Part shown: piece after piece, positions 1 through 64,000 of the stretch
Position numbering within the stretch: position 1 is the stretch's first letter
How the letters are laid out: each line of letters begins with the position of its first letter
IMG/VR virus record: IMGVR_UViG_3300045135_002615
Coordinates: 62,001 to 126,000 of that record
Strand: one strand, 5' to 3'
Length of the DNA: 64,000 bases
The notes under the pieces: generated by a model
What the model saw: only the letters and a program-made list of their open reading frames with translations
Databases searched by the model: none
What the model was told of the DNA's origin: nothing
Program-made: the position numbers and the translations under genes

Positions 1-58
1 ACCCAAGTCCAAAGTTAAGGGCGGTAGTTGAGGGGGGTGAAATCTTAGATTTAATCAT
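1..58 (-). CDS. 5' end of a gene running off the window (MIKSKISPPSTTALNFGLG...), probably the next tail gene
   Basis: GGAGGA SD before ATG at 58; late-motif copy TTA-GTTGT-TCTAT at 96-108; frame open to the window edge. Confidence 0.6.
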   Translation of the reverse strand, partial: MIKSKISPPSTTALNFGLG

Positions 59-127
59 GCTATCCTCCATGCTCTTGGGGCACAGAGGTTAGCTGATAGA
101 ACAACTAAAAAAACGACCCTCTGTACC

Positions 128-850
128 TTACGCTTGGAACGTAAGAGTGTAAGTGATGGTCAGTGTACCATCATCAGTCTTCGTGATGGTGTTCGTAAGG
201 TGACGGCGGGCAAAGAGCCTCATGTTCGTGCTCGTAGCTGGCTGAGGACCCCCTGTAAAGCAGTCCGCATCTGCGTTGTCTCCCGCAGTCCAAATACCGA
301 TCTCTGCGATACCATCAGCGAGGTTTCCCTCAGTAGTGTCAAACTCAGCGGTGAACTGAATCTTGTTGGGCTCAGGGAAAGTGACTGAGTTGATCACTTT
401 GCAATAGATGGGGGTGACGCTCACAGGGTTGAAGTTACCATCAACCATGGTAGTGAGCTGAGATGAGTTCGCCACATCGGTGTTCTGAGAAGCATTGACA
501 GGAGATACGGTATTTGTCCCTAGTCCGTCATTGAGGTTGCTGCCGACAGCAATGAAAGAGATGCGGTTACGACCAAAGACATCAAGGGCATTACCCGTAG
601 CCATGTCAGGACCGATGTAGTCAGGTCCATTAGGGTATGCCGTACCATCAGCCGCCATGCCGAGCTGAGCCGCACGATCAGGGGCGGCGAGCGGGGTAAT
701 CCCGTCACTTGCGTAAATACGAGAGATGATCTGATCCATCAAGATGTTGTTGGACATCTTGACAACGGTGTTGGGACCCTCTGACTCTTGGATCACGTTG
801 CCCTGTGCATCCTTGAGGACAGCATGGACGTAGCCTTTGATATTGAACAT
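128..850 (-). CDS. Tail-collar/fibre-attachment protein (gpH N-terminal/DUF3751-like), 240 aa
   Basis: Motifs FIAVG, FTAEF..TEGN...IAEIGIW and LFARR....ITKT....LTITYTLTF; start moved to 850 (AAGGAG SD, late motif at 885-897). Confidence 0.7.
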   Translation of the reverse strand: MFNIKGYVHAVLKDAQGNVIQESEGPNTVVKMSNNILMDQIISRIYASDGITPLAAPDRAAQLGMAADGTAYPNGPDYIGPDMATGNALDVFGRNRISFIAVGSNLNDGLGTNTVSPVNASQNTDVANSSQLTTMVDGNFNPVSVTPIYCKVINSVTFPEPNKIQFTAEFDTTEGNLADGIAEIGIWTAGDNADADCFTGGPQPATSTNMRLFARRHLTNTITKTDDGTLTITYTLTFQA

Positions 851-884
851 AGTAGAACTCCTTGTGTGTCTATGAAGACACTCC

Positions 885-897
885 ATAAAAGATTTAT
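885..897 (-). promoter_or_regulatory. Late-promoter motif ATA-AATCT-TTTAT
   Basis: 35 nt upstream of ATG 850. Confidence 0.65.
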
Positions 898-3800
898 TAA
901 GCCGCACCACCATCGGTCTCCCAAATGATGAACCCGTCACGCCTCATTGTGAAGAAGTAATTCCATTGGAATTTATTGCCGTCAGTGTTCTGTATGAGCT
1001 CCATGTAGGGGAGAACACTTGAGGCGTTGTACACGGTAGTCGCACTCGATCCTCCATCATCTGCCCTCACCTCAAAGTACACCTCTACATCAGTAGCGTC
1101 ACCTTGAACCTCTAGTTGAAGCTGATGTCTCGTACCTAGTTGGAGCAACCAACTCGCCTGTGCTTCATTATCGGGGTTGAGCTTAGTTCCACCAGGGAAC
1201 TGCACATACCCGCCATCAACATAGACATAGGTGTAGTTTGCATCATGGAGATCAGGCTCAAGCCACCCTGTGAAGTCGGTAGACCCATCCGTTCCATTAG
1301 GAGATAGGACTGAAGAGTTATCAGGGGCTGGGCGGAGTCTCATCAAATCCGCATCATCACCCGCATCTGTGTATGTGTACTTGATGTACGCATACAGACG
1401 CACGGTCTCCGTCTTGTTGAAGTCAAAGTGTTGTTCACCATTAAAGGCAAACTTCACCGACTTGGTTAACGATTCAGGTGTGATCGTGTGGAGGTGATAG
1501 AGAGGTAGTGTATCAGCAGGTCCAGGGAATAGCTCCACATAGCTCTCACCCTTCAAGTACTGATAGGGTGACTCATTACTACCTCCGATCTTGAACGCAA
1601 GCTCCATGTCAGGGGGGCTCGTGTCATCAGATTCTGTAGAAGCATAGAGTTGATAGTCTCTGTCCCAGACAAGAGGTCCAATCTTAAAGAACGCATCATT
1701 ATTAGGGTTGTTGTACCCCGCAGTCAGCGTGGGGTGGACGGACAAGTCATTAGAGTCTCCTGTGATGACCTCTACAGGGACAGCACCTTGACTATCGGGC
1801 ATTAAAGTGGTGATGGCGGGATAGTTGAGTGTATTCAGTTGACCCTCATAGATACTGAACAGCTCTTCATCATTCACCGAGTTGGAGTTGTACCTCACCC
1901 CAATGTAGATATAAGGGTCTATGAGCACCTCAGTCTCGGTAGATGTGTCTGTTTGAGTAGGTAGTGAGTCCTCCATAACTAACGTCAAAGAGGTGGTTGT
2001 CTCATCTGTAGGTGATGGGACATTGAATTCACCTTGGCTCAAAAAGACCATCGAAGTAGTGACCTCGTCATCAATGACGTTGAGGGTATCCTCTTGTACG
2101 CTCTCAGCTACAACATCTCCAGCTAAGTGAGCATCAAGGATCAGAGGTAAGGTGTCTTCTAGGTTGATTGGGTCATACGAGTAAGTGTATGCCACCTCGT
2201 CAGTCATATTTAAGACATCATCAGAGGGGGTAAGGGTGAGGTTATATGTAGACTCATCTGTTACTTGAGCAAGGAACTCAGTTGCACTTGAAGGTGCTAG
2301 TAAGAGAGATGTGCTGTGATCATCAGACAGATTGTCAACCAAGTCTTCAGACGCAAGGCTCATAGTGAAAGAAGCATCGTCAATGACGAGTGCGGATGAG
2401 GACTCTTGTGTGCTGATTATGTCTAGAGTCGTAGTGTGTGTATCAACTACAGGCTCTATAGTGGAGCTCACTCTATAGGTGGAGATATAAGCGGTGTGTG
2501 TGTCAGTTGTCTGAGAGAGCATGTCAGTCTGTATAGAGTCATTCAAGTATGACCCAACTGAAAGCTCTTCTTTGATGGTGGGTATTAAGTCTTCAAAGTT
2601 CTGGGGTGTGTACTCATAGGTGTGTGTCTCTAGGGCGATCACTACAGGGACAAGATCATTAAAGGTATTCGCAGAGGCAAGTACTTGCTCCTCTTGTGTG
2701 AGAGGGAGTGTGTCCCCAACACTGAGAGACTGAGCTATGGACACTTGATCTGAGATCAATCCTGTTTGAGACTCAGAATATGATGACCATAGAGCTTGTG
2801 AGCTAGAACCAATCAATGGGATGATGTCATCTATTTGTGCAGACATCCTCAATGAGTATTCAAGATCATCTTCAACGGTAGCGGCGGGCTCGCTGATATT
2901 CGAGGGGAGGAGTAAGAGAGAGGCATCACTAACTGAGCCGACTAGCGGTACTTCATCCGTATAAGTTCTGTTGCTTGAATAGCTATGCTCATCAGTGATC
3001 GGGGCATTTGAGTCTTCTAGCTGTGCTTCCCATGGTGCGATAAAGGGCAAGGCATCGGGAGCGAAGTTGAGAGCCTTAACGCCATAGAGAGGTTCACTAG
3101 GGATGTACGCCCCTACTTGTATAGTGACTACAGCACCAACATCCTCTTCATCTTTAATGGCGGTGGGGTTGGGGTCTGTGATCTGTTCAAAGGTGACTAC
3201 TTCACCTGGGTTGGTTGCGAACGTGACGGCATATAAGAGGTTACCATCTCCACCGAACTCCTCATCTAATCTATATGTCTCTGCGGAGGTGTCCCATGAG
3301 GTATTCAATACATAAGGTGCGTTAGTCCCGCTTGAGAAGAAGTACCATGAGTCCGCCCCGCCTCCATCTTCCTCCATCGTGACTTCAATGTAGTAGGTCT
3401 GATAAGGGATGTGGTTAAAGGAAGCTGTGACTTCCGCTTCGTAGTTATTAGAGAAGTCCCCGTTGGAGTAGTTGTAAGCAAAACCCCCGCCCCCTCCTTC
3501 ATCTTGCAGCTTGTACGCTATAGGAGCCCCATTAGGAGGTACAATCTCTTGGAGTGCGGTAAAGCCATCTCCATTAGCTACGGGTGTAAGTGTTTGATAG
3601 TATTTAACTCCATCAACCCCTACCCTATAGATTGAGAAGTAGTACCCGTCACCACCTAGATCGTTTAAGAACGTGTAGTTGAAGAACAGGTGGGTGGGGA
3701 TCGTGTTGAAGGTCGTAGTCTCAAGAGCTGAAAGTGGACCTAAGAGGTATAGTGTGGGGTCTTGATAGAGTAGGGTGTCCTCTTGGGGCTTATTGAGATC

Positions 3801-6191
3801 ATGCAAAAAGCCAAGATTAGACCCTGAGATAGAGAGGCTAGAGAAGGAGTCCTCAAAGAATGAGAGTTCGCCTCTTACACCTGTAGAGGAGAGTTGTCTC
3901 TTGGCATAGATACGTCTATCAGCATCCTCACCATTGACATCAAGTCCAAGCGGGTTTTCGATGAGTTCTTCAGGGGTTGACTCAGATATGTTGGGTAAGA
4001 CATCAACATCAGTATATTGTAAAAAAGCCTGACCTTCTGCAAGAGTCTCTCCTTTGAACCATGACCCTTCGTAGGTAAGTGGGGTTGTTGAGAGTGCAGT
4101 AATGGTGAGGGTGGTGTGTCCACTCAAGTCTTTAACAAGAACACCTTGTTCTTGGATTGAGAAGGTGTAAGAGTTCCCTTGGTCGTCTACGATTGATGAG
4201 ATGTAGGAGGGGAAGAATCCAAGCTCAGTGTAAAGGATAAGAGAGTAGCTGGTTGATACGATAGCGACCGCAGGTCCTGAGACATTTGAAGGGTCGATGT
4301 CTTGACCAAGTGAAGCATTATTAAGGGTGAACCCTGAGTTGAGAACTTGGTTCTTTGTATGGATGATGTCCGAGGAGCTCACCGAGTAGGTTGATCTCTT
4401 CTCCTCTGTTGAATAGGGGCTTACGGGCGTAGCTGTATTCAACACATATGACATGGGGTTGGTGAGAACAGCTAGATTGTTATTGGGCTCACCTCTGCCA
4501 CTGAGACTGACAGATCTTGTGGGTCTTGAAGCGTTAAGAGTGAACTGCGTATCATTCAGTTCACTCAAGACCTTGATCTCTGATTTGGTCACCGGGTAAG
4601 TCAGGCTGACAACATCTCCGACTTGAAAGGCAACGCCATCAGAACTAAGTGTCCCTTGATCTGCATCATAGAATATATCACCTATATTGAGTGGTGTCCC
4701 CGCACGAGTGACTTCGACATTTAAGTCTGACCCCACGATAGGGAGTAAGCGATAAGACTTACGAATGAGGTCTGTGAAGTAAGAAGGGAGCTGTATATCG
4801 CCAGCTGTTTCATTAACAAAGGTGAGTGGCTCTCTTGTGAAGTCCTCACTAACTCTCCATGGGGAGCTTTGTCTAGTAAATAATACGATCCCTTGTTGAG
4901 CCACCTTAGAGTCAACTCGTACTACTTGAGCCGCGAGTCTAGTAGTCCCACCCAATAGAGTAGGGAAGTAGACTTTGCTGTCCGTGCTTAATAATAGTGG
5001 CTCACCATCGCCCACATAAGTCTGTGTTGGTTCTACAGAGAGGATGCCATTCGTCAAGGTGAAGTCTGAGCTAAAAGTAGTTTCCCCCACAGAGCGTATG
5101 AAGGTGAAGGATTCACCCGCTTGTGACACATCAGGAGGTAATGACTCATTAACGCTAATGACTCTAAGCCTCTGTGTATAGTACACCCCATCTTCTACCC
5201 ATCGTGCGATGAGCTCATCAGTCGTGTTGAGATTAGTGCGGAACAGCCTGACCTCATTACCATTCACATACCCGTAGAAGGTGTCCTCCCACACCCCCAC
5301 TCTTGCTTTCCTCATGTCTTCTTGGTAGAGACTGCCAAGACCTAATGAGATAGAGTCGAGTCCATCTATAGAGTCGGTCTCATTAGGTGCGATCCGATCA
5401 ACTTCTTGAAGGATCGAAGAGACAGAGCCCGTCTTAATATGGGCAGGCTTGATGACTTCAAAGACCTGTCTCAAGTTGTGTTGCAATCTCAAGATGTCTT
5501 GGGGCAAACCAAAGTAGACTTCGTGTGTGTGACTCACCCCTTCAGAGTTGGTGTGTGGTTGAACAACACCATCAATAATCTCATGTGTGTGGAGGTCATC
5601 ACCCCACCTGTAGTCTAGTGGTTTTAGTGTAGAACCTAGACCTGTAGCGGGGGCAAATGCGTAGTGTTTATGTTCGGGGATCACACCATCGGTATTGAAC
5701 TCAGTCGTAGCGAGAATAGAAGTCCTGATCTGAGCGATGTACCCGTTCACTTCAGATGTGACGTTAGAGTTGGTAATGCCATTAAGGGTCTGATCTATTG
5801 ATGTCTTAGTAGCACCCTCAAGTAGTCCCGCGTATACGCTTAAGAGCAACTCTAAGAGCTCACCTGTTTGGGTTGTTTGGGGAGCTGTACTCTCATCTAA
5901 AAAAAGAACGTAGAGTAGACGTGTAGACAGAAATTCCGCACGGAGCTGGCTGAGCTCCATATCATCAATATTATCTACGGAATCAACGAGGATACTTGAG
6001 AGGAGGCGAGCCACCCCTTCCATTAAAATCCTGTGGTTAGACCCATAGGCTTGGGTGAGATAGTTAGAGGCGGTGCCACTAGCCATTGTGGTGACGATCT
6101 GCTCGGTTAGGATGTCTTCTAAGAGCCTCCTCGAAGATGACCTAGTGTCCGTACCTTCTCTATTGAGTCTAGGGTCGTAGTCAAAGATCAT
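897..6191 (-). CDS. Large baseplate wedge/tail protein (P2 gpI-like N-terminus), acidic, with degenerate internal repeats
   Basis: LRQVFEVIKPAHI (KPAH motif typical of gpI-like wedge proteins); HxH cluster; coupled to the J-like gene; lies between J-like and collar genes. Confidence 0.65.
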   Translation of the reverse strand: MIFDYDPRLNREGTDTRSSSRRLLEDILTEQIVTTMASGTASNYLTQAYGSNHRILMEGVARLLSSILVDSVDNIDDMELSQLRAEFLSTRLLYVLFLDESTAPQTTQTGELLELLLSVYAGLLEGATKTSIDQTLNGITNSNVTSEVNGYIAQIRTSILATTEFNTDGVIPEHKHYAFAPATGLGSTLKPLDYRWGDDLHTHEIIDGVVQPHTNSEGVSHTHEVYFGLPQDILRLQHNLRQVFEVIKPAHIKTGSVSSILQEVDRIAPNETDSIDGLDSISLGLGSLYQEDMRKARVGVWEDTFYGYVNGNEVRLFRTNLNTTDELIARWVEDGVYYTQRLRVISVNESLPPDVSQAGESFTFIRSVGETTFSSDFTLTNGILSVEPTQTYVGDGEPLLLSTDSKVYFPTLLGGTTRLAAQVVRVDSKVAQQGIVLFTRQSSPWRVSEDFTREPLTFVNETAGDIQLPSYFTDLIRKSYRLLPIVGSDLNVEVTRAGTPLNIGDIFYDADQGTLSSDGVAFQVGDVVSLTYPVTKSEIKVLSELNDTQFTLNASRPTRSVSLSGRGEPNNNLAVLTNPMSYVLNTATPVSPYSTEEKRSTYSVSSSDIIHTKNQVLNSGFTLNNASLGQDIDPSNVSGPAVAIVSTSYSLILYTELGFFPSYISSIVDDQGNSYTFSIQEQGVLVKDLSGHTTLTITALSTTPLTYEGSWFKGETLAEGQAFLQYTDVDVLPNISESTPEELIENPLGLDVNGEDADRRIYAKRQLSSTGVRGELSFFEDSFSSLSISGSNLGFLHDLNKPQEDTLLYQDPTLYLLGPLSALETTTFNTIPTHLFFNYTFLNDLGGDGYYFSIYRVGVDGVKYYQTLTPVANGDGFTALQEIVPPNGAPIAYKLQDEGGGGGFAYNYSNGDFSNNYEAEVTASFNHIPYQTYYIEVTMEEDGGGADSWYFFSSGTNAPYVLNTSWDTSAETYRLDEEFGGDGNLLYAVTFATNPGEVVTFEQITDPNPTAIKDEEDVGAVVTIQVGAYIPSEPLYGVKALNFAPDALPFIAPWEAQLEDSNAPITDEHSYSSNRTYTDEVPLVGSVSDASLLLLPSNISEPAATVEDDLEYSLRMSAQIDDIIPLIGSSSQALWSSYSESQTGLISDQVSIAQSLSVGDTLPLTQEEQVLASANTFNDLVPVVIALETHTYEYTPQNFEDLIPTIKEELSVGSYLNDSIQTDMLSQTTDTHTAYISTYRVSSTIEPVVDTHTTTLDIISTQESSSALVIDDASFTMSLASEDLVDNLSDDHSTSLLLAPSSATEFLAQVTDESTYNLTLTPSDDVLNMTDEVAYTYSYDPINLEDTLPLILDAHLAGDVVAESVQEDTLNVIDDEVTTSMVFLSQGEFNVPSPTDETTTSLTLVMEDSLPTQTDTSTETEVLIDPYIYIGVRYNSNSVNDEELFSIYEGQLNTLNYPAITTLMPDSQGAVPVEVITGDSNDLSVHPTLTAGYNNPNNDAFFKIGPLVWDRDYQLYASTESDDTSPPDMELAFKIGGSNESPYQYLKGESYVELFPGPADTLPLYHLHTITPESLTKSVKFAFNGEQHFDFNKTETVRLYAYIKYTYTDAGDDADLMRLRPAPDNSSVLSPNGTDGSTDFTGWLEPDLHDANYTYVYVDGGYVQFPGGTKLNPDNEAQASWLLQLGTRHQLQLEVQGDATDVEVYFEVRADDGGSSATTVYNASSVLPYMELIQNTDGNKFQWNYFFTMRRDGFIIWETDGGAA

Positions 6192-9100
6192 TAGTTCACC
6201 TCCTCATACACGAAGCTGAAGTCTCCAGAGGTGAGGTAAGATAGAGAGTTGAGTTCAATCTGATTGACGAACCCAGAGCCATCACCTACCCTGTAGTTCA
6301 TCTCGATCTTGTAATCATTAGGTGTCTTACCTAATGGGAGTGAGACTAACACCCTCCTGCTGACACCACTGATGAGGGTGTATACTCCGTCTAAGGTGAG
6401 ATAGAAGTCCTCCTCACCCACGATGGTCGCACAGGTTGTGTTCCAATTTGTAGTCAAGGTACGTTGGTTCACACTCAAAATAGGTATCTCCTCACCATCT
6501 AAGAAAACCCTTGCTGAGTCGCCGCCAGCGGGTTGAGGGTTATGAGAGATAACGTGATCGCAAACCCACACTTGATGTGAAGAGGACACAACCTCTGTCA
6601 ATGCGGTTGGAGCTGTGTTAGAGACAAGCTCCCTTAGAACATCGGTACCTTGTGAAAGGGTGAGTTGAGTGAGGGGTACTTGTACATGGCTCACACCCGT
6701 GACGGCATCAAGCTCTCTGATCACATCAGAAGGGTAGAGGCGACCACCTTGACCTTCAGCTTCTATTCTTGTAGCGAGGTTGGCACGAACCACATTATCA
6801 ACAGTAGAGGGGTTAGAACCTCTCTCAAGATAGATGACCGCCTTCACATCTACAGGAGCGGGCAAGACTTCCTTGACGATGACATCCGCACCCATGTGCT
6901 TCTCTTCCTCTATGGTATCTTGGAGTGTTGAGAGCACTAGGTTTGTAGTGTAAGTGACAATCGTGTTCTCTAGATGATCATAGGAACACCCAATAGACGA
7001 GCCTTCAGGGATAGTGCTCGTTGAGGTACGCCTTACATAAGTCGTCCCTTGTGAGTCTGTATAGACTTCAAAGTCAGGAGTCTGTGATTTGAGTGAGCTT
7101 GCATATTCAACAAGTGTGGTGAGGTCGTATAGAGATACGGAGGTGATGTCTACACCCTTGTAGTTAAGTGCTTCAGGGTATGTTTGGTTGAACACTAGCT
7201 CCTCAGAGAAGGAGCTTAACCGATCACCTTCTCTGTTATTGATCTGAATATAGTCTTGAGCGGCTGTGCTGTACCCATTAACGAGGGGGTCTTCATTCTT
7301 GTAGAACGTATAGTCAGTGATCTCAGTGCCATCTGCGGTAGCTACTGAGATGACCTCACGGACAGGTTGTCGAGTAAGTATAATCTTCTCTGAAGTCTCA
7401 GTGCGGTAGTCACCTACGATGATGTCAGTGAACCTGTATGATGGTTGTAAGATTGTGGCATCTAGGGTGATGACTGCACCTTCACTGATGACAGCACCTG
7501 TGAGGTCAAAGAACTCACCACTAGTCTTGTTGTAGAGCCCATAGGAACCTTCCCTATCAATCATGGCAAATAGAGGGTTCTCAGAGGTTGCTGAAGAGGC
7601 TTTAAATACATATGAGCCCTCGCTATAGAGAGGGATGAAGCGATCACCTCTGATGGCATTGTAGGTGGGTGCTATGACATCAGTGACCTCATTAAGCACT
7701 TCGCCCTTAACCCATATATCTACCTTGCCTCCGAGTCCATTATCACGGATCATATACTGATCGCCCGCACCAACAATGAAGTAGCTTTCAACCCTAGCGG
7801 ATTCAGCGGCGAGCCTTGAATACCCTGCTCTTGTCCCATTATCTACTGAGCTGATGTACGAGAGAGCACGGGCGGAGAGTTGTCCATTAGTCTCTTCATC
7901 AAGACCACCAAAGGTGGGAGCTGTATTGGTGACCCTTAACCCACTTGGAGCCCCGCGTGTAATCTTGTTAGAGGTGAGATTACCCGCACTACCTGTGGTA
8001 GTGGCTTCTATGGGGACAGTGACTTCATACCTCTTGGTGAAGGGGTTGTAGTAGAGGTTTGAGTTGACGACGGGGATGCCATCACCTCGTGTTGTTCTGA
8101 AGCTAACAGACCCTGAAGATAGTATAGTCCCTGCGGGCACATCTAAGTTAAAGGTGGGGGCGGTGGTTGTATAGAAGACAACCTCACCAACAGACTTGGT
8201 TCCTCTTTTACGGGTAATTCCTAGATTGGAGGCGAGGCGATCAAAGCATTGGTTAATGAGCCCTTGAAGCTGTGTCTCACTCGTCATGAACAGAGCGTCT
8301 TGAAGTGTCTGTTTATAGCTTGAGTTGGCTACGGAGATAGAGGTACCCGTGTTAAGTGGGTCATCTATGCCGAGTAAGCTAATGAAGTTGGTTGTCCTAT
8401 ATGTGAAGTCTAAGATAAATCGAGTGCGAGATATCTCTGACACCATTGGATCAATGAACATGTCTCTTATAGCAGACCCTGCTGCGACATTAGCATCGGG
8501 ATCTGCTTGATATACTGCGGAGATCAACTCAGTTGTAAGTGCCTCATCAGAGACTGTCGGAAGCCCTAGATTTGATCTATTGATGTCTATAGGTGCGGCG
8601 ACTGCTTCAACGCTGAACTCGCTCTCAAGGGCAACACCATCAACCACCTTCACCGAAGTCGCCACATAGTAGAGTGGTGTAGTTGTGGGTAGCGTTGAGA
8701 ACTCACCTATTTGAAAGGTAGGGGGTTGAGAGTTTGGGGTGTTATTCCTGTTATGTGTGAAGGAGACCCTTGTGATGAGCTCCGTGGTGTAGACTTCACC
8801 TTTGATTCTTAGTCGGGTAGCTCCTTCAGGCACTTCTAAGCTACCTATAGTTGACGTGGTGAGGTCACTTTGGTTGCTAAGTATCTCTACGATAAGAGGG
8901 TCTGCTTCTTCTGCGGGGAGGTCAGATGTGACAGAGCCTACTAGGTTTGCTTGTTCTTCCGAAGAACCATACGCAACAGGACTTAACGGGATAGCGTTGA
9001 CTCTAACATACCCATTAGCTCCACCTCCTGATGTTTGAGATGCATAGATGTTGTAAGAGCTGACATCGGGGTCCGAGTGCAACCATGAGATTTCAACGGA

Positions 9101-9475
9101 GTTAGCACCTCGTGTAGCCTTAATGTTTAATGGGGGGCTTGGAGGGTTAAGGTTGAGGTCTTGAGGAAGTGAGACGATGAGAGTGATGGAGTTTTGGTTT
9201 CCTTGATCATCGGTGGCGGTAAGGAGGAACTCATTTGCCCCTTGTGAGAGCTCATACCCTTGTTCGTTATTAGGGAATACCCATGAACCATCTTCATTGA
9301 TGGTGATTTCAGGAGCTTCTCCAGCGGAGCTGTATGTGATGCCCTCGGATGAGACATCAATTTGTGAGTAGCCCTCAACAAGCCCGTATATGAAGTGTTC
9401 ATCTTGACCTACGGAATAGGTTGTGCTTGTAGAGGAGGAGACACCATCGGGTCTTACGATTTTAAAGTAGCTCAT
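6191..9475 (-). CDS. Baseplate J-like (T4 gp6-like) wedge protein with N-terminal Ig/FN3-like domains
   Basis: GSAIRDMFIDP, EAT..G.AGN, TFGGLDEET..QL.AR motifs; FN3-like ISW.HSD....YNIY. Confidence 0.85.
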   Translation of the reverse strand: MSYFKIVRPDGVSSSTSTTYSVGQDEHFIYGLVEGYSQIDVSSEGITYSSAGEAPEITINEDGSWVFPNNEQGYELSQGANEFLLTATDDQGNQNSITLIVSLPQDLNLNPPSPPLNIKATRGANSVEISWLHSDPDVSSYNIYASQTSGGGANGYVRVNAIPLSPVAYGSSEEQANLVGSVTSDLPAEEADPLIVEILSNQSDLTTSTIGSLEVPEGATRLRIKGEVYTTELITRVSFTHNRNNTPNSQPPTFQIGEFSTLPTTTPLYYVATSVKVVDGVALESEFSVEAVAAPIDINRSNLGLPTVSDEALTTELISAVYQADPDANVAAGSAIRDMFIDPMVSEISRTRFILDFTYRTTNFISLLGIDDPLNTGTSISVANSSYKQTLQDALFMTSETQLQGLINQCFDRLASNLGITRKRGTKSVGEVVFYTTTAPTFNLDVPAGTILSSGSVSFRTTRGDGIPVVNSNLYYNPFTKRYEVTVPIEATTTGSAGNLTSNKITRGAPSGLRVTNTAPTFGGLDEETNGQLSARALSYISSVDNGTRAGYSRLAAESARVESYFIVGAGDQYMIRDNGLGGKVDIWVKGEVLNEVTDVIAPTYNAIRGDRFIPLYSEGSYVFKASSATSENPLFAMIDREGSYGLYNKTSGEFFDLTGAVISEGAVITLDATILQPSYRFTDIIVGDYRTETSEKIILTRQPVREVISVATADGTEITDYTFYKNEDPLVNGYSTAAQDYIQINNREGDRLSSFSEELVFNQTYPEALNYKGVDITSVSLYDLTTLVEYASSLKSQTPDFEVYTDSQGTTYVRRTSTSTIPEGSSIGCSYDHLENTIVTYTTNLVLSTLQDTIEEEKHMGADVIVKEVLPAPVDVKAVIYLERGSNPSTVDNVVRANLATRIEAEGQGGRLYPSDVIRELDAVTGVSHVQVPLTQLTLSQGTDVLRELVSNTAPTALTEVVSSSHQVWVCDHVISHNPQPAGGDSARVFLDGEEIPILSVNQRTLTTNWNTTCATIVGEEDFYLTLDGVYTLISGVSRRVLVSLPLGKTPNDYKIEMNYRVGDGSGFVNQIELNSLSYLTSGDFSFVYEEVN

Positions 9476-10509
9476 GTTAACTCACCATTCAGTTGGATTG
9501 AACCAGGTACAGAGAATACTAGGTTCACGCTCACGGGCTGACCCGAAGCACTTCGGACCACTATATTACAGATGTACGCCGTCTGATCATCACCTACTTG
9601 ACTTGCGGTAATCGACTCAATACGGAGCAGGGTCTCTTCTAAAGAGATGGGTTGCAGTTGCTTCTGTATACGCTGTTGAGATTGGAACTTACTCAAAGCG
9701 GAGGTCACCGTCTCCCTAATCACAGACGAGACATTAGGACTAGACTTTCTACCGATGAGATCGAATACCCTTGAACCATAGAAGGGGTGAAAGGGATTAG
9801 AGCCTAGTTTAGTGAGTACCACCTTAGCGATGTTCTGATAGAGAAGATCAGCTCCTTCAGCAATCTCCATTGTTCCTTGTTCATCCCATCGAAGATCATT
9901 CTCGACACCCGTACTCGCACATCTTCGACAGTATCTCTTATCTGTCGTGTATGTCACCTCAAGTAGCCCTTCAGGTGTGAGTGTCTTTGAAAACACCACA
10001 TCGTACCCATCTATTCTCCTAATAAGACTCCAAGAGGGTGTTACCTTACGAGGTCGCACACTAACCTTATCTCGATTAAATCCGAGTGCTCTCAAGAGTG
10101 TCCCTGAGAGAGAGAAGCCAACCCCCATGAGGTTGTCTGTGAACTTGATTGATTTACCCTCCTCAACGAGGAGGATCACTCCGAGCTTCTTGTTAAAGAA
10201 GGACACCATCTCAGATGACTTGTACGTCTTAGATGGGAGCGTATAGGTGTAGCTATCACCCGCAGTTGTCTTTAGGGTTAAAGTGTTGGAGTTGGACTTA
10301 ACTCGATAAGGAGAAGCTTGAGGTGCATAGAGATATGCTTCACTTGTGTTCCCGCTTTGTGATAGAAGGACACCATCTCTCTTGATCTCAAGTAGACCTT
10401 GACCACTGATTGGGGATCTAGGCGATAAGAGCACACCATTAGTCAAGTTGACCCTCTCATTACGAATGAGATGGGGACAAGCATATGCAATTTTTATATC
10501 GTAGCTCAT
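9472..10509 (-). CDS. Baseplate wedge protein, C-terminal gp25/gpW-like domain, with CPH and CRRC Cys motifs
   Basis: ENDL...LYQNIAKVVLT.LGSNPFHP.YGS..FDLIG.K pattern; position upstream of the J-like gene. Confidence 0.8.
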   Translation of the reverse strand: MSYDIKIAYACPHLIRNERVNLTNGVLLSPRSPISGQGLLEIKRDGVLLSQSGNTSEAYLYAPQASPYRVKSNSNTLTLKTTAGDSYTYTLPSKTYKSSEMVSFFNKKLGVILLVEEGKSIKFTDNLMGVGFSLSGTLLRALGFNRDKVSVRPRKVTPSWSLIRRIDGYDVVFSKTLTPEGLLEVTYTTDKRYCRRCASTGVENDLRWDEQGTMEIAEGADLLYQNIAKVVLTKLGSNPFHPFYGSRVFDLIGRKSSPNVSSVIRETVTSALSKFQSQQRIQKQLQPISLEETLLRIESITASQVGDDQTAYICNIVVRSASGQPVSVNLVFSVPGSIQLNGELT

Positions 10510-10511
10510 GT

Positions 10512-10547
10512 CACCTCGTCTGTGTATATTGTCTCACAGACGAGGTG
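10512..10547 (-). promoter_or_regulatory. Perfect 13-bp hairpin covering the SD of the baseplate operon's first gene
   Basis: CACCTCGTCTGTG (10512-10524) / CACAGACGAGGTG (10535-10547). Confidence 0.7.
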
Positions 10548-10552
10548 TGTCT

Positions 10553-10565
10553 ATAAAGGGATTAT
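10553..10565 (-). promoter_or_regulatory. Late-promoter motif ATA-ATCCC-TTTAT
   Basis: 44 nt upstream of ATG 10509, head of the baseplate operon. Confidence 0.65.
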
Positions 10566-12289
10566 TGGGGAGCGACCTTGATCCCCGCTCCTTTGAGTGT
10601 GTCTTTAACTTCAGAGATAACCTCATCAACAACCACGTCTGAAGTCAAGTCTCTGACCGCATCAACGATAGGCTTGGGAATGTCGAGTAGGTTCCTCAAG
10701 GTCTGTCCACATGTGATGTAGTTATTAGTGGTGAGTTCCTTCTCGAACTTCTTTGGAAGTACAAGTTGTATGAGCCTCATTCTTGTAGCTTCTGCCATCG
10801 GTACGGCAATGATAGACTCTAGGTATTTTTTGTCCTTCTCTTTAAAGAGACCCTTACAATAGCTCCTGAACCTGATGTCGGGGTCAACATTTATATCAAG
10901 CTTTAAGTCTTGATACTTCATGGTGTACTTGAGCATGGTCTCCTTGAACTTTGTACGATCAAGCATCATAGACTCAACAGGCATATATCCATTAACAGCA
11001 CTCCACAAAGTGTCGATGACATGCTCTGGGTTCTCTGCTGTATTGACAATGTTGCGGATCATGGTTGACCATGCAGTAGGACCACCATGTAAAGACCCCT
11101 CAAGTACAACGCTTCTACCTCCTGAAGTGACCGTAAAAGGACCATTAACAGCTAGGAAGAGATTGACCCATTGGGGGACGGACTTCTCGTACTTCCTAAG
11201 TCTCTTGAAGTAGATGGTCTTACCTGCTCTCTTCTCACCAAAGTATCGGTGATTAGGGTCTATACAATCCTCTACGAAGTCTACGAGATTCTTGAGTTGA
11301 GGTAGGGTGAGGCGACTGAACCTCTTGATGACGAGAGGGGCGAGCTTAGAACTTGACACCTCTGAGCAGATCTCAGCGATTTGTTGTACGAGTTCATCAT
11401 TCCATTTAAGACCTACGATGAACATCCAATCCTCATCAACCATACGATTGACCTCAATACCGAGGTTGTACTTGATGTGGTTGATATAGTCGGGGTCCAT
11501 AGGGTCAATGTCTGTAGGGATAAGACCCTTACGACCCTCAACAATCAAGTCCTCCATCTCATCTCGGTAGTCATTGGGGGCGGCGAGAGAGTCCATCTCA
11601 TCGCCCTTGAAGTCTTCAGGTGCGAACCCACTTACAAGTGCTTGATCCACTTGGTTACCTGGTTTGGTCTTAACTTTGCGTACTCCCTTTGGGTTGTGTT
11701 GGCTGTTGATATAACCCATCACAGAACCGATGGCGGTGGCAATGCTTGAGAAGATACCTGGGTTCTTATGGAGACGATACCATACACCACCCTTAAGCTG
11801 TGAAGGGGACAGACCCATCGAGGTACGGGGTGGGTCAGGTGTGGCACTGTTTTGTGAGTGCGGTGTCAGGAAGTACCTGACATAAATCTCGGTTCCGAAG
11901 TCTTGGTGATCTGGAGCACCCCTATAGATGTAAGCACCCTTCTTGAGTAGCTTACCCCATGCCTTACCACCTTCACCTTTCCACTCTTGCATGATCTTGC
12001 TATGGGCTTCACGATCTTGAGCTTTGAGTTGCTTTTGAAGATTGTCGTAGTTACTAGGGTTTGTAGAAGGGGAAGGGACAGCGGAGGTCTCCCCAAGAGC
12101 ATGGAGTGCCGCCCAAGCGGTGTAGTAATACTGAGACTCCGTATGTTGCTTATTCTGAACAAGGTAGCCACCAAAAGCTGTCTTGACCCATGCTTGACAA
12201 GCGAACTTGATCACTGAGCTCTTATTCGATGCTCTTTTTGAGTTGAAGAAGAGCCACTCGCTCGCCATCTTTAATTGTTTTGAACCCAT
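10562..12289 (-). CDS. Uncharacterised late protein, 575 aa; N-terminus MGSKQLKMAS
   Basis: Long ORF; start moved to 12289 (GGAG SD; late motif at 12331-12343). Confidence 0.7.
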   Translation of the reverse strand: MGSKQLKMASEWLFFNSKRASNKSSVIKFACQAWVKTAFGGYLVQNKQHTESQYYYTAWAALHALGETSAVPSPSTNPSNYDNLQKQLKAQDREAHSKIMQEWKGEGGKAWGKLLKKGAYIYRGAPDHQDFGTEIYVRYFLTPHSQNSATPDPPRTSMGLSPSQLKGGVWYRLHKNPGIFSSIATAIGSVMGYINSQHNPKGVRKVKTKPGNQVDQALVSGFAPEDFKGDEMDSLAAPNDYRDEMEDLIVEGRKGLIPTDIDPMDPDYINHIKYNLGIEVNRMVDEDWMFIVGLKWNDELVQQIAEICSEVSSSKLAPLVIKRFSRLTLPQLKNLVDFVEDCIDPNHRYFGEKRAGKTIYFKRLRKYEKSVPQWVNLFLAVNGPFTVTSGGRSVVLEGSLHGGPTAWSTMIRNIVNTAENPEHVIDTLWSAVNGYMPVESMMLDRTKFKETMLKYTMKYQDLKLDINVDPDIRFRSYCKGLFKEKDKKYLESIIAVPMAEATRMRLIQLVLPKKFEKELTTNNYITCGQTLRNLLDIPKPIVDAVRDLTSDVVVDEVISEVKDTLKGAGIKVAPQ

Positions 12290-12330
12290 AGGACTACTCT
12301 CCCCCATGTCATTATTGATGTATGTAAAGG

Positions 12331-12343
12331 ATAAAGAAACTAT
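12331..12343 (-). promoter_or_regulatory. Late-promoter motif ATA-GTTTC-TTTAT
   Basis: 42 nt upstream of ATG 12289. Confidence 0.65.
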
Positions 12344-12352
12344 AACAGTGAC

Positions 12353-12381
12353 TTGACACGAGTTTACCATTAGTGTAAGGT
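12353..12381 (+). promoter_or_regulatory. Host sigma70-type promoter for the sigma-like gene
   Basis: TTGACA (12353-12358), 17 nt spacer, TAAGGT (12376-12381). Confidence 0.6.
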
Positions 12382-12451
12382 GACTTACGACCACGATCCG
12401 TCATAACGTGACATCATCCAGGTCGTATATAAACCCTTACGAGGAGTACCA

Positions 12452-13309
12452 ATGCTAAGACTAAAGAACCTTAAGGCGACTACCGTCATTGATGAGATGA
12501 ACCACCTCACCAAGATGGAGACCGCAAAGATTGATCTCCTAACAGAGATGAAGCGTGTGATGAAGTCCCCACGACCTTCTAGGCGGGCTGACCCCACCGC
12601 CGCGTGGAACGCCACACAGCGTTGGCTGTATGATGGCAAAGCGGAGAACTACGAGAAGCTCCGCAAACTCTGTCTCCGCCGTATTGAGGGTGACGAGTCA
12701 GCGGGTGATCTTGGTGACCAGCTCTATGAGGATTACTTCATGGATTGGATTGCTGACATCACCCGTAAAGACACACTTGACGAGAAGATCGAGAAGGGCG
12801 AGAAGATCAACTTCAACGCTCTCTATTGGTGGTATCGTCAGTTCGTCCAACGTGCCTCGATGAAGGCTGCCCAAGATGCACACAGCCGAGCACGAGGTGC
12901 TAAGACCCAAAGTGAACTGAGCCTCAACCGCCCTCACCTCCATGACCTTGACAAGATGGAGGGTACAGGTTTCGCTACTGCTAACGTAGTGTATAACCTA
13001 GATGCTGAAACAGGTGCTCAAATCGGTGAGCCTGACTACTACATTGAGGAGTACGAAAGTCCCGTGGAGCAAGAGCTCCACATGGAGAGTGTATACGCCC
13101 AAGTCAAGAACCTCCTCACCAATCGACATGGCGAGGAGGAGGGTGGCTCAAGGTACAAGCTCTTTGAGCAGATGATGGAAGGTAAGGGGGGCTTCCAAAA
13201 CAAAGACGAGTGGGCAGCCTCTTGGGGGGTCTCCCGCTCTGTACTCAACAAGCGTATTGAAGCGGTTGAGAAGCTCCTCCAACGCAACAAGAGCCTCTTT
13301 TACCCTTAA
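12452..13309 (+). CDS. Divergent sigma70-family (ECF-like) sigma factor
   Basis: Helical region-2-like segment (EDYFMDWI...ALYWWYRQFVQR); C-terminal HTH KDEWAASWGVSRSVLNKRIEAVEKLL; GAGGAG SD. Confidence 0.6.
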   Translation: MLRLKNLKATTVIDEMNHLTKMETAKIDLLTEMKRVMKSPRPSRRADPTAAWNATQRWLYDGKAENYEKLRKLCLRRIEGDESAGDLGDQLYEDYFMDWIADITRKDTLDEKIEKGEKINFNALYWWYRQFVQRASMKAAQDAHSRARGAKTQSELSLNRPHLHDLDKMEGTGFATANVVYNLDAETGAQIGEPDYYIEEYESPVEQELHMESVYAQVKNLLTNRHGEEEGGSRYKLFEQMMEGKGGFQNKDEWAASWGVSRSVLNKRIEAVEKLLQRNKSLFYP

Positions 13310-13689
13310 AGGTACTTGATGCTCTCAGCGTCGTAGAAGAACGCCTCTATGCTACTTTTGATCTGCTTAAAGTGGCGAGCGATAATGCGGGCTCTCCTTG
13401 CACCTTGTGGCAAGAGGAACATAGACCTCCTATCAAGGCTGATCTCAGCGATGATGGAGGGGTCATATTGGGTCCCCGCTTTAATCACCATGATCTGAGT
13501 GCCAGAGATTAAGACTTCATAATCCACATGAGATAATCCAACCTGCTTATCAAGCACCATTCTTGCAATGCCAAGAGTGGTGCTTTTTTTTGTCTTGGTC
13601 CTACGCATAGAATCGTACATGACGAGATCATAGCGGGGGTCTATCCCTTTGGTGTGGTGACGAAACTGTGAGATATAGTCTATCAGCAT
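13306..13689 (-). CDS. Hypothetical protein, 127 aa
   Basis: ORF directly downstream of 13691..14524 with AAGG SD. Confidence 0.6.
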   Translation of the reverse strand: MLIDYISQFRHHTKGIDPRYDLVMYDSMRRTKTKKSTTLGIARMVLDKQVGLSHVDYEVLISGTQIMVIKAGTQYDPSIIAEISLDRRSMFLLPQGARRARIIARHFKQIKSSIEAFFYDAESIKYL

Positions 13690-13690
13690 A

Positions 13691-14524
13691 TCAGATGACC
13701 TTCACCTTGTAACCCTTACGCATGAGATACTTAACAACACGCTCCTTAAGAGCCTTCATGTGGGTTTTATGCTGGGTCAAGCTGTCTTTGTAGATGTTTC
13801 CGGTGACTGAGATCGTTTGCTTAGAAAGCATGACCCACAGTATAGATGGCGGATAACTAAACGCCTTGTTCGCCAATATGAACCCAAAATGATTATTTGC
13901 ATCTGAGAGCTCAAGCACACCTCCCTGTAGGGCTTTTTTTGCATGAAGATCATCAATAGCCTTATAAATAGCACCCTCTTGACCCAAGGAGGGCTGCCAA
14001 CGTGAGCTAGGGTCAAACCCGTTGCGTACCCTGACCATATAAGGGGAGGACAACTTTGAGACAGTCTTCTCATAAGGCGAAGGACCAAAGAAACCTGCGG
14101 TCTTTTTGACTGAAGAGACACGGAGGGCTTTCTTTAGGGTGAATGCCATGTCTTTGAAAGAGTTAAGGGACGCCTCTTTGGATACCTTAAACTCATATTT
14201 TTCCATGAGCCTTATAACTGCGACAGATAAGTTGCCTCGATTTAACCAAACTGCCCCATTTGTATATTCAATGCTATAGGGCAGTCCCTCGTTAACCGTT
14301 GATTGAGGAGCAACCTTAATAAGGTACCTTATTGCGTCCACTCCCCTTAGCCCCCTTTTATCAATGTCCTTATCTGGACTAGGGACGTAAATGACCTCAT
14401 ATACAGGTAGGTCACCAAGCGTGCTCTCAATATTCTCTTTTCTTCCAAAGATCGCCTCTTTCTCAAGCTCTGCGATACGAGTTTCAAGTTGGGCGATTTT
14501 CTGACTTGCTGTTAAGTGTCTCAT
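13691..14524 (-). CDS. Leader-bearing protein A (277 aa), possibly two tandem related domains
   Basis: Starts MRHLTASQKIAQLETRIAELEKEA; GAAGGAG SD; internal KEAS and KTAG. Confidence 0.8.
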   Translation of the reverse strand: MRHLTASQKIAQLETRIAELEKEAIFGRKENIESTLGDLPVYEVIYVPSPDKDIDKRGLRGVDAIRYLIKVAPQSTVNEGLPYSIEYTNGAVWLNRGNLSVAVIRLMEKYEFKVSKEASLNSFKDMAFTLKKALRVSSVKKTAGFFGPSPYEKTVSKLSSPYMVRVRNGFDPSSRWQPSLGQEGAIYKAIDDLHAKKALQGGVLELSDANNHFGFILANKAFSYPPSILWVMLSKQTISVTGNIYKDSLTQHKTHMKALKERVVKYLMRKGYKVKVI

Positions 14525-14583
14525 GTGTACTCCTTCTATGTCTGTACCATGTGTAAACAAGAAGATAAAAGGAGTACAACATT

Positions 14584-14958
14584 ATGGGTGCAGGTATCAT
14601 GGTGAGATGCGGAGGTGAGGTTCTAATTCTCAAGAGAGCAAACTACAAAGAGGACAAGTATGCGGGCTATTGGAACTTCCCCGGTGGCACAGCAGATGAA
14701 GGTGAGACCCCATATGAAACCGCAGTCAGGGAGACTAGGGAAGAGATCGGGGTCTCCACCCCATATATCAAGATCGTTGACCATATAGGAGATCGCATCT
14801 ACACGATGTTCATCGGGCACGTCCCTATTAAGTTCAAACCAATCATAGATCATGAGCACACTGATTGGAGGTGGATACCAATCTCAGAAGTTAGTCATAT
14901 CGAGAATTTCCACCCCAAGGATAAGAGGCTCTTTGAGAGACTTAACGTGAGTTTCTGA
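14584..14958 (+). CDS. NUDIX hydrolase
   Basis: Complete Nudix box GGTADEGETPYETAVRETREEIG. Confidence 0.95.
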   Translation: MGAGIMVRCGGEVLILKRANYKEDKYAGYWNFPGGTADEGETPYETAVRETREEIGVSTPYIKIVDHIGDRIYTMFIGHVPIKFKPIIDHEHTDWRWIPISEVSHIENFHPKDKRLFERLNVSF

Positions 14959-15439
14959 GCCTATGCTTAGCGATCTCTCTTGCGTTGTTGTCCATCTCAT
15001 GTGAGGTGGGTCCCCCCTCGGTTGTAAAGGGAAAAGATAATATCAGACCAACTACTGAACCGAGCTGACCTGAGCCAAGAAGGAGACCAATGCTACCTGT
15101 TACAGTGACGAGGATTGCAATAATGGCTATCACCGCTATGGTCGCATTACTTAGTTTAAAGGTTTGTCGTAGCGAGAAATAGAAGTGGTCCCAAAGTTTT
15201 TTAAATGATGATCTCTTGGGTGCCTCCTCTAGGATCTGCATGAACTTCTCATCTTTTCGGAGTTGCTTGATCTGCCTAGCTATATCCTCCTCCCTCGCTC
15301 CTTGAGCGACCTCCACCACCGACCGAGGTATCGAGCTCAGCACTTTAGGTAGCTCCTTCAGAAGGCTGAAAATCGCCTCTTTTTCCATTTGAGCAACCTT
15401 AGCATGGGCGACTCTTTGTATCATTGCTTGTCTATTCAT
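14942..15439 (-). CDS. Membrane protein with leader variant (MNRQAMIQRVAHAKVAQMEKEAIF), 165 aa
   Basis: GGAGG SD at the revised start; long hydrophobic segment IAVIAIIAILVTVTGSIGLLLG...VVGLILSF. Confidence 0.75.
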   Translation of the reverse strand: MNRQAMIQRVAHAKVAQMEKEAIFSLLKELPKVLSSIPRSVVEVAQGAREEDIARQIKQLRKDEKFMQILEEAPKRSSFKKLWDHFYFSLRQTFKLSNATIAVIAIIAILVTVTGSIGLLLGSGQLGSVVGLILSFPFTTEGGPTSHEMDNNAREIAKHRLRNSR

Positions 15440-15499
15440 CTTGCACCTCCATATAGGACATATACATGGCAAGAGACATATAAAAAAAAATCTACTAAA

Positions 15500-16582
15500 T
15501 TACCATGCTTGGAAGTGAAGCCCTATAGACCATGTGTTAGACCCATCTGACCCATACACCCAACCCACACCCGGAGCTACATTCAATGCCTTCCCTGCAA
15601 ACATCATATGATAAGTCCCCATCACCCCTAAGTAGGGAACGCCCACCGTCAAGATCACGTTAGCCCCTAGTCGATACTTGCCTTCAACCGCATTGACCAA
15701 TGAAGCACCTACACTCAAACCGAACCCTGTGCTCTGATAGGTTGAACCGATTAGTAAAGAAGGCTCAAAGAGCTTAAGACCCCTCCCCGTTTGACTAGGG
15801 TCTACCTTTGGAGTGTAAGTGAATGACCCTTGTAAGTTGGGGTCTCCCTCTAACAGGGTCTGCTCTGCAATCGAGACAAAGCCTTTTTCAGGGTCTACAT
15901 AGCCTGCATAGATGTGAACCCCTTGATTTTGAGCAGCTCCTGAGCCGAGCTTGTTAGGGTCTTCACTATATCCTATCGTGACGACCTTGAAGGCAAGGTT
16001 GAGGTCAAGAGCATACTGACCCTCCCATAGATTAGGGGTCGAAAAGCGAGCAAGGGGTGAGCCATTGACCTTGTAAGGGCTCTCCCAACTAAACTCAAAA
16101 GGCTCACAACGCTCAGGATGATCCGCACACCTGACTTGGTCTTGCTTAGATACACCTTTCCATGTGCTTGGAGGAGGGGGCGTCTTAGCTCTATCTACTT
16201 TGCCTCCGATGCGGCGGATGCCTTCATTAAGGCGAGTCTCCATGTGTGTGAAGCGTACACCAATACTGTCTATACGAGCATTTGTCTGATCAAGGAAGCG
16301 GTCAAGCTCTCTGCGTGTACTCTCATCAAGACCTTCCATAACTTCACGGGTACGATTGATCACCTCAGCTTGAGTGACCATGCGGCTCTCGACCTGGTTG
16401 AGTTGAGTATTGAGCTGAGAGATGACGCGGGCTTGCTCAGATAGCTTACCCTCAAGCTGCTCCTTGATCGTTTGGTTGAGGCTTTGAGACTTGTAGTTTG
16501 TCCACCATGTGGAGCCGAGGTTAAGGATGACTAGAGTGGCGAGGGCATAAAGACCTCGATTAAAAAGCATAGTGGGTTCCAT
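15500..16582 (-). CDS. Envelope protein: N-terminal TM, coiled coil, C-terminal amphipathic beta-strands
   Basis: Hydrophobic residues about 9-28; heptad-rich 30-125; alternating-pattern strands ending WSIGLHFQAW. Confidence 0.65.
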   Translation of the reverse strand: MEPTMLFNRGLYALATLVILNLGSTWWTNYKSQSLNQTIKEQLEGKLSEQARVISQLNTQLNQVESRMVTQAEVINRTREVMEGLDESTRRELDRFLDQTNARIDSIGVRFTHMETRLNEGIRRIGGKVDRAKTPPPPSTWKGVSKQDQVRCADHPERCEPFEFSWESPYKVNGSPLARFSTPNLWEGQYALDLNLAFKVVTIGYSEDPNKLGSGAAQNQGVHIYAGYVDPEKGFVSIAEQTLLEGDPNLQGSFTYTPKVDPSQTGRGLKLFEPSLLIGSTYQSTGFGLSVGASLVNAVEGKYRLGANVILTVGVPYLGVMGTYHMMFAGKALNVAPGVGWVYGSDGSNTWSIGLHFQAW

Positions 16583-16681
16583 GATTTATCTCCATCTTAG
16601 GGTTGGTCTACTGAGATTACCATAGCCTTGAAGGGTAGGCTTACTATAAAGTAGACAACTATCATTTAACGGAGCACAGAC

Positions 16682-19285
16682 ATGAACTTCTTAGACGCAT
16701 TGACACAAGTCAATCGACCCAACATCAGCCCTAAGCCTTGGATGGCAGAGTGCGAGCTTATTTTCGGAACAAGAGACAACCTCGACAAGTGCATTGACGA
16801 GTGTATCAACTCTCCTACAGGCTTCTATGGTCTTGACACCGAGACTACAGGTCTTGACACGCGAGTATTCAACGGAAAGACAAGAGACACCATCGTGGGC
16901 ATCTGTCTCGCCCCGACCAAAGACAAGGGCTACTACTTCCCTGTCGCCCATAAAGAGGGAGTAGAGCACAACATTCCATGGAGGATCATGGGTCCTGCCC
17001 TTGAGCGTCTGTTTGATGTGTCTGTTAAGGCTATCCCTATCTTCCACAACAGCTCTTTTGATATGGAGGTGTTGGAGTTCAACGGATTCACCAAGCAACG
17101 TCTAGGTGAGAAGCGTTGGGACTCTCAGGCAGGGTGGCACGACACCTATATCTTGCAGTATCTCCTCAACCCTCGTGAGAAGGGCGGGCGTGGTCTTAAG
17201 CACTTGACGAACGTCCACCTCAAGAGGGAGATGATCGAGCTCTATGAGTTGTTTGGCATGGATAAGAAGGGTAGTAACTTGAACTACTCTCAACTAGACC
17301 CCTCATGGGAGCCTTGTGTGTGGTACGCCGCGAGTGATGCCATGTGTACGCTTGGGCTCTTTGAGATCCTCTATGCCGAGTATACAAGTAAGCCTGAGCA
17401 TACCAACTTCATCTATGCGTTGGAGAAGTCCTGTGCTTCCGCTACGCGGTGGATGCACCGCAACAGGGTCTACATTGATAGGGACACCGCCCTGAGCTAT
17501 GCCCAATCGGGTCAGAAGCTGTGGTTTGACTCTCTCGTAGAGGTCTACGAGGGTGCGTCAGAGATCCTTGGGCGTAATATTATGCCCAACTATGTACGCA
17601 TCTTGAAGGGAGAGCTGAAGGGTATGAACCGCTTCAATCCCGATGAGGTCGAGGGTATGAGCTACAAGGTACGCCTCGATGAAGCTCGTAAAGAGGCATT
17701 ACGCTTACACCCTGACCCTACAGAGGTGCTCACTAAGTCTGTCCCATACATTGACCGAGATGCAGGTACGGAGAGTGTTGAGTTCCCCTTAGTCTATGAC
17801 ATCATGTCACCACAGCAGTTCGGTCTGCTTTTGAGAGAGTTGGGTGTACCTGGCTTGAAGGCATCTGAGAAGTCGGGTCAAGTGGTCACGTCTAAAGATG
17901 TGATTGAAGTCGTGATCAAAGAGGCGAGTGAGACTTTCCCCTTCATGAAGAAGGTTAAGACCTTCCGTGAGCTAGGTAAGGCTATGGGTCAATACCTCAT
18001 CCCCTTCGTGGAGGATGTGGGTCCCGATGGGACACTCAAGCCCAAGTTTGATCAGTTCGCTGCCGATACGGGTCGCTTCTCATGTAAGACAAACAGCAAG
18101 CCTTGGAAGGTGCTTGATGGTGGCTGTCGTGTACCCTTTCAAGGTATTCCTGCGACCTATGATCCTAACAAGCCCGAAGCTATCGCCAAGATGCGTAAGT
18201 GTGTAGCTGTTAGAAACCCTGACTATTGGCTCGCGGCGATTGACTACGCAGGTGTAGAGTTAAGGCTCGTCACCAACTTGAGCGGTGAACCTCTATGGGA
18301 AGATGCCTTCTTCCGTTGTTCGGAGTGTGGTAAGGATTACCCTAAAGACATTCAAGAGGATGGATTTGCGGAAGCCCCTCCTGCGATCTGCTCATGTGGG
18401 TCGGATAAGATCGGTGATCTCCACACGATCACGGCGGTAGCCTTTTATGGAGAGGGAGCTAAGAAGCAAGACGATTGGAAGAAGCTCCGTGGTAACGGCA
18501 AGTCCTGTAACTTTGCTCTCTCTTATGGAGGTACGGGCAAGGCGGTACAGAGGTCTATTAAGGGTTGCTCAGCAGAGGAGGGTGAGGAGAAGTACAAGCT
18601 CTTTACCAAGACGTACAAGACGTTGACTGCGTGGTGGGCTCAGCAACACGCTTTTGGGCGTAAGCATGGTTTTGTAAAGACGGGCTTAGGTAGGGTTCAG
18701 CCCCTCCCTGACATCAACAACAAGAAGGAGTTTGGTCTCCGTTCTAAAGATGAGCGTAAGGCAGTTAATGGACCTGTACAGGGTACGAGTGCCGACATTA
18801 CTAAGCTCGCCATGAGTCTGATCTACAAAGCGGTCAAGGAGCGTGGTTGGGAAAACAAGCTCATGATGATCTTGACGGTACACGATGAGATTGTGTTTGA
18901 GATTCACAAGGACATCTTGAAGGAGGGTATTGAGCTACTCTGTGAGTTGATGACCCGTAATGAGGCGGTCAAGCGTATGAAGTGGCCTGTACCTTTGCTC
19001 GTAGACGTAGAGCTAGGTAAGGATTGGACAGTCCCTTACGACCTCAAAGAGATCAGAGAGGGCGAGGGGGATCCTGAGCTAGTCAAAATCTTTGGTGGTG
19101 TAAAGCCTTCGGAGAAGCCTGTTGAGGAGGAAGCTCCTAAGCAGGAGAAGCCGAAGGTGGACACACTTGAGATTGACGAGTTGACTGCGGATAGTGCGGT
19201 CAAGGTGGCGATGTGGGTTAGGGAGAGAGAGGGAGAGTGGGACGTGATCTATAGTGGGAGATCAGTCAAGGCACTACTCGTTTAA
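16682..19285 (+). CDS. polA: DNA polymerase family A with 3'-5' exonuclease (Phe762 type)
   Basis: ExoI DTETTG, ExoII HNSSFD, ExoIII YAASDA; motif A DYAGVELR; motif B RGNGKSCNFALSYG; motif C TVHDEIVFE. Confidence 0.97.
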   Translation: MNFLDALTQVNRPNISPKPWMAECELIFGTRDNLDKCIDECINSPTGFYGLDTETTGLDTRVFNGKTRDTIVGICLAPTKDKGYYFPVAHKEGVEHNIPWRIMGPALERLFDVSVKAIPIFHNSSFDMEVLEFNGFTKQRLGEKRWDSQAGWHDTYILQYLLNPREKGGRGLKHLTNVHLKREMIELYELFGMDKKGSNLNYSQLDPSWEPCVWYAASDAMCTLGLFEILYAEYTSKPEHTNFIYALEKSCASATRWMHRNRVYIDRDTALSYAQSGQKLWFDSLVEVYEGASEILGRNIMPNYVRILKGELKGMNRFNPDEVEGMSYKVRLDEARKEALRLHPDPTEVLTKSVPYIDRDAGTESVEFPLVYDIMSPQQFGLLLRELGVPGLKASEKSGQVVTSKDVIEVVIKEASETFPFMKKVKTFRELGKAMGQYLIPFVEDVGPDGTLKPKFDQFAADTGRFSCKTNSKPWKVLDGGCRVPFQGIPATYDPNKPEAIAKMRKCVAVRNPDYWLAAIDYAGVELRLVTNLSGEPLWEDAFFRCSECGKDYPKDIQEDGFAEAPPAICSCGSDKIGDLHTITAVAFYGEGAKKQDDWKKLRGNGKSCNFALSYGGTGKAVQRSIKGCSAEEGEEKYKLFTKTYKTLTAWWAQQHAFGRKHGFVKTGLGRVQPLPDINNKKEFGLRSKDERKAVNGPVQGTSADITKLAMSLIYKAVKERGWENKLMMILTVHDEIVFEIHKDILKEGIELLCELMTRNEAVKRMKWPVPLLVDVELGKDWTVPYDLKEIREGEGDPELVKIFGGVKPSEKPVEEEAPKQEKPKVDTLEIDELTADSAVKVAMWVREREGEWDVIYSGRSVKALLV

Positions 19286-19662
19286 ATGAAAATCCCATCC
19301 AACCTCCTGACGTTGGTTTTGTTTTGGAGTTCACGTTTTAACTCACGAGCAACTCTCTTAGGATTTGAGGCATAAGTGAGTTGCAACCAATCAACCCTGA
19401 TTGAAAATGAAGGGTCATTCCTACCAATGACTTCAACTTGCATATCAGCTTCTCTCCCCTGACTGTCAGTCAGCTCATATTTGACGTAGTAACCTCCGTG
19501 GGAATAAGAGTTCTTAAGGTTTATCTGCTCAACCTTATAACCTTCGTCCTCAAACACCTTCTCAATATCCTTTAAATATCTTAGGGGGTGTGCTTTTTTC
19601 TCAAGACGAGCGATACGGGATTCGAGGTGGGCGATTTTCTGACTGGCTGTTAGGTGTCTCAT
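19282..19662 (-). CDS. Leader-bearing protein B (126 aa)
   Basis: Starts MRHLTASQKIAHLESRIARLEKKA; AAAGGAGG SD 6 nt upstream. Confidence 0.8.
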   Translation of the reverse strand: MRHLTASQKIAHLESRIARLEKKAHPLRYLKDIEKVFEDEGYKVEQINLKNSYSHGGYYVKYELTDSQGREADMQVEVIGRNDPSFSIRVDWLQLTYASNPKRVARELKRELQNKTNVRRLDGIFI

Positions 19663-19728
19663 GAACATCCTCCTTTAGATTGGTTATGACTTGGGTACGA
19701 TAAAAGAACTATCAAAGGAGTGGACAAC

Positions 19729-20259
19729 ATGAGACCTAACAAAGACCTATATATGGAGTGCAACGATCAAGGCACTCTATCAGCTAAAGACTTTGAGGAC
19801 ACCTTCTGCAAAGTCTGCAAGAATAGAGAGTGTGTACGCTCAGGGTGGGCTTTCAGCACATGGGATAAACGTATCCTTACCCAAGTAGACCGACTACTCG
19901 TCAACCCCAACATCGTTGATCAAAACGAGTCTATGGATTGGAGAGAGATCGCCAACTTCGAGGTCTTCCAAGAGCCTGAGAAGATTGAGGTGTGGGGTGG
20001 CTCTCCTCCTCCACAAGCTATCATCATATCAGAACCCCCTCCTCCCAAAGAAGAGACAAAATCTGAGCCCGTAGCCCCCCAAACACCCCCTCAAGAGCCA
20101 ACCTATGAGCCCTTGAACTCAAGCCCCCCCTCTTTCAACACTTCAAGCCATGAGATCATACTTGGGTCAGGTCCACTACCACCACCAACCCCTCAAGCAG
20201 ACCCTTGGGCAGTCACCAACACGGTGAAGGTTGGTGGTAAGTTCAAGATGGGAGGGTGA
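19729..20259 (+). CDS. Cys-rich (putative Zn-binding) protein with Pro-rich C-terminal half
   Basis: ECN...FCKVCKNRECVRS; AAAGGAG SD before ATG at 19729. Confidence 0.7.
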   Translation: MRPNKDLYMECNDQGTLSAKDFEDTFCKVCKNRECVRSGWAFSTWDKRILTQVDRLLVNPNIVDQNESMDWREIANFEVFQEPEKIEVWGGSPPPQAIIISEPPPPKEETKSEPVAPQTPPQEPTYEPLNSSPPSFNTSSHEIILGSGPLPPPTPQADPWAVTNTVKVGGKFKMGG

Positions 20260-20260
20260 T

Positions 20261-20620
20261 ATGTCTTATAGGAGACCTGTCACACCTTCATCCGTCTTAC
20301 CGCCTGACTTAATACGGGGGTATTACAACCGAGACGAACAAGCTATGTTAGAGGTCAGGTCATGGGTAGACAGGAATGGACTGATACTTCTTTTCACCTT
20401 TGGTAAGGTTAGGGGTGATGAGAGAGTTATCGTTGATGAACAAGGGGGCATCTATGTCGAGTGGGAGGCTCTACCTAAGAAGAAGGACTTATGTAGATGG
20501 CTTGGTGACATCTCAGTAGATACCTTGAGAGAAGCACTCACTCAAGAGTGGACTCGCAAACAGATGTTTGACGAGATAATTAAGACACCAATTACTGCAC
20601 CCAATGGTATAAGGGGTTGA
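20261..20620 (+). CDS. Hypothetical protein
   Basis: GGAGGG SD before ATG at 20261, adjacent to the upstream stop. Confidence 0.65.
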   Translation: MSYRRPVTPSSVLPPDLIRGYYNRDEQAMLEVRSWVDRNGLILLFTFGKVRGDERVIVDEQGGIYVEWEALPKKKDLCRWLGDISVDTLREALTQEWTRKQMFDEIIKTPITAPNGIRG

Positions 20621-20661
20621 GGGACTTGATCCCACTAACCCATTCATTTAGGAGTAATGCC

Positions 20662-20853
20662 ATGAGCATTCAGACTCGTATCGCAGCACTTAAGGATGTC
20701 ATCGCCGCACTTGAGGCAGACGCAATCAAGACCGACAATGGTAACAAGTCAGCGGGCACTCGTGTCCGTAAGGCACTCCAAGAGGTTGTCAACACCTCTA
20801 AGGAGATCCGCAAGGAGGTTCTTGAGGCACGCAATGAGGAGAACGCTAACTAA
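20662..20853 (+). CDS. Histone H1-like nucleoid protein (Hc1 family), 63 aa
   Basis: Signature GNKSAGTRVRKALQ..KEIRKEV; AGGAG SD. Confidence 0.8.
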   Translation: MSIQTRIAALKDVIAALEADAIKTDNGNKSAGTRVRKALQEVVNTSKEIRKEVLEARNEENAN

Positions 20854-20883
20854 GAGTTAGCTCTTCTTCCTTAAGAAGCTGTT

Positions 20884-20926
20884 AAAGCCCCGCTACTCTC
20901 AACACAGAGGTGGCGGGGCTTTTTTA
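20884..20926 (+). terminator. Rho-independent terminator
   Basis: AAAGCCCCGC...GCGGGGCTTT stem followed by T-tract after the Hc1 gene. Confidence 0.85.
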
Positions 20927-20953
20927 TGGTCGTTTAAGGATGGCTATGCAGTG

Positions 20954-20966
20954 ATAGTTACTTTAT
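20954..20966 (+). promoter_or_regulatory. Late-promoter motif ATA-GTTAC-TTTAT
   Basis: 41 nt upstream of ATG 21007, just after a terminator. Confidence 0.65.
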
Positions 20967-21006
20967 ATCTCCACCTCAACCAACACAACCCATAAAGGAG
21001 ATGTCC

Positions 21007-21891
21007 ATGAGACACCTAACAGCTAGTCAGAAAATCGCTCAGCTTGAAAACCGTATCGCCCACCTAGAGAAGCAAGCCTTCCTAGAAGGCATCCAACAAA
21101 AAGTCTCAGCTTGGATTGAAGCCAAGCTACCCTATAAGAGAGAAGTGAAGAAGGCAGTTCTTTCTGAGTACTCTATCAGGGACATGAAGAGTGCTGAAAA
21201 AGCAGCTAAATATGTGGTGAGGGATCTTAAAGATCCTCATCACATGACCGCCCTCAGCATGATTGTGAAGTCCGAGTCTACGTTCAAGGGTCGAGTGGAG
21301 ATGGCTCTCAATATTAAGAATCACCCTGAGATGTTTGAGGGGCGTACAGCGTCAGCGTTTGCTGTTGCCGCGTTGAGCGTAACAGCGTTACTTGTGGGTG
21401 TTGTTTGGACCTCGATTAAGCAGGTGTTCCGCCTTGCGTCACACAATAAGCAAGGCGGAATTCCCGTGATCGTGGGTGTCATCATCTCCATTTTGGGAGG
21501 TGTCGCTTTTCATGAGCTTCTTCTGACTCCTGAGAAAAAAACAAAAGAGATTGGGCACGCCATCTCAAGGGGTTTGATCGGTGAGCTCCCCGGAATTAAA
21601 TCAATAGAGAAGGTCTCAGAGAACATGGATGAGGTGGTCATAAAACTTGAGATTGCAGACACAGCAATGAAATACCCTACCGACATAGCTACTTTTTATC
21701 TCACCTTTGATACAACAAAGGATTATGTTTTCGTTGAAAACAGCTACATCAACGGGATAGCAGGGACATATGAAAATGTTTTAAAGAAGCTAGAGTCTCC
21801 AAGAGTTGAGGCTGAGTTGAGAGAAAAAATTAAGATTTGGGAAGATGACGATATTTTTCTTGGGCGAGATGACGATGACATGTCCATATAG
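21007..21891 (+). CDS. Leader-bearing membrane protein C (294 aa, two hydrophobic segments)
   Basis: Starts MRHLTASQKIAQLENRIAHLEKQA; hydrophobic stretches follow RTAS and KQGG. Confidence 0.8.
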   Translation: MRHLTASQKIAQLENRIAHLEKQAFLEGIQQKVSAWIEAKLPYKREVKKAVLSEYSIRDMKSAEKAAKYVVRDLKDPHHMTALSMIVKSESTFKGRVEMALNIKNHPEMFEGRTASAFAVAALSVTALLVGVVWTSIKQVFRLASHNKQGGIPVIVGVIISILGGVAFHELLLTPEKKTKEIGHAISRGLIGELPGIKSIEKVSENMDEVVIKLEIADTAMKYPTDIATFYLTFDTTKDYVFVENSYINGIAGTYENVLKKLESPRVEAELREKIKIWEDDDIFLGRDDDDMSI

Positions 21892-21900
21892 TATGAGAAC

Positions 21901-22449
21901 TTAATAGGTCGCCTTGTCCAGTGAGTCCTCTAGACTCTTCATTGAGAACCCGTACTCTCCATACAAGCGATGGAGCTCCATCACACCTGCTTCAGTAGGT
22001 GCAACTAGGTGTGATGAGTCCATGCCAAACACATGAGCTCTCACAAAGGTGTTATCTTTTTGGCAGATGTCCATTAAGGTACACCATCCTTGTTGGGCAG
22101 GTTGTACATCCCAATGGTTCACTTCATAGAGTACACCCTGTACTACATTTTCAAAGCGGCTTGGTGTGATTGAAGCCACCCCCACCTTATTAGAGGGGTC
22201 TGTAAAGATCAGACGATAACCTCGGATACTGCCTTGACCTTTCACCCTTGCAGAGGGGTACTTAGCTATCATTGTAGTGGGGTTCATATCGAGTCCGTAT
22301 GCGAAGATAAGTGCTTTCATAGTTGTATTCTTTCGTATGTGTTCGCCCGTCCAACCTGAACAGGTTTGGTTGGGTCTTGTAAGGCATTGAGCCCCCCTCG
22401 ACTTTGAAAGCTGCCTACCGCAGTATTTACAGACGTAGTCGGGCTCCAT
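21901..22449 (-). CDS. Gamma-glutamylcyclotransferase (GGCT/AIG2-like) protein with N-terminal Cys4 motif
   Basis: IFAYGLDMN...GYRLIF...GVA.I....VQGVLYEV; N-terminal CKYC..C..C; ATG at 22449 overlaps the upstream TAA. Confidence 0.8.
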   Translation of the reverse strand: MEPDYVCKYCGRQLSKSRGAQCLTRPNQTCSGWTGEHIRKNTTMKALIFAYGLDMNPTTMIAKYPSARVKGQGSIRGYRLIFTDPSNKVGVASITPSRFENVVQGVLYEVNHWDVQPAQQGWCTLMDICQKDNTFVRAHVFGMDSSHLVAPTEAGVMELHRLYGEYGFSMKSLEDSLDKATY

Positions 22450-22628
22450 TAATACCCGCCTGTATTGAACCAACCAGGACCTTTAAGGACGAAGCTCGTC
22501 CCACCGACTTGTCTCTCGGTGGGACCTTCACACTTCTTGCATGGAGGGAGAGGGTCTTCAAACTTCTGCATCTTAGTTGTGACTTCTTTACATTCAGGGT
22601 TTTTACACTCGAAGTTATAGATAGGCAT
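22449..22628 (-). CDS. FmdB-family zinc-ribbon protein (59 aa, not in the ORF track)
   Basis: Manual translation MPIYNFECKNPEC...PCKKC...FVLKGPGWFNTGGY; AGGA SD. Confidence 0.85.
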   Translation of the reverse strand: MPIYNFECKNPECKEVTTKMQKFEDPLPPCKKCEGPTERQVGGTSFVLKGPGWFNTGGY

Positions 22629-22631
22629 AGG

Positions 22632-22877
22632 TCATTGTCCTTTCTTTTTGTTGGTGGTGTCTCCACGCACTTTGCTTTGACGCTCCTCACGAGCTTTATT
22701 TTGGAGGGTGTTAAGGAGAGCTTGTAGGTCACGCCTGATCTTTTTAGCCATCATGTGTACATCTTCATCTGCCCATCCATCAGGGTCACGATTGCAACAA
22801 GAGATGATTGAGTTGATGTTGTCTAAGCAAGAGCCCGCTTTATCCATAGCGGAGCGAGCTGATCTGAGTGGTCTCAT
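22632..22877 (-). CDS. Small helical hypothetical protein
   Basis: GAAGGAG SD before ATG at 22877; first gene of the minus-strand cluster. Confidence 0.65.
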   Translation of the reverse strand: MRPLRSARSAMDKAGSCLDNINSIISCCNRDPDGWADEDVHMMAKKIRRDLQALLNTLQNKAREERQSKVRGDTTNKKKGQ

Positions 22878-22907
22878 AGGTTTTTCTCCTTCATGGGTGT
22901 TATACCG

Positions 22908-22920
22908 ATAGATCATTTAT
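22908..22920. promoter_or_regulatory. Bidirectional late-promoter motif ATAGATCATTTAT
   Basis: Matches the consensus on both strands; between divergent genes 22877(-) and 22962(+). Confidence 0.65.
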
Positions 22921-22961
22921 GGGTCAATGTGAGTTGAACTCATCGTGCTGGAGCATATCAG

Positions 22962-24422
22962 ATGGCAAGAACTGACTCCGAGAAAAGAGACATCTACAAG
23001 AAGTGGCATGAGCTGATCAACATGAGTGAAACGGCTCTTAAGTCATGGGCAGAAGATGATGACAGGCTTCTTGCGTCTATCAATAGGCAAGAGGCAAAGT
23101 CTGAAGGGGGTATCCAATCGGGCTATGATTCCTTCCATCGCATAAAAAGGCGTAAAAAAAAGCCTTTTAAGGAATGGTCGGACTCGGATTTCGATAATGC
23201 TAATCAAGAGATAGGCTTCAACTCACGGATGCTAGGAGGCACCCCTGGGAAACCTGTGTCCAATTCAGGGCGATCTAAATGGGAGATCAGTCTTAGGAAT
23301 TGGGGACACGATCCTTCGTTGAAGTCAAGCCCCGCACATAATAAATGGAAGTCATGGAAGAAGAAGCAAGAGGAAACCAACATGAAGAAGTCACACCAAG
23401 TCCGCGTCCTGAAGAGGGCGATTATAGCCACGAGAAACCGCCCTGACCTAGCCCCACAGAGGGAGGAGTACATCCGCCTTTTGAAAGCTCATAATAGCAG
23501 GGTAGCTTCGGGTGACCCTAATAAAGAGTTAGAGAAGCCAGCTAAGAAGCTTGGTTTGTCTAGGAAAGATATGTACGAGGCATGGCTTCCACTTTTAAAA
23601 AAAGTATCGGGTCTTATCAAGCCTGAGTATCAGGTTCAGATTTCCAAGTTCATTTCGAGTTATGGTCTTTTGGGATTCTTCAATGGGCTCTACAAGGACA
23701 CCATGAAGGGTACAATCAAGCCCTCAAATCCCGTTGAAAAATTCCTTGCCTCGATCTTCAAAGGCTTGAGTATCTCAAAGACCGCCGAGATGACCATCCG
23801 TGTCCTCCAAGCGGAGTCCTTGGATGATATTGCCGAGGTCGGTAGAGCACAAGGTCGGGATATGTTGGGAGAGTGGGGTCTAGGAGACGCTAAACTCAAA
23901 AAGCGTATGTATGAGAATAAAGTGGGACGTAACGTCACTTGGGAGGAGTTCGCTGAACAAGTCGAAGATAAAAGGTTGTACACCATGTTGGTGAAGTATC
24001 TAACCTATATTGAGGATTCTAAAATCTTTGGGGTTAAGCTCTTGTTCACCATTGTCAAAGGTGCAGGTGTTGCTTGGTTATTAGGAGGCACTCTCGCAGG
24101 GATTACTTTCGGCGTGGTTGCATTCCTTAAGTTCATTTTTGCTTTGGCGGTGTGCTTCGGTTGGCGTAATGCAGCTCAGTTTCTTCGTAAGACAGGGATT
24201 ATGCTCACCGCACTCGCCCCTTCAGTGCTCATAGACCTTGGGAGGGTCTTAGGACTCCCGTTTGATATATTCCATGGCATTGTAAACAAAGTGAGTCAAG
24301 CCACAGATGCCGTCGTTAACTTCTTCTCGAAGAAGGCGGTACAAGAAATCCGTATGCTACTTAGAGAGGACATGGACTTCCGCAGGGAGTTCTTGATCAC
24401 TCAAAAACGCAGACACATCTAA
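22962..24422 (+). CDS. DUF3140-like domain fused to a helical/membrane protein
   Basis: INMS..AL.SW ... SKWEISLRNWGHDP; hydrophobic C-terminal segments; possible internal start at 23382. Confidence 0.7.
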   Translation: MARTDSEKRDIYKKWHELINMSETALKSWAEDDDRLLASINRQEAKSEGGIQSGYDSFHRIKRRKKKPFKEWSDSDFDNANQEIGFNSRMLGGTPGKPVSNSGRSKWEISLRNWGHDPSLKSSPAHNKWKSWKKKQEETNMKKSHQVRVLKRAIIATRNRPDLAPQREEYIRLLKAHNSRVASGDPNKELEKPAKKLGLSRKDMYEAWLPLLKKVSGLIKPEYQVQISKFISSYGLLGFFNGLYKDTMKGTIKPSNPVEKFLASIFKGLSISKTAEMTIRVLQAESLDDIAEVGRAQGRDMLGEWGLGDAKLKKRMYENKVGRNVTWEEFAEQVEDKRLYTMLVKYLTYIEDSKIFGVKLLFTIVKGAGVAWLLGGTLAGITFGVVAFLKFIFALAVCFGWRNAAQFLRKTGIMLTALAPSVLIDLGRVLGLPFDIFHGIVNKVSQATDAVVNFFSKKAVQEIRMLLREDMDFRREFLITQKRRHI

Positions 24423-24440
24423 TAATCTTTTAATAAGAGC

Positions 24441-24471
24441 ACCCCTCTCGGAGCACCAATCTGAGAGGGGT
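24441..24471 (+). promoter_or_regulatory. 9-bp hairpin covering the SD of the Ntn-hydrolase gene
   Basis: ACCCCTCTC / GAGAGGGGT. Confidence 0.65.
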
Positions 24472-24478
24472 CTGTTAT

Positions 24479-25879
24479 ATGGATAAGAAAGCATGTGTCA
24501 TAGGGGTCACCCATATCAATGGGAAGAAGTACATCTTTAAAAACAGGGACAGGAACTATATCCCTGAGATTAAAGTCTATCATGTGCTGAGCGAGAATGG
24601 TACAGAGATACTCTACTTCAAAGACGAGATATCAGGGTGGGTTGAAGGGATCAATGAGCACGGCATCGTAGTAGCTAATGCCGCCCTCATGGTCTTGGAA
24701 GATGAAAAGGCGGGGCTTAAGAAGGGTAAGAAGGTTAGATTCTCTAAAGATGCTCACCGTATGATCTATGCACTCGACACCAACTCATTGATGGAAGCCC
24801 TACATAGGGTCACCCACTTCAAAACAGGAGTCAAGGGTCATACAACAGTGTCCAACGCTGAACACACCTACGTCATCGAGCGTACAAGTAAACATGATCC
24901 AAAGGTCGAGCTCGTCAATGAACCCCACTTCGTAAGAACCAATCATGGCGTCCACTACCCAGATGCAGGTTATCAAGTAGGTGCTGATAAAGAGTCCTCA
25001 CACACCCGTTATGAGACCGCTATGTCGGTTATGGAGTCAAGGAATAGAAGCCCTTACGACATCGTCAAGAAGTTCTTTAACAAGAGATTGAAAGATGTAC
25101 CCAATCCCAATAATGTAGTCCGTAAGACGGACAATATGTTCACCTCTAATCAGTTCATATTTGAACCCGCTAAGAGGAGGATGAATATGATATTGATCGA
25201 GGACGATTGCGTATTCCTCGGATACGAAAAGCACTTCTCTAAACCCGCTAAGTGCTCCTTCTCTGTGCGTAAAGTCAAGCCTGGTAAAGACGGGAAAGCC
25301 ATGCTTGAAAAGATTGAAGCAAAGCCCATCCAAGTAACACTCCCACCCCCTAATGAGAACGTACTTAGAGTCTTTGCGTATGGCTCGCTCATGTATGAGC
25401 CTGAGCTACCTGATCTAATCTGCGGTCAGAAGGTCTGTCACTTGAACGGTATGAGGCGTGTCTTTAATATTTACTCTCCATCAAGGAAGCATTCAGTCTT
25501 GGGTACTTGCCCTGGCGGTGCCATGCAGGGACTACTCCTTGAGTACCCTATCGAGAACGCTGAAGAAGTCATCAAGGCTCTTGATAAGCGTGAAGGGTTT
25601 AAGGAAGGTGACTCAAACAGCCTATACTTGAGAGAAGTTCGTAGAGCTTACTCCACCGAACACCCTCAAGGTGTTCCTTGTATCGTATACATCACTAATG
25701 AAGAACATGACTCATATGTTGGTCCTCGTGACGATCTGATTCAAGAGACAGTAGAATCTGAAGACCTGCAAGGATACCTAAGAGGTTGTTCAAGGTCGAT
25801 GACAAGCCATGGTGTTGAGGACAAGTACCTTGATCGAATCATACTCAAACTGAAGGAAGACCATAAGGTAAGGATATGA
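24479..25879 (+). CDS. Cys-type Ntn-hydrolase (C45/AAT-like) fused to a ChaC/GGCT-like domain
   Basis: A-C6-VIG...KNRD...EGINEHG...RTNH; C-terminal RVFAYGSLMY...LDKREG. Confidence 0.8.
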   Translation: MDKKACVIGVTHINGKKYIFKNRDRNYIPEIKVYHVLSENGTEILYFKDEISGWVEGINEHGIVVANAALMVLEDEKAGLKKGKKVRFSKDAHRMIYALDTNSLMEALHRVTHFKTGVKGHTTVSNAEHTYVIERTSKHDPKVELVNEPHFVRTNHGVHYPDAGYQVGADKESSHTRYETAMSVMESRNRSPYDIVKKFFNKRLKDVPNPNNVVRKTDNMFTSNQFIFEPAKRRMNMILIEDDCVFLGYEKHFSKPAKCSFSVRKVKPGKDGKAMLEKIEAKPIQVTLPPPNENVLRVFAYGSLMYEPELPDLICGQKVCHLNGMRRVFNIYSPSRKHSVLGTCPGGAMQGLLLEYPIENAEEVIKALDKREGFKEGDSNSLYLREVRRAYSTEHPQGVPCIVYITNEEHDSYVGPRDDLIQETVESEDLQGYLRGCSRSMTSHGVEDKYLDRIILKLKEDHKVRI

Positions 25880-26388
25880 TACAACTCCTCGCTAAGTTGT
25901 TAGGGATTAGAGAGGTCATCGTACCTTCTCCCATCTTCCACCACCATGTAGATGAGCCCCGTAAGTCAGGTCATACATTCTCAACCACCATTGAAGATAC
26001 ATACATGGAGTGGGACGTTGAGACCCTGTGGACACATAGCGAGAGCCTACCTGTTACCCAATGGGAGATACCCGACAGCTTCCTTGAAGAATGGAACTGG
26101 GGGTCAGATCACCCTTCTGAGCATATTGAGAGATGTCTTGAAGCCGACCTCTGTTATCCCATTCTCGTATGGGATGGGATCATCGTAGATGGCTGCCACC
26201 GAGCGGTCAAGTCTATTGCTCTAGGGTTTTCAACGATACCTTGTAAGGTCATTAACACCATGCCTCCCACCAATCACGACATCCATCCCCATGAGGAAGA
26301 GGAAAGCACGGGTAAGTGGACCCACGATGACATGGTTAAGATTTTAAGGGTTGTCTTAGATCAAACCCTCACCCCAAAAGATAAGTAG
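25876..26388 (+). CDS. ParB/sulfiredoxin-like domain protein
   Basis: EADLCYPILV..GIIVDGCHRAVKS; ATGA overlap with the upstream gene. Confidence 0.7.
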   Translation: MIQLLAKLLGIREVIVPSPIFHHHVDEPRKSGHTFSTTIEDTYMEWDVETLWTHSESLPVTQWEIPDSFLEEWNWGSDHPSEHIERCLEADLCYPILVWDGIIVDGCHRAVKSIALGFSTIPCKVINTMPPTNHDIHPHEEEESTGKWTHDDMVKILRVVLDQTLTPKDK

Positions 26389-26748
26389 GGGTTTGTCCCC
26401 CTTGCGGGAGATGCGGTACTCTGAGACATTGTGGATGGTGAAGCTAACCTTCCCGGACTTGTCTTTTAGAACCACTCCCTCCAAGAGAGTCAACTCACCT
26501 TCAATCAAGTAGGCTTTCTCTACCTCAACCTTGATTGAGGTGATGACCCTGTGTCTATCTCGATTGAAGGTAATTAGGTAAGTTGTATCCTTGGTTGTGA
26601 CCATATCCAAGAGTACCTCAACTTGACCGCCTTTACGGGTTAAGGTAGCCCCTTTGATCTGATTATAAGAAGGATCGAGGCAGCCCTCTACAGGGCTTGC
26701 CATACAAGGTGTGTTAAGCACCATCAACATTAAAAGAGCTCTGATCAT
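26356..26748 (-). CDS. Secreted/exported hypothetical protein
   Basis: Signal-peptide-like MIRALLMLMVLNTPCMAS; GGAG SD; ATGA overlap with the Myb gene. Confidence 0.6.
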   Translation of the reverse strand: MIRALLMLMVLNTPCMASPVEGCLDPSYNQIKGATLTRKGGQVEVLLDMVTTKDTTYLITFNRDRHRVITSIKVEVEKAYLIEGELTLLEGVVLKDKSGKVSFTIHNVSEYRISRKGDKPLLIFWGEGLI

Positions 26749-27350
26749 TGTGTTAGTCTCCAATACATTTTCTGCACGGTTGATTTTTTACGATTTAACT
26801 TTTCTGAGATGTCCTTCCAAGACAACCCATCTTCCTTCATCTTGAGGAGTTCATCTTTCTCCTCATCTGTCCACTTCTTTGTCTTTGTCTTTGTCTCAAG
26901 CATCAGGTCGTAAGCCTTTTTCCTACAAGCAGTAGCGGTCTTACCTAATGCTTCACCGATGTCTGACCAACTCAAGCCATCTTCAATGAGTGCCTCTAGT
27001 TGTTCTACCTGCTCATCTTTCCAACCTCTAGGGTTTAAGGTGAGCCCTAGTCTTGAGGCTTTGCTCTTAACAGCGGAATGTGTCTTACCTAGCTTGTTAG
27101 CAATACGCACTCCGCTCATACACCACCTTCGGCTTCGCAAGTAGGCAAGTTCTTCATCAGTCCATGTATTGCTTCGGTCAACTACAATGAAATCCCGTTC
27201 TTCTCTCAAACGGATGCCGAGCTTCAGGAGCCGACCTTTAACGGAATATTCGGAACGGTTGAGCCTCTCTGCGAGTTCTTTAGTAGTGCAAAAAGAAGCC
27301 ATCGTTTTGAGGATCAAGTCCTCTTCTTTCGTCCATCTTTTGTAGGTCAT
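26745..27350 (-). CDS. Protein with four Myb/SANT-like HTH repeats
   Basis: WTKEED, WTDEEL, WKDEQV, WTDEEK repeats, each followed by IA/LA..L.R/K(S/T). Confidence 0.85.
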   Translation of the reverse strand: MTYKRWTKEEDLILKTMASFCTTKELAERLNRSEYSVKGRLLKLGIRLREERDFIVVDRSNTWTDEELAYLRSRRWCMSGVRIANKLGKTHSAVKSKASRLGLTLNPRGWKDEQVEQLEALIEDGLSWSDIGEALGKTATACRKKAYDLMLETKTKTKKWTDEEKDELLKMKEDGLSWKDISEKLNRKKSTVQKMYWRLTQ

Positions 27351-27393
27351 ATAAGTGCCTCTCTAATCAGTATGTTATAGAGGCACTTATATG
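27348..27393 (-). promoter_or_regulatory. Perfect 15-bp inverted repeat covering the SD and start codon of the Myb gene
   Basis: CATATAAGTGCCTCT (27348-27362) / AGAGGCACTTATATG (27379-27393), 16-nt loop. Confidence 0.75.
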
Positions 27394-27395
27394 TT

Positions 27396-28064
27396 TCAGT
27401 GCATACTACCCCTGAGCATCTTGAGCACCTTGACTATTTTTGACACATCTGCCGCACGGAACGAACTCTCTAACTCATTATACTTTGTACGCAAGGGTTT
27501 GCGAGCCTTCTTAATGAGTCCATCAATCGTCTTGATCGCGGGCTGTGATCTACGGTCTTTGAATTCGAGGAGGAAAGACCTCAGAGCTTCAAGGGGGCGA
27601 GGGTCAAGTTCAAGCCCTGCCTGGGTAAGACCAACCATAGGCTGTATACGATCAATCCAGTAGTCAAGCTCTTTAGCTTTGAAGAGTGTCCTATCACCCT
27701 TAAAGGCTTTTGGGTTCGTGTCTATGGGATACTTTCCATAGAGCACCTGACCTCCTCTATGAGGTCCTCTTTTACTGAAGATTGAGAAGTACCCTTGATG
27801 CACACGCTCTTTGATCTCCTCATGAAGAAACTGCATCGCTTCACTCTCTGTGTAGAACCGATGTGACTTCTTAACAGACATGCTGGGTGAAGATTCTAAG
27901 ACTTGTATCTCGTTGCCCTTGACCACAGCCTCATATTTCCTCCACTTCTTATGGGGGAAGAACAAGGCTACTGCGATTTGGTCTTTCAAGAGGTCGCCCT
28001 CATGATAAACCTTAGTGCCCTTTGGCATCTTCAAAGTGGGGGTTTCAAACGCTCTCTTTAACAT
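27396..28064 (-). CDS. Basic protein with possible WGR-like segment
   Basis: F.TESEAMQFLHEEIKERVHQGY resembles the WGR C-terminal helix; late motif at 28104-28116. Confidence 0.5.
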   Translation of the reverse strand: MLKRAFETPTLKMPKGTKVYHEGDLLKDQIAVALFFPHKKWRKYEAVVKGNEIQVLESSPSMSVKKSHRFYTESEAMQFLHEEIKERVHQGYFSIFSKRGPHRGGQVLYGKYPIDTNPKAFKGDRTLFKAKELDYWIDRIQPMVGLTQAGLELDPRPLEALRSFLLEFKDRRSQPAIKTIDGLIKKARKPLRTKYNELESSFRAADVSKIVKVLKMLRGSMH

Positions 28065-28103
28065 GACATCACACCTTTATCAATCGTTGGTGATAGAGCA
28101 ACG

Positions 28104-28116
28104 ATAAATCATCTAT
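28104..28116 (-). promoter_or_regulatory. Late-promoter motif ATA-GATGA-TTTAT
   Basis: 40 nt upstream of ATG 28064. Confidence 0.65.
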
Positions 28117-29003
28117 CAGAGAGCCGTGAACTCCTCCTCACCTGTAGGGGCATCGTCCAAGAGACACTGATAAAGGGTCGTCGGAGGTCTGATCCCCTTA
28201 TGACTATTGAAGTCAGGCACGAACACCCCATCTCTTTCAAGGGGGTTGTAGTACTCTAAGTCTATGTTCGTAACGATGTGGCTCAAGTGATTAGAATCAA
28301 GCATGATTGAAGGATCAAAGTCCTCAAGAACCAAAACCGAACCTGAGAGAGCATTGACTAGTAGCTCGTCCCTCTCTCGGATAAGTTGCTCTCTCAAGTC
28401 ACAGAGCTTCAGTATCCTCGCTTCAAGGTTATTCCTCAAGTGGCTGATCTCTTGAGCAAAGACCTTCTTTACCTTGCGTATCTGACCACCGATCTGATCA
28501 GCTTCTGGGAAGATGTTGGCTTCATTAGAACCGAGCTTACGAGGAGGGTATTTCCATAAGGGCAACCACCCACTCGTATCAACACCTTCAAACTCATCAT
28601 TAGACTCAGGGTACACAACCCCCCCATAAGGCTGTGTCTCTAAAACCCTGAACTCCCCTACTCTCCTCGTGTCATCATCAAAACGACCTTCTGTAAGGTC
28701 TTCGATGAAACGAAATGAGTCAGGGTGGAGGAACATAGAGATGTCAAAGGGGTTACCTCCTTGTGCAATATACGCACGCATGAGCTTCCCTAGTGATGTG
28801 TTAGGATCAACGACAAATCCGTCCCTTGCCTCGGTGCAGGAGTCCCCCTCCACCTTGTAGGCAATAGACACATTACCTATACGAGCAAGTTCAGCGTTAA
28901 TCAACGCAACCCTTGAAGGAGTGTTCTGTCTCTGTAGAAGAACGAACCTTCTAAACTCTAACCATGACCCATGACGAAACATACAAGTCCATCCGAAGCT
29001 CAT
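28116..29003 (-). CDS. Putative virion structural protein, 295 aa
   Basis: Last gene of the tightly coupled 28-41 kb operon; AGGAG SD. Confidence 0.65.
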   Translation of the reverse strand: MSFGWTCMFRHGSWLEFRRFVLLQRQNTPSRVALINAELARIGNVSIAYKVEGDSCTEARDGFVVDPNTSLGKLMRAYIAQGGNPFDISMFLHPDSFRFIEDLTEGRFDDDTRRVGEFRVLETQPYGGVVYPESNDEFEGVDTSGWLPLWKYPPRKLGSNEANIFPEADQIGGQIRKVKKVFAQEISHLRNNLEARILKLCDLREQLIRERDELLVNALSGSVLVLEDFDPSIMLDSNHLSHIVTNIDLEYYNPLERDGVFVPDFNSHKGIRPPTTLYQCLLDDAPTGEEEFTAL

Positions 29004-29004
29004 A

Positions 29005-31428
29005 TCAATCTCCTAACAAGGCTTTGAAGAGGTCTATCAGCGTGGTCGGTAAACCTCCCGCAACAACCATCGCTCCTGTGCCGTACCCGTTGTTGATAGG
29101 GGGCTTGTTCTGAGCTCCCATGATAGAGGTTACAAGACCTGCCGTACCATCTGAGATATGGTAAGTGGCGTAGATCCCTTCAGGGAGTCTGAAGTTTAAA
29201 ATGGCATCTATGATAGCTTTGATCTTAGCTATAAACTGCTGTAGTTGAGCGAGGCGTACTTGAAGCCTTTGTATGAACTTAACGACCTCACCCACAATCG
29301 TGTCTAAGCCTGCTACCAAACCCTTCAAGAACAACTTAGTCTCATCCATGAAGCTCAAAAACCCTGCAAGGTCAGTCTCGTAGAAGGGTCGGTAGTTAAT
29401 CCAATCACCTCTGTTCTCCTCACTGACCCCGACAGCAAGTATGCCAAAGCCATTGGTGATTACATCTGCTATGCCTGGTAGATCAAGAACAACTTTCTGT
29501 ACGGCATTGTCGGTAAGCACAAGGCGGAGATATGGGCTCTCATAGTACAGCCCACTACTAATGAACTTGCGAGAATTAGGCAGCCCGTAATCCTGCTGTT
29601 GATCCTCCCATGTGAAGCCGTTGTCCCGCCCATGAGAGAAGCTATAGATGACACCCTCATAATGAACCCCGCCCGAGGTTCCCGTCTTGAAGTATCCGTC
29701 TGCGTCATCTCCCTCTTTTGTCTTCTCAAGTATCTCATAGAGGTTGTACCTATAGTCGTTGATAGCCTCCACCATTGAAGATACACTCGAAAGTGATGAA
29801 GGTGTGGTGGTGTTGAACACCGCTTTGTCTACTAAATAAATAACCCTACTTGCGAAGCTCTCCCTTGAGAGATCAGCTCTAGCATAGAGATATTTACCAC
29901 ACTCCATGTACCCACTAAATCCCATCTTGTTGTAGATTGAGGCGATGTCACTACCATAGTCTGCAAACTCACCTAAAAGTTTATTATTCGCAGCGGTGTC
30001 CCCTACACGACACAACAAGAACGCAGCATAGAAGTTCCTCAGTGCCTTGTAGTACTCATTGAGTCTATTAGTAGGGAAGGTGAAGGTTGTCTCCCCAGAC
30101 CCTAAAGTCAACCCCTTGACTTTAGTCTTGACTTCGGGAACTACATCTATCGTGTATTCAACTAAGCCCTTAGTATTCAGCACCCTCTGCATACCATGTT
30201 GAGTAGTCGTATAGACGGCATCTTGTTCCGCTTCGAGACCATAGATGTTGACATAATATGAGTCTTGGAGGACACCTCCCACTTTTAATGCCTCTGATGG
30301 GATCTCCATACGGAACTCTGAGTCATCTGTGAAGGAGGCTAAGAGTGAAGAGTTGTCATACAAGAAGGTTCGGTAAACCTCCGATACATCTTGACCCTCT
30401 ATCTTGGAGGTGTATATATCATTGTCCCCATAGACCAATAGAGGGGAGTCATTGAAGTCAGGGGTAGGTGTCAAGTCCTTCATCAACCCCTTCTCGACAC
30501 TACCTGAAGATGGCGAGTACTTTGTATCTGAGTCTAACATCACGCTGTATAGATGAGCAGGTACGGGATCAGGGGTTGAGAGTATCTTAGGCTCTATTAC
30601 TTGAGGTTTTCCATACTCGTCATACTCAGCAGGTGTCGATGCCCTTAACACTCCTACACCTAGCTTTTCGTTCCTACTCCTAGATGACACACAAACCAAG
30701 AAGTAAGGTGGTGCAAGGCTCTCACGCAATCTTGTAGGCACACTTGAAGAAGGGGAGGAGCACTTCCATCGCACTACAACCCCATCCGCCTCTTGACCTG
30801 GCAGTCTTGGGTTTGCGGGCGTGGTCACCCCGCCAATCTTGCGGTAGTAGCCTATAGTCACTTGTGTGGGAGGTGGCGTTGAAGGTTGACTATCTTCACC
30901 TAAGAACACCTTCAAGAGCTTTTTGATGGGGAGGATGACATCCTTATAGATACGAGCGACCCCATCTGTACCCACACCCGCAAAGAAGTTCAACGCAAAA
31001 ACCTTCGTATTCTGTGTGAACGCAGGTCTTGTAGGGTCTTGCCTATTTGTCAACCTCTTGATCGCCCTCTGCTCGTATGCGGGGTAGCCCCCTTTTAAGA
31101 GTTGGAGAGGATCTCTCAGTTGCTCTCTATCGTAAGTGAAGTAAAACCCCGCGTTCCTGAAGTCCTCAATCAAGGAGTCCAAGAACGAGATGATTGCTTG
31201 AACAACCACTTTTAACGGGTCAGCTACGTCTAACAAGAAAGAAGACATCAAGTCGAGCACGCCATTGACCAACCTGAAGGTCAAGTTCAACGCTTCAAAG
31301 AAAGCGTCACTACTCTGCTTCGCAGAGATGAGTGCGTCATAGATCTCATTCTCTGCGGGGATGCCAACATGACCCCATGAGTCTCTTGATGGAGACAGAC
31401 TCCCATCTCTTGGATTAGGCTCAGCCAT
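29005..31428 (-). CDS. Putative baseplate/tail structural protein, 807 aa
   Basis: Long ORF in the operon with the giant acidic protein; helical termini, beta-rich middle. Confidence 0.65.
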   Translation of the reverse strand: MAEPNPRDGSLSPSRDSWGHVGIPAENEIYDALISAKQSSDAFFEALNLTFRLVNGVLDLMSSFLLDVADPLKVVVQAIISFLDSLIEDFRNAGFYFTYDREQLRDPLQLLKGGYPAYEQRAIKRLTNRQDPTRPAFTQNTKVFALNFFAGVGTDGVARIYKDVILPIKKLLKVFLGEDSQPSTPPPTQVTIGYYRKIGGVTTPANPRLPGQEADGVVVRWKCSSPSSSVPTRLRESLAPPYFLVCVSSRSRNEKLGVGVLRASTPAEYDEYGKPQVIEPKILSTPDPVPAHLYSVMLDSDTKYSPSSGSVEKGLMKDLTPTPDFNDSPLLVYGDNDIYTSKIEGQDVSEVYRTFLYDNSSLLASFTDDSEFRMEIPSEALKVGGVLQDSYYVNIYGLEAEQDAVYTTTQHGMQRVLNTKGLVEYTIDVVPEVKTKVKGLTLGSGETTFTFPTNRLNEYYKALRNFYAAFLLCRVGDTAANNKLLGEFADYGSDIASIYNKMGFSGYMECGKYLYARADLSRESFASRVIYLVDKAVFNTTTPSSLSSVSSMVEAINDYRYNLYEILEKTKEGDDADGYFKTGTSGGVHYEGVIYSFSHGRDNGFTWEDQQQDYGLPNSRKFISSGLYYESPYLRLVLTDNAVQKVVLDLPGIADVITNGFGILAVGVSEENRGDWINYRPFYETDLAGFLSFMDETKLFLKGLVAGLDTIVGEVVKFIQRLQVRLAQLQQFIAKIKAIIDAILNFRLPEGIYATYHISDGTAGLVTSIMGAQNKPPINNGYGTGAMVVAGGLPTTLIDLFKALLGD

Positions 31429-31621
31429 TGGGGTCTACCTTCCTGTTGGCTTGTTGCTCTTTGAGCTGTGTCTGAACTCTCTCAAGGGCATGTATCTGAG
31501 ACTGAACTTGACGAGCTTCCTTCTCATAGTAGTCCTTGAGAGCAATCAAGTTGCTCACAAAGTCCCCTAGCTGAGTACCCTCAAGGTTTGGTCTCTCTGA
31601 CTCACTCTTCCAATCACTCAT
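31421..31621 (-). CDS. Small coiled-coil protein
   Basis: Overlaps neighbours at both ends; heptad pattern. Confidence 0.6.
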   Translation of the reverse strand: MSDWKSESERPNLEGTQLGDFVSNLIALKDYYEKEARQVQSQIHALERVQTQLKEQQANRKVDPNG

Positions 31622-34600
31622 ATGATGTCCTCCAACGCTGTTAGGTCAGGGTTTTGATAGTCGATCCTATCCATGCGAGGTAAAGTACCTGTCACTCGGT
31701 TCGTCCTCGTATTAATCCATGCATACCTCTTACTCCTCATACCCATAGAAGAGATACCATTCCCTATGAGCGTAACCATACCCTCAAAGAGTGTATGCCC
31801 TTGAGCCTCAAGCTGAGGGTCTTCAACAAGTAGCCTACGATCCGTTAAAGACAGCATTGTGTCCGTGTAAGGGTACGGAGGCTCATGCGGCGTCAAAACC
31901 CCAAAAATCAGGTCATTAGATGGGTGTGTGGGGTCGTTCTCACCTACAAGGTAAATAGAGTCTGTCTGCTCATACGCAGCCCATGTCAAAGGTAGAGGCA
32001 CAAGTTGATTAAACAGCCTTACCCTCTCAGACCATGACAATACTCTCTCCCTGAAAAACAACACAACCTCCGCTAAGTTTCGATCAAGCAAGTCTCTCCT
32101 CTTAAGGATGCGATAAGAGAAGGGCTCTATGCTGTCTGAGCTTGTAGTGTATGTCCCATTGTCGATAGGAGAAGTCACCCTCAAAGGGTTCGAGGTGTCC
32201 CCATCTACAGAAGGTAGGAATATCTCATGTGGGTTTGAACTACCTGAGATAAACTCAACCGTCAAAGATGACCCGTCAACACTAATGACCCTATAGGATC
32301 CCCTGTTGTCATCTAAGGTGTTCGGCTGACCCACACCTAATGGTCCATCGCCTTGTGCAGGAGCACCCCTCTCTAATGGGGCACCCTCAAGAGCTCCTTG
32401 AGGGTCTATCACGAGATAATAATCTGAAGGTGTACCCGTGATTAGCTCAGAGAAGTCTACACTAGTGTCTTCAAGAGTATTCTCCGTAGGCACACGAGCT
32501 GTGGAACTATAGATGAGATCAAAACCATGCTCAAGGAACTCGTTGAAGCTCTGCTCTTGGGGGATCAAGTGTGTTCTTGTAGTCACCTTGAAAGATACCA
32601 TGTCACCATTAGGGTCACCCGATAATGAGATGCCTTTAGCTGAACCTGGTGTAGCCTCAACAATCTTCATCTTGAAGACCTCATCACTTGAGCTGTCGTA
32701 CATAGTGATGTAGTCACCAACCTTCAAGGCTTCATCAAAGTCACCCACTTGAGTGTCCTTGCCCCCTAGTGCCTCTACACCAAAGACATCAACCTTCTTA
32801 GAGGTGAGTGTATAGACGCCATCTGTGAAACTAAGATGGTCAACCAAACCTACCTTCTGCTCATAGAGGTTTTTGAGACCAAGTAGTGAGTTCAACATCT
32901 CAAGCATGATGCGAGAGAACCTCCTGAGCCTACGCACCTTGATCGTACTCACCTCTGTGAATGTCCAAGCAGGTAAGTTACCTAACCCAACTTCATCAGC
33001 AAGTGATCTTACTTGAGAAGTCCCATCATTAAACACCTTTGGTGTCGTACCCCTATAGTCTCTCATTAAGCGAGGGAATGCTCGATCAAGATGGATCGCT
33101 GCTTCCGCCGTGATGGTCAGAGTAAAGCTATCATTAGGCGTTAAGAACCCTTGCCCATAGGTGTTCCCTTGAGGCGTGTCTTCTATCGTAGGGAAGATAG
33201 ACTCCCATGAACCGCCTACTAAATTAGATGGGAGTAAGAGAGCTCTCATGATGCCCTCCTCATCCCTCTCAATATAACTCTCATCTACCGTGACGGATAC
33301 GGACAAACCACCCGCTAAGGTGAGGTCAATGGTTAATGGACTAGCTAATGAAGTTGGGACTTCATAAGGGAGCAAGCCTGTAGCCAAGAAGTTAAAAGGA
33401 ACCTTGTGGATGCCACAAACGACTTGACCACCTGACCCAATAACACTGTTCATCTGTTGGTAGGTGAGCTCCTCTACCTGGTTAGAGTCTACGTTGCCAT
33501 AAGTGGGGTTCTCAGTGCCATTGGCGGATGAGAAGGTGAACGTCATCGAACCGCCATTGATCGAGTCATACTTCAAGCGGATGTAAGACCGATAGAACAC
33601 TTCATCGAAGCTATTGTTCTGTGTAGACGCAGGCTGAGTCAGGTAGTTGTCATTCAAGAGGATGATGGCTTCCATCAAGCCCGACCCATTGTAGTAAAGA
33701 CTCAAGTCGCTGCTGTCTGTCACAAGCGTACCTGTACCATCACCATTATCGAGTACCTCCACTACAGTGGGGAACACTACAGGCAAGATATCGCTAGAAC
33801 CAATCTGCTCTGTGTATGTGGCACTTAACGCTGAAGGGGTTATCCTCTTGACTCGATGAACACCCGCGTTGTGACCTCGCTCAATATAGACCAAGTCACC
33901 CTCTTCAACATTAGCTAATGAACCTTCAAAAGACACAAGGTTCGTCAACTCAGCCGGGGCGGAGTCTGTTGTACCTGTTGGGTCAATCCTGCCATATTCA
34001 CCTGAACCAATGAAGATGACCTCTCCATCTCGAACCTCAGCACCTACAAACAAAGACATAGGATCGTTGGTTCGCTCAATGTCAAAGAGACTCCTTACCC
34101 TCAAGGTGTTGGCGTCAATCACATCCCATGCCTCACCTAGTCGAATATGAGAGTATCCGAAACGACTAAAGGCGTTAGCATAAGACTCAATAAGCTGTGT
34201 TCCTATGCCCCCATACTGCCATACGTTCATTAGTGACCCGTAGACATAGAATAGTGGTGTCACATCTAATGGGGCGACACCACCTCCCGCTGCCAATAAC
34301 ACAGAGGGGTCGGTGTCTGATTGTATCCATGTTGTGAAATCAGCATCTGCATCATAGAAGCTCAACCTGTCCGAGAGGACATACGAGTTAGTATTCAACC
34401 CGAACCTCATGTCGATGCGATAGTTCAAGAAGAAGTCAATAGAGAGCGTCCTCGTGTTTACCCCAATATCCGCAGTCACATCGAGGTCGATGAGGTCTGT
34501 CCATAACGTGTTAGTGATCCATGTCTCATAACCATTAAAAGGCCACTGAGGTTCCTCAGCTAAGGTCAACACATTAGGGATAGGTTGTTGGAGTACGCCA

Positions 34601-37600
34601 ATCGAGGTGGCGGAATAAGACACCGTCAAAATGTTAGTCGCAACCTCAACCACACCCGTAGGTGAAGTCGTTGAGACAATCCATGACGCCCCGTCATACC
34701 TGAACGTGATCTTGTAATGGAACTCATAAGTGGTTGGGGCATACACATGAAGGATGAACGTGCCATTAGTGTTGAACACCTTGTCCATGATGTCCCCTAC
34801 GGGAAAGCCATTACTGAACTCAAACTCCACCAACGACTGATCCCATTCAGAAGTAGCCACGTTGAAGATGAGCGTCTCTTGGAACGTCACACCCGACCCT
34901 AGACCCGAAGGCAACATGTGTACTTGAGCGTTCAAAACCTCATATGAAGCACCATCACTCGGTGTCTCAAAGAAAGGTGGACTCAACTGAGCCCCATCTA
35001 TAGACATGAGCTCCATGATGCCCGTTGCCCCACTACCATCTACCCCACTGTCATCTGGACGAAGTAGAATCAAGTCCCCCTGTCTAGGGGTCTGTTCAAT
35101 GAAGCCATTAAGGTTAGAGAAATCCTCAGATGTCACAAGATGACCACCCGTGATCTGTGTCAGATCATCACGAACCTCATCTGGGTACTCGTACTCTAGC
35201 TCACCTGAATACAAGTTCAACGTCTGTGCTGACCCCGCTTCAAAGTTGGGTTGTATCCCCTCTAATACCTCACGCTCCCCTAGCGTATTCAAGTAAGGGA
35301 GATCATGGTCTCCTGCGTCACATACATCAAGACCCTTGAGAGCAGGATACTCAAAAGGAGAGGTGTTCGTATTGTTGAACGTCACAATACCCTGTAGGGG
35401 AGCATACGCTTCCGGTACGTTCTGACCCGTCAGCTCTTGAAGGGGCCAACTTGGTTCACTCAAGCTCGGTAATGAGATGTCATAAAGCTCCCCCGTTGCT
35501 GTGTTCAACCCTACATCAACTCCGATGCGGAACGTAGAAGGTTGAGCATCAGACTCATCAAGGTCTGCTCTGTAGGAAAGAGCAAGTGTATCCCCCCTCT
35601 TGGGTACATATGTGTAAAGGTCATCCCCGTTGATCGAATACGAGGAAGGCACTCCATTAAGCACCACAAGACACCCTTGATATATCGCACCCACCCTAGC
35701 TGTCTTATATGCTGAAGCACCATCGTAAACAGCCAACTCCGCCTTGTTCAAAAGATCATGGAATACACCATCCACGCTGATCTTCAGCTTATCACCGACA
35801 CTCAACCCTCCAAAAACATGACTAGGGTCACCCGTCAATACATCAGGCGTATCTCCACCGTAAGTGATGAACTGAGAGACATCAGGATAACCTGTAGTAG
35901 AGTCTATCGGAAAGCTCTGTAGTTCCACCGCAGATAAAATGAACGTAGGCTTACCCGCTGACAATGGCTCAAAGTCCGCAAAGCCATCTCGTGAGTAGTT
36001 TACAATCCTGAATCGAGCGGGGCGGCGGGCTAACGTAAGTGAGGTGATGTCTGTAATCCGACCTTGTGCGTCATTCCCAACAAGGGCGATCACGCTGCCA
36101 TTAGTCGTTGAGTCTAAGTCACCTGGTACTCGGTAGGTGTAGTACTCTGTCCGCTCATTAAACAAGCGACTATAAATACTAGGCTCTGAAGCCCTCGCCC
36201 AACGAGCAACATAAGGGGAGACAGGCACTCCCGTAGTGAAGTCAAACACCCTAGACCTGTCCCAACCTACCATCAAGTAGTCGTCTATCTCGTTCTCCAC
36301 CAATGAACCCTGATCTTCCATCAAGGCTGTAAGCTCTCTCACATCATTGACCGACATGGGATCACTAGGCAACATATACCCTTGCTCTAAAGCACGAGCC
36401 GCCAACACTACATAACGAGGATACACCTCCATCGTTAATGGATCCTCAAAACCCGCTCCTCCCCAATCACCTGCTATCGGAAGCTCAAACTTGAACTGAC
36501 CATCATAGTCCCCAACCAAGCTCCCTGTTGCTGTTGAAAGCACACTATCTAAAGGTCTCAAGTACCCGTCATACTCCCGTATGCGATCTCTCGCCACAAA
36601 GTCATCCGCCAACAAGTCATACAGACCAAGCCCCACCCCCTTAAAGGTCTGTTCCGTAGCTACGCTCTTACCACTCGTAGTCCTTGACCTCAAAGACTCC
36701 GCCTTCAAGCGACTCGCCACAATAGACCCATATACACCCTTGTCCATAATCGTCACTTGGAACGTGTCCGGTGACTCAACTACACAACCTGCCGTCACGG
36801 GCAACCCCGTATAATCCGTAGGTACCCTCCTCTCCGTATAGCTCACACTATATCTAGGATAACTGACACGACCCCCCGCCACTTGAATAGGACTCAATAC
36901 ACCCCTTGCTGTGTGAAGGAAGTAATACTGATCACCTCCTACTACACCATCTACCAGCTCAACCTCACCCTCCCTTAACTCATAGTCACGACCCTCGATG
37001 AGTAGCGTAGCTACCCCTCCACGGTACCTAAGCAACTTGTAATCAATACCCACCACAGAGGTCGATAGGCTCAAGACCTTGTCTCCCTCAAAATAAGACG
37101 CCCTCAAGCTCACCAATAGACGAGTACCCGATGAGGTGTATGAGTGTGCCCTCACCTGACCCTCTGCAACCAAGATCGTCACACCCTCCTCTACCCTGAC
37201 CGTAGACACCCTGTAACACACACCATCCGTGATCACTAATGAGCCCGATCCCATTAACGGACTCAAGTCACCACTCAATCTCAACTCCGTACCCCGTGCT
37301 ACCGACTCTACACGCACCCCCTCAACCTGTCTAAATGATGAACGGAGCTCATACCCGTCATACACTACAACAGGTACGTTCAGCACATCAAAGCTCTCTG
37401 CCTCTAATGAACTCAGCGGCGTTGGACTCAAACCAACTTCACTCGCAGTAACGGAAGTCACAAAGAACTTTGAGAACCCTATAGAGATCAAATCACCCAC
37501 TGACACTCTGTCTCTCACGTCTACAGGACAAGTCATCGTTGACACACCACTCGACAACGAGAACTTCGGAACCTCAACTCCCGAAGACAACCTCAACACA

Positions 37601-40347
37601 CTCTCACCACCTAATGAACTCGTCACAAAGTAGCTCACATACACATTAGAACCCGTCACATCACTCGTGAACGTGACCTCCTCGTTGGTGAAGCTATACC
37701 CACTAGCTAATGAAGCCCCCACATATACGGCGAGGTCTCCAATAACTTCACGACCCTCACCATTGTAAGACCACTTGTACCCATTGATGGACTCCGCTGG
37801 CTCATCCACAATCGAGAACAACAACGTCTCCGTAACACGCTCATCAGATCCCAACGGAAAATAACTCGCCTCTACCCCAACACCACTCCTTAAAGGCTCC
37901 CTAAACCTTATCACCCCTCGGCTCGCCTCATACCTGATGTCACTAACCTCCTCTACAAGCTCATCATAAACACCCGTTAGAGAAGCCCCGTTGATGTCAC
38001 ACTCCGCATGATCTAACCCCGCTAAGGGAAGACGCCTCAAGAGAACTACACCTACCCAACTAGAGTCCTCTATCCCATCTAACTTAAATACCACATACCC
38101 ATCTACCACCTCGAAACTCTGACCACCTTGAGCTACTCCCTCTGTGTACTCCATATCATCTATCAAAAGCACATATGAACCACCCAACACATGTGCGTCA
38201 CCACCCACATAGTACGGGGCTTCAATACGCTCATCCTTCAACACCACTAATGGAACTAATGAACCCCCTGAAACCCTCACACTCAACGTGTCTAAACTAG
38301 ACACCAAACCTAAGTCTAAATCCCCGTCTATACCATAGACCTTGTAGACCTTCAATGCGTCTCCCGCACTCACCTTCTCAAATACCTCCCCTACTAAACG
38401 GGTCATGTCAGGTGTCTCCTCCGCTACATAACCCTCTCGATAACCCCTATACGCTTCCCAACTAGAACCCGACTCTAGTGTACCCCCCGACACCACAACA
38501 CTCAACCCCAATACAGACTCGATACGCACATACGACTCTCCATCCGTCAACCAATCCCCTGAACGTAGCCCTTCTACCTCTACATCTAACTCTACAGACC
38601 TCTCCCCCGTCACCACAAAAACCTCCCCTCCACCTAACCTCTCTCCATATACACTCTGTAGACTCAACACTCCACCAACGCCCACCTCATAGTCCCGACC
38701 CTCCACCAAAGTCTGAGACCCCGCTCCCTCTACATACACACTCAAGGTACTCGTACCCGATAACACACCCGGTGAACTACTCAAGAGACTCGTAGCCTCC
38801 TTCACGTCACCCTCTAACGTACCCGAACCTATCCACTCAAAACCATTCGGCACCTCTCCAAACCTGTAGCTAACCTCAACCCCCTCTACAAGATCCCTGT
38901 CCCCAACCTTGAAGTGCTTACCATACCCATATACACCCACCATGTCTAAACGAGGCTCAAAGTTCAATACCTGATATGTCGAGACACCACTCACCTGACC
39001 CACAGCCTCATCGTCAAATGAATAGTAACCCACCACCGAAGGACTCGTTAAGTCCAACCTTAAACCCAACTCCGTGTGCGGCACTAAACCCAACTCTCCT
39101 AACACAACCCTCTCCCCTATCGTAGGATAACTCACCTCCGCTCCCACTACCAAATGACCCCTCGTGTCTATATACGCATCTCCTCCAACCACTACCCCAT
39201 CTAACAACTCCACCATCGACCCATTGACCAACCTAAATGAACCACTCACTTGACCCACTGGTAACAACGAAACCAATGGATTCATATACACACAACCCAC
39301 TGAACTACCCACCGCACCCACTTCCAATGACTCCTCATAGTCCCCCTCCCCATTAACTAACCAACCCGTGCGGTCACTTAACGCCCACACTAAACCACTA
39401 CCATTCGGTCTCTCCCCCGTTGCCTCCCCAATAGGCTCAATACCACTACCATCAGGTACTGAGATACGCTCCACTAACCCTACACTATCCTCCCCCAACA
39501 CAAGACCCTCATACTCATAAATAACACCCTCCTCCCCAAGCAACTCACCCGTCAATAAATCTACTTGTACCTCTCCCCTACGCACAGCTCCAAACGAACC
39601 CTCTACATACACTACATCTACATAGCCCTTACCCTTCTCTCTCAAGAGAAGATACTCATGACGTAAAGGCACTGGGCTTAACCTATCCCCACTCACCACA
39701 CTCTCAACCCCTAAGAGCTCATCACTCACATAGATGGCACTACCCGATAACCCCTTTAAAATGCCCCCCTCCACATAAGCCACTACTCCCGAACTCTCTT
39801 CTAATGGTACATCCTCACTCCCTATCAAGTACACCCCATCTAACGTGTGTAACTCCCCACTCGTACCCACCTCGTCCCCATTAGATACCTCCACTCCCTT
39901 ACCACCACCCTTCAAAACCCAACGACCTCCCTTGTACTCGAACCTTGTACGCACCGCGTCATTCTGAGTCCACCAAAAACCCATACGCCCTATCGTAGCC
40001 ACCGCACTACTCAAGCCCGCTTGATCACTCTCAATCACCGTACCCCCATACAAAATACGCAACGCTCCCGTTACACTCTCTACTACACCATCCCTTAAAC
40101 CCGTAGCATAGTAATAGAGACCTCCCACCTCCTCTATGTACGTCAACGTGATCTCCCTCTCCCCACTCCATACTGAACCATCACCCTTAGCTATCCATAA
40201 GACATCTCCAAGAGATCCTATCTCATACGCTACTCGACCCCTCACCTCTCCACCACCCACCACTCGGTTGTCTATACGCCTTAACGCAAGACCTGTCTCC
40301 TTGTCGTTCTTCTCCCCACTACGGACATCAAGTAATACTTTGCTCAT
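31618..40347 (-). CDS. Giant acidic beta-rich virion protein (2909 aa), probable baseplate/tail-appendage component
   Basis: 8.7-kb uninterrupted ORF rich in D/E/G/V/S/T; start moved to 40347 (GGAG SD; late motif at 40393-40405). Confidence 0.75.
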   Translation of the reverse strand: MSKVLLDVRSGEKNDKETGLALRRIDNRVVGGGEVRGRVAYEIGSLGDVLWIAKGDGSVWSGEREITLTYIEEVGGLYYYATGLRDGVVESVTGALRILYGGTVIESDQAGLSSAVATIGRMGFWWTQNDAVRTRFEYKGGRWVLKGGGKGVEVSNGDEVGTSGELHTLDGVYLIGSEDVPLEESSGVVAYVEGGILKGLSGSAIYVSDELLGVESVVSGDRLSPVPLRHEYLLLREKGKGYVDVVYVEGSFGAVRRGEVQVDLLTGELLGEEGVIYEYEGLVLGEDSVGLVERISVPDGSGIEPIGEATGERPNGSGLVWALSDRTGWLVNGEGDYEESLEVGAVGSSVGCVYMNPLVSLLPVGQVSGSFRLVNGSMVELLDGVVVGGDAYIDTRGHLVVGAEVSYPTIGERVVLGELGLVPHTELGLRLDLTSPSVVGYYSFDDEAVGQVSGVSTYQVLNFEPRLDMVGVYGYGKHFKVGDRDLVEGVEVSYRFGEVPNGFEWIGSGTLEGDVKEATSLLSSSPGVLSGTSTLSVYVEGAGSQTLVEGRDYEVGVGGVLSLQSVYGERLGGGEVFVVTGERSVELDVEVEGLRSGDWLTDGESYVRIESVLGLSVVVSGGTLESGSSWEAYRGYREGYVAEETPDMTRLVGEVFEKVSAGDALKVYKVYGIDGDLDLGLVSSLDTLSVRVSGGSLVPLVVLKDERIEAPYYVGGDAHVLGGSYVLLIDDMEYTEGVAQGGQSFEVVDGYVVFKLDGIEDSSWVGVVLLRRLPLAGLDHAECDINGASLTGVYDELVEEVSDIRYEASRGVIRFREPLRSGVGVEASYFPLGSDERVTETLLFSIVDEPAESINGYKWSYNGEGREVIGDLAVYVGASLASGYSFTNEEVTFTSDVTGSNVYVSYFVTSSLGGESVLRLSSGVEVPKFSLSSGVSTMTCPVDVRDRVSVGDLISIGFSKFFVTSVTASEVGLSPTPLSSLEAESFDVLNVPVVVYDGYELRSSFRQVEGVRVESVARGTELRLSGDLSPLMGSGSLVITDGVCYRVSTVRVEEGVTILVAEGQVRAHSYTSSGTRLLVSLRASYFEGDKVLSLSTSVVGIDYKLLRYRGGVATLLIEGRDYELREGEVELVDGVVGGDQYYFLHTARGVLSPIQVAGGRVSYPRYSVSYTERRVPTDYTGLPVTAGCVVESPDTFQVTIMDKGVYGSIVASRLKAESLRSRTTSGKSVATEQTFKGVGLGLYDLLADDFVARDRIREYDGYLRPLDSVLSTATGSLVGDYDGQFKFELPIAGDWGGAGFEDPLTMEVYPRYVVLAARALEQGYMLPSDPMSVNDVRELTALMEDQGSLVENEIDDYLMVGWDRSRVFDFTTGVPVSPYVARWARASEPSIYSRLFNERTEYYTYRVPGDLDSTTNGSVIALVGNDAQGRITDITSLTLARRPARFRIVNYSRDGFADFEPLSAGKPTFILSAVELQSFPIDSTTGYPDVSQFITYGGDTPDVLTGDPSHVFGGLSVGDKLKISVDGVFHDLLNKAELAVYDGASAYKTARVGAIYQGCLVVLNGVPSSYSINGDDLYTYVPKRGDTLALSYRADLDESDAQPSTFRIGVDVGLNTATGELYDISLPSLSEPSWPLQELTGQNVPEAYAPLQGIVTFNNTNTSPFEYPALKGLDVCDAGDHDLPYLNTLGEREVLEGIQPNFEAGSAQTLNLYSGELEYEYPDEVRDDLTQITGGHLVTSEDFSNLNGFIEQTPRQGDLILLRPDDSGVDGSGATGIMELMSIDGAQLSPPFFETPSDGASYEVLNAQVHMLPSGLGSGVTFQETLIFNVATSEWDQSLVEFEFSNGFPVGDIMDKVFNTNGTFILHVYAPTTYEFHYKITFRYDGASWIVSTTSPTGVVEVATNILTVSYSATSIGVLQQPIPNVLTLAEEPQWPFNGYETWITNTLWTDLIDLDVTADIGVNTRTLSIDFFLNYRIDMRFGLNTNSYVLSDRLSFYDADADFTTWIQSDTDPSVLLAAGGGVAPLDVTPLFYVYGSLMNVWQYGGIGTQLIESYANAFSRFGYSHIRLGEAWDVIDANTLRVRSLFDIERTNDPMSLFVGAEVRDGEVIFIGSGEYGRIDPTGTTDSAPAELTNLVSFEGSLANVEEGDLVYIERGHNAGVHRVKRITPSALSATYTEQIGSSDILPVVFPTVVEVLDNGDGTGTLVTDSSDLSLYYNGSGLMEAIILLNDNYLTQPASTQNNSFDEVFYRSYIRLKYDSINGGSMTFTFSSANGTENPTYGNVDSNQVEELTYQQMNSVIGSGGQVVCGIHKVPFNFLATGLLPYEVPTSLASPLTIDLTLAGGLSVSVTVDESYIERDEEGIMRALLLPSNLVGGSWESIFPTIEDTPQGNTYGQGFLTPNDSFTLTITAEAAIHLDRAFPRLMRDYRGTTPKVFNDGTSQVRSLADEVGLGNLPAWTFTEVSTIKVRRLRRFSRIMLEMLNSLLGLKNLYEQKVGLVDHLSFTDGVYTLTSKKVDVFGVEALGGKDTQVGDFDEALKVGDYITMYDSSSDEVFKMKIVEATPGSAKGISLSGDPNGDMVSFKVTTRTHLIPQEQSFNEFLEHGFDLIYSSTARVPTENTLEDTSVDFSELITGTPSDYYLVIDPQGALEGAPLERGAPAQGDGPLGVGQPNTLDDNRGSYRVISVDGSSLTVEFISGSSNPHEIFLPSVDGDTSNPLRVTSPIDNGTYTTSSDSIEPFSYRILKRRDLLDRNLAEVVLFFRERVLSWSERVRLFNQLVPLPLTWAAYEQTDSIYLVGENDPTHPSNDLIFGVLTPHEPPYPYTDTMLSLTDRRLLVEDPQLEAQGHTLFEGMVTLIGNGISSMGMRSKRYAWINTRTNRVTGTLPRMDRIDYQNPDLTALEDII

Positions 40348-40392
40348 ATCTCTAGCTCCACTCAGATGGTCAGACCATAGACTACCACCCAC

Positions 40393-40405
40393 ATAGATAA
40401 AATAT
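40393..40405 (-). promoter_or_regulatory. Late-promoter motif ATA-TTTTA-TCTAT
   Basis: 46 nt upstream of ATG 40347. Confidence 0.55.
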
Positions 40406-40406
40406 C

Positions 40407-40979
40407 TCAGAACACCGATAACGATAACGGACTACTCAACGCAGCTCCACTACCCGCTCCCGCTATCACACCACTCACCGATACACCACTCATACCCAAC
40501 CATATACCCCTACCTATACCACTCGCTAAATCCCAAGCTCGCTCACCCCTCACCCCCTCACTTATCAATGAACCCCATATCAAGTCTTCTAAGTCACTCG
40601 ATGTACCCAATATACCAACCCCTACAAAACTACCCACCACCGCACTCTCACCCACTACATCGTACACACCCGCAACAGCCTCTCCAATAGCCCTAGAAAG
40701 AACGTTTACACCCATATCCTCACCTACCCCTAGACCCGCTCCTTTAAGGCTTAAAATGAGCTGTTCTGTTAAAGGTGGAACTATGAAGCTACCCTGAGCA
40801 TATCCTGTACCCGCTACTCCCGTTGCTATGACAGGTACTACCACTAAGCTACGCAGCCAATGATACAACCCCTTCTCTACACCTAAAGCAATCGCCCTAG
40901 GATAAGGAAGTCCTACCACCTCTGCCGTGATCGTGAGGTTCAACTCTATTCTCGATGATAAGGCTCCGTCTATTAGCAT
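40407..40979 (-). CDS. Gly/Val-rich putative structural protein
   Basis: First gene of the operon; AGGTGAG SD-like sequence. Confidence 0.6.
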   Translation of the reverse strand: MLIDGALSSRIELNLTITAEVVGLPYPRAIALGVEKGLYHWLRSLVVVPVIATGVAGTGYAQGSFIVPPLTEQLILSLKGAGLGVGEDMGVNVLSRAIGEAVAGVYDVVGESAVVGSFVGVGILGTSSDLEDLIWGSLISEGVRGERAWDLASGIGRGIWLGMSGVSVSGVIAGAGSGAALSSPLSLSVF

Positions 40980-41213
40980 ATGCTCTCACCTAACCCCATA
41001 GATGGTTCGTAAATAAAGTCTACCAAGTGCCCCCCCCCTACCCTCACTGACACTTAAATAGTTGTTGACACACCCACACACGAAGATGTGGTGGTATGTC
41101 GGTGTCTACAGGGTGACATACGCTTCGAGTATAAAAAGACTATTGAGAGTTAAACCGACACGAAAAATGAGAGCGTTGAGTTGAGTTGGGTTCTAAGGGT
41201 AGGTATTGGGTCA

Positions 41214-41226
41214 GTAGGTTATTTAT
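41214..41226 (+). promoter_or_regulatory. Late-promoter motif GTA-GGTTA-TTTAT
   Basis: 45 nt upstream of ATG 41271. Confidence 0.6.
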
Positions 41227-41270
41227 ATGCGTATGGTGTGTAGCCCCTTAGAACTATTGAGGAGAGAGAG

Positions 41271-41687
41271 ATGGCTAAACACGCAGAGAGAGAGATGGGC
41301 TTATTGCCTATCATGAATCCGCTATACAACTTGAGAGAGATCTCGAAGCAGATGGCGTTATTGGAGGATCACTTGAATCACCCTCGCAAGAGGTGTCCTG
41401 ATTGTATTAGGAAGCACTTCTTGACGATAGAGGCATTATTTGAGGAGGCGGTATCCTTGGACAAGGAGGGTAAGTATGTGGAGTTGCTTGATGGCAAGGC
41501 ACAGGAGATGAGAGATTTACAGGGGGCGTGGCTTGACGGCAGGGATGGTAGGGATGCGGACAAGGTATATATGGTAATAGCTCAGGGTATCCGTGCGATG
41601 CGTAAGGAGTTTGCCCCTATGTGTTTTGATGTGCGTAAGTTGGCTTCGTTGAGGGTAGCGAGCAGGTATCTTCTTAGGCGGAGGTGA
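41271..41687 (+). CDS. Helical CxxC protein (NLREISKQ..LLEDHL...RCPDCIRKHF)
   Basis: GAGGAG SD; late motif at 41214-41226; basic tail RKLASLRVASRY. Confidence 0.75.
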   Translation: MAKHAEREMGLLPIMNPLYNLREISKQMALLEDHLNHPRKRCPDCIRKHFLTIEALFEEAVSLDKEGKYVELLDGKAQEMRDLQGAWLDGRDGRDADKVYMVIAQGIRAMRKEFAPMCFDVRKLASLRVASRYLLRRR

Positions 41688-41697
41688 GTGGGGTTTC

Positions 41698-42954
41698 TTA
41701 GTATCTTCTTCTTAGGCGAGAATCCTGACGGCTGAACCCTTTAGGGAGGGTAGCACCTGTGAGATCAGCTCCACTGAGGTCTGCTCCACTGAGGCCAGCG
41801 TGACTGAGGCCAGCGTGACTGAGGTCTGCTCCACTGATTTTAGCGTATTCAAGGTCAGCGTGACTGAGGTTAGCATCATTGAGTTTAGCCCCATTGAGTT
41901 CAGCACCATTGAGTTTAGCCCCATTGAGTTCAGCCCCATCGAGTTTAGCCCCTTTGAGGTTAGCTTCACTGAGGTTAGCTTCAATGAGCTGAGCATCATA
42001 GAGTTTAGCTTTAGTGAGGTTAGCACCATTGAGATAAGCTCCTGTGAGATCAGCATAACTGAGGTCAGCCCCACTGAGGTCAGCTCCTGCGAGTTTAGCT
42101 TTAGTGAGGTTAGACCCCATGAGGTAAGCCTTAGTGAGCTTAGCCTTAGTGAGGTTCGCCCCTGTGAGTTTAAACCTAACGAGGTTAGTTCCACTGAGGT
42201 CAGCGTGACTGAGGTTCGCCCCATTGAGTTCAGCCTCATAGAGTTTAGCCCCTGTGAGTTTAGCCCCTGTGAGATCAGCATCTGTGAGATCAGCCCCCTC
42301 AAGGTTGGCTCCACTGAGGTCAGCCTTACTGAGATCTGCATCTGTGAGGTCAGCCTTTCTGAGATCAGCACCCTTGAGGTTAGCGTTATTGAGCTCAGCA
42401 TCTGTGAGATCAGCTTCAGTGAGGTTAGCCCCACTGAGATCAGCCTTACTGAGCTTAGCTCCTATTAGGTCAGCCCCTCTGAGATCAGCATCTGTGAGAT
42501 CAGCCTTACTGAGATCAGCGTTATTGAGATAAGCATCTGTGAGATCAGCCCCTCTGAGATCAGCACCCTTGAGGTTAGCGTTATTGAGCTCAGCGACAGT
42601 GAGATCTGCATCAGTGAGATCTGCATCAGTGAGGTCAGCCTTTGTGAGGTTAGCCCCTCTGAGGTTAGCCCCTCTGAGCTTAGCCCCAATGAGCTTAGCC
42701 CCAATGAGATCAGCCTTACTGAGCTCAGCCTCACTGAGATCAGTCCAACTGAGATCAACACCACTGAGATCAGTCCAACTGAGGTCAAGACCACTGAGGT
42801 CTTGACCTGAGAAGTCTTTCTCCCCCTTAGCGAGTGCCTCCACTAGGGACTCCCTAGTGTGCTTAAGATTGCCCTTTAGGGAGGCTTGCTTCTCTAGATG
42901 AGAGATACGGTTTTCGATTTGAGCGATTTTTTGACTGGTTGTTAAGTGTCTCAT
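41698..42954 (-). CDS. Pentapeptide-repeat protein carrying the conserved leader (protein D)
   Basis: About 70 A(D/N/K/E)Lxx repeats after MRHLTTSQKIAQIENRISHLEKQA. Confidence 0.95.
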   Translation of the reverse strand: MRHLTTSQKIAQIENRISHLEKQASLKGNLKHTRESLVEALAKGEKDFSGQDLSGLDLSWTDLSGVDLSWTDLSEAELSKADLIGAKLIGAKLRGANLRGANLTKADLTDADLTDADLTVAELNNANLKGADLRGADLTDAYLNNADLSKADLTDADLRGADLIGAKLSKADLSGANLTEADLTDAELNNANLKGADLRKADLTDADLSKADLSGANLEGADLTDADLTGAKLTGAKLYEAELNGANLSHADLSGTNLVRFKLTGANLTKAKLTKAYLMGSNLTKAKLAGADLSGADLSYADLTGAYLNGANLTKAKLYDAQLIEANLSEANLKGAKLDGAELNGAKLNGAELNGAKLNDANLSHADLEYAKISGADLSHAGLSHAGLSGADLSGADLTGATLPKGFSRQDSRLRRRY

Positions 42955-42997
42955 GAGTGAGTCCTTTCTTAGTTGAGTTGGTTAAGGTATAGATAAA

Positions 42998-43036
42998 TTA
43001 AAAAGGCGACCCGCTTCCTTGACTAGGAAGAGGTCT
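42998..43036 (-). terminator. Probable terminator of the leftward 43-47 kb operon
   Basis: GACC.CTTCCT...AGGAAG..GGTC stem then T-tract on the minus strand, right after the stop at 43040. Confidence 0.6.
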
Positions 43037-43039
43037 GTT

Positions 43040-43396
43040 TTAGTCCGCGTGGGTGATCTTTACGTTGTAGTCACCGCCCATGTCGTATGAAGGGATATGT
43101 AGGGTCATCCCCTCCCATGTGACGAGGCGGGGGTCAGTATAAACAAAGAGAGCATCCTCAGCATCCTCCTCATCACAGAGATGCTCAGGGCAGATAAGGA
43201 GAATGCCTGATTGAAGATAGAGGGTATCACCTGTAGACAGATGATAGTGACCGACCCCCAACCTAATGGCTACTAGAGGTGTGTGCCCGCCGACATAGAA
43301 CAGATTAGCTTGACCTTTGTTGGGGGTATTCTCCAATAGAGTCTCGATATGTTCCTCAGCAATAGCGTGTATGGGGTCTCCGAGATAGCACTTCAT
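43040..43396 (-). CDS. Hypothetical protein
   Basis: Start moved to 43396 (AAGGA SD just after the upstream stop). Confidence 0.6.
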   Translation of the reverse strand: MKCYLGDPIHAIAEEHIETLLENTPNKGQANLFYVGGHTPLVAIRLGVGHYHLSTGDTLYLQSGILLICPEHLCDEEDAEDALFVYTDPRLVTWEGMTLHIPSYDMGGDYNVKITHAD

Positions 43397-43400
43397 TAGT

Positions 43401-43811
43401 TTAATCCTTCTTAAGGAACTTGACTTGGTGGGTTGCAGGCTTGTTAGGCAACCTGTTGAGGAGTTGGTCCACCTCAGCTTGAGGGGCTTCCTTATAGAGA
43501 GCCCATCTGAGGTTGCGGCTCTCGGCAATGTACTTCTCATAGAGATCAATGCCGAGTGCTTCAATGAGTTGATCCCTTGACAGCCCCTCTAGGGAGACCG
43601 AGGGTCGTTGAGGTACAACGAGAGCCTTTGAGCGGATACCATTAAAGGTAATGGTCTCTTGTCCGTCACCTGTGTGGTCAATGAGCTCTTGTTTAAAGTC
43701 CCGTACAATGTCTTGAGCGAGGTGGCTGAGATACCACAGCTTAGAAGCGGCATCAATGCGGTGCTCAAGAGGTGCGTTCGTGTCTTGCACGATGTCAAAG
43801 AGATAGTTCAT
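43401..43811 (-). CDS. Hypothetical protein
   Basis: GGAGG SD; ATGA overlap with the upstream gene. Confidence 0.7.
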   Translation of the reverse strand: MNYLFDIVQDTNAPLEHRIDAASKLWYLSHLAQDIVRDFKQELIDHTGDGQETITFNGIRSKALVVPQRPSVSLEGLSRDQLIEALGIDLYEKYIAESRNLRWALYKEAPQAEVDQLLNRLPNKPATHQVKFLKKD

Positions 43812-44374
43812 GTCACCACCTCCCACTCATGGTACCACCTTGTCCTTGAAGTGCGATTTGTTGTCGCTGCGACCACAGGACCAAGTGATAGGGTAACCTC
43901 ATACTGAGCCCCACTCTTAGCCCCTTTGATAGTGACCTTCGAGCCCACGGGGATCGTCTCTAAGTTGTCAAAGAACGCCTTGACTGAGGCGAGTTCATTT
44001 TTTTCAGGGATGCGGTACTTGAGCTTTTTGAGCTCAACACGCCGCGTGTGTTTTGCAGGTTGGTTAGGGTGCCCTAAAACAACTAGGTCATCTTCCTTAT
44101 GGAGAATGAAGAAGTCCATACCCTTGAGGTACCCACTCGTCACAGAGACAGGTGTACCTACTTCAAGGGGTAGATTCTTGTAGTAGTCCTTAATCTCTTT
44201 GACCACCTTCCTCACAGGCTTGGGGTCATGGTAGGTGGTAGCCACATCAAGGCTGATACCACACAGAGGTTGCTCAACTAAGTCAATGTCATATCCATCA
44301 GGGTTGGTGCCGTTCATGGCGTAGTAGTTGATGCAGATCTGCTCCGCGAGGAGCTTGTTCTTGTTAAAGTCCAT
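43808..44374 (-). CDS. Paralog 3 of a tandem family (conserved N-cap plus SH3/KOW-like barrels)
   Basis: MDFNKNKLLAEQICINYYAMNGTNPDGYD...KEIKDYYKNLPLEVGT. Confidence 0.75.
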   Translation of the reverse strand: MDFNKNKLLAEQICINYYAMNGTNPDGYDIDLVEQPLCGISLDVATTYHDPKPVRKVVKEIKDYYKNLPLEVGTPVSVTSGYLKGMDFFILHKEDDLVVLGHPNQPAKHTRRVELKKLKYRIPEKNELASVKAFFDNLETIPVGSKVTIKGAKSGAQYEVTLSLGPVVAATTNRTSRTRWYHEWEVVT

Positions 44375-44964
44375 TATGACACCACCTCCAGCTCACAGGT
44401 GAGCCGATGAGGTCCCCATGTAGCATCCTTATCCTCAGCGACTCGAACATACAAGTTGTTCGGCTCAACCTCAATAACCCACCTTAACCCATCGAACGAA
44501 GGTGAGGTCACCTTGTCACCGACAGAGATATCTTTATGTTGGTACTCGACCTCGTCCTTGTTAAGAGGGCGAGACCTGAGCTGAGAGATCTTAACCCATG
44601 TGGTTGACACATAGGAGGTGAGGGGGCTCTCAGACTTTGGGTAGTCAAATGAGACCAAAGCATTGTCGCCCAAGACTTTTAAGATAATAGCCTGAGCCCC
44701 CTTGTACCTCCCCGACTTTGGCACAACAGTAGTACCTACCTCAAGGGGTAGGTTCTTGTAGTAGTCCTTGATCTCCTTGATCATCTTCTTAGCGACACTA
44801 GGTGTGCTGTAGGTGGTAGCCACATCAAGGCTGATACCACAAAGGGGGTAACCCACTAAGTCAATGTCATATCCATCAGGGAAGGTACCATGCATGGCGA
44901 AGTAGTTGATGCAGATCTGCTCCGCGAGACGGCGGTTGGCATCTTTGAATGGGTAGTCAATCAT
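44374..44964 (-). CDS. Paralog 2 of the tandem family
   Basis: LAEQICINYFAMHGTFPDGYD...KEIKDYYKNLPLEVGT. Confidence 0.75.
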   Translation of the reverse strand: MIDYPFKDANRRLAEQICINYFAMHGTFPDGYDIDLVGYPLCGISLDVATTYSTPSVAKKMIKEIKDYYKNLPLEVGTTVVPKSGRYKGAQAIILKVLGDNALVSFDYPKSESPLTSYVSTTWVKISQLRSRPLNKDEVEYQHKDISVGDKVTSPSFDGLRWVIEVEPNNLYVRVAEDKDATWGPHRLTCELEVVS

Positions 44965-45530
44965 GAGAGCACCTTGAGTTCCTCAGTTAAGAAGGTGAGA
45001 CCGTATAAAGCTTTGGGGTCGGGGCTGACGATGACTTTAAGTCCTTCAACTTTAATCACAAACATCACCTCACCCAACACATCCACCTTCGTACCAACCG
45101 CAGGAGGTGTCTTGGGGATCCAAAAGGTCTCCCCTCTAACGAGCGGGCGAGCCTTTACCTTCGCTGCCTTAACCCACACATACGACATGTAATCAAATTT
45201 CTGCCCAACATATGGGTCGAGGGTCACCAAGAGATGTCCATTTGACTTAATGATGACGTTTCCATTCCTGAAGCCACCATACATACGACCTGCATTGTAG
45301 GTAACAGCAAGACCCTCTGTGATGGGGAGATTCTTGTAGTAAATATTAATCTCCTTGACCACCTTACGCACCTCTGTGATTGGGGCATAATCCTCGACCT
45401 CCTTGAGGTTCATTCCACATAATGCTGTAGTAGATAAGGTGGGGTCATACCCATCAGGGTTGGTGCCGTGCATGGCGAAGTAGTTGGCACTAATGGTTTC
45501 AGAGAGTTGTAAATTCTTGTTAAAATCCAT
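44961..45530 (-). CDS. Paralog 1 of the tandem family
   Basis: MDFNKNLQLSETISANYFAMHGTNPDGYD...KEINIYYKNLP; AAGGAG SD. Confidence 0.75.
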   Translation of the reverse strand: MDFNKNLQLSETISANYFAMHGTNPDGYDPTLSTTALCGMNLKEVEDYAPITEVRKVVKEINIYYKNLPITEGLAVTYNAGRMYGGFRNGNVIIKSNGHLLVTLDPYVGQKFDYMSYVWVKAAKVKARPLVRGETFWIPKTPPAVGTKVDVLGEVMFVIKVEGLKVIVSPDPKALYGLTFLTEELKVLS

Positions 45531-45541
45531 GTTCATTCTCC

Positions 45542-45994
45542 TTATGCGTTGCGGTAGTCAAGGACAAGAGCAAGGACATCAGACTGAGCCCAACCCATTG
45601 AAGGGATGAATGTAGCCTGCTCACCTTGCTTGATGATGTCACCTGACAAGACACAGGTGACATCACACTTGACCTCGTGGACGGTTGCAGTTGAGAGCCC
45701 CGCTGAACGAGGGATCTTGATCTTCTTGAGATCTACCCCCCTGTCCTGCCCCATCTTGATGATTTCCGCCTTCACCTTGCGAGCCTCCTTGCGAGCCTCC
45801 TTGATCTCCTCCTTCTCACCTAAGCAGGCGGAGCGGAGGGGACACCCCTGACATACAGGGTCTGTCTTAACCCCCTTAGTGAAGCAAGGGGTAGCCCTCA
45901 TCATCAAAGCCATAGTGGTAGGGCATGAGGGGTCATAGAGGCTAGAGACAGCCTCGTTTGTTGCGTTCTCGATTTGCTTGTACTCGTTCATCAT
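45542..45994 (-). CDS. Cys-rich (Zn or Fe-S) protein
   Basis: CFTKGVKTDPVCQGCPLRSAC; AAGGAG SD. Confidence 0.65.
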   Translation of the reverse strand: MMNEYKQIENATNEAVSSLYDPSCPTTMALMMRATPCFTKGVKTDPVCQGCPLRSACLGEKEEIKEARKEARKVKAEIIKMGQDRGVDLKKIKIPRSAGLSTATVHEVKCDVTCVLSGDIIKQGEQATFIPSMGWAQSDVLALVLDYRNA

Positions 45995-46014
45995 GATGAT
46001 GTTCTCCTTTTCAA

Positions 46015-47154
46015 TCACATGTCAATGGGGGTAGGGGCGTCAACACTCTGCTCGTTGACAACGTCTGAGCTGAGGTAGGTGTCGATAGCACCCTGTAAGG
46101 CATCACGGTTGTGGTCCTCCATGAGGTGACCAACCACGCTCTCAAAGGTGTCCTTGAGAGCGTGGTTGAAGGTGTCTGCAAGACCCTCTGCGAGCCAATC
46201 AAGTGCGAGGCGACCCCACATCTTTGCTTGACGCAGCGTGACCTCGATACCCATGCGATCCTCGTGGCTTACACGGCGAACCGCACGAATACAATCAGAG
46301 AGGGTTTGCACCTCAAGCTCTGTGAGGACAGGGAAGGCAGCGGCGATCACCTTCTTCTCAAACGCTTGGGTGTGAGGTGGGACCATCACCGCTGAGAGGC
46401 GTGAAAGGAAGCTCGCATCCTTCGGGCGGGTGATGTTGCCACGACCCCCATCCCCATCAGCACCTGAATTGGAGGTGAGGATAACGCGAGTACCCTTGAG
46501 GACAGGGAACATCTTACCCGTCACAGGGTGGGCGATCTTCTCCTTGTCAAGCTCAGTCGTTTGGCGGAGGAACTCGACCTGCTCAGGGGTGGCTCGGTCA
46601 TAATCACTAAAGAGGATGATTGAGGGGACGGTGATCTTGAGAAGCCCCTTGTCGTCAAGCCTCTCCACCTTGTAGTTCTCCTCCTCCATCTGCTTGATGA
46701 GATCCTCACGAACCTCACTCTCAAGAGAGGAGAGATCACGCACACAGCTCACACCGCGTGTCGCACGGAGGAGATCACCATCAGTGACCTTCGTCACCGA
46801 AGCTCCGCGAACCTCAACGAGCTCAACACGAGCAAGGTAGTCAGCAGGGTTGACGCCCACCTTGAAGGCGAAGCGGGCGAGGGGGCGGTTGGTGGCATGG
46901 GCGAGGGCATCTGTCCACACCTCCTTACCCGTGCCCGCCGTGCCGTTCACTACGAGGTGGCTCTTCTTCTGAAAGAATGTGGCGAGGCGGAGAGGGTTCT
47001 TGCTTGTGGAGGTGTCCTCCACATAGTCATCAGCTCGCTCGCCTGGTAGGTAGCCTGCGTCGATGATCTCCTGCTCGGTGAGAGGGGATACGACTCGCTT
47101 GATGCCGAAGAACGACACCGTCTGAAGTTTATTAAAGTTAGGTGCTGAACGCAT
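46015..47154 (-). CDS. MoxR/CobS-like AAA+ ATPase with non-canonical Walker motifs
   Basis: GTAGTGKE; ILFSDYDRA; sensor-1 LTSNS; D.SFLSRL arginine finger; partner vWA genes adjacent. Confidence 0.8.
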   Translation of the reverse strand: MRSAPNFNKLQTVSFFGIKRVVSPLTEQEIIDAGYLPGERADDYVEDTSTSKNPLRLATFFQKKSHLVVNGTAGTGKEVWTDALAHATNRPLARFAFKVGVNPADYLARVELVEVRGASVTKVTDGDLLRATRGVSCVRDLSSLESEVREDLIKQMEEENYKVERLDDKGLLKITVPSIILFSDYDRATPEQVEFLRQTTELDKEKIAHPVTGKMFPVLKGTRVILTSNSGADGDGGRGNITRPKDASFLSRLSAVMVPPHTQAFEKKVIAAAFPVLTELEVQTLSDCIRAVRRVSHEDRMGIEVTLRQAKMWGRLALDWLAEGLADTFNHALKDTFESVVGHLMEDHNRDALQGAIDTYLSSDVVNEQSVDAPTPIDM

Positions 47155-47231
47155 CTATAGTTTCCTTTGTGTTAGGTGTTAGTGGTAGAGGCGATCAGTG
47201 CCTCTCTTGCTTACTTATATAAAGTAGAGAT

Positions 47232-47259
47232 CGGGGGGGAGTAGTTTAAGTCCCCCCCG
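47232..47259. repeat. 9-bp inverted repeat at the centre of the divergent block
   Basis: CGGGGGGGA-N10-TCCCCCCCG. Confidence 0.8.
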
Positions 47260-47287
47260 TACACTCTTTCATATAAATATGTACATG

Positions 47288-47330
47288 AGGAGACGCACAG
47301 TGTGTCTCCTACTCAATGACAGGAGACACA
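47288..47330 (+). promoter_or_regulatory. Two mutually exclusive hairpins at the RBS of the CobT-like gene
   Basis: AGGAGACGCA - TGTGTCTCCT - AGGAGACACA(TG). Confidence 0.65.
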
Positions 47331-49018
47331 TGAAAACTGACAAAGACAAAGACTACACGAAGCGTGACCCTCTCGCCTTCGCACAAGGGGCGTTTAAGGG
47401 TATCCTTAGCCACCTCCCACCAGGTGTACAGGTGAGACGGGGTGGTAATACATTTGCGATTGGGGCTAGGTTCCCTTGGCTCTGCTTCGCCTCCGCCATG
47501 AGCAGGGGCTCATCTCGGATCAGCGAAATATACTCCAACGCTGAGTACTATTACAGGAGGGGGTCGGAGAGTGTGGTGCTCTACCTCCCTGCCCCCTCCG
47601 CCGCAGGGGTGAGCACCATCAATGCCTCCGCAGCGGTGGGTGGTGGAATGCACGAGGCGGGGCATGGTATCTGTGATTGTGCAAACGACCCAATGCCGAC
47701 CCTTCAGGAGTTTAAGAACAAGGTGGGCAAGCACATCCGAGCGGATGTGAACTACATGAAGGCTGAGATCTTCAAGTGGACGAACGTCTACGCGGACATT
47801 CGCCTTGAGAACGGAATGGCTAAGCTCTTCCCCCTCACGAAGGTTCGCTTCTTCGCTATTCAGAAGTGGATCCACACCCTTGAGTCTAAGGGTCGTGGTA
47901 AGACCTTCGCGGGAGACTTCCTCATGGCTCTTAGAGATAAGGGCAAGGGGTGGGTCAACGAGGAGAGCGAGGCGGTCTATCAAGAGTACTCACAAGATGC
48001 CCGTGACCTAGTAGACGAGATGGAGGAGTACATCAAGATGGTTCTCCCCAAGACCACCGATTGGACTACGACTGCACACACGCCGTTGCTCGCGGCGATC
48101 TTGACCATCAACAAGCTCCATGACATGAAGCAAGAGCAAGAGAAGGAGCAAGAGAAGGAGCAACAGGAGCAGAGTCAACAGGAGCAGAGTCAACAGGAGC
48201 AGAGTCAACCTGACGATCAGTCTCAAGGTAGTGGTGACTCACAAGGTGAGGGTCAAAGCTCTCAGCAAGAGTGTGATCAATCTCAAGGTGGTCAGGGTGG
48301 TCAAGAGAGTGGTGGTCAAGAGAGTGGTGGTCAAGAGAGTGGTGATCAAGAGAGTGGTGATCAAGAGAGTGGTGGTCAAGAGAGTGGTGATCAAGAGAGT
48401 GGTGGTCAAGAGAGTGGTGATCAAGAGAGTGGTGGTCAAGGTGATCAAGAGAGTGGTGGTCAAGGTGATCAAGAGAGTGGTGGTCAAGCTCAAGGCGGTC
48501 AAGGAGGGCTAGACGACCTGCTCAACTCAAACAGAGGTGACCTCATGGACACTGCCAAGAAGTCACTAAGTGACCTCTCCAATGACCGCCTCTCAGATGG
48601 TATGAGAGACCTCCTTAATGAGAAGGTAGATGAGGCTCTTGAGGAGGTTGAAAAATACCTTCAAGGAGACAAGGATGCTCTCAGTGATCTTACTCAGATG
48701 GAGAAGCTCATATACATTCATGCCCTTGAGATGATCAAAGACGCTCTAGAGAGTGGTGACGATGAGGCTCTTGAGGAGGCACTCAAGAAGTTACTCCAAC
48801 AACAGGGCGAGGGCGAGGAGAAGGGTACAGAGGCAGGTAAGGAAGAGACCCAATGGATTGACATCGACAGCCTCCTTGATGGTCAGGGTGAAGTCCTCGA
48901 CCCCTCATCAGCCATGAAGAAGGACTTTAAGGCTCAAGAGGCACTCCTTGACCACAAGGTCTATGTGCCAAATGGCATCCCCATGATTCGCTCTAAGGTC
49001 AACCCCCGTATCCGCTAA
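47330..49018 (+). CDS. CobT-like N-terminal protein (HExxH) with acidic QESGG/QESGD linker
   Basis: MHEAGH; TNVYADIRLE; AGGAG SD before ATG at 47330. Confidence 0.7.
   Translation: MKTDKDKDYTKRDPLAFAQGAFKGILSHLPPGVQVRRGGNTFAIGARFPWLCFASAMSRGSSRISEIYSNAEYYYRRGSESVVLYLPAPSAAGVSTINASAAVGGGMHEAGHGICDCANDPMPTLQEFKNKVGKHIRADVNYMKAEIFKWTNVYADIRLENGMAKLFPLTKVRFFAIQKWIHTLESKGRGKTFAGDFLMALRDKGKGWVNEESEAVYQEYSQDARDLVDEMEEYIKMVLPKTTDWTTTAHTPLLAAILTINKLHDMKQEQEKEQEKEQQEQSQQEQSQQEQSQPDDQSQGSGDSQGEGQSSQQECDQSQGGQGGQESGGQESGGQESGDQESGDQESGGQESGDQESGGQESGDQESGGQGDQESGGQGDQESGGQAQGGQGGLDDLLNSNRGDLMDTAKKSLSDLSNDRLSDGMRDLLNEKVDEALEEVEKYLQGDKDALSDLTQMEKLIYIHALEMIKDALESGDDEALEEALKKLLQQQGEGEEKGTEAGKEETQWIDIDSLLDGQGEVLDPSSAMKKDFKAQEALLDHKVYVPNGIPMIRSKVNPRIR
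48302..48487 (+). repeat. 15-bp tandem repeat CAAGAGAGTGGTG(G/A)T encoding QESG(G/D)
   Basis: About 11 copies read directly; preceded by three QQEQS-coding repeats. Confidence 0.9.
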
Positions 49019-49054
49019 TCACACCCACACACAAACCCCTAAAGGAGGGAACAC

Positions 49055-49873
49055 ATGACACAACGTAAAACAAAAGAACTCATCGCTAAGATGAACAAGA
49101 GCGTCAACAAGCTACGCCGCGAGCTTGAGGTGCAGAACCTCGCAGAGGGTACTCACTACATGGGCACACAGCTCAACCGATCAGCCCTCGTCAAGGGCGT
49201 GGTTCAAGCTAAGGTTCATATGCAACCCCGCGACCTCTACCACAAGGTCTACCGTGACCCTGATGTCGATGCCGCCTTCTCCTTTGCAATCGACAGCTCA
49301 AGCTCGATGCATTGGAACTACACCCCAGAAGGCACTGACTATTGGAAGGAGTGTCACTACCTACTAGACGCACTCCACCTCACGCTTGATCGTATCGGCA
49401 TCAAGACCGCCTCTGCCTCTGCGGGCTACTCAGGGAGTTATTATGAAAAAGGGGCTACGGGTGCTTCCACATCACTCACACCTGTCGCAAAGGTCTACAA
49501 GGAGTTCCATGAGAGATGGACTCCAAGTAGCTACAAGAAGTTCACCCTCAAGGCGAACAGCGGAACGTGCATCATCTCATGGGCGGAGGTTGCATGGCAA
49601 CTCGCTCGTGAGAGCGATGCTCAATACCGCATGGCGTTCTTCCTCACTGATGGAGAGGATATTGGAGCACGACCTTACCTTGAGAGTATGAGGGTTCAAG
49701 CCCTCTCTGAGGGTATCATCCTTGTAGGTATCGGACTTGGAATGAGCGGGGTCGGATTACCAAATGGTATCAGCGGTCTAAATGCTGAGCAGATTTCCGC
49801 ACATATGCTCGATCACTTGTATAAGATCATCAAGGCAGGTGGTCAAGCATCTGTCGAGACCAAAGTGGGCTGA
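49055..49873 (+). CDS. Stand-alone vWA (CobT C-terminal-like) domain protein
   Basis: MIDAS DSSSS, T (NSGT), FFLTDGE; own AAAGGAGG SD. Confidence 0.85.
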   Translation: MTQRKTKELIAKMNKSVNKLRRELEVQNLAEGTHYMGTQLNRSALVKGVVQAKVHMQPRDLYHKVYRDPDVDAAFSFAIDSSSSMHWNYTPEGTDYWKECHYLLDALHLTLDRIGIKTASASAGYSGSYYEKGATGASTSLTPVAKVYKEFHERWTPSSYKKFTLKANSGTCIISWAEVAWQLARESDAQYRMAFFLTDGEDIGARPYLESMRVQALSEGIILVGIGLGMSGVGLPNGISGLNAEQISAHMLDHLYKIIKAGGQASVETKVG

Positions 49874-49910
49874 CCATTGGGGTCGCCCCCTTAACCATTG
49901 GAGTTCCATT

Positions 49911-50264
49911 ATGGACACTTCTAAAAGCAAGCTCCTTCTCCTCTCCTCTCTCAAGCTTCAAGGACCTCTCACGGCGATTGAGGCGGCCGAGACCCTCGGT
50001 GGTGACTACTCCTCTGTGTACTCACAGCTTCAGTCCCTCACCATCGCGGGCATGATCCGCAAGGTCGGCACTCGCAAGAACGCCACCTACGAGCTCGTGG
50101 AGAACTTCTCTATCTCTCCCTCAGAGGGCATCGCCCTCATGGAGCACCTCAAGGCTAACACCGACGAGGTCAACCGCCTGGAGCTGATCGTGAAGCACAA
50201 GAAGGCTGAGCTTGAGGTCACCCGTGACGCTATCAAGTCGATGATCGAGGATCACCTCAACTGA
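49911..50264 (+). CDS. Winged-HTH DNA-binding protein with C-terminal coiled coil
   Basis: LTAIEAAETLGGDYSSVYSQLQSL..AGMI.K; GGAG SD. Confidence 0.75.
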   Translation: MDTSKSKLLLLSSLKLQGPLTAIEAAETLGGDYSSVYSQLQSLTIAGMIRKVGTRKNATYELVENFSISPSEGIALMEHLKANTDEVNRLELIVKHKKAELEVTRDAIKSMIEDHLN

Positions 50265-50293
50265 TAGAACCGCTCACAACGTGACCGCTCCCT

Positions 50294-50356
50294 GAGCCCC
50301 CCTCTCTCCCACACGCCCCCTCAAGGGCAGGGTTGAGAGGGGGGCTCTTTTTTTTT
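50294..50356 (+). terminator. Strong rho-independent terminator
   Basis: Perfect 13-bp stem GAGCCCCCCTCTC / GAGAGGGGGGCTC plus T-tract. Confidence 0.85.
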
Positions 50357-50430
50357 CATTAAGCCCCTCCGCCCACTAATGAAATCAGATAATGGAGACA
50401 CAACACACACATGACACAAGGACAGCACAC

Positions 50431-50943
50431 ATGCAGAAGTACACACAAGTCAAACTCTCCAATCAGGACAAGGGCTACACCTTCACTCTCGATTACACCA
50501 TCCCTTACCGCCAGGTACTCCTTGAGCGAGTACGCCGCCTTGAGTGGTTCATCAACAACAACTCATTAGAGCAGGCTACAAGCCTCATCCAAGAGGTTTT
50601 GGGCGACAGGGCTACCATCACCACCAAAGAGGTTGATAAGGCTCTTAGAGGACAGAAGGGGATGCTCACGAGTCACTACCTCTCACTTGAGGGTAAGAAC
50701 AACCTCGGACCTCGCAACCTCCCACTCACTCGTCACGAGGGTACACCCATCATGACCGATGCTGAAGGCGGTGAGTGGGTGCGTGGTGTCGTGGTTGACG
50801 GGCGTGTACCCCGCCTCCGTAACGTCACTAACAGCCTCTCTATGATTCGACTCATCGTTGAAGCCAAACTTGAGCTGCCCATCTACACCAGGTGGCGGCT
50901 CCAATCAGGCGATGAGACCGTTGACCGCAACCCTATCAACTAA
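50431..50943 (+). CDS. Hypothetical protein (start could be 50392)
   Basis: ORF with block-typical C-ending codons; AAGGA SD. Confidence 0.65.
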   Translation: MQKYTQVKLSNQDKGYTFTLDYTIPYRQVLLERVRRLEWFINNNSLEQATSLIQEVLGDRATITTKEVDKALRGQKGMLTSHYLSLEGKNNLGPRNLPLTRHEGTPIMTDAEGGEWVRGVVVDGRVPRLRNVTNSLSMIRLIVEAKLELPIYTRWRLQSGDETVDRNPIN

Positions 50944-50955
50944 GGAACACTACAC

Positions 50956-51195
50956 ATGGCACTCACCAAAGACACGTTCAAGACACCCCTCAAGCGTATC
51001 GTCACAGGCACAATCGACCTTGACGGCTTCACTCTCCATCAGGTAGCCATCACCCAAGACGACTACCAAGCACTCATCGAGTTCACCAAGGTCGCATCTA
51101 ACGTCACCCTCGTAGACTCCCCCGCTGTGCTTGAGGTCGGGGATACCATCATCACACCAACTACGCTCACTCAGCTCATCAAGGAGAACACCTAA
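50956..51195 (+). CDS. Hypothetical protein
   Basis: AAGGA SD; coupled to the next gene. Confidence 0.65.
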   Translation: MALTKDTFKTPLKRIVTGTIDLDGFTLHQVAITQDDYQALIEFTKVASNVTLVDSPAVLEVGDTIITPTTLTQLIKENT

Positions 51196-51968
51196 TGGCT
51201 AACCTCTTTGCAACCATCATGCGTGACAACATCACCTTCGTCCTCCAAGACAGGACGCTGAAGAAGAAGGACATCCTCACTGAGTACTGCACCCACCAAG
51301 GCGTCGCTGACAAGGAAGCGTTCGGACACCTACCCTCTGGCGGTAGCCTCCTTGAGTCCAATGCCACCAATACGCTTACATGGCTCATCAAGGCGGGTAC
51401 GATCAAGTCACCTAAGCGAGGCGTCTATCAGATGGTCGAGGGGGTCGCTCCTGCAACTGCCTTTACAAAGCACGCTCTCAACGAAGAGACACACGATGAC
51501 GCAGAGACCTCTCAAGAGACCCTACCAAGCCTTGAGGAGTACCTAGAGGAGCAACCCCTCCACACCCTTGAGCATGAGCTCATGTCTACTCTTGAGTTCC
51601 ACCCTCTCCATCTCAAGTACACGCTCCAAAGCGGCGAGGTCGTTGAAGGCAAGTTCATGGTGTCACGCACACCCGATGCCTTCGTCATCACTCAGAAGGG
51701 GCGTAAGGACTCTGTCCTCGTACCCGTCAATGACCTCGTCAGTACTGACCCTGAGATCCAAGCCTTCGCGGACACCGTCAAGAATGACTTCGACCACGCA
51801 GGCTCTCACAAGGGGGCTGCCAACCGACTGCTCAAGATGCTGCTCATCTGTGGACTCAAGCATGAGCACGAAGACCCCCTCGCAGGCTTCGTGGCTCCAT
51901 GCCCTGACCTCTGCCCCATCCAAGAGCTGTGGGCAGGTAAGGCTCAGATCATCAAGGAGAGCATCTGA
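51195..51968 (+). CDS. Protein with N-terminal winged-HTH-like segment
   Basis: LTWLIKAGTIKSPKRGVYQM; AAGGAG SD. Confidence 0.6.
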   Translation: MANLFATIMRDNITFVLQDRTLKKKDILTEYCTHQGVADKEAFGHLPSGGSLLESNATNTLTWLIKAGTIKSPKRGVYQMVEGVAPATAFTKHALNEETHDDAETSQETLPSLEEYLEEQPLHTLEHELMSTLEFHPLHLKYTLQSGEVVEGKFMVSRTPDAFVITQKGRKDSVLVPVNDLVSTDPEIQAFADTVKNDFDHAGSHKGAANRLLKMLLICGLKHEHEDPLAGFVAPCPDLCPIQELWAGKAQIIKESI

Positions 51969-52777
51969 TGAAGCACCTCATCGGCATGAACCTCACCCAA
52001 GCTAAAGAGGCTCTCAAGCGTGAACAGGGCGTCAAGAGGATGGGGGAGAACCGCTTCCAAGCACTCCTCAACAAGGCAATCTCTATGGGTCAGATCGCCC
52101 TTCAAGGTGACCTCATCACTGCACCCTCAGCATCCATCTTCGGGGAGACACCCTCCACTGAGACACCCAAGCCCAAGAGTGATGAGGGTACTAACCCCCT
52201 CCCTGTCAGAGCACCCCTCCCTAATGAGCTCTCTGTCGATCACCTCATCGCCCCTCGCTCATGTCCAACCACCATCACCGATGACATCCACAAGGTCAAC
52301 GCATGGCTCAAGGACATCAGCGAGGAGGCAAGGTGGCACGGGATCACCAACTTCCATGCTACCGCCACTCACCCTGAACACCCTCAAGGTGGTGGGTCGG
52401 TGTCCTTCACTCAAGACGATTCACACCCTGTCAACACCCTCAACGCTCACGCTCTCGCTCTTCTCGGTCTCACTGATCAAGCCGTACCCGACCTCTCAGA
52501 GCTACCCCGCCTCGGTGACCTCTACCACTACCGCACCTATCAAGGAAACATCGTTCAAGGTGAGGTGCTCGGTGTCTACTGCTTCATGGAGGTTGCCAAC
52601 CCTGACGGCTCCTATCAAACCGTGAGCCTCACTGAGGCGGCGGTCAAGAAGAACAAGACACCCAAGCCATACAGCCTCACTACATACCTCAGCGACAACC
52701 GCAAGCTCACCGCTGAGCGTGACCGACTGCTCAAAGAGATCGAGGAGCTCAAGGCTCTTAAGGAGGGGCTCTCTTGA
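51968..52777 (+). CDS. Hypothetical multidomain protein
   Basis: TGATG coupling; C-terminal coiled coil. Confidence 0.65.
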   Translation: MKHLIGMNLTQAKEALKREQGVKRMGENRFQALLNKAISMGQIALQGDLITAPSASIFGETPSTETPKPKSDEGTNPLPVRAPLPNELSVDHLIAPRSCPTTITDDIHKVNAWLKDISEEARWHGITNFHATATHPEHPQGGGSVSFTQDDSHPVNTLNAHALALLGLTDQAVPDLSELPRLGDLYHYRTYQGNIVQGEVLGVYCFMEVANPDGSYQTVSLTEAAVKKNKTPKPYSLTTYLSDNRKLTAERDRLLKEIEELKALKEGLS

Positions 52778-52989
52778 TGATCGACCTACTCACCGCCACC
52801 AAGTACTCATGGAGCTTCACGGGCGTCCTCGTTGCCCTCGTCATCGCCCTCACCATCTCGACCTACAACGACCTACAAGACAAAGTCGAAGCCCCCCTCC
52901 TCCGTGTCACTGGCTACGCTGTCACCCTCAGCCTCGTGCTCTCTATGAGCTACCTGATCGTGTCTCTGTCTAGGTGGGCTCTATCTTGA
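52774..52989 (+). CDS. Small two-TM membrane protein
   Basis: Two hydrophobic segments; AAGGAGG SD. Confidence 0.65.
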   Translation: MMIDLLTATKYSWSFTGVLVALVIALTISTYNDLQDKVEAPLLRVTGYAVTLSLVLSMSYLIVSLSRWALS

Positions 52990-52990
52990 G

Positions 52991-53128
52991 CGGGCGTAGC
53001 CCCTCGCCCTGCGGTCGGGCGTAGCCCCCCTCGCCCCTGCGGTCGGGCTCGATCTGCCAGAACCGCGTTAAAAAACGCGGGGTTGATGGCGGGGGTCCCA
53101 AATTGCCATATTGAAAACGCATTGAAAA
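52991..53128. repeat. GC-rich direct repeats, inverted repeat and phased TTGAAAA pair
   Basis: CGGGCGTAGC(C)nTCGC(C)nTGCGGT x2 (52991-53043); CCGCGTT/AACGCGG (53063-53080); TTGAAAA at 53111 and 53122. Confidence 0.8.
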
Positions 53129-53181
53129 TGTGACCCCGAATTTGGAACCATGTTTATAAAGAGGGTTGAAAGGACACACAC

Positions 53182-53502
53182 ATGACACTATCAAGAATAC
53201 ACAACGGAAGAAGAGAGTGGACACCACTAGCCAAACTGAGACTTAAGAGAGAGGGGGGGAGTATCTCTCCTAGCTTTGGTCAAGAGTTATTAGTTGAGCT
53301 AGAGTCCTGTAGCTTTGAAAATTATGGTCAAGCGGCATTTATGAAAGACGACTCAGGAGTATGGCTTAAGTATCATGGACCTAGTAATGGGGTGATACTC
53401 TATTGTCGCAACACACAGAAGTCAATGACATACAAAGAGATGGGTGACCTCATTAACTTATGGGGAGACATCCGTACCTTGTGGAGAGAGAGTAAAGGTT
53501 AA
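53182..53502 (+). CDS. Hypothetical protein
   Basis: AAAGGA SD; isolated ORF. Confidence 0.6.
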   Translation: MTLSRIHNGRREWTPLAKLRLKREGGSISPSFGQELLVELESCSFENYGQAAFMKDDSGVWLKYHGPSNGVILYCRNTQKSMTYKEMGDLINLWGDIRTLWRESKG

Positions 53503-53670
53503 GCCTCTCAGGGAGGGGGGGTCTTATATATGAGCCGTTTCCGTGTTCAAGGGTGAGGTGGGCTTGCCTCGTATATTATTTGGGTTTGGTTTTTTGAGGG
53601 TTGATTTCAAACCCCATATCAGTTGTCGTTCTATAATCGTGTTAGGAACACACACATAAAGGAGAGCCAA

Positions 53671-54321
53671 ATGGCGAAGAAGTTACCGAAGAGTTATGTA
53701 GAGAAGATGAAGATCCTAGACATGTTGAAGTCTAGGTCATTGAATAGTCTCCGTAAGGAGTGGATTGTGGCGGCGGCTAAGAATCGTCATTTACCTAAAG
53801 AGGTGAAGGCGGGGTTACGTTTGCATTTAAAGCGAAGGGCTAAGATAGAGGAGTTAGAAGATGCTCAGAGGTTACTTAGTCGAGAGGTAGGTAGGATGAG
53901 TGCGGAGGAGTACGAGAGGAGTGTTGTCTCTTTGGATGCTGAGATTGCGGGGGTGGTGAAGAAGGTAGAAGAGGTATTGAAGAGTGTAGAGGTGACCTAC
54001 AAGGGTAAGAGGGGGAAGATATATGGTTACCTCAAGAGAGGGAGTAGTCCAGGTTATGTGCTTAATGTGGATTTGATGATAGGGCAGTTTGAGCGTAACT
54101 ATTGGGGTCGTGCGGGTACGTTCATGGCTCGTGGGACAATGGTTTCACTATTGAGTGAGGATGAGAGTGAGGAGTTACGGGCAGAGGTGAGTAAAGAGTT
54201 AAGGCGTAAGATGGAGAGGGCAGGTATGGAGGGCAAGTTGCTTGAGACGAGTAGCTTGATTTATGGGGCGGGTTGGTATTTGACGAAGCAACAGGTATTG
54301 AACTATTTAGCGGGGGGGTGA
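53671..54321 (+). CDS. Basic late protein, 216 aa
   Basis: AAAGGAG SD before ATG at 53671; TCTATAAT about 37 nt upstream. Confidence 0.7.
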   Translation: MAKKLPKSYVEKMKILDMLKSRSLNSLRKEWIVAAAKNRHLPKEVKAGLRLHLKRRAKIEELEDAQRLLSREVGRMSAEEYERSVVSLDAEIAGVVKKVEEVLKSVEVTYKGKRGKIYGYLKRGSSPGYVLNVDLMIGQFERNYWGRAGTFMARGTMVSLLSEDESEELRAEVSKELRRKMERAGMEGKLLETSSLIYGAGWYLTKQQVLNYLAGG

Positions 54322-54326
54322 GTTCA

Positions 54327-54339
54327 ATAAAGCCTTTAT
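54327..54339 (+). promoter_or_regulatory. Late-promoter motif ATA-AAGCC-TTTAT
   Basis: 47 nt upstream of ATG 54386. Confidence 0.65.
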
Positions 54340-54385
54340 TAGTGTGTATGGAGCATGAAGTCCCGCATAGAGAGGATCATGTGAC

Positions 54386-55810
54386 ATGGATACACTAGTT
54401 AAGCTTGCCACCTTAGAAGAGAGATTTGGGTTAGAGAGCAAGGGGGGTTCTTTAGAAGCCAGGATAGCGAGTCTTGAGAGTTTTGCCGTAACTAAGTTAG
54501 CGGGGCGTGTTGCGATAGAGGTGGGGAAGAAGGTTCCGAGTGAGGTGCAAGGTGTTTTGGGGAAGGGTTTAAGGGATGAGTTTGGTGTGAGTAGCTTAGA
54601 TGGTTTAGCATCTAATCTAGAAGCAATCCGCATTGGCTTACAGGACTCTAAGAACAAAGAGGTAGCGGACTATGTGAGGAAGCAGAGTAATACTTTAAGG
54701 GGTCAGGTAGAGCTATTACTTGAGTTGAAGAGTTCGGACAGGGTGGGCAGTTTTAAGAACTATTTCTTTGGTTTCTCAATACCTTTAGTGATCATGCTTT
54801 TGGTCATGTCGTTGTTTTCTCAGATGACGTTCTTCCAGTTGCTTTTAAGTTTTGGGGGTCACATTGTAGAGAACTTTTTTGTGATCGTAGTGGGTGGGGT
54901 ATGTGTGGTAAAGGTAGCTCAGTTCTTAATGTGGGTCTCGGACAAGATCGAAAAGTTTGAAAAGGCTGTCTTTGGATTTTGGAAGCCAAAACCAAAGAAG
55001 AAGAGGAGGAGGAGGAGGGCTACCAAAGAGGCGAGGGCGTTAGAGACCTTGAACAAGGTGGTGGAGTTCTTACCGTTGGTGAGCCGTTTGAAGGGAGCGG
55101 GTAAGGAGCTTTTACGTTTAGTGGGTAGTTCATTTCAGGACTTGGTGAGCACGTTTGAGCTAATGGTAAGGAAGGACAAGTGGAAGATACTTGAGGCGTT
55201 GAAGAAGAACTTTGACTCTCAGATGTCGAATGCTTTTCAGACATTTACGTCAGTGAAGGAGCCTCCGAAGTTGAAGGAGATAAACTTTGAGAAGCTTTTA
55301 GACTCGGTGTATGAGCATAAGGGGGAGAAGTTCAAGTTGAGGGAGTTATTGGAGGCGGATTCGATAGTGGGTCAGGGGGCATATACGACGTACAATAGTT
55401 GGGTAATGGAGTACGGGTATATCTTAGATCATGCTTTGGGTCGTCCTGCGAAGATGACGGGTAAGCAAGAGAGGGATTTATTAAAGAAGGGTGCGAGTGC
55501 TTTGAAGAGAGCATCGAACACATTCTACAGGTTCTTAGGTTTATGGTTGAAGGCAACTTCGCAGTCGGCGTTGGTGACTTCATTGTGGGTATCCGTAACG
55601 GCGATGTCATTAGCTTATGGTGGGAAGGTCATATTAAGGAAGCTGGTAGACATGTTTAACTCAAAGGTGACGGAGGAGATTAAGGAAGACAAGGGTGGTC
55701 CGATGTCTGAGTTATTCACGCCATCAAGAGTAGCGAGTAGGGGAGGTCATACGTTAGTGTTAGTGAATGAGTATCTTGAGTGTTTGAACTACATAGAGGG
55801 TAGGGTCTAG
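54386..55810 (+). CDS. Membrane protein with doubled RhxxhE leader variant
   Basis: KLATLEERFG...KGGSLEARIASLE; hydrophobic segments; late motif at 54327-54339. Confidence 0.75.
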   Translation: MDTLVKLATLEERFGLESKGGSLEARIASLESFAVTKLAGRVAIEVGKKVPSEVQGVLGKGLRDEFGVSSLDGLASNLEAIRIGLQDSKNKEVADYVRKQSNTLRGQVELLLELKSSDRVGSFKNYFFGFSIPLVIMLLVMSLFSQMTFFQLLLSFGGHIVENFFVIVVGGVCVVKVAQFLMWVSDKIEKFEKAVFGFWKPKPKKKRRRRRATKEARALETLNKVVEFLPLVSRLKGAGKELLRLVGSSFQDLVSTFELMVRKDKWKILEALKKNFDSQMSNAFQTFTSVKEPPKLKEINFEKLLDSVYEHKGEKFKLRELLEADSIVGQGAYTTYNSWVMEYGYILDHALGRPAKMTGKQERDLLKKGASALKRASNTFYRFLGLWLKATSQSALVTSLWVSVTAMSLAYGGKVILRKLVDMFNSKVTEEIKEDKGGPMSELFTPSRVASRGGHTLVLVNEYLECLNYIEGRV

Positions 55811-55812
55811 GT

Positions 55813-56880
55813 TTATCTTTTCTTCTTGTTTGAGGGCTTCTTCTTGGTCGAGGGCTTCTTTGGAGTATTCTTTTTGAGCTCTTTAGGGATAGCTTTAACT
55901 ACGGGGTCTTGTGTTCCGAGTTGGGTTTCAGCTTGGACTACCGCACCATCTACGAGCATTTGTGGTCCAGAGAGCATCTTGTATAGCCCTTTGCCGATCA
56001 TATGCAAAAACTTAAGGACCATCTTAAGAGGTGTTTCCACGAAGAGCTTACCGGGTAGTCGTTGAGTTTTGAACACACCCCATGAGATAAGCATGAGGAC
56101 ATAGTAAATGACGACAGCAACACCTAAGAATTTCAGGGTTGTGAAAAAGGAGATATGACCTCCGAGCCAACCAAGAAGTGTCATGATTGCGGAACCTATA
56201 GCGTTAATAGCAGTGAACAAACCTCCCCACGCCAAACCTACCGCCTTAGCCATTCCAATATATGCCGCATTGGAAGTGATTGATGTGGGTAGTATGAAGT
56301 TAAAGAGCCACCCTGCTCCCACACCAATGTAATAAACAATTTGTGTGGCAATCCATCCGGACCACCCAAGTGCCGAAACCATATATGCCCATAGGATGTT
56401 AGAGGACTTCTCCATAGAGCCTGTCTTCATAAACTCAGGCATCACCCCTGTCTTATTGACCCACAGTGATTTATCATCGCGGACGTACCATAGTAGAACA
56501 ACGGTCATCGTTTCGGGGGCGACATCTACAATCTTCGCCATCTCTTCAATTTTCTTATTCTTGAAGGCTACTTGGAACGAACCTACGATGTTGCTCGCCT
56601 CTTCGGGTGTTTTTACTTTTGAGAGCCTATCACTCAACATCTTCTGTATAGGGTCGTCTCGATCAACCTTAGCTTTGGTCATTTGAGAGAGGCTCATTTT
56701 ATGAGAAGAGAAGAGGTCTTGGATGCCTTTGAGGGCGGTCCCCGAAATACCTTTTCTTATCTTTAGTGCTTCATTAACAACGACAGCCTTAGTGACCTTC
56801 TCCTTAAGATCATCAACTATGCCTGCTCGCTTTTGCATCTTAGCGAGATGTAGACTTGCGACACGTTTTGAGTTAGCCAT
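55813..56880 (-). CDS. Multi-TM protein with leader variant MANSKRVASLHLAKMQKRAG
   Basis: GAGGAG SD; long hydrophobic region after KTGS. Confidence 0.75.
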   Translation of the reverse strand: MANSKRVASLHLAKMQKRAGIVDDLKEKVTKAVVVNEALKIRKGISGTALKGIQDLFSSHKMSLSQMTKAKVDRDDPIQKMLSDRLSKVKTPEEASNIVGSFQVAFKNKKIEEMAKIVDVAPETMTVVLLWYVRDDKSLWVNKTGVMPEFMKTGSMEKSSNILWAYMVSALGWSGWIATQIVYYIGVGAGWLFNFILPTSITSNAAYIGMAKAVGLAWGGLFTAINAIGSAIMTLLGWLGGHISFFTTLKFLGVAVVIYYVLMLISWGVFKTQRLPGKLFVETPLKMVLKFLHMIGKGLYKMLSGPQMLVDGAVVQAETQLGTQDPVVKAIPKELKKNTPKKPSTKKKPSNKKKR

Positions 56881-56920
56881 GTTCTTACTCCTCTAGATTA
56901 TGTATGACTACAGGGGTTTA

Positions 56921-56933
56921 ATAAACAATCTAT
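56921..56933. promoter_or_regulatory. Bidirectional late-promoter motif ATAAACAATCTAT
   Basis: Matches the consensus on both strands; 41 nt from ATG 56880(-) and 36 nt from ATG 56969(+). Confidence 0.65.
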
Positions 56934-56968
56934 AGCTCTCACCTACCTATACGCATGGAGGTAAGAAC

Positions 56969-57646
56969 ATGGAACATAGAATCGCATCATTAGAGAGAAG
57001 ACTTGGGGTCACACCCTCAAGAGGTGCAAGCCTTAATGTGAGACTTGCAAACCTTGAGGAGTTAGCCACTGATAAGGCATCTAATCAGATAGAGCGTATC
57101 GCTCAGAAGAAGTTGCCCACTGAGGCTAAGAGAGTGGCTCAAATCGTTTTGGGTAAAGAGATGGGCATTACAAGCTATGCGGGCTTCAAATCGAAGGCAG
57201 CACAGATTTACAAAGAGGTGCAGAAAGCTGAGACAAAGAAGATTGGGCAGAGGATCATCAGGGCACACCCGAACGATTTAAAGGCTCAGTTCCGTATGGC
57301 GATTGGTCTCAATCTCTCAGAGGGCAAGCAGGCGGGCTTTGGGAGCAACTTTGTCTTAGGGGTTACAGTTACAGCGGTGCTGTTGTATCTAGTAATGGTT
57401 GCCATTGCGGACACGATTACTGCCTTTGGTCTAATATGGCTTCTCCCTAATATTCTTGGAGAGATGTCACTCTTACTCCTTGCTGGAGGCTTGGTTTTTG
57501 GGGTGATGGGTTCCGTGTTCTCATGGCTCATCAACTTGAAAAAAAGCCGTCAAGCTTCGCTCAAGTTGATGGGTCAAGAAGTCGTGACGAGGAAGAAGTC
57601 TCTAGGTAAAGAGCTTTTAGAGACTTTATTCGATCTACTCTCATAA
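56969..57646 (+). CDS. Membrane protein, N-terminus paralogous to 54386..55810
   Basis: RIASLERRLG..SRGASL.VRLANLE; hydrophobic block between KQAG and RQAS. Confidence 0.75.
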   Translation: MEHRIASLERRLGVTPSRGASLNVRLANLEELATDKASNQIERIAQKKLPTEAKRVAQIVLGKEMGITSYAGFKSKAAQIYKEVQKAETKKIGQRIIRAHPNDLKAQFRMAIGLNLSEGKQAGFGSNFVLGVTVTAVLLYLVMVAIADTITAFGLIWLLPNILGEMSLLLLAGGLVFGVMGSVFSWLINLKKSRQASLKLMGQEVVTRKKSLGKELLETLFDLLS

Positions 57647-57663
57647 GAGAGTTTGGGGGGGGC

Positions 57664-58020
57664 TTGAGTGTGTACACGAGCATCGTAAAAGGCAAAAGGG
57701 TATGGCTTGAAAGCACGATAGGTCTGTATGAAGGAGTTGATGAAAGAAGTCGATTTGACTTGATCTCAAAAGGGCTCTTAGAGGCCAACTGTGTGTTGGA
57801 GAATGAGCTCGAAGACCCTTTACCTCCTGTGATAAGGATGAACACATACAAGATAGGCGGTAAGCTCGTGTTCTTCTTGTATCTTGTAGAGATACAGGGG
57901 TCGTTTAAATGTTGTTTTAAGGTGGGTAAGGGTGACATAAAAGTTCAAGGCGTATATCGTCTTGAGGCAGATACGATCTTCAAAGACATAAGAGAAGAGT
58001 GGAAGTCCTCATTTTCATAG
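57664..58020 (+). CDS. Hypothetical protein
   Basis: ORF fills the gap; GTG start. Confidence 0.5.
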   Translation: MSVYTSIVKGKRVWLESTIGLYEGVDERSRFDLISKGLLEANCVLENELEDPLPPVIRMNTYKIGGKLVFFLYLVEIQGSFKCCFKVGKGDIKVQGVYRLEADTIFKDIREEWKSSFS

Positions 58021-58029
58021 GCTTTTTAT
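58017..58029 (+). promoter_or_regulatory. Late-promoter motif ATA-GGCTT-TTTAT
   Basis: 34 nt upstream of ATG 58063. Confidence 0.65.
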
Positions 58030-58062
58030 AGTCAATCCGTTTGGGTGTAAAGGAGGTCTGCT

Positions 58063-58401
58063 ATGCCAGGAGACACATCAAAAATGACCGAGCTTGGCTT
58101 CAAGCTCTTGTCAGGTCTTATCATTCCTGTGGGGATCTACATCATCAATATGAGCACCAATGTTAAGTTGCTTGAACAGAAGGTAGAGACACAGGAGACA
58201 AGGATACAAGAGCTCAAAGACCATTCAGAACGAATGGTCGAGAATCTTAAAGAGTACGAGGTTAAGATCAACGCCTTCTGGCGAGCATTAGACTCCAACA
58301 ACAAAGACATCCTCTTGATCAAAGACTCAGTCAAGCTACAGAGTGAGATGGTCAAAGATGTATACGAATACATCCTCAAGCAACAAGGACGTACCCCATG
58401 A
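58063..58401 (+). CDS. N-terminal TM plus coiled-coil protein
   Basis: LLSGLIIPVGIYII then heptads; AAAGGAGG SD; late motif at 58017-58029. Confidence 0.7.
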   Translation: MPGDTSKMTELGFKLLSGLIIPVGIYIINMSTNVKLLEQKVETQETRIQELKDHSERMVENLKEYEVKINAFWRALDSNNKDILLIKDSVKLQSEMVKDVYEYILKQQGRTP

Positions 58402-58700
58402 AAAGTCTAATCGTAGTGCTAGCGAGCTCTTTTTTGTTCTATCTTGTAGCAATGGCATCGACCACTGAGAAGAAGGTCGAAGAGCCCAAAGAGAAGACGA
58501 GTACTCCACTTAAACCAAAAAGTATGACCGCGTGTGCTCCTCGCTTGGTAGAAGATACTGTCCTTTCAAACAGAGCAGAGACCTTGGGTGAACTCAAGAC
58601 AACCTCTAATGAGCTTCTAGAGGACACTATCCTTTTACACCAAGCCATCTTGGAGGGCTATCATGTCAACAACCAACACACAATCAGTAGGCAACCTTAA
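58398..58700 (+). CDS. Exported/membrane-anchored small protein
   Basis: Signal-like N-terminus; ATGA overlap. Confidence 0.6.
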   Translation: MKSLIVVLASSFLFYLVAMASTTEKKVEEPKEKTSTPLKPKSMTACAPRLVEDTVLSNRAETLGELKTTSNELLEDTILLHQAILEGYHVNNQHTISRQP

Positions 58701-58947
58701 CGAGGAAGAGACTCAAGCCATTGCTCGTCATCGTCAGATTGCGAATGAGATCCTCGGACAGATCGGTCAGATCGAGGTCCGTAAGGCTCGTCTCCTCGCA
58801 CTTGTCGAGCGTAATGAGGCTCAGGCTCAACAAGTCCTTAAGGATGTGGCAACACGCCTTGAGATCGCAGAGGGTTCTACATGGCAGGTTCAGCCTGACG
58901 GCTCTGTTGTTGTCAGTACTGAGAGTGAGACAACCACCGAGGGTTAA
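58663..58947 (+). CDS. Small coiled-coil protein
   Basis: GGAGG SD; heptads IARHRQIANEIL..IGQIEVRK..LLA. Confidence 0.65.
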   Translation: MSTTNTQSVGNLNEEETQAIARHRQIANEILGQIGQIEVRKARLLALVERNEAQAQQVLKDVATRLEIAEGSTWQVQPDGSVVVSTESETTTEG

Positions 58948-58972
58948 ACAACCAAACTCTTGAGAGTGATCT

Positions 58973-59013
58973 AAAAGAGGGGTTTCCTTGAAAGAGGCAA
59001 CTCCTCTTTTTTT
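58973..59013 (+). terminator. Probable (possibly bidirectional) terminator
   Basis: AAAAGAGG.GTT.CCT...AGG.AAC.CCTCTTTT plus T-tract. Confidence 0.7.
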
Positions 59014-59062
59014 ATCTCTTTATATTCATATTCTCATAGGACATCTATGGGAGGAAAACCTC

Positions 59063-60433
59063 ATGGCTCACGGTTGGTATGACAGACGTTCAGCGTGGCC
59101 GTTGCCACCGCAAAACACAACAGCCGTGTCCCCCTTCCTGAAAGGGGAGATAGATGTACGATGGGACGACCCTTCATTACAACATGGGAATGAAGGGTGG
59201 ATCATTAGGGGGGTTAATATCTATCGGTCATCGAACTCAGATCGAGGTCCCTATAGGAGAGTTAACATAGTCCCTGTAGGTGGCTCCTTCTATCGTGATC
59301 GAATAGCCACTTGGACTGTCCATGAAGAAGAGGTTCAACCATATCAATGGTTCTCTAAGGGAGACCATACAGAAGACCCCTATAAGTTTAAGACGAAGTA
59401 CCCCATTGCTAAGTTGAATAGCCACACCGACCCAGGTGACTCTCCCAAAGATGTGGTGGTCACTGTAGATGGTCAAACCTTCCCCGTTACAAGAGTTATA
59501 GGTCAACTAGGCGAAGTCACTCTAGCATATAGAGCAAGACCTGCTGATGAAGCCATCACGATGAGGGACGGTTTATTCCCTGAGATCACAGACACCTCTG
59601 TAGTTAAGGTAAGCTACCTTGCCTATGACATGAGTAGTCGTTTAAGGGTAGGTCCTGATAAGAGAGACTTTTATCGCGTGACTACAGTAGCGTCTGACCC
59701 TCTTACTGATAAGCTATATGAGACACCACTTGATCAATGTAAGCCTTTCTCTGATAGGGAGATAGAGCAAGTGGACTACATGTGGAGAGAGGGCATCCGT
59801 AGGAACAATTGGATACTTGAGCAAGGTGGTGAGAGAGTGAAATTATTCACCCGCCGTATTGCGGGTGAACCATGTTTCTGTACGGCTTTCAATCCTGAGA
59901 CACTTGTGAACTCAAAGCATCCAGATAGTCTTTGCAAGATATGCTTTGGTGTGGGTATCAAGGGGGGTTATGACGGACCTTTTGATATAATCATCGGACC
60001 TGATGATGCGGAGAAGAGGGTGAGCCAATCTGATCGAGGTCGAAAGAAGGAACACTCGTATGAGGTATGGATAGGACCTAGTCCTATTGTATCTCAAAGG
60101 GACTTCATAGTTAAGATGAACAATGACCGCTACTCTATTGGTGCGGTTAGATACCCCTCTAATAGAGGTAACATCTTACAGCAACACTTCAACATAGGCT
60201 ACTTAGACTCAGGGGACATCAGGTATAAGTTCCCCTTAGAGGGAGTGCCTGTCACATGGGACAAAACCCAATATGGATATTGGTCACAAAGAGACACATA
60301 CAGTGCTAGGTCTGATGCTCAATATCCTATAATAGAAGATAGAGGCTATCCTCAACAAACCCAAAAAACAACCACGAGTGATGCCCTTGAGAAGAAGGGT
60401 CGTACAGCAACGTGGGAGAACCAAAACTACTAA
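59063..60433 (+). CDS. Neck/head-closure-like protein with FN3-like N-terminus and CxC...CxxC motif
   Basis: VRWDDP...VNIYRS; GGE.VKLF.R...PCFC...CKICFG.G; closure-like barrel RYSIGAV...ILQQHFNI; GGGAGG SD. Confidence 0.6.
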   Translation: MAHGWYDRRSAWPLPPQNTTAVSPFLKGEIDVRWDDPSLQHGNEGWIIRGVNIYRSSNSDRGPYRRVNIVPVGGSFYRDRIATWTVHEEEVQPYQWFSKGDHTEDPYKFKTKYPIAKLNSHTDPGDSPKDVVVTVDGQTFPVTRVIGQLGEVTLAYRARPADEAITMRDGLFPEITDTSVVKVSYLAYDMSSRLRVGPDKRDFYRVTTVASDPLTDKLYETPLDQCKPFSDREIEQVDYMWREGIRRNNWILEQGGERVKLFTRRIAGEPCFCTAFNPETLVNSKHPDSLCKICFGVGIKGGYDGPFDIIIGPDDAEKRVSQSDRGRKKEHSYEVWIGPSPIVSQRDFIVKMNNDRYSIGAVRYPSNRGNILQQHFNIGYLDSGDIRYKFPLEGVPVTWDKTQYGYWSQRDTYSARSDAQYPIIEDRGYPQQTQKTTTSDALEKKGRTATWENQNY

Positions 60434-60445
60434 GGAGGTGCTCAC

Positions 60446-60994
60446 ATGAGCATGATTAAACGTGTCGCAGCTGCACATATGAAAAAGCCCCGCAACCTTG
60501 AGGAAGCACTACAGCCTTGGATCCCAGGAATCAAGCTAGAGAGACTTGAGGAGACTGCTACCTTTGAGATCATCTCAGGTAAAGTTGATGATGGCGAGGA
60601 GCATGAAGACACACGCTTTGATTACTCTTACGGGAGCATTAATGGGGTGCATGGGAGGGTGTACACCACTAAGCAGTCTAGCATTAATGGGAAGTTCCAC
60701 CTTTGCCTTGATCCTTCACAGGTAGGTCTGAAACTAGGGAGGATTACCCGAAAGCAATCAAACCAAGCGTTGGTCTACTTGAAGCCATACATTGATGATC
60801 TAATTGATGAGGTCTATTATGACGCGATCAGTGATGTCCTCTATGATGAAGAGTGGTACGGAGATGGTCACTATGCTTCAATGGACATTACGGGAGTATT
60901 CATAAAGAGAGGGAAGCTCTGTCTATCCTTGAAAGGCTATCTCGAAGCGTCTGAGCCTGTAGAGGTTGAAGACGATTTTGATTACTACCCATGA
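60446..60994 (+). CDS. Acidic protein with leader variant MSMIKRVAAAHMKK
   Basis: AAGGAGG SD. Confidence 0.65.
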   Translation: MSMIKRVAAAHMKKPRNLEEALQPWIPGIKLERLEETATFEIISGKVDDGEEHEDTRFDYSYGSINGVHGRVYTTKQSSINGKFHLCLDPSQVGLKLGRITRKQSNQALVYLKPYIDDLIDEVYYDAISDVLYDEEWYGDGHYASMDITGVFIKRGKLCLSLKGYLEASEPVEVEDDFDYYP

Positions 60995-61539
60995 AGTTCG
61001 ATCCACGCAAAGCCCGTAATCAGAGGTCTGCTTCTAGGGGTGAGTGGGATCTCCGTAATGTGAAGATACAGAAGAGCTTCATGGGAAACAACAACCTCAA
61101 GATTACAACTCAGCTATTGGACATCTTTGGTGAGGAGATCATCAAGGGTATTCAGTATGAAGCGGCTAAGGCTGCTCGTATCTCTAGTGCGATACCCTCT
61201 ACTCGTAAATTCATTAACTCCTTCTACTATGAGATTACGGAAAAAGGGGCATTGAAGATCACGTCAACGTGGCCGTGGGTTAAGAAGTACTTGAACCGCA
61301 AGTACGACTACCCGATGAAATGGTTGACCCGTGCTCGTGGAGCTAAGAGAGTCATCGCCCTCAGATCAAAGAACGGAAACGTAATCTTCAGGAACGCCCC
61401 TCTACAGTTAAACCAAGCATGGGTACACCCATCTGTAGCTCGGTTCGACTTCATTGAAAAAGGCATCAATAGGGGTAAGCAAAAGGCTCTTTTGAGAATA
61501 CGTCAGATGGGTGCCATGAACTTGCTTGGTAATGATTAA
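60991..61539 (+). CDS. Putative tail-completion/morphogenesis protein (HK97 gp10-like)
   Basis: Basic; helix, then ..INSFYYEI.., then WVHP..ARFDFIEKGI pattern; next to the neck gene. Confidence 0.45.
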   Translation: MKFDPRKARNQRSASRGEWDLRNVKIQKSFMGNNNLKITTQLLDIFGEEIIKGIQYEAAKAARISSAIPSTRKFINSFYYEITEKGALKITSTWPWVKKYLNRKYDYPMKWLTRARGAKRVIALRSKNGNVIFRNAPLQLNQAWVHPSVARFDFIEKGINRGKQKALLRIRQMGAMNLLGND

Positions 61540-61563
61540 GACAACCCATAACAAGGAGGTCTT

Positions 61564-61767
61564 ATGAAGACTACCGATCCGATGGAACACGTCAAGGTAC
61601 ACCTAAACAACGAGACTCCCAAGAGCACATGGTCAGACTTCTCTTTAGAAGATGAAGTCTTTAAGGGTGTTACCTTAGTTGACTCTAAGGGCAACGTGCT
61701 TCGCTTTGAGGGTGACTACACCATGACTAAGAATAAGCAAGGTGGTCTAGACATCAAGGCTTGTTAG
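61564..61767 (+). CDS. Small hypothetical protein
   Basis: AAGGAGG SD. Confidence 0.65.
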   Translation: MKTTDPMEHVKVHLNNETPKSTWSDFSLEDEVFKGVTLVDSKGNVLRFEGDYTMTKNKQGGLDIKAC

Positions 61768-61812
61768 TTTGTTTATAGCTACAGTCCACCGCTAACTGAA
61801 AGGACTATAGCT

Positions 61813-62154
61813 ATGAAGAATCTACTTACTATTGTAATCTGCCTCTCACTTGTCGCTTGTGAAGAGGAGAAGACTGAGACCACACCCTGCGGTGGCGAAG
61901 CCGTTGCAGGAACACCCGTACCTGCCGTTGTTGGTGGCGAGATTGCAGGTGTGCCCATGACATCAGGCGTTGACGCAGGTGAGGAGCCTGTGGCAGAGGG
62001 CGAGCCTGTCGCGGGTACACCTATGGGCGGTGAGGATGTCGCGGGTGTTGAGGCTGACATGATGGCAGGTGAGCCTGTTGAAGCTGACATGGGTGCTGAA
62101 GGTGGTATGCCTGTTGAGGCGGACATGGAGATGATTGGTGGTGTCGAAGGTTAA
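61813..62154 (+). CDS. Lipoprotein with acidic G/A/E/P/M low-complexity repeats
   Basis: Signal MKNLLTIVICLS plus lipobox LVA-C; AGEPV/VEADM repeats. Confidence 0.75.
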   Translation: MKNLLTIVICLSLVACEEEKTETTPCGGEAVAGTPVPAVVGGEIAGVPMTSGVDAGEEPVAEGEPVAGTPMGGEDVAGVEADMMAGEPVEADMGAEGGMPVEADMEMIGGVEG

Positions 62155-62175
62155 TGGTTTTTCTATAATGGGAGT

Positions 62176-62625
62176 ATGACACACACAAGGAGTACTCCCA
62201 TTATGATTAACCGATACGCTAATTTCCCTTCAACAGGCATCGCCGTCTACCCTGGACAAGCAGATTTGAAGGGTATGTTGATCAGATTAAAGACAGACCA
62301 CATCCATCAGGTCTATCGAAGACTCGATATACCTGGTGGGGGATATGAAGAGAAGCTCGTGACACTCCATCTTAAGAGAGGTACTACCTTAAGGGTCTCC
62401 CAACTTAATATATATGGGTTCATCTTTGAGATAGAAGCCGCCAAATACGGTCATCTACATACGGCAGAGGGAGTTACTCGCTTCCGTATAAGCACAACCA
62501 TGCGAGATAAGATGGGGAGGGATGCGATTTGGGTTTGGACCCCCTTCAGCATTTTTTATGCTGACGTGAAGATTGACCAACGCTTCATCAAGATCTTAAA
62601 AGATCACCATTCACGCCTTCAGTGA
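62176..62625 (+). CDS. Hypothetical protein
   Basis: ORF with SD-like GGAG (start uncertain). Confidence 0.55.
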   Translation: MTHTRSTPIMINRYANFPSTGIAVYPGQADLKGMLIRLKTDHIHQVYRRLDIPGGGYEEKLVTLHLKRGTTLRVSQLNIYGFIFEIEAAKYGHLHTAEGVTRFRISTTMRDKMGRDAIWVWTPFSIFYADVKIDQRFIKILKDHHSRLQ

Positions 62626-63099
62626 TTAGCGGTTATCCCCACTACCGCCAATCACACCACGAGCCTTGCGGTCTAAGAGCTTGTCCATATTGTCCTCTGC
62701 GATCTGAGAGAGACTAAGACCAAGCTCATCTGCAAGGCGAGCAAGATACCAAAGCACATCACCCATCTCAGATGCCATCATCTGAACCCACTCCTCAGAT
62801 GGATTATTAGGGTCTGCATCTCGGATGAGCTTCTTGAGCTTACCTGCTACCTCACCTGCCTCGGATGTAAGACCGAGAGTGAGGTACTCAACAGCCTTGT
62901 CCTTTGGGTACTTGGCAGTTTGAGCTGTTGCCTCTTGATACTCACGAAAGGACTCGTCTGAGTAATGATCCCAACCTTGAGCATTGATGAAGTCCTCAAC
63001 ATTGTCCTCACCGACTAAGTGAATGAGTTCATCATGTGTCACCACTACGAGGACAATGTCACCATTCACCTCTTCGTACCTAGAATACTTCTTACTCAT
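62626..63099 (-). CDS. mazG: MazG-like NTP pyrophosphohydrolase
   Basis: LGLTSEAGEVAGKLKK...EMGDVLWYLARLA...NMDKL; start moved to 63099 (GGAG SD). Confidence 0.9.
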   Translation of the reverse strand: MSKKYSRYEEVNGDIVLVVVTHDELIHLVGEDNVEDFINAQGWDHYSDESFREYQEATAQTAKYPKDKAVEYLTLGLTSEAGEVAGKLKKLIRDADPNNPSEEWVQMMASEMGDVLWYLARLADELGLSLSQIAEDNMDKLLDRKARGVIGGSGDNR

Positions 63100-63220
63100 C
63101 GTTAGACTCCAAGTATTGAGCTGACCAATCATGGAGGGCATTGCCCCATGCTCTTGGAAGGAAAGGCATGAGGGGATGAGCTACGCAGTTATGCAAGACA
63201 GAGCCGAGCCAAGACTTCAT
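63092..63220 (-). CDS. 42-aa protein not in the ORF track (MKSWLGSVLHNCVAHPLMPF...LHDWS)
   Basis: ATGA overlap with the upstream stop; overlaps the mazG start; fills the gap exactly. Confidence 0.65.
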   Translation of the reverse strand: MKSWLGSVLHNCVAHPLMPFLPRAWGNALHDWSAQYLESNDE

Positions 63221-63684
63221 AGGTAGTCCGTTTCCGCGATGTCCTTCTTAGCCTCATCCTCTGGGTCAGGCTCAGGAGTGAGGTCAGGTCGCCAAGAACC
63301 GTTACGCTCAACCTCCTCAGAGAAGTAGAAGATGTCGGGTGAGCGGAGGTGATACTTCATCTCTGCGGTCTTCTCATCTTCTGAACCACCGATAAAGCAG
63401 AGCTGATGGTCGAGGAGAGCCTTCTTTTGATCGGGGTCGAGTTGATTCCAACAATCTGCACCAAGCTCGATAACGAACTTGTAATCAGCCTCCCCAAGAA
63501 CAGAGAGGATAGCGGGTGCTTTAGAGGTTTTACCGAGGATGGGGGTGTTACCCTTGCGTGAGCACTTATCTTTGAAAATAACCACAATCTCGTCAGCGAT
63601 ATCTGCAAGATGAGGGTGTGCCTCACCGATGAGTGTGTTGATCATGAGCTGGATCTCGTCCCCAGCCTTCCACTTGTCGCTCAT
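63217..63684 (-). CDS. Putative phage metallopeptidase-family protein with degenerate active site
   Basis: FVIEL..DCW..L...QK.ALLDHQLCF (HExxH changed to HQxxF); AGGAGG SD. Confidence 0.7.
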   Translation of the reverse strand: MSDKWKAGDEIQLMINTLIGEAHPHLADIADEIVVIFKDKCSRKGNTPILGKTSKAPAILSVLGEADYKFVIELGADCWNQLDPDQKKALLDHQLCFIGGSEDEKTAEMKYHLRSPDIFYFSEEVERNGSWRPDLTPEPDPEDEAKKDIAETDYL

Positions 63685-63750
63685 AATGAGCCTCCTGTGT
63701 CTTAAAGGTTAAAATCGAACATGACCTTTATACAAGGGCTCAGCGTGGAG

Positions 63751-63993
63751 TCAATCATTTTTAGAGAAGAAGCCCCACAGGTAGTGAAAGAACCCCTCTA
63801 TAAGTAAGACGGATTTAAGCATAAAGCTAGGGTCAGAACAGAGCATCATACGCATACTCATCTCTAATTGCTTAGGGTTCTGAGCAACCTTTTTTTCATT
63901 CATTAAGACGGACACATCACCATCTTCGTGGACGACAACGACGACATTACCTTGTAAGAGTTCATCTAATAGTTCAGGCTCAATAGGATCCAT
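63751..63993 (-). CDS. Small hypothetical protein
   Basis: ORF; upstream context cut by the window edge. Confidence 0.5.
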   Translation of the reverse strand: MDPIEPELLDELLQGNVVVVVHEDGDVSVLMNEKKVAQNPKQLEMSMRMMLCSDPSFMLKSVLLIEGFFHYLWGFFSKND

Positions 63994-64000
63994 GTAGCAC

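What the first reader, a model, noticed from the sequence alone, without database searches (positions are those of the whole stretch)
41698..42954. Very long pentapeptide-repeat (DNA-mimic fold) protein carrying the cargo leader
Seen: the leader is followed by about 70 uninterrupted pentapeptide repeats. Established: this right-handed beta-helix mimics B-DNA in MfpA and Qnr, which bind gyrase. Inference: a long DNA mimic delivered with the genome could decoy restriction or other DNA-sensing defences, or modulate topoisomerases, before phage genes are expressed. The 15-nt periodicity also allows length variation.
Basis: partly seen in the sequence, partly recalled or inferred. Interest (0 to 1): 0.65.

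Follow-up and report, generated by a model that had tools for sequence, protein, structure and literature searches.

The report
Tagged long pentapeptide-repeat phage protein
An uncultured marine jumbo phage encodes a real, unusually long pentapeptide-repeat rod that starts with the same 24-residue helix tag as about 18 other proteins of this phage and more than a thousand protein families in related phages. The shared tag suggests, but does not prove, that the rod is loaded into a shared assembly such as the virion and delivered with the DNA.

Summary
Window 41698-42954 (- strand) encodes a 418-aa protein made of four parts:
- a 24-aa N-terminal tag (MRHLTTSQKIAQIENRISHLEKQA);
- a 21-aa helical linker;
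- 72 pentapeptide repeats in one unbroken register (Pfam PF00805, E=2e-114), modelled as an 18-coil beta-helix about 86 A long;
- a basic 13-aa tail.

- It heads 19 proteins in this 297-kb IMG/VR jumbo myophage and 13-32 in each of three fully scanned relatives.
- It matches 1,183 protein clusters in a 1.84-billion-protein library, almost always at residue 1.
- It is under purifying selection (pN/pS 0.18).
- It sits on fast-turnover orphan proteins behind a promoter-like motif shared with structural operons.

This matches the logic of the T4 capsid-targeting sequence. Virion packaging, tag cleavage and injection remain untested, and no prohead protease was found.

The DNA-decoy idea is only an inference from the fold.
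- The rod's acidity is ordinary for long pentapeptide-repeat proteins (PRPs).
- It lacks Qnr loops.
- PRPs tested elsewhere did not block BREX.

The tag-PRP fusion is specific to this genome, which carries nine PRP genes.

Verdict: a new variant of known kinds, with function open.

The parts
41698..42954 (-). CDS of the tagged pentapeptide-repeat protein (418 aa plus stop)
42883..42954 (-). N-terminal tag, residues 1-24 (MRHLTTSQKIAQIENRISHLEKQA). It is an amphipathic helix with heptad a/d positions I, I/L, I, L, A.
   Evidence: AF2 helix 6-42
42820..42882 (-). Linker, residues 25-45. It is predicted helical and is not conserved among tagged proteins.
41740..42819 (-). 72 pentapeptide repeats (residues 46-405), equal to 18 coils of a right-handed quadrilateral beta-helix about 86 A long. 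Net charge is -21 and pI is 4.5.
41701..41739 (-). C-terminal basic tail GFSRQDSRLRRRY, modelled at low confidence
42313..42615 (-). Internal duplication. Segments 42313-42420 and 42508-42615 are 80-100% identical at a 195-nt (13-pentad) offset, and include an exact repeat of at least 40 nt at 42358/42553.
42962..42967 (-). Shine-Dalgarno-like AAAGGA, 7 nt before the ATG
42977..43000 (-). Promoter-like TAATTTATC core followed by TTAACCAAC. This is a degenerate copy of the class A motif and 5' leader cassette shared by tagged genes.
43014..43030 (-). Hairpin CTTCCTAGTCAAGGAAG between the upstream gene's stop (43040-43042) and the promoter-like site. It may be a terminator that makes the PRP gene its own transcription unit. 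On the - strand the T-run starts 8 nt after the stem, so it does not meet the scanner's criteria on that strand.
13691..14524 (-). Other tagged gene in the window (277 aa, orphan)
19282..19662 (-). Other tagged gene in the window (126 aa counted from the tag's Met, orphan)
21007..21891 (+). Other tagged gene in the window (294 aa counted from the tag's Met, orphan, two TM-like segments)

Best explanation
The gene makes a rigid rod about 86 A long and moderately acidic: 72 pentads forming an 18-coil PRP beta-helix. The rod is joined through a flexible helical linker to a 24-residue amphipathic-helix tag specific to this phage clade.

**Step 1 (shown).** The tag is a shared, selected module at the exact N-terminus of about 19 otherwise unrelated proteins in this phage. 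It also heads more than 1,000 protein clusters in related uncultured marine jumbo phages.

**Step 2 (inferred, about 0.75).** The tag docks all of these proteins to one common partner or assembly.

**Step 3 (inferred, about 0.5).** That assembly is the prohead interior, as with the T4 capsid-targeting sequence. The proteins would be packaged late and leave with the DNA. The tag may be trimmed at basic-x-A-S/G sites that flank it.

**Step 4 (inferred, weakest).** Once in the new host, the DNA-sized rod occupies the DNA-binding groove of a host DNA-handling enzyme before any phage gene is expressed. Candidates are gyrase or a restriction or other sensing complex. Its DNA-like width would let it travel down the tail tube without unfolding.
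For: **Fold**
- PF00805 scores E=2e-114.
- The AF2 model has pLDDT 83.8, with helix 6-42 followed by a beta-helix.
- PDB matches are all PRPs, including QnrB1, MfpA and AlbG.

**Tag**
- The iterated profile finds 19, 32, 13 and 14 tagged proteins in G000, G001, G002 and G005.
- The tag's Met lies 11 residues before the LE core in 52 of 77 copies, and conservation collapses after the tag.
- pS is 0.59 against pN 0.10 among the seven G000 copies.
- 1,183 clusters match at E<=1e-3, nearly all at residues 1-28.

**Cargo turnover**
- The six other canonical-tag cargos of G000 have no homologue in relatives whose portal is 87% identical.
- Almost all cargos are orphans.

**Late-type expression**
- The ATAGTYnYTTTAT motif lies 44-57 nt before the start codons of tagged genes, a tail-terminator-like gene, a 3113-aa gene and the second tagged PRP, and heads the baseplate operon.
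- Leaderless PRPs sit behind TATAAG-type sites together with ligase, helicase and UvsX.

**Candidate processing motif**
- [KR][ST]A[SG] occurs 1.70 times per 1000 aa in tagged proteins against 0.18 in other ORFs, mostly just after the tag.

**Precedent**
- The T4 CTS is a 10-20-aa N-terminal propeptide that loads even foreign proteins into heads. Giant-phage heads carry dozens of ejection proteins (PMC5694885).
- MfpA acts as a T-segment mimic on gyrase, and phages are known to target gyrase (PMC10886550).
Against: - There is no virion or expression data, and the phage is known only from metagenomes.
- No prohead protease (PF03420, PF04586) or T4-type capsid protein (PF07068) was found. The tag lacks the L/I-x-E and S/A/G-x-E cleavage motifs.
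- The tag is occasionally internal or repeated: an N-domain-tag-WGR protein, and one protein with three copies. That fits a docking or zipper module better than a strict N-terminal signal.
- The PRP's own promoter is a degenerate copy of the class A motif.
- Class A also precedes a TopIB gene, so it is not strictly structural.
- The rod's acidity is ordinary for long PRPs.
- McbG and QnrB did not inhibit BREX.
- Most PRPs have no known DNA-related role.
Confidence: 0.35

Rival explanations
1. The tag does load the protein into the virion, but the PRP is a structural piece rather than a decoy. It would be a rigid strut or spacer of an internal core or inner body, or part of an ejected trans-envelope conduit. 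Its basic C-terminal tail would touch DNA or a partner.
For: - PRP rods can be structural: DotG/IcmE of the Legionella type IV secretion channel is among the sequence matches.
- PHROGs with PRP stretches include 'tail fiber protein' families.
- The unbroken 72-pentad length is extreme: only 3 of 117 homologues reach 70. That suggests length itself matters.
- The basic tail SRLRRRY is present.
- A conserved tagged family and the tagged 294-aa protein carry TM-like segments, as ejection proteins often do (PMC5694885).
Against: - The gene is absent from close relatives with 87%-identical portals. A core structural part should be conserved.
- The same genome has eight other PRPs, most without a tag and behind early-type sites. 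That points to a host-directed rather than architectural family.
Confidence: 0.25
2. The tag is not a packaging signal. It is instead a coiled-coil docking or oligomerisation module, or a recognition site for a phage kinase, protease or chaperone, that gathers many late proteins on a cytoplasmic hub. The PRP would then act inside the already infected cell. For example, it could act on host gyrase or the phage's own TopIB, or shield replicating or packaging DNA.
For: - With heptad assignment g=R and e=E, the tag resembles self-pairing leucine zippers. RIARLE is also the start of the c-Jun zipper.
- The tag can be internal or present three times in one protein.
- MRRSAS and RTAS fit basophilic R-R-x-S kinase sites.
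- The phage encodes a type IB topoisomerase behind the same promoter-like motif and has no type II enzyme.
Against: - Conservation covers all faces of the helix, charged positions included, across more than 1,000 cargos. That argues for one fixed partner rather than generic self-association.
- A conserved delivery tag on hypervariable orphan payloads is the hallmark of packaged or secreted effectors.
- The homodimer prediction gave no verdict either way.
Confidence: 0.25
3. The tag anchors the proteins to the outside of the particle as head or tail decorations or fibres. The PRP would be a surface rod.
For: - A conserved N-terminal anchor with variable distal parts is the usual design of phage fibres and spikes.
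- BFVD matches beyond the PRPs include tailspikes with beta-helices.
Against: - Cargos are small (median 136 aa), mostly globular orphans without fibre features.
- A PRP beta-helix is a single-chain rod, not a trimer.
- Two cargos carry WGR nucleic-acid-binding domains, which makes little sense on the outside.
Confidence: 0.1

Closest known systems
T4 capsid-targeting sequence (CTS) on internal proteins IPI-III and Alt, and the propeptides of giant-phage (SPN3US/phiKZ) ejection proteins
   Same: - A short conserved N-terminal peptide sits on several unrelated, fast-evolving proteins of one phage.
- Expression is late-type.
- The cargo includes candidates for host-directed action.
- IPI* is a packaged inhibitor of a restriction enzyme (own knowledge; CTS facts from PMC5694885).
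   Different: - There is no sequence similarity.
- The tag is 24 aa and a heptad helix.
- No T4- or HK97-type prohead protease or cleavage motif was found.
- The tag is sometimes internal or repeated.
- The scale is far larger: 19-32 proteins per genome and more than 1,000 clusters.
- Packaging is unproven.
Topoisomerase-interacting pentapeptide-repeat proteins (MfpA, Qnr, AlbG, McbG)
   Same: - It has the right-handed quadrilateral beta-helix of A(D/N)LXX pentads, with a net negative surface and DNA-like width.
- MfpA mimics a DNA T-segment on GyrB (PMC10886550).
   Different: - It has 72 pentads against about 30-40 in those proteins.
- It has no Qnr-type loops.
- No C-terminal dimerisation helix was modelled with confidence.
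- Sequence is closer to cyanobacterial PRPs such as HetL and Np275/276.
- It carries an N-terminal tag.
- It is encoded by a phage that has no type II topoisomerase.
Phage and plasmid DNA-mimic anti-restriction proteins (Ocr, ArdA, Arn)
   Same: The idea matches: an elongated acidic protein that stands in for DNA and acts at the very start of infection.
   Different: - The fold is unrelated.
- Net charge density is much lower: -21 over 360 residues, with 55 acidic and 34 basic residues.
- The PRPs that have been tested did not replace Ocr against BREX (PMC7261183).
Encapsulation peptides of bacterial microcompartments and cargo-loading peptides of encapsulins
   Same: A short amphipathic helix plus linker on many different cargos directs them into one protein shell (own knowledge). 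The architecture here is formally the same: tag, then linker, then cargo.
   Different: The sequences and the shell system are different. The resemblance is a lead only and was not tested.

Membership tests
Pentapeptide repeat protein family (Pfam PF00805, Rfr fold) | Tandem A(D/N)LXX pentads in one register | tested here: met
   PF00805 E=2.1e-114. There are 72 consecutive pentads, with A at i-2 in 63 and L at the centre in 70.
Pentapeptide repeat protein family (Pfam PF00805, Rfr fold) | Right-handed quadrilateral beta-helix with four pentads per coil | tested here: met
   The AF2 model has pLDDT 83.8 with a strand every fifth residue. Foldseek matches to beta1, HetL, Np275/276, QnrB1, MfpA and AlbG have probability 1.00.
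Gyrase-protecting PRPs (MfpA/Qnr/AlbG/McbG) | Size of about 180-220 aa with a C-terminal dimerisation element. Qnr proteins also have loops A and B interrupting the helix. | tested here: not met
   The protein is 418 aa with no interruption in 72 pentads. The C-terminal helix 408-417 has pLDDT under 50. The homodimer prediction gave no verdict.
Gyrase-protecting PRPs (MfpA/Qnr/AlbG/McbG) | Binds type IIA topoisomerase and alters its activity or drug sensitivity | not testable with these tools
   This needs a gyrase supercoiling or ATPase assay with the purified protein. The phage itself has no GyrA/GyrB-type genes.
CTS-type packaged internal/ejection proteins (T4 IPs, giant-phage E proteins) | A short N-terminal peptide shared by several unrelated proteins of the same phage | tested here: met
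   19 proteins carry it in this genome, seven of them near-identical copies. The Met is at a fixed distance from the core motif, and pN/pS is 0.18.
CTS-type packaged internal/ejection proteins (T4 IPs, giant-phage E proteins) | Late expression together with head genes | tested here: inconclusive
   A promoter-like motif is shared with the baseplate operon and a tail-terminator-like gene. It also precedes TopIB, and the PRP's own copy is degenerate. No transcript data exist.
CTS-type packaged internal/ejection proteins (T4 IPs, giant-phage E proteins) | Propeptide removed by a prohead protease at a defined motif | tested here: inconclusive
   PF03420 and PF04586 are absent, and L/I-x-E and S/A/G-x-E motifs do not fit the tag. 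An enriched [KR][ST]A[SG] motif flanks the tag but is unverified.
CTS-type packaged internal/ejection proteins (T4 IPs, giant-phage E proteins) | Presence in purified virions and transfer to the host | not testable with these tools
   All genomes are uncultured and metagenome-derived.
DNA-mimic anti-restriction proteins (Ocr/ArdA type) | Dense array of acidic side chains that imitates the phosphate backbone | tested here: inconclusive
   Net charge is -21 with pI 4.5. There are 55 acidic residues over about 86 A, but also 34 basic ones. That is the 17th percentile among long PRPs. No surface map could be computed.

The most novel reading that the evidence does not exclude
The 24-residue helix is a universal loading signal of a clade of marine jumbo phages. 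It lets each phage pack a private, rapidly changing arsenal of dozens of pre-made effectors, drawn from more than 1,000 families in nature. The tagged PRP is a ready-made, DNA-shaped decoy that travels folded through the tail with the genome and disarms a host DNA-sensing or DNA-processing enzyme in the first seconds of infection.
Probability: 0.2. Interest if true: 0.85.

Novelty: new variant of a known kind. Interest (0 to 1): 0.6.

Why it matters
If the tag is a packaging signal, it would be the largest known set of phage proteins sharing one address label. It would give a sequence-only way to list the injected proteome of an uncultured jumbo-phage clade. It could also serve as a portable handle for loading foreign proteins into large capsids, as the T4 CTS has done.

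Phage pentapeptide-repeat proteins are common: 496 phage records match this one. None has a demonstrated role. A tagged, late-expressed PRP in a genome with eight other PRP genes is a good entry point for finding out what they do, including the long-standing idea that the fold works as a DNA mimic outside gyrase protection.

Tried and rejected
- **Megablast of the locus against 50,697 phage records:** no match.
- **Exact DNA pattern of the G000-type leader in IMG/VR:** no match.
- **Word-based protein search with residues 1-46:** nothing. The G000 subtype of the tag is private to this genome. The family was found only after building a profile from relatives.
- **LR745208.1 (PolA 48%) and a 618-kb relative (PolA 43%):** no tag.
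- **Head genes:** PF03420, PF07068 and PF04586 are absent. PHROGs, Pfam and PDB sequence searches of portal-adjacent and terminase-adjacent genes found no capsid protein, scaffold or protease. One atlas look-alike search was uninformative.
- **Homodimer prediction of the whole protein:** no verdict. This is not evidence either way.
- **Literature string search for the tag:** only unrelated leucine zippers such as c-Jun.
- **Rejected: the leader is an RNA-level or recent gene-conversion artefact.** Synonymous sites differ at 59% while the peptide is kept.
- **Rejected: recent horizontal arrival of the PRP.** GC is 0.50 and GC3 is 0.44, within about one sd of the genome's genes.
- **Rejected: the antisense and overlapping ORFs are genes.** They are periodicity by-products.

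Full report
**Setting.** The window is bases 62001-126000 of a single 296,642-bp contig with 47% GC. IMG/VR holds it as a linear viral record, and CheckV rates it 95% complete.
- It is a jumbo myophage. It has baseplate wedge proteins (phrog_6, phrog_43), a family A DNA polymerase, a large terminase and a portal.
- The nearest deposited phage record shares only 48% PolA identity.
- IMG/VR holds closer relatives with 54-73% PolA identity. Their portal is 87% identical and their terminase 84-85% identical.
- Proteins of the clade come from metagenomes, including Tara Oceans surface water. No isolate exists.

**The observation.** The ORF at 41698-42954 (- strand) encodes 418 aa.
- Pfam Pentapeptide scores E=2.1e-114.
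- One reading register carries a hydrophobic centre in 72 of 76 pentads. The other four registers carry 7 or fewer.
- Residues 46-405 are 72 pentads without a single insertion. A is at i-2 in 63, L at the centre in 70, and D, N or K at i-1 in 59.
- AlphaFold2 (33-row alignment, mean pLDDT 83.8) gives a helix at residues 6-42 and then a beta-helix with a strand every fifth residue up to residue 402. Low-confidence breaks at 110-125 and 326-328 fall in canonical pentads, so they are probably model artefacts.
- Every significant PDB match is a PRP: designed beta1, HetL, Np275/276, DotG, Qnr, MfpA, AlbG and NleL.
- Eighteen coils at about 4.8 A give a rod of about 86 A. It has 55 acidic and 34 basic residues, net charge -21 and pI 4.5. 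One face is the most acidic, at net -10.
- The last 13 residues, GFSRQDSRLRRRY, are basic.

**The leader.** The first 24 residues recur at the start of three other window ORFs and seven ORFs genome-wide.
- An iterated profile finds the motif in 19 proteins of this genome. It finds 32 in a complete 376-kb relative, and 13 and 14 in two partial ones. Further copies appear in relatives down to 54% PolA identity. None appear at 43-48% identity.
- The consensus is M-R-R-[ST]-A-S-E-[IV]-I-R-[ND]-L-E-x-R-[IV]-A-R-L-E-[KR]-Q-A.
- The Met lies exactly 11 residues before the LE core in 52 of 77 copies. Conservation vanishes right after the tag. Both the heptad a/d positions and the exposed E/R positions are fixed.
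- This genome has its own subtype, MRHLTASQKIAQLE, plus one ancestral-type copy. Among the seven subtype copies, synonymous sites differ at 59% and non-synonymous sites at 10%. The peptide is therefore selected, not the RNA, and not a recent copy event.
- A profile search of 1.84 billion representative proteins returns 1,183 clusters at E<=1e-3 and 115 at E<=1e-10, almost all matched at residues 1-28.
- Neither Pfam nor PHROGs has a model for the tag. A literature string search finds only unrelated zippers.

**What the tag sits on.**
- Of 71 tagged proteins in four genomes, Pfam recognises two PRPs (both in this genome), two WGR proteins, one DUF4258 and one HAAS.
- Of the 149 best metagenomic representatives that were scanned (from the 150 listed), only one has a WGR domain. 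The median length of the 150 is 136 aa, and none is a PRP.
- The six other canonical-tag cargos of this genome have no homologue in the close relatives.
- Four of 71 tagged proteins have TM-like segments.
- The tag is occasionally internal: an N-domain-tag-WGR protein sits beside the portal region in two relatives. One protein carries three copies.
- A short motif, [KR][ST]A[SG], is about nine times enriched in tagged proteins. It lies mostly just after the tag or at domain borders. The tag itself begins RR(S/T)AS and ends (K/R)QA(S/G). This is a candidate processing or modification site, but it is unverified.

**Expression signals.**
- Tagged genes of the relatives share a cassette of about 65 nt: TAATAGTTTATTTATA, then ATAAGTGATCTCTTTAACCTTAACCAAATGGAGAA, then ATG.
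- In this genome the promoter-like part, ATAGTYnYTTTAT, lies 44-57 nt before the start codons of two tagged genes, the second tagged PRP and a 3113-aa gene. It also lies there before a gene that an atlas search likens to SP10-type tail terminators, at the tool's 0.90 threshold for more than a lead. A further copy heads the baseplate operon, just inside the called start of its first gene.
- A different TATAAG-type site precedes ligase, helicase, UvsX and several untagged PRPs.
- The target's own upstream region has a hairpin, a degenerate TAATTTATC site, TTAACCAAC and AAAGGA.
- I read this as late-type expression. The same motif also precedes a type IB topoisomerase gene, and no transcript data exist.

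**The PRP in its genome.**
- This phage has nine PRP genes. The 376-kb relative has one, untagged, and the two partial relatives have none.
- The target lies in a variable gap between a conserved 2924-aa gene and a conserved AAA_5 ATPase block.
- Its GC and GC3 are those of the genome.
- Its best matches are PRPs of its own genome (about 50% identity) and of filamentous cyanobacteria (about 40-50% identity), as expected from repeat-level likeness. There is no orthologue.
- An unbroken run of 70 or more pentads is rare: 3 of 117 homologues reach it. Acidity is not rare: it sits at the 17th percentile.
- The 15-nt units are only 71% alike. One segment is duplicated 195 nt away with an exact core of at least 40 nt. 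In-frame 13-pentad changes are therefore conceivable but unobserved.

**Mechanism.** The best-supported reading is a rigid, DNA-sized rod carried on a shared address tag. Four patterns match the T4 capsid-targeting sequence and giant-phage ejection proteins (PMC5694885):
- one conserved tag;
- fast-turnover orphan payloads;
- a late-type promoter motif;
- jumbo-phage biology.

I therefore favour loading into the prohead and delivery with the DNA. The decoy step rests only on what MfpA, Qnr and AlbG do (PMC10886550), and several facts temper it:
- the rod's acidity is ordinary;
- it lacks the features of the Qnr and MfpA group;
- McbG and QnrB failed against BREX (PMC7261183);
- structural PRPs such as DotG exist.

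The phage has no type II topoisomerase. If a topoisomerase is the target, it is the host's gyrase or, speculatively, the phage's TopIB.

**Verdict.** The sequence feature is real and well defined. The PRP is a new member of a known fold family. Its fusion to a clade-wide tag, which I could not find described in Pfam, PHROGs or a literature string search, makes it a new variant. Packaging, cleavage, injection and target remain open.

Noticed in passing
Whole genome G000 and relatives G001, G002, G003, G005 and G006. Window copies at 13691-14524(-), 19282-19662(-), 21007-21891(+) and 41698-42954(-).: A 24-residue N-terminal helix tag, MRR(S/T)ASEIIRNLExRIARLE(K/R)QA, heads 13-32 proteins in each genome scanned in full (9 and 3 in two further partial relatives) and 1,183 protein clusters in a 1.84-billion-protein library. 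It has no Pfam or PHROG model and no literature string match. This genome has its own subtype, MRHLTASQKIAQLE.
   Followed up: yes
Genome G000: 4082-4885, 8645-9634, 9873-10496, 11142-12248, 18232-18888, 133255-134568(-), 190873-192489, 247230-248930. All lie outside the window.: The genome holds eight further pentapeptide-repeat genes. Five cluster in the first 19 kb, and two of these (9873, 11142) sit behind TATAAG-type sites. One (190873-192489, 539 aa) has a weak version of the tag and a class A promoter-like site. Two (133255 and 247230) share an AEAKAKA-repeat region and a conserved C-terminal end.
   Followed up: partly
Genome-wide, for example window 12343(-) (genome 74343), genome 162479(+), 239194(+) and 258416(+): There are two promoter-like motif classes. 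ATAGTYnYTTTAT lies 44-57 nt before the starts of tagged genes, a tail-terminator-like gene, giant genes and TopIB, and heads the baseplate operon. TATAAG(T) lies 26-45 nt before ligase, helicase, UvsX and untagged PRPs.
   Followed up: partly
Relatives, for example L068:5868-5957 (G001 145868-145957) and L088 (G002 167802-167891): A 5' cassette of about 65 nt is conserved upstream of tagged genes. It holds the promoter-like site, GTGATCTCTTTAACCTTAACCAA and GGAGAA. The TTAACC direct repeat is unexplained.
   Followed up: partly
Tagged proteins of all four genomes. In the window: 21007-21891 (EGRTAS before a TM-like segment) and 13691-14524 (KKTAG).: The short motif [KR][ST]A[SG] is about nine times enriched in tagged proteins (1.70 against 0.18 per 1000 aa). 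It lies mostly at residues 22-27 or at domain borders. It may be a processing or phosphorylation site.
   Followed up: partly
G001 78091-79824 and G002 214555-216330; window 27396-28064(-): WGR-domain proteins beside the portal region of relatives carry the tag internally, in the order N-domain, tag, WGR. The homologue in this window (222 aa) has only the WGR part and no tag. G005 44957-46291 has three tag copies in one 433-aa protein.
   Followed up: partly
Genome 172395-173816(-), which is L005:6395-7816: A 473-aa protein matches the eukaryotic/poxvirus-type topoisomerase IB catalytic core (PF01028, E=3.4e-12) and sits behind a class A promoter-like site. No GyrA/GyrB-type genes are present in the genome.
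   Followed up: partly
Window 31618-40392(-), especially 36001-40000: The N-terminal part of a 2924-aa protein is a G/V/S/E/Y-rich low-complexity region that gives a GC skew of -0.34 to -0.58. The protein is conserved (37-39% identity) in relatives. Two further giant genes (3139 and 3113 aa) lie at genome 248997-267814.
   Followed up: no
Window 43808-45536(-): Three tandem paralogues of 188-196 aa (38-53% identical over the aligned parts) lie near the PRP gene. They have no homologue in the relatives.
   Followed up: no
Genome 158074-160562, just downstream of the portal gene: Three genes (274, 397 and 156 aa) have no homologue in relatives, although the adjacent portal is 87% identical. The major capsid protein, scaffold and prohead protease of this clade could not be identified by any sequence method used.
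   Followed up: partly
Window 54386-55810(+) and 56969-57646(+): Two proteins have weak tag-like N-terminal heptads (SLEARIASLE, MEHRIASLERRL). They scored only marginally with the first profile and not with the iterated one.
   Followed up: no
Genome 136003-136452 (L003:10003-10452): A dCMP/cytidine deaminase domain protein (PF00383, E=1.6e-17) lies in the conserved block upstream of the terminase.
   Followed up: no
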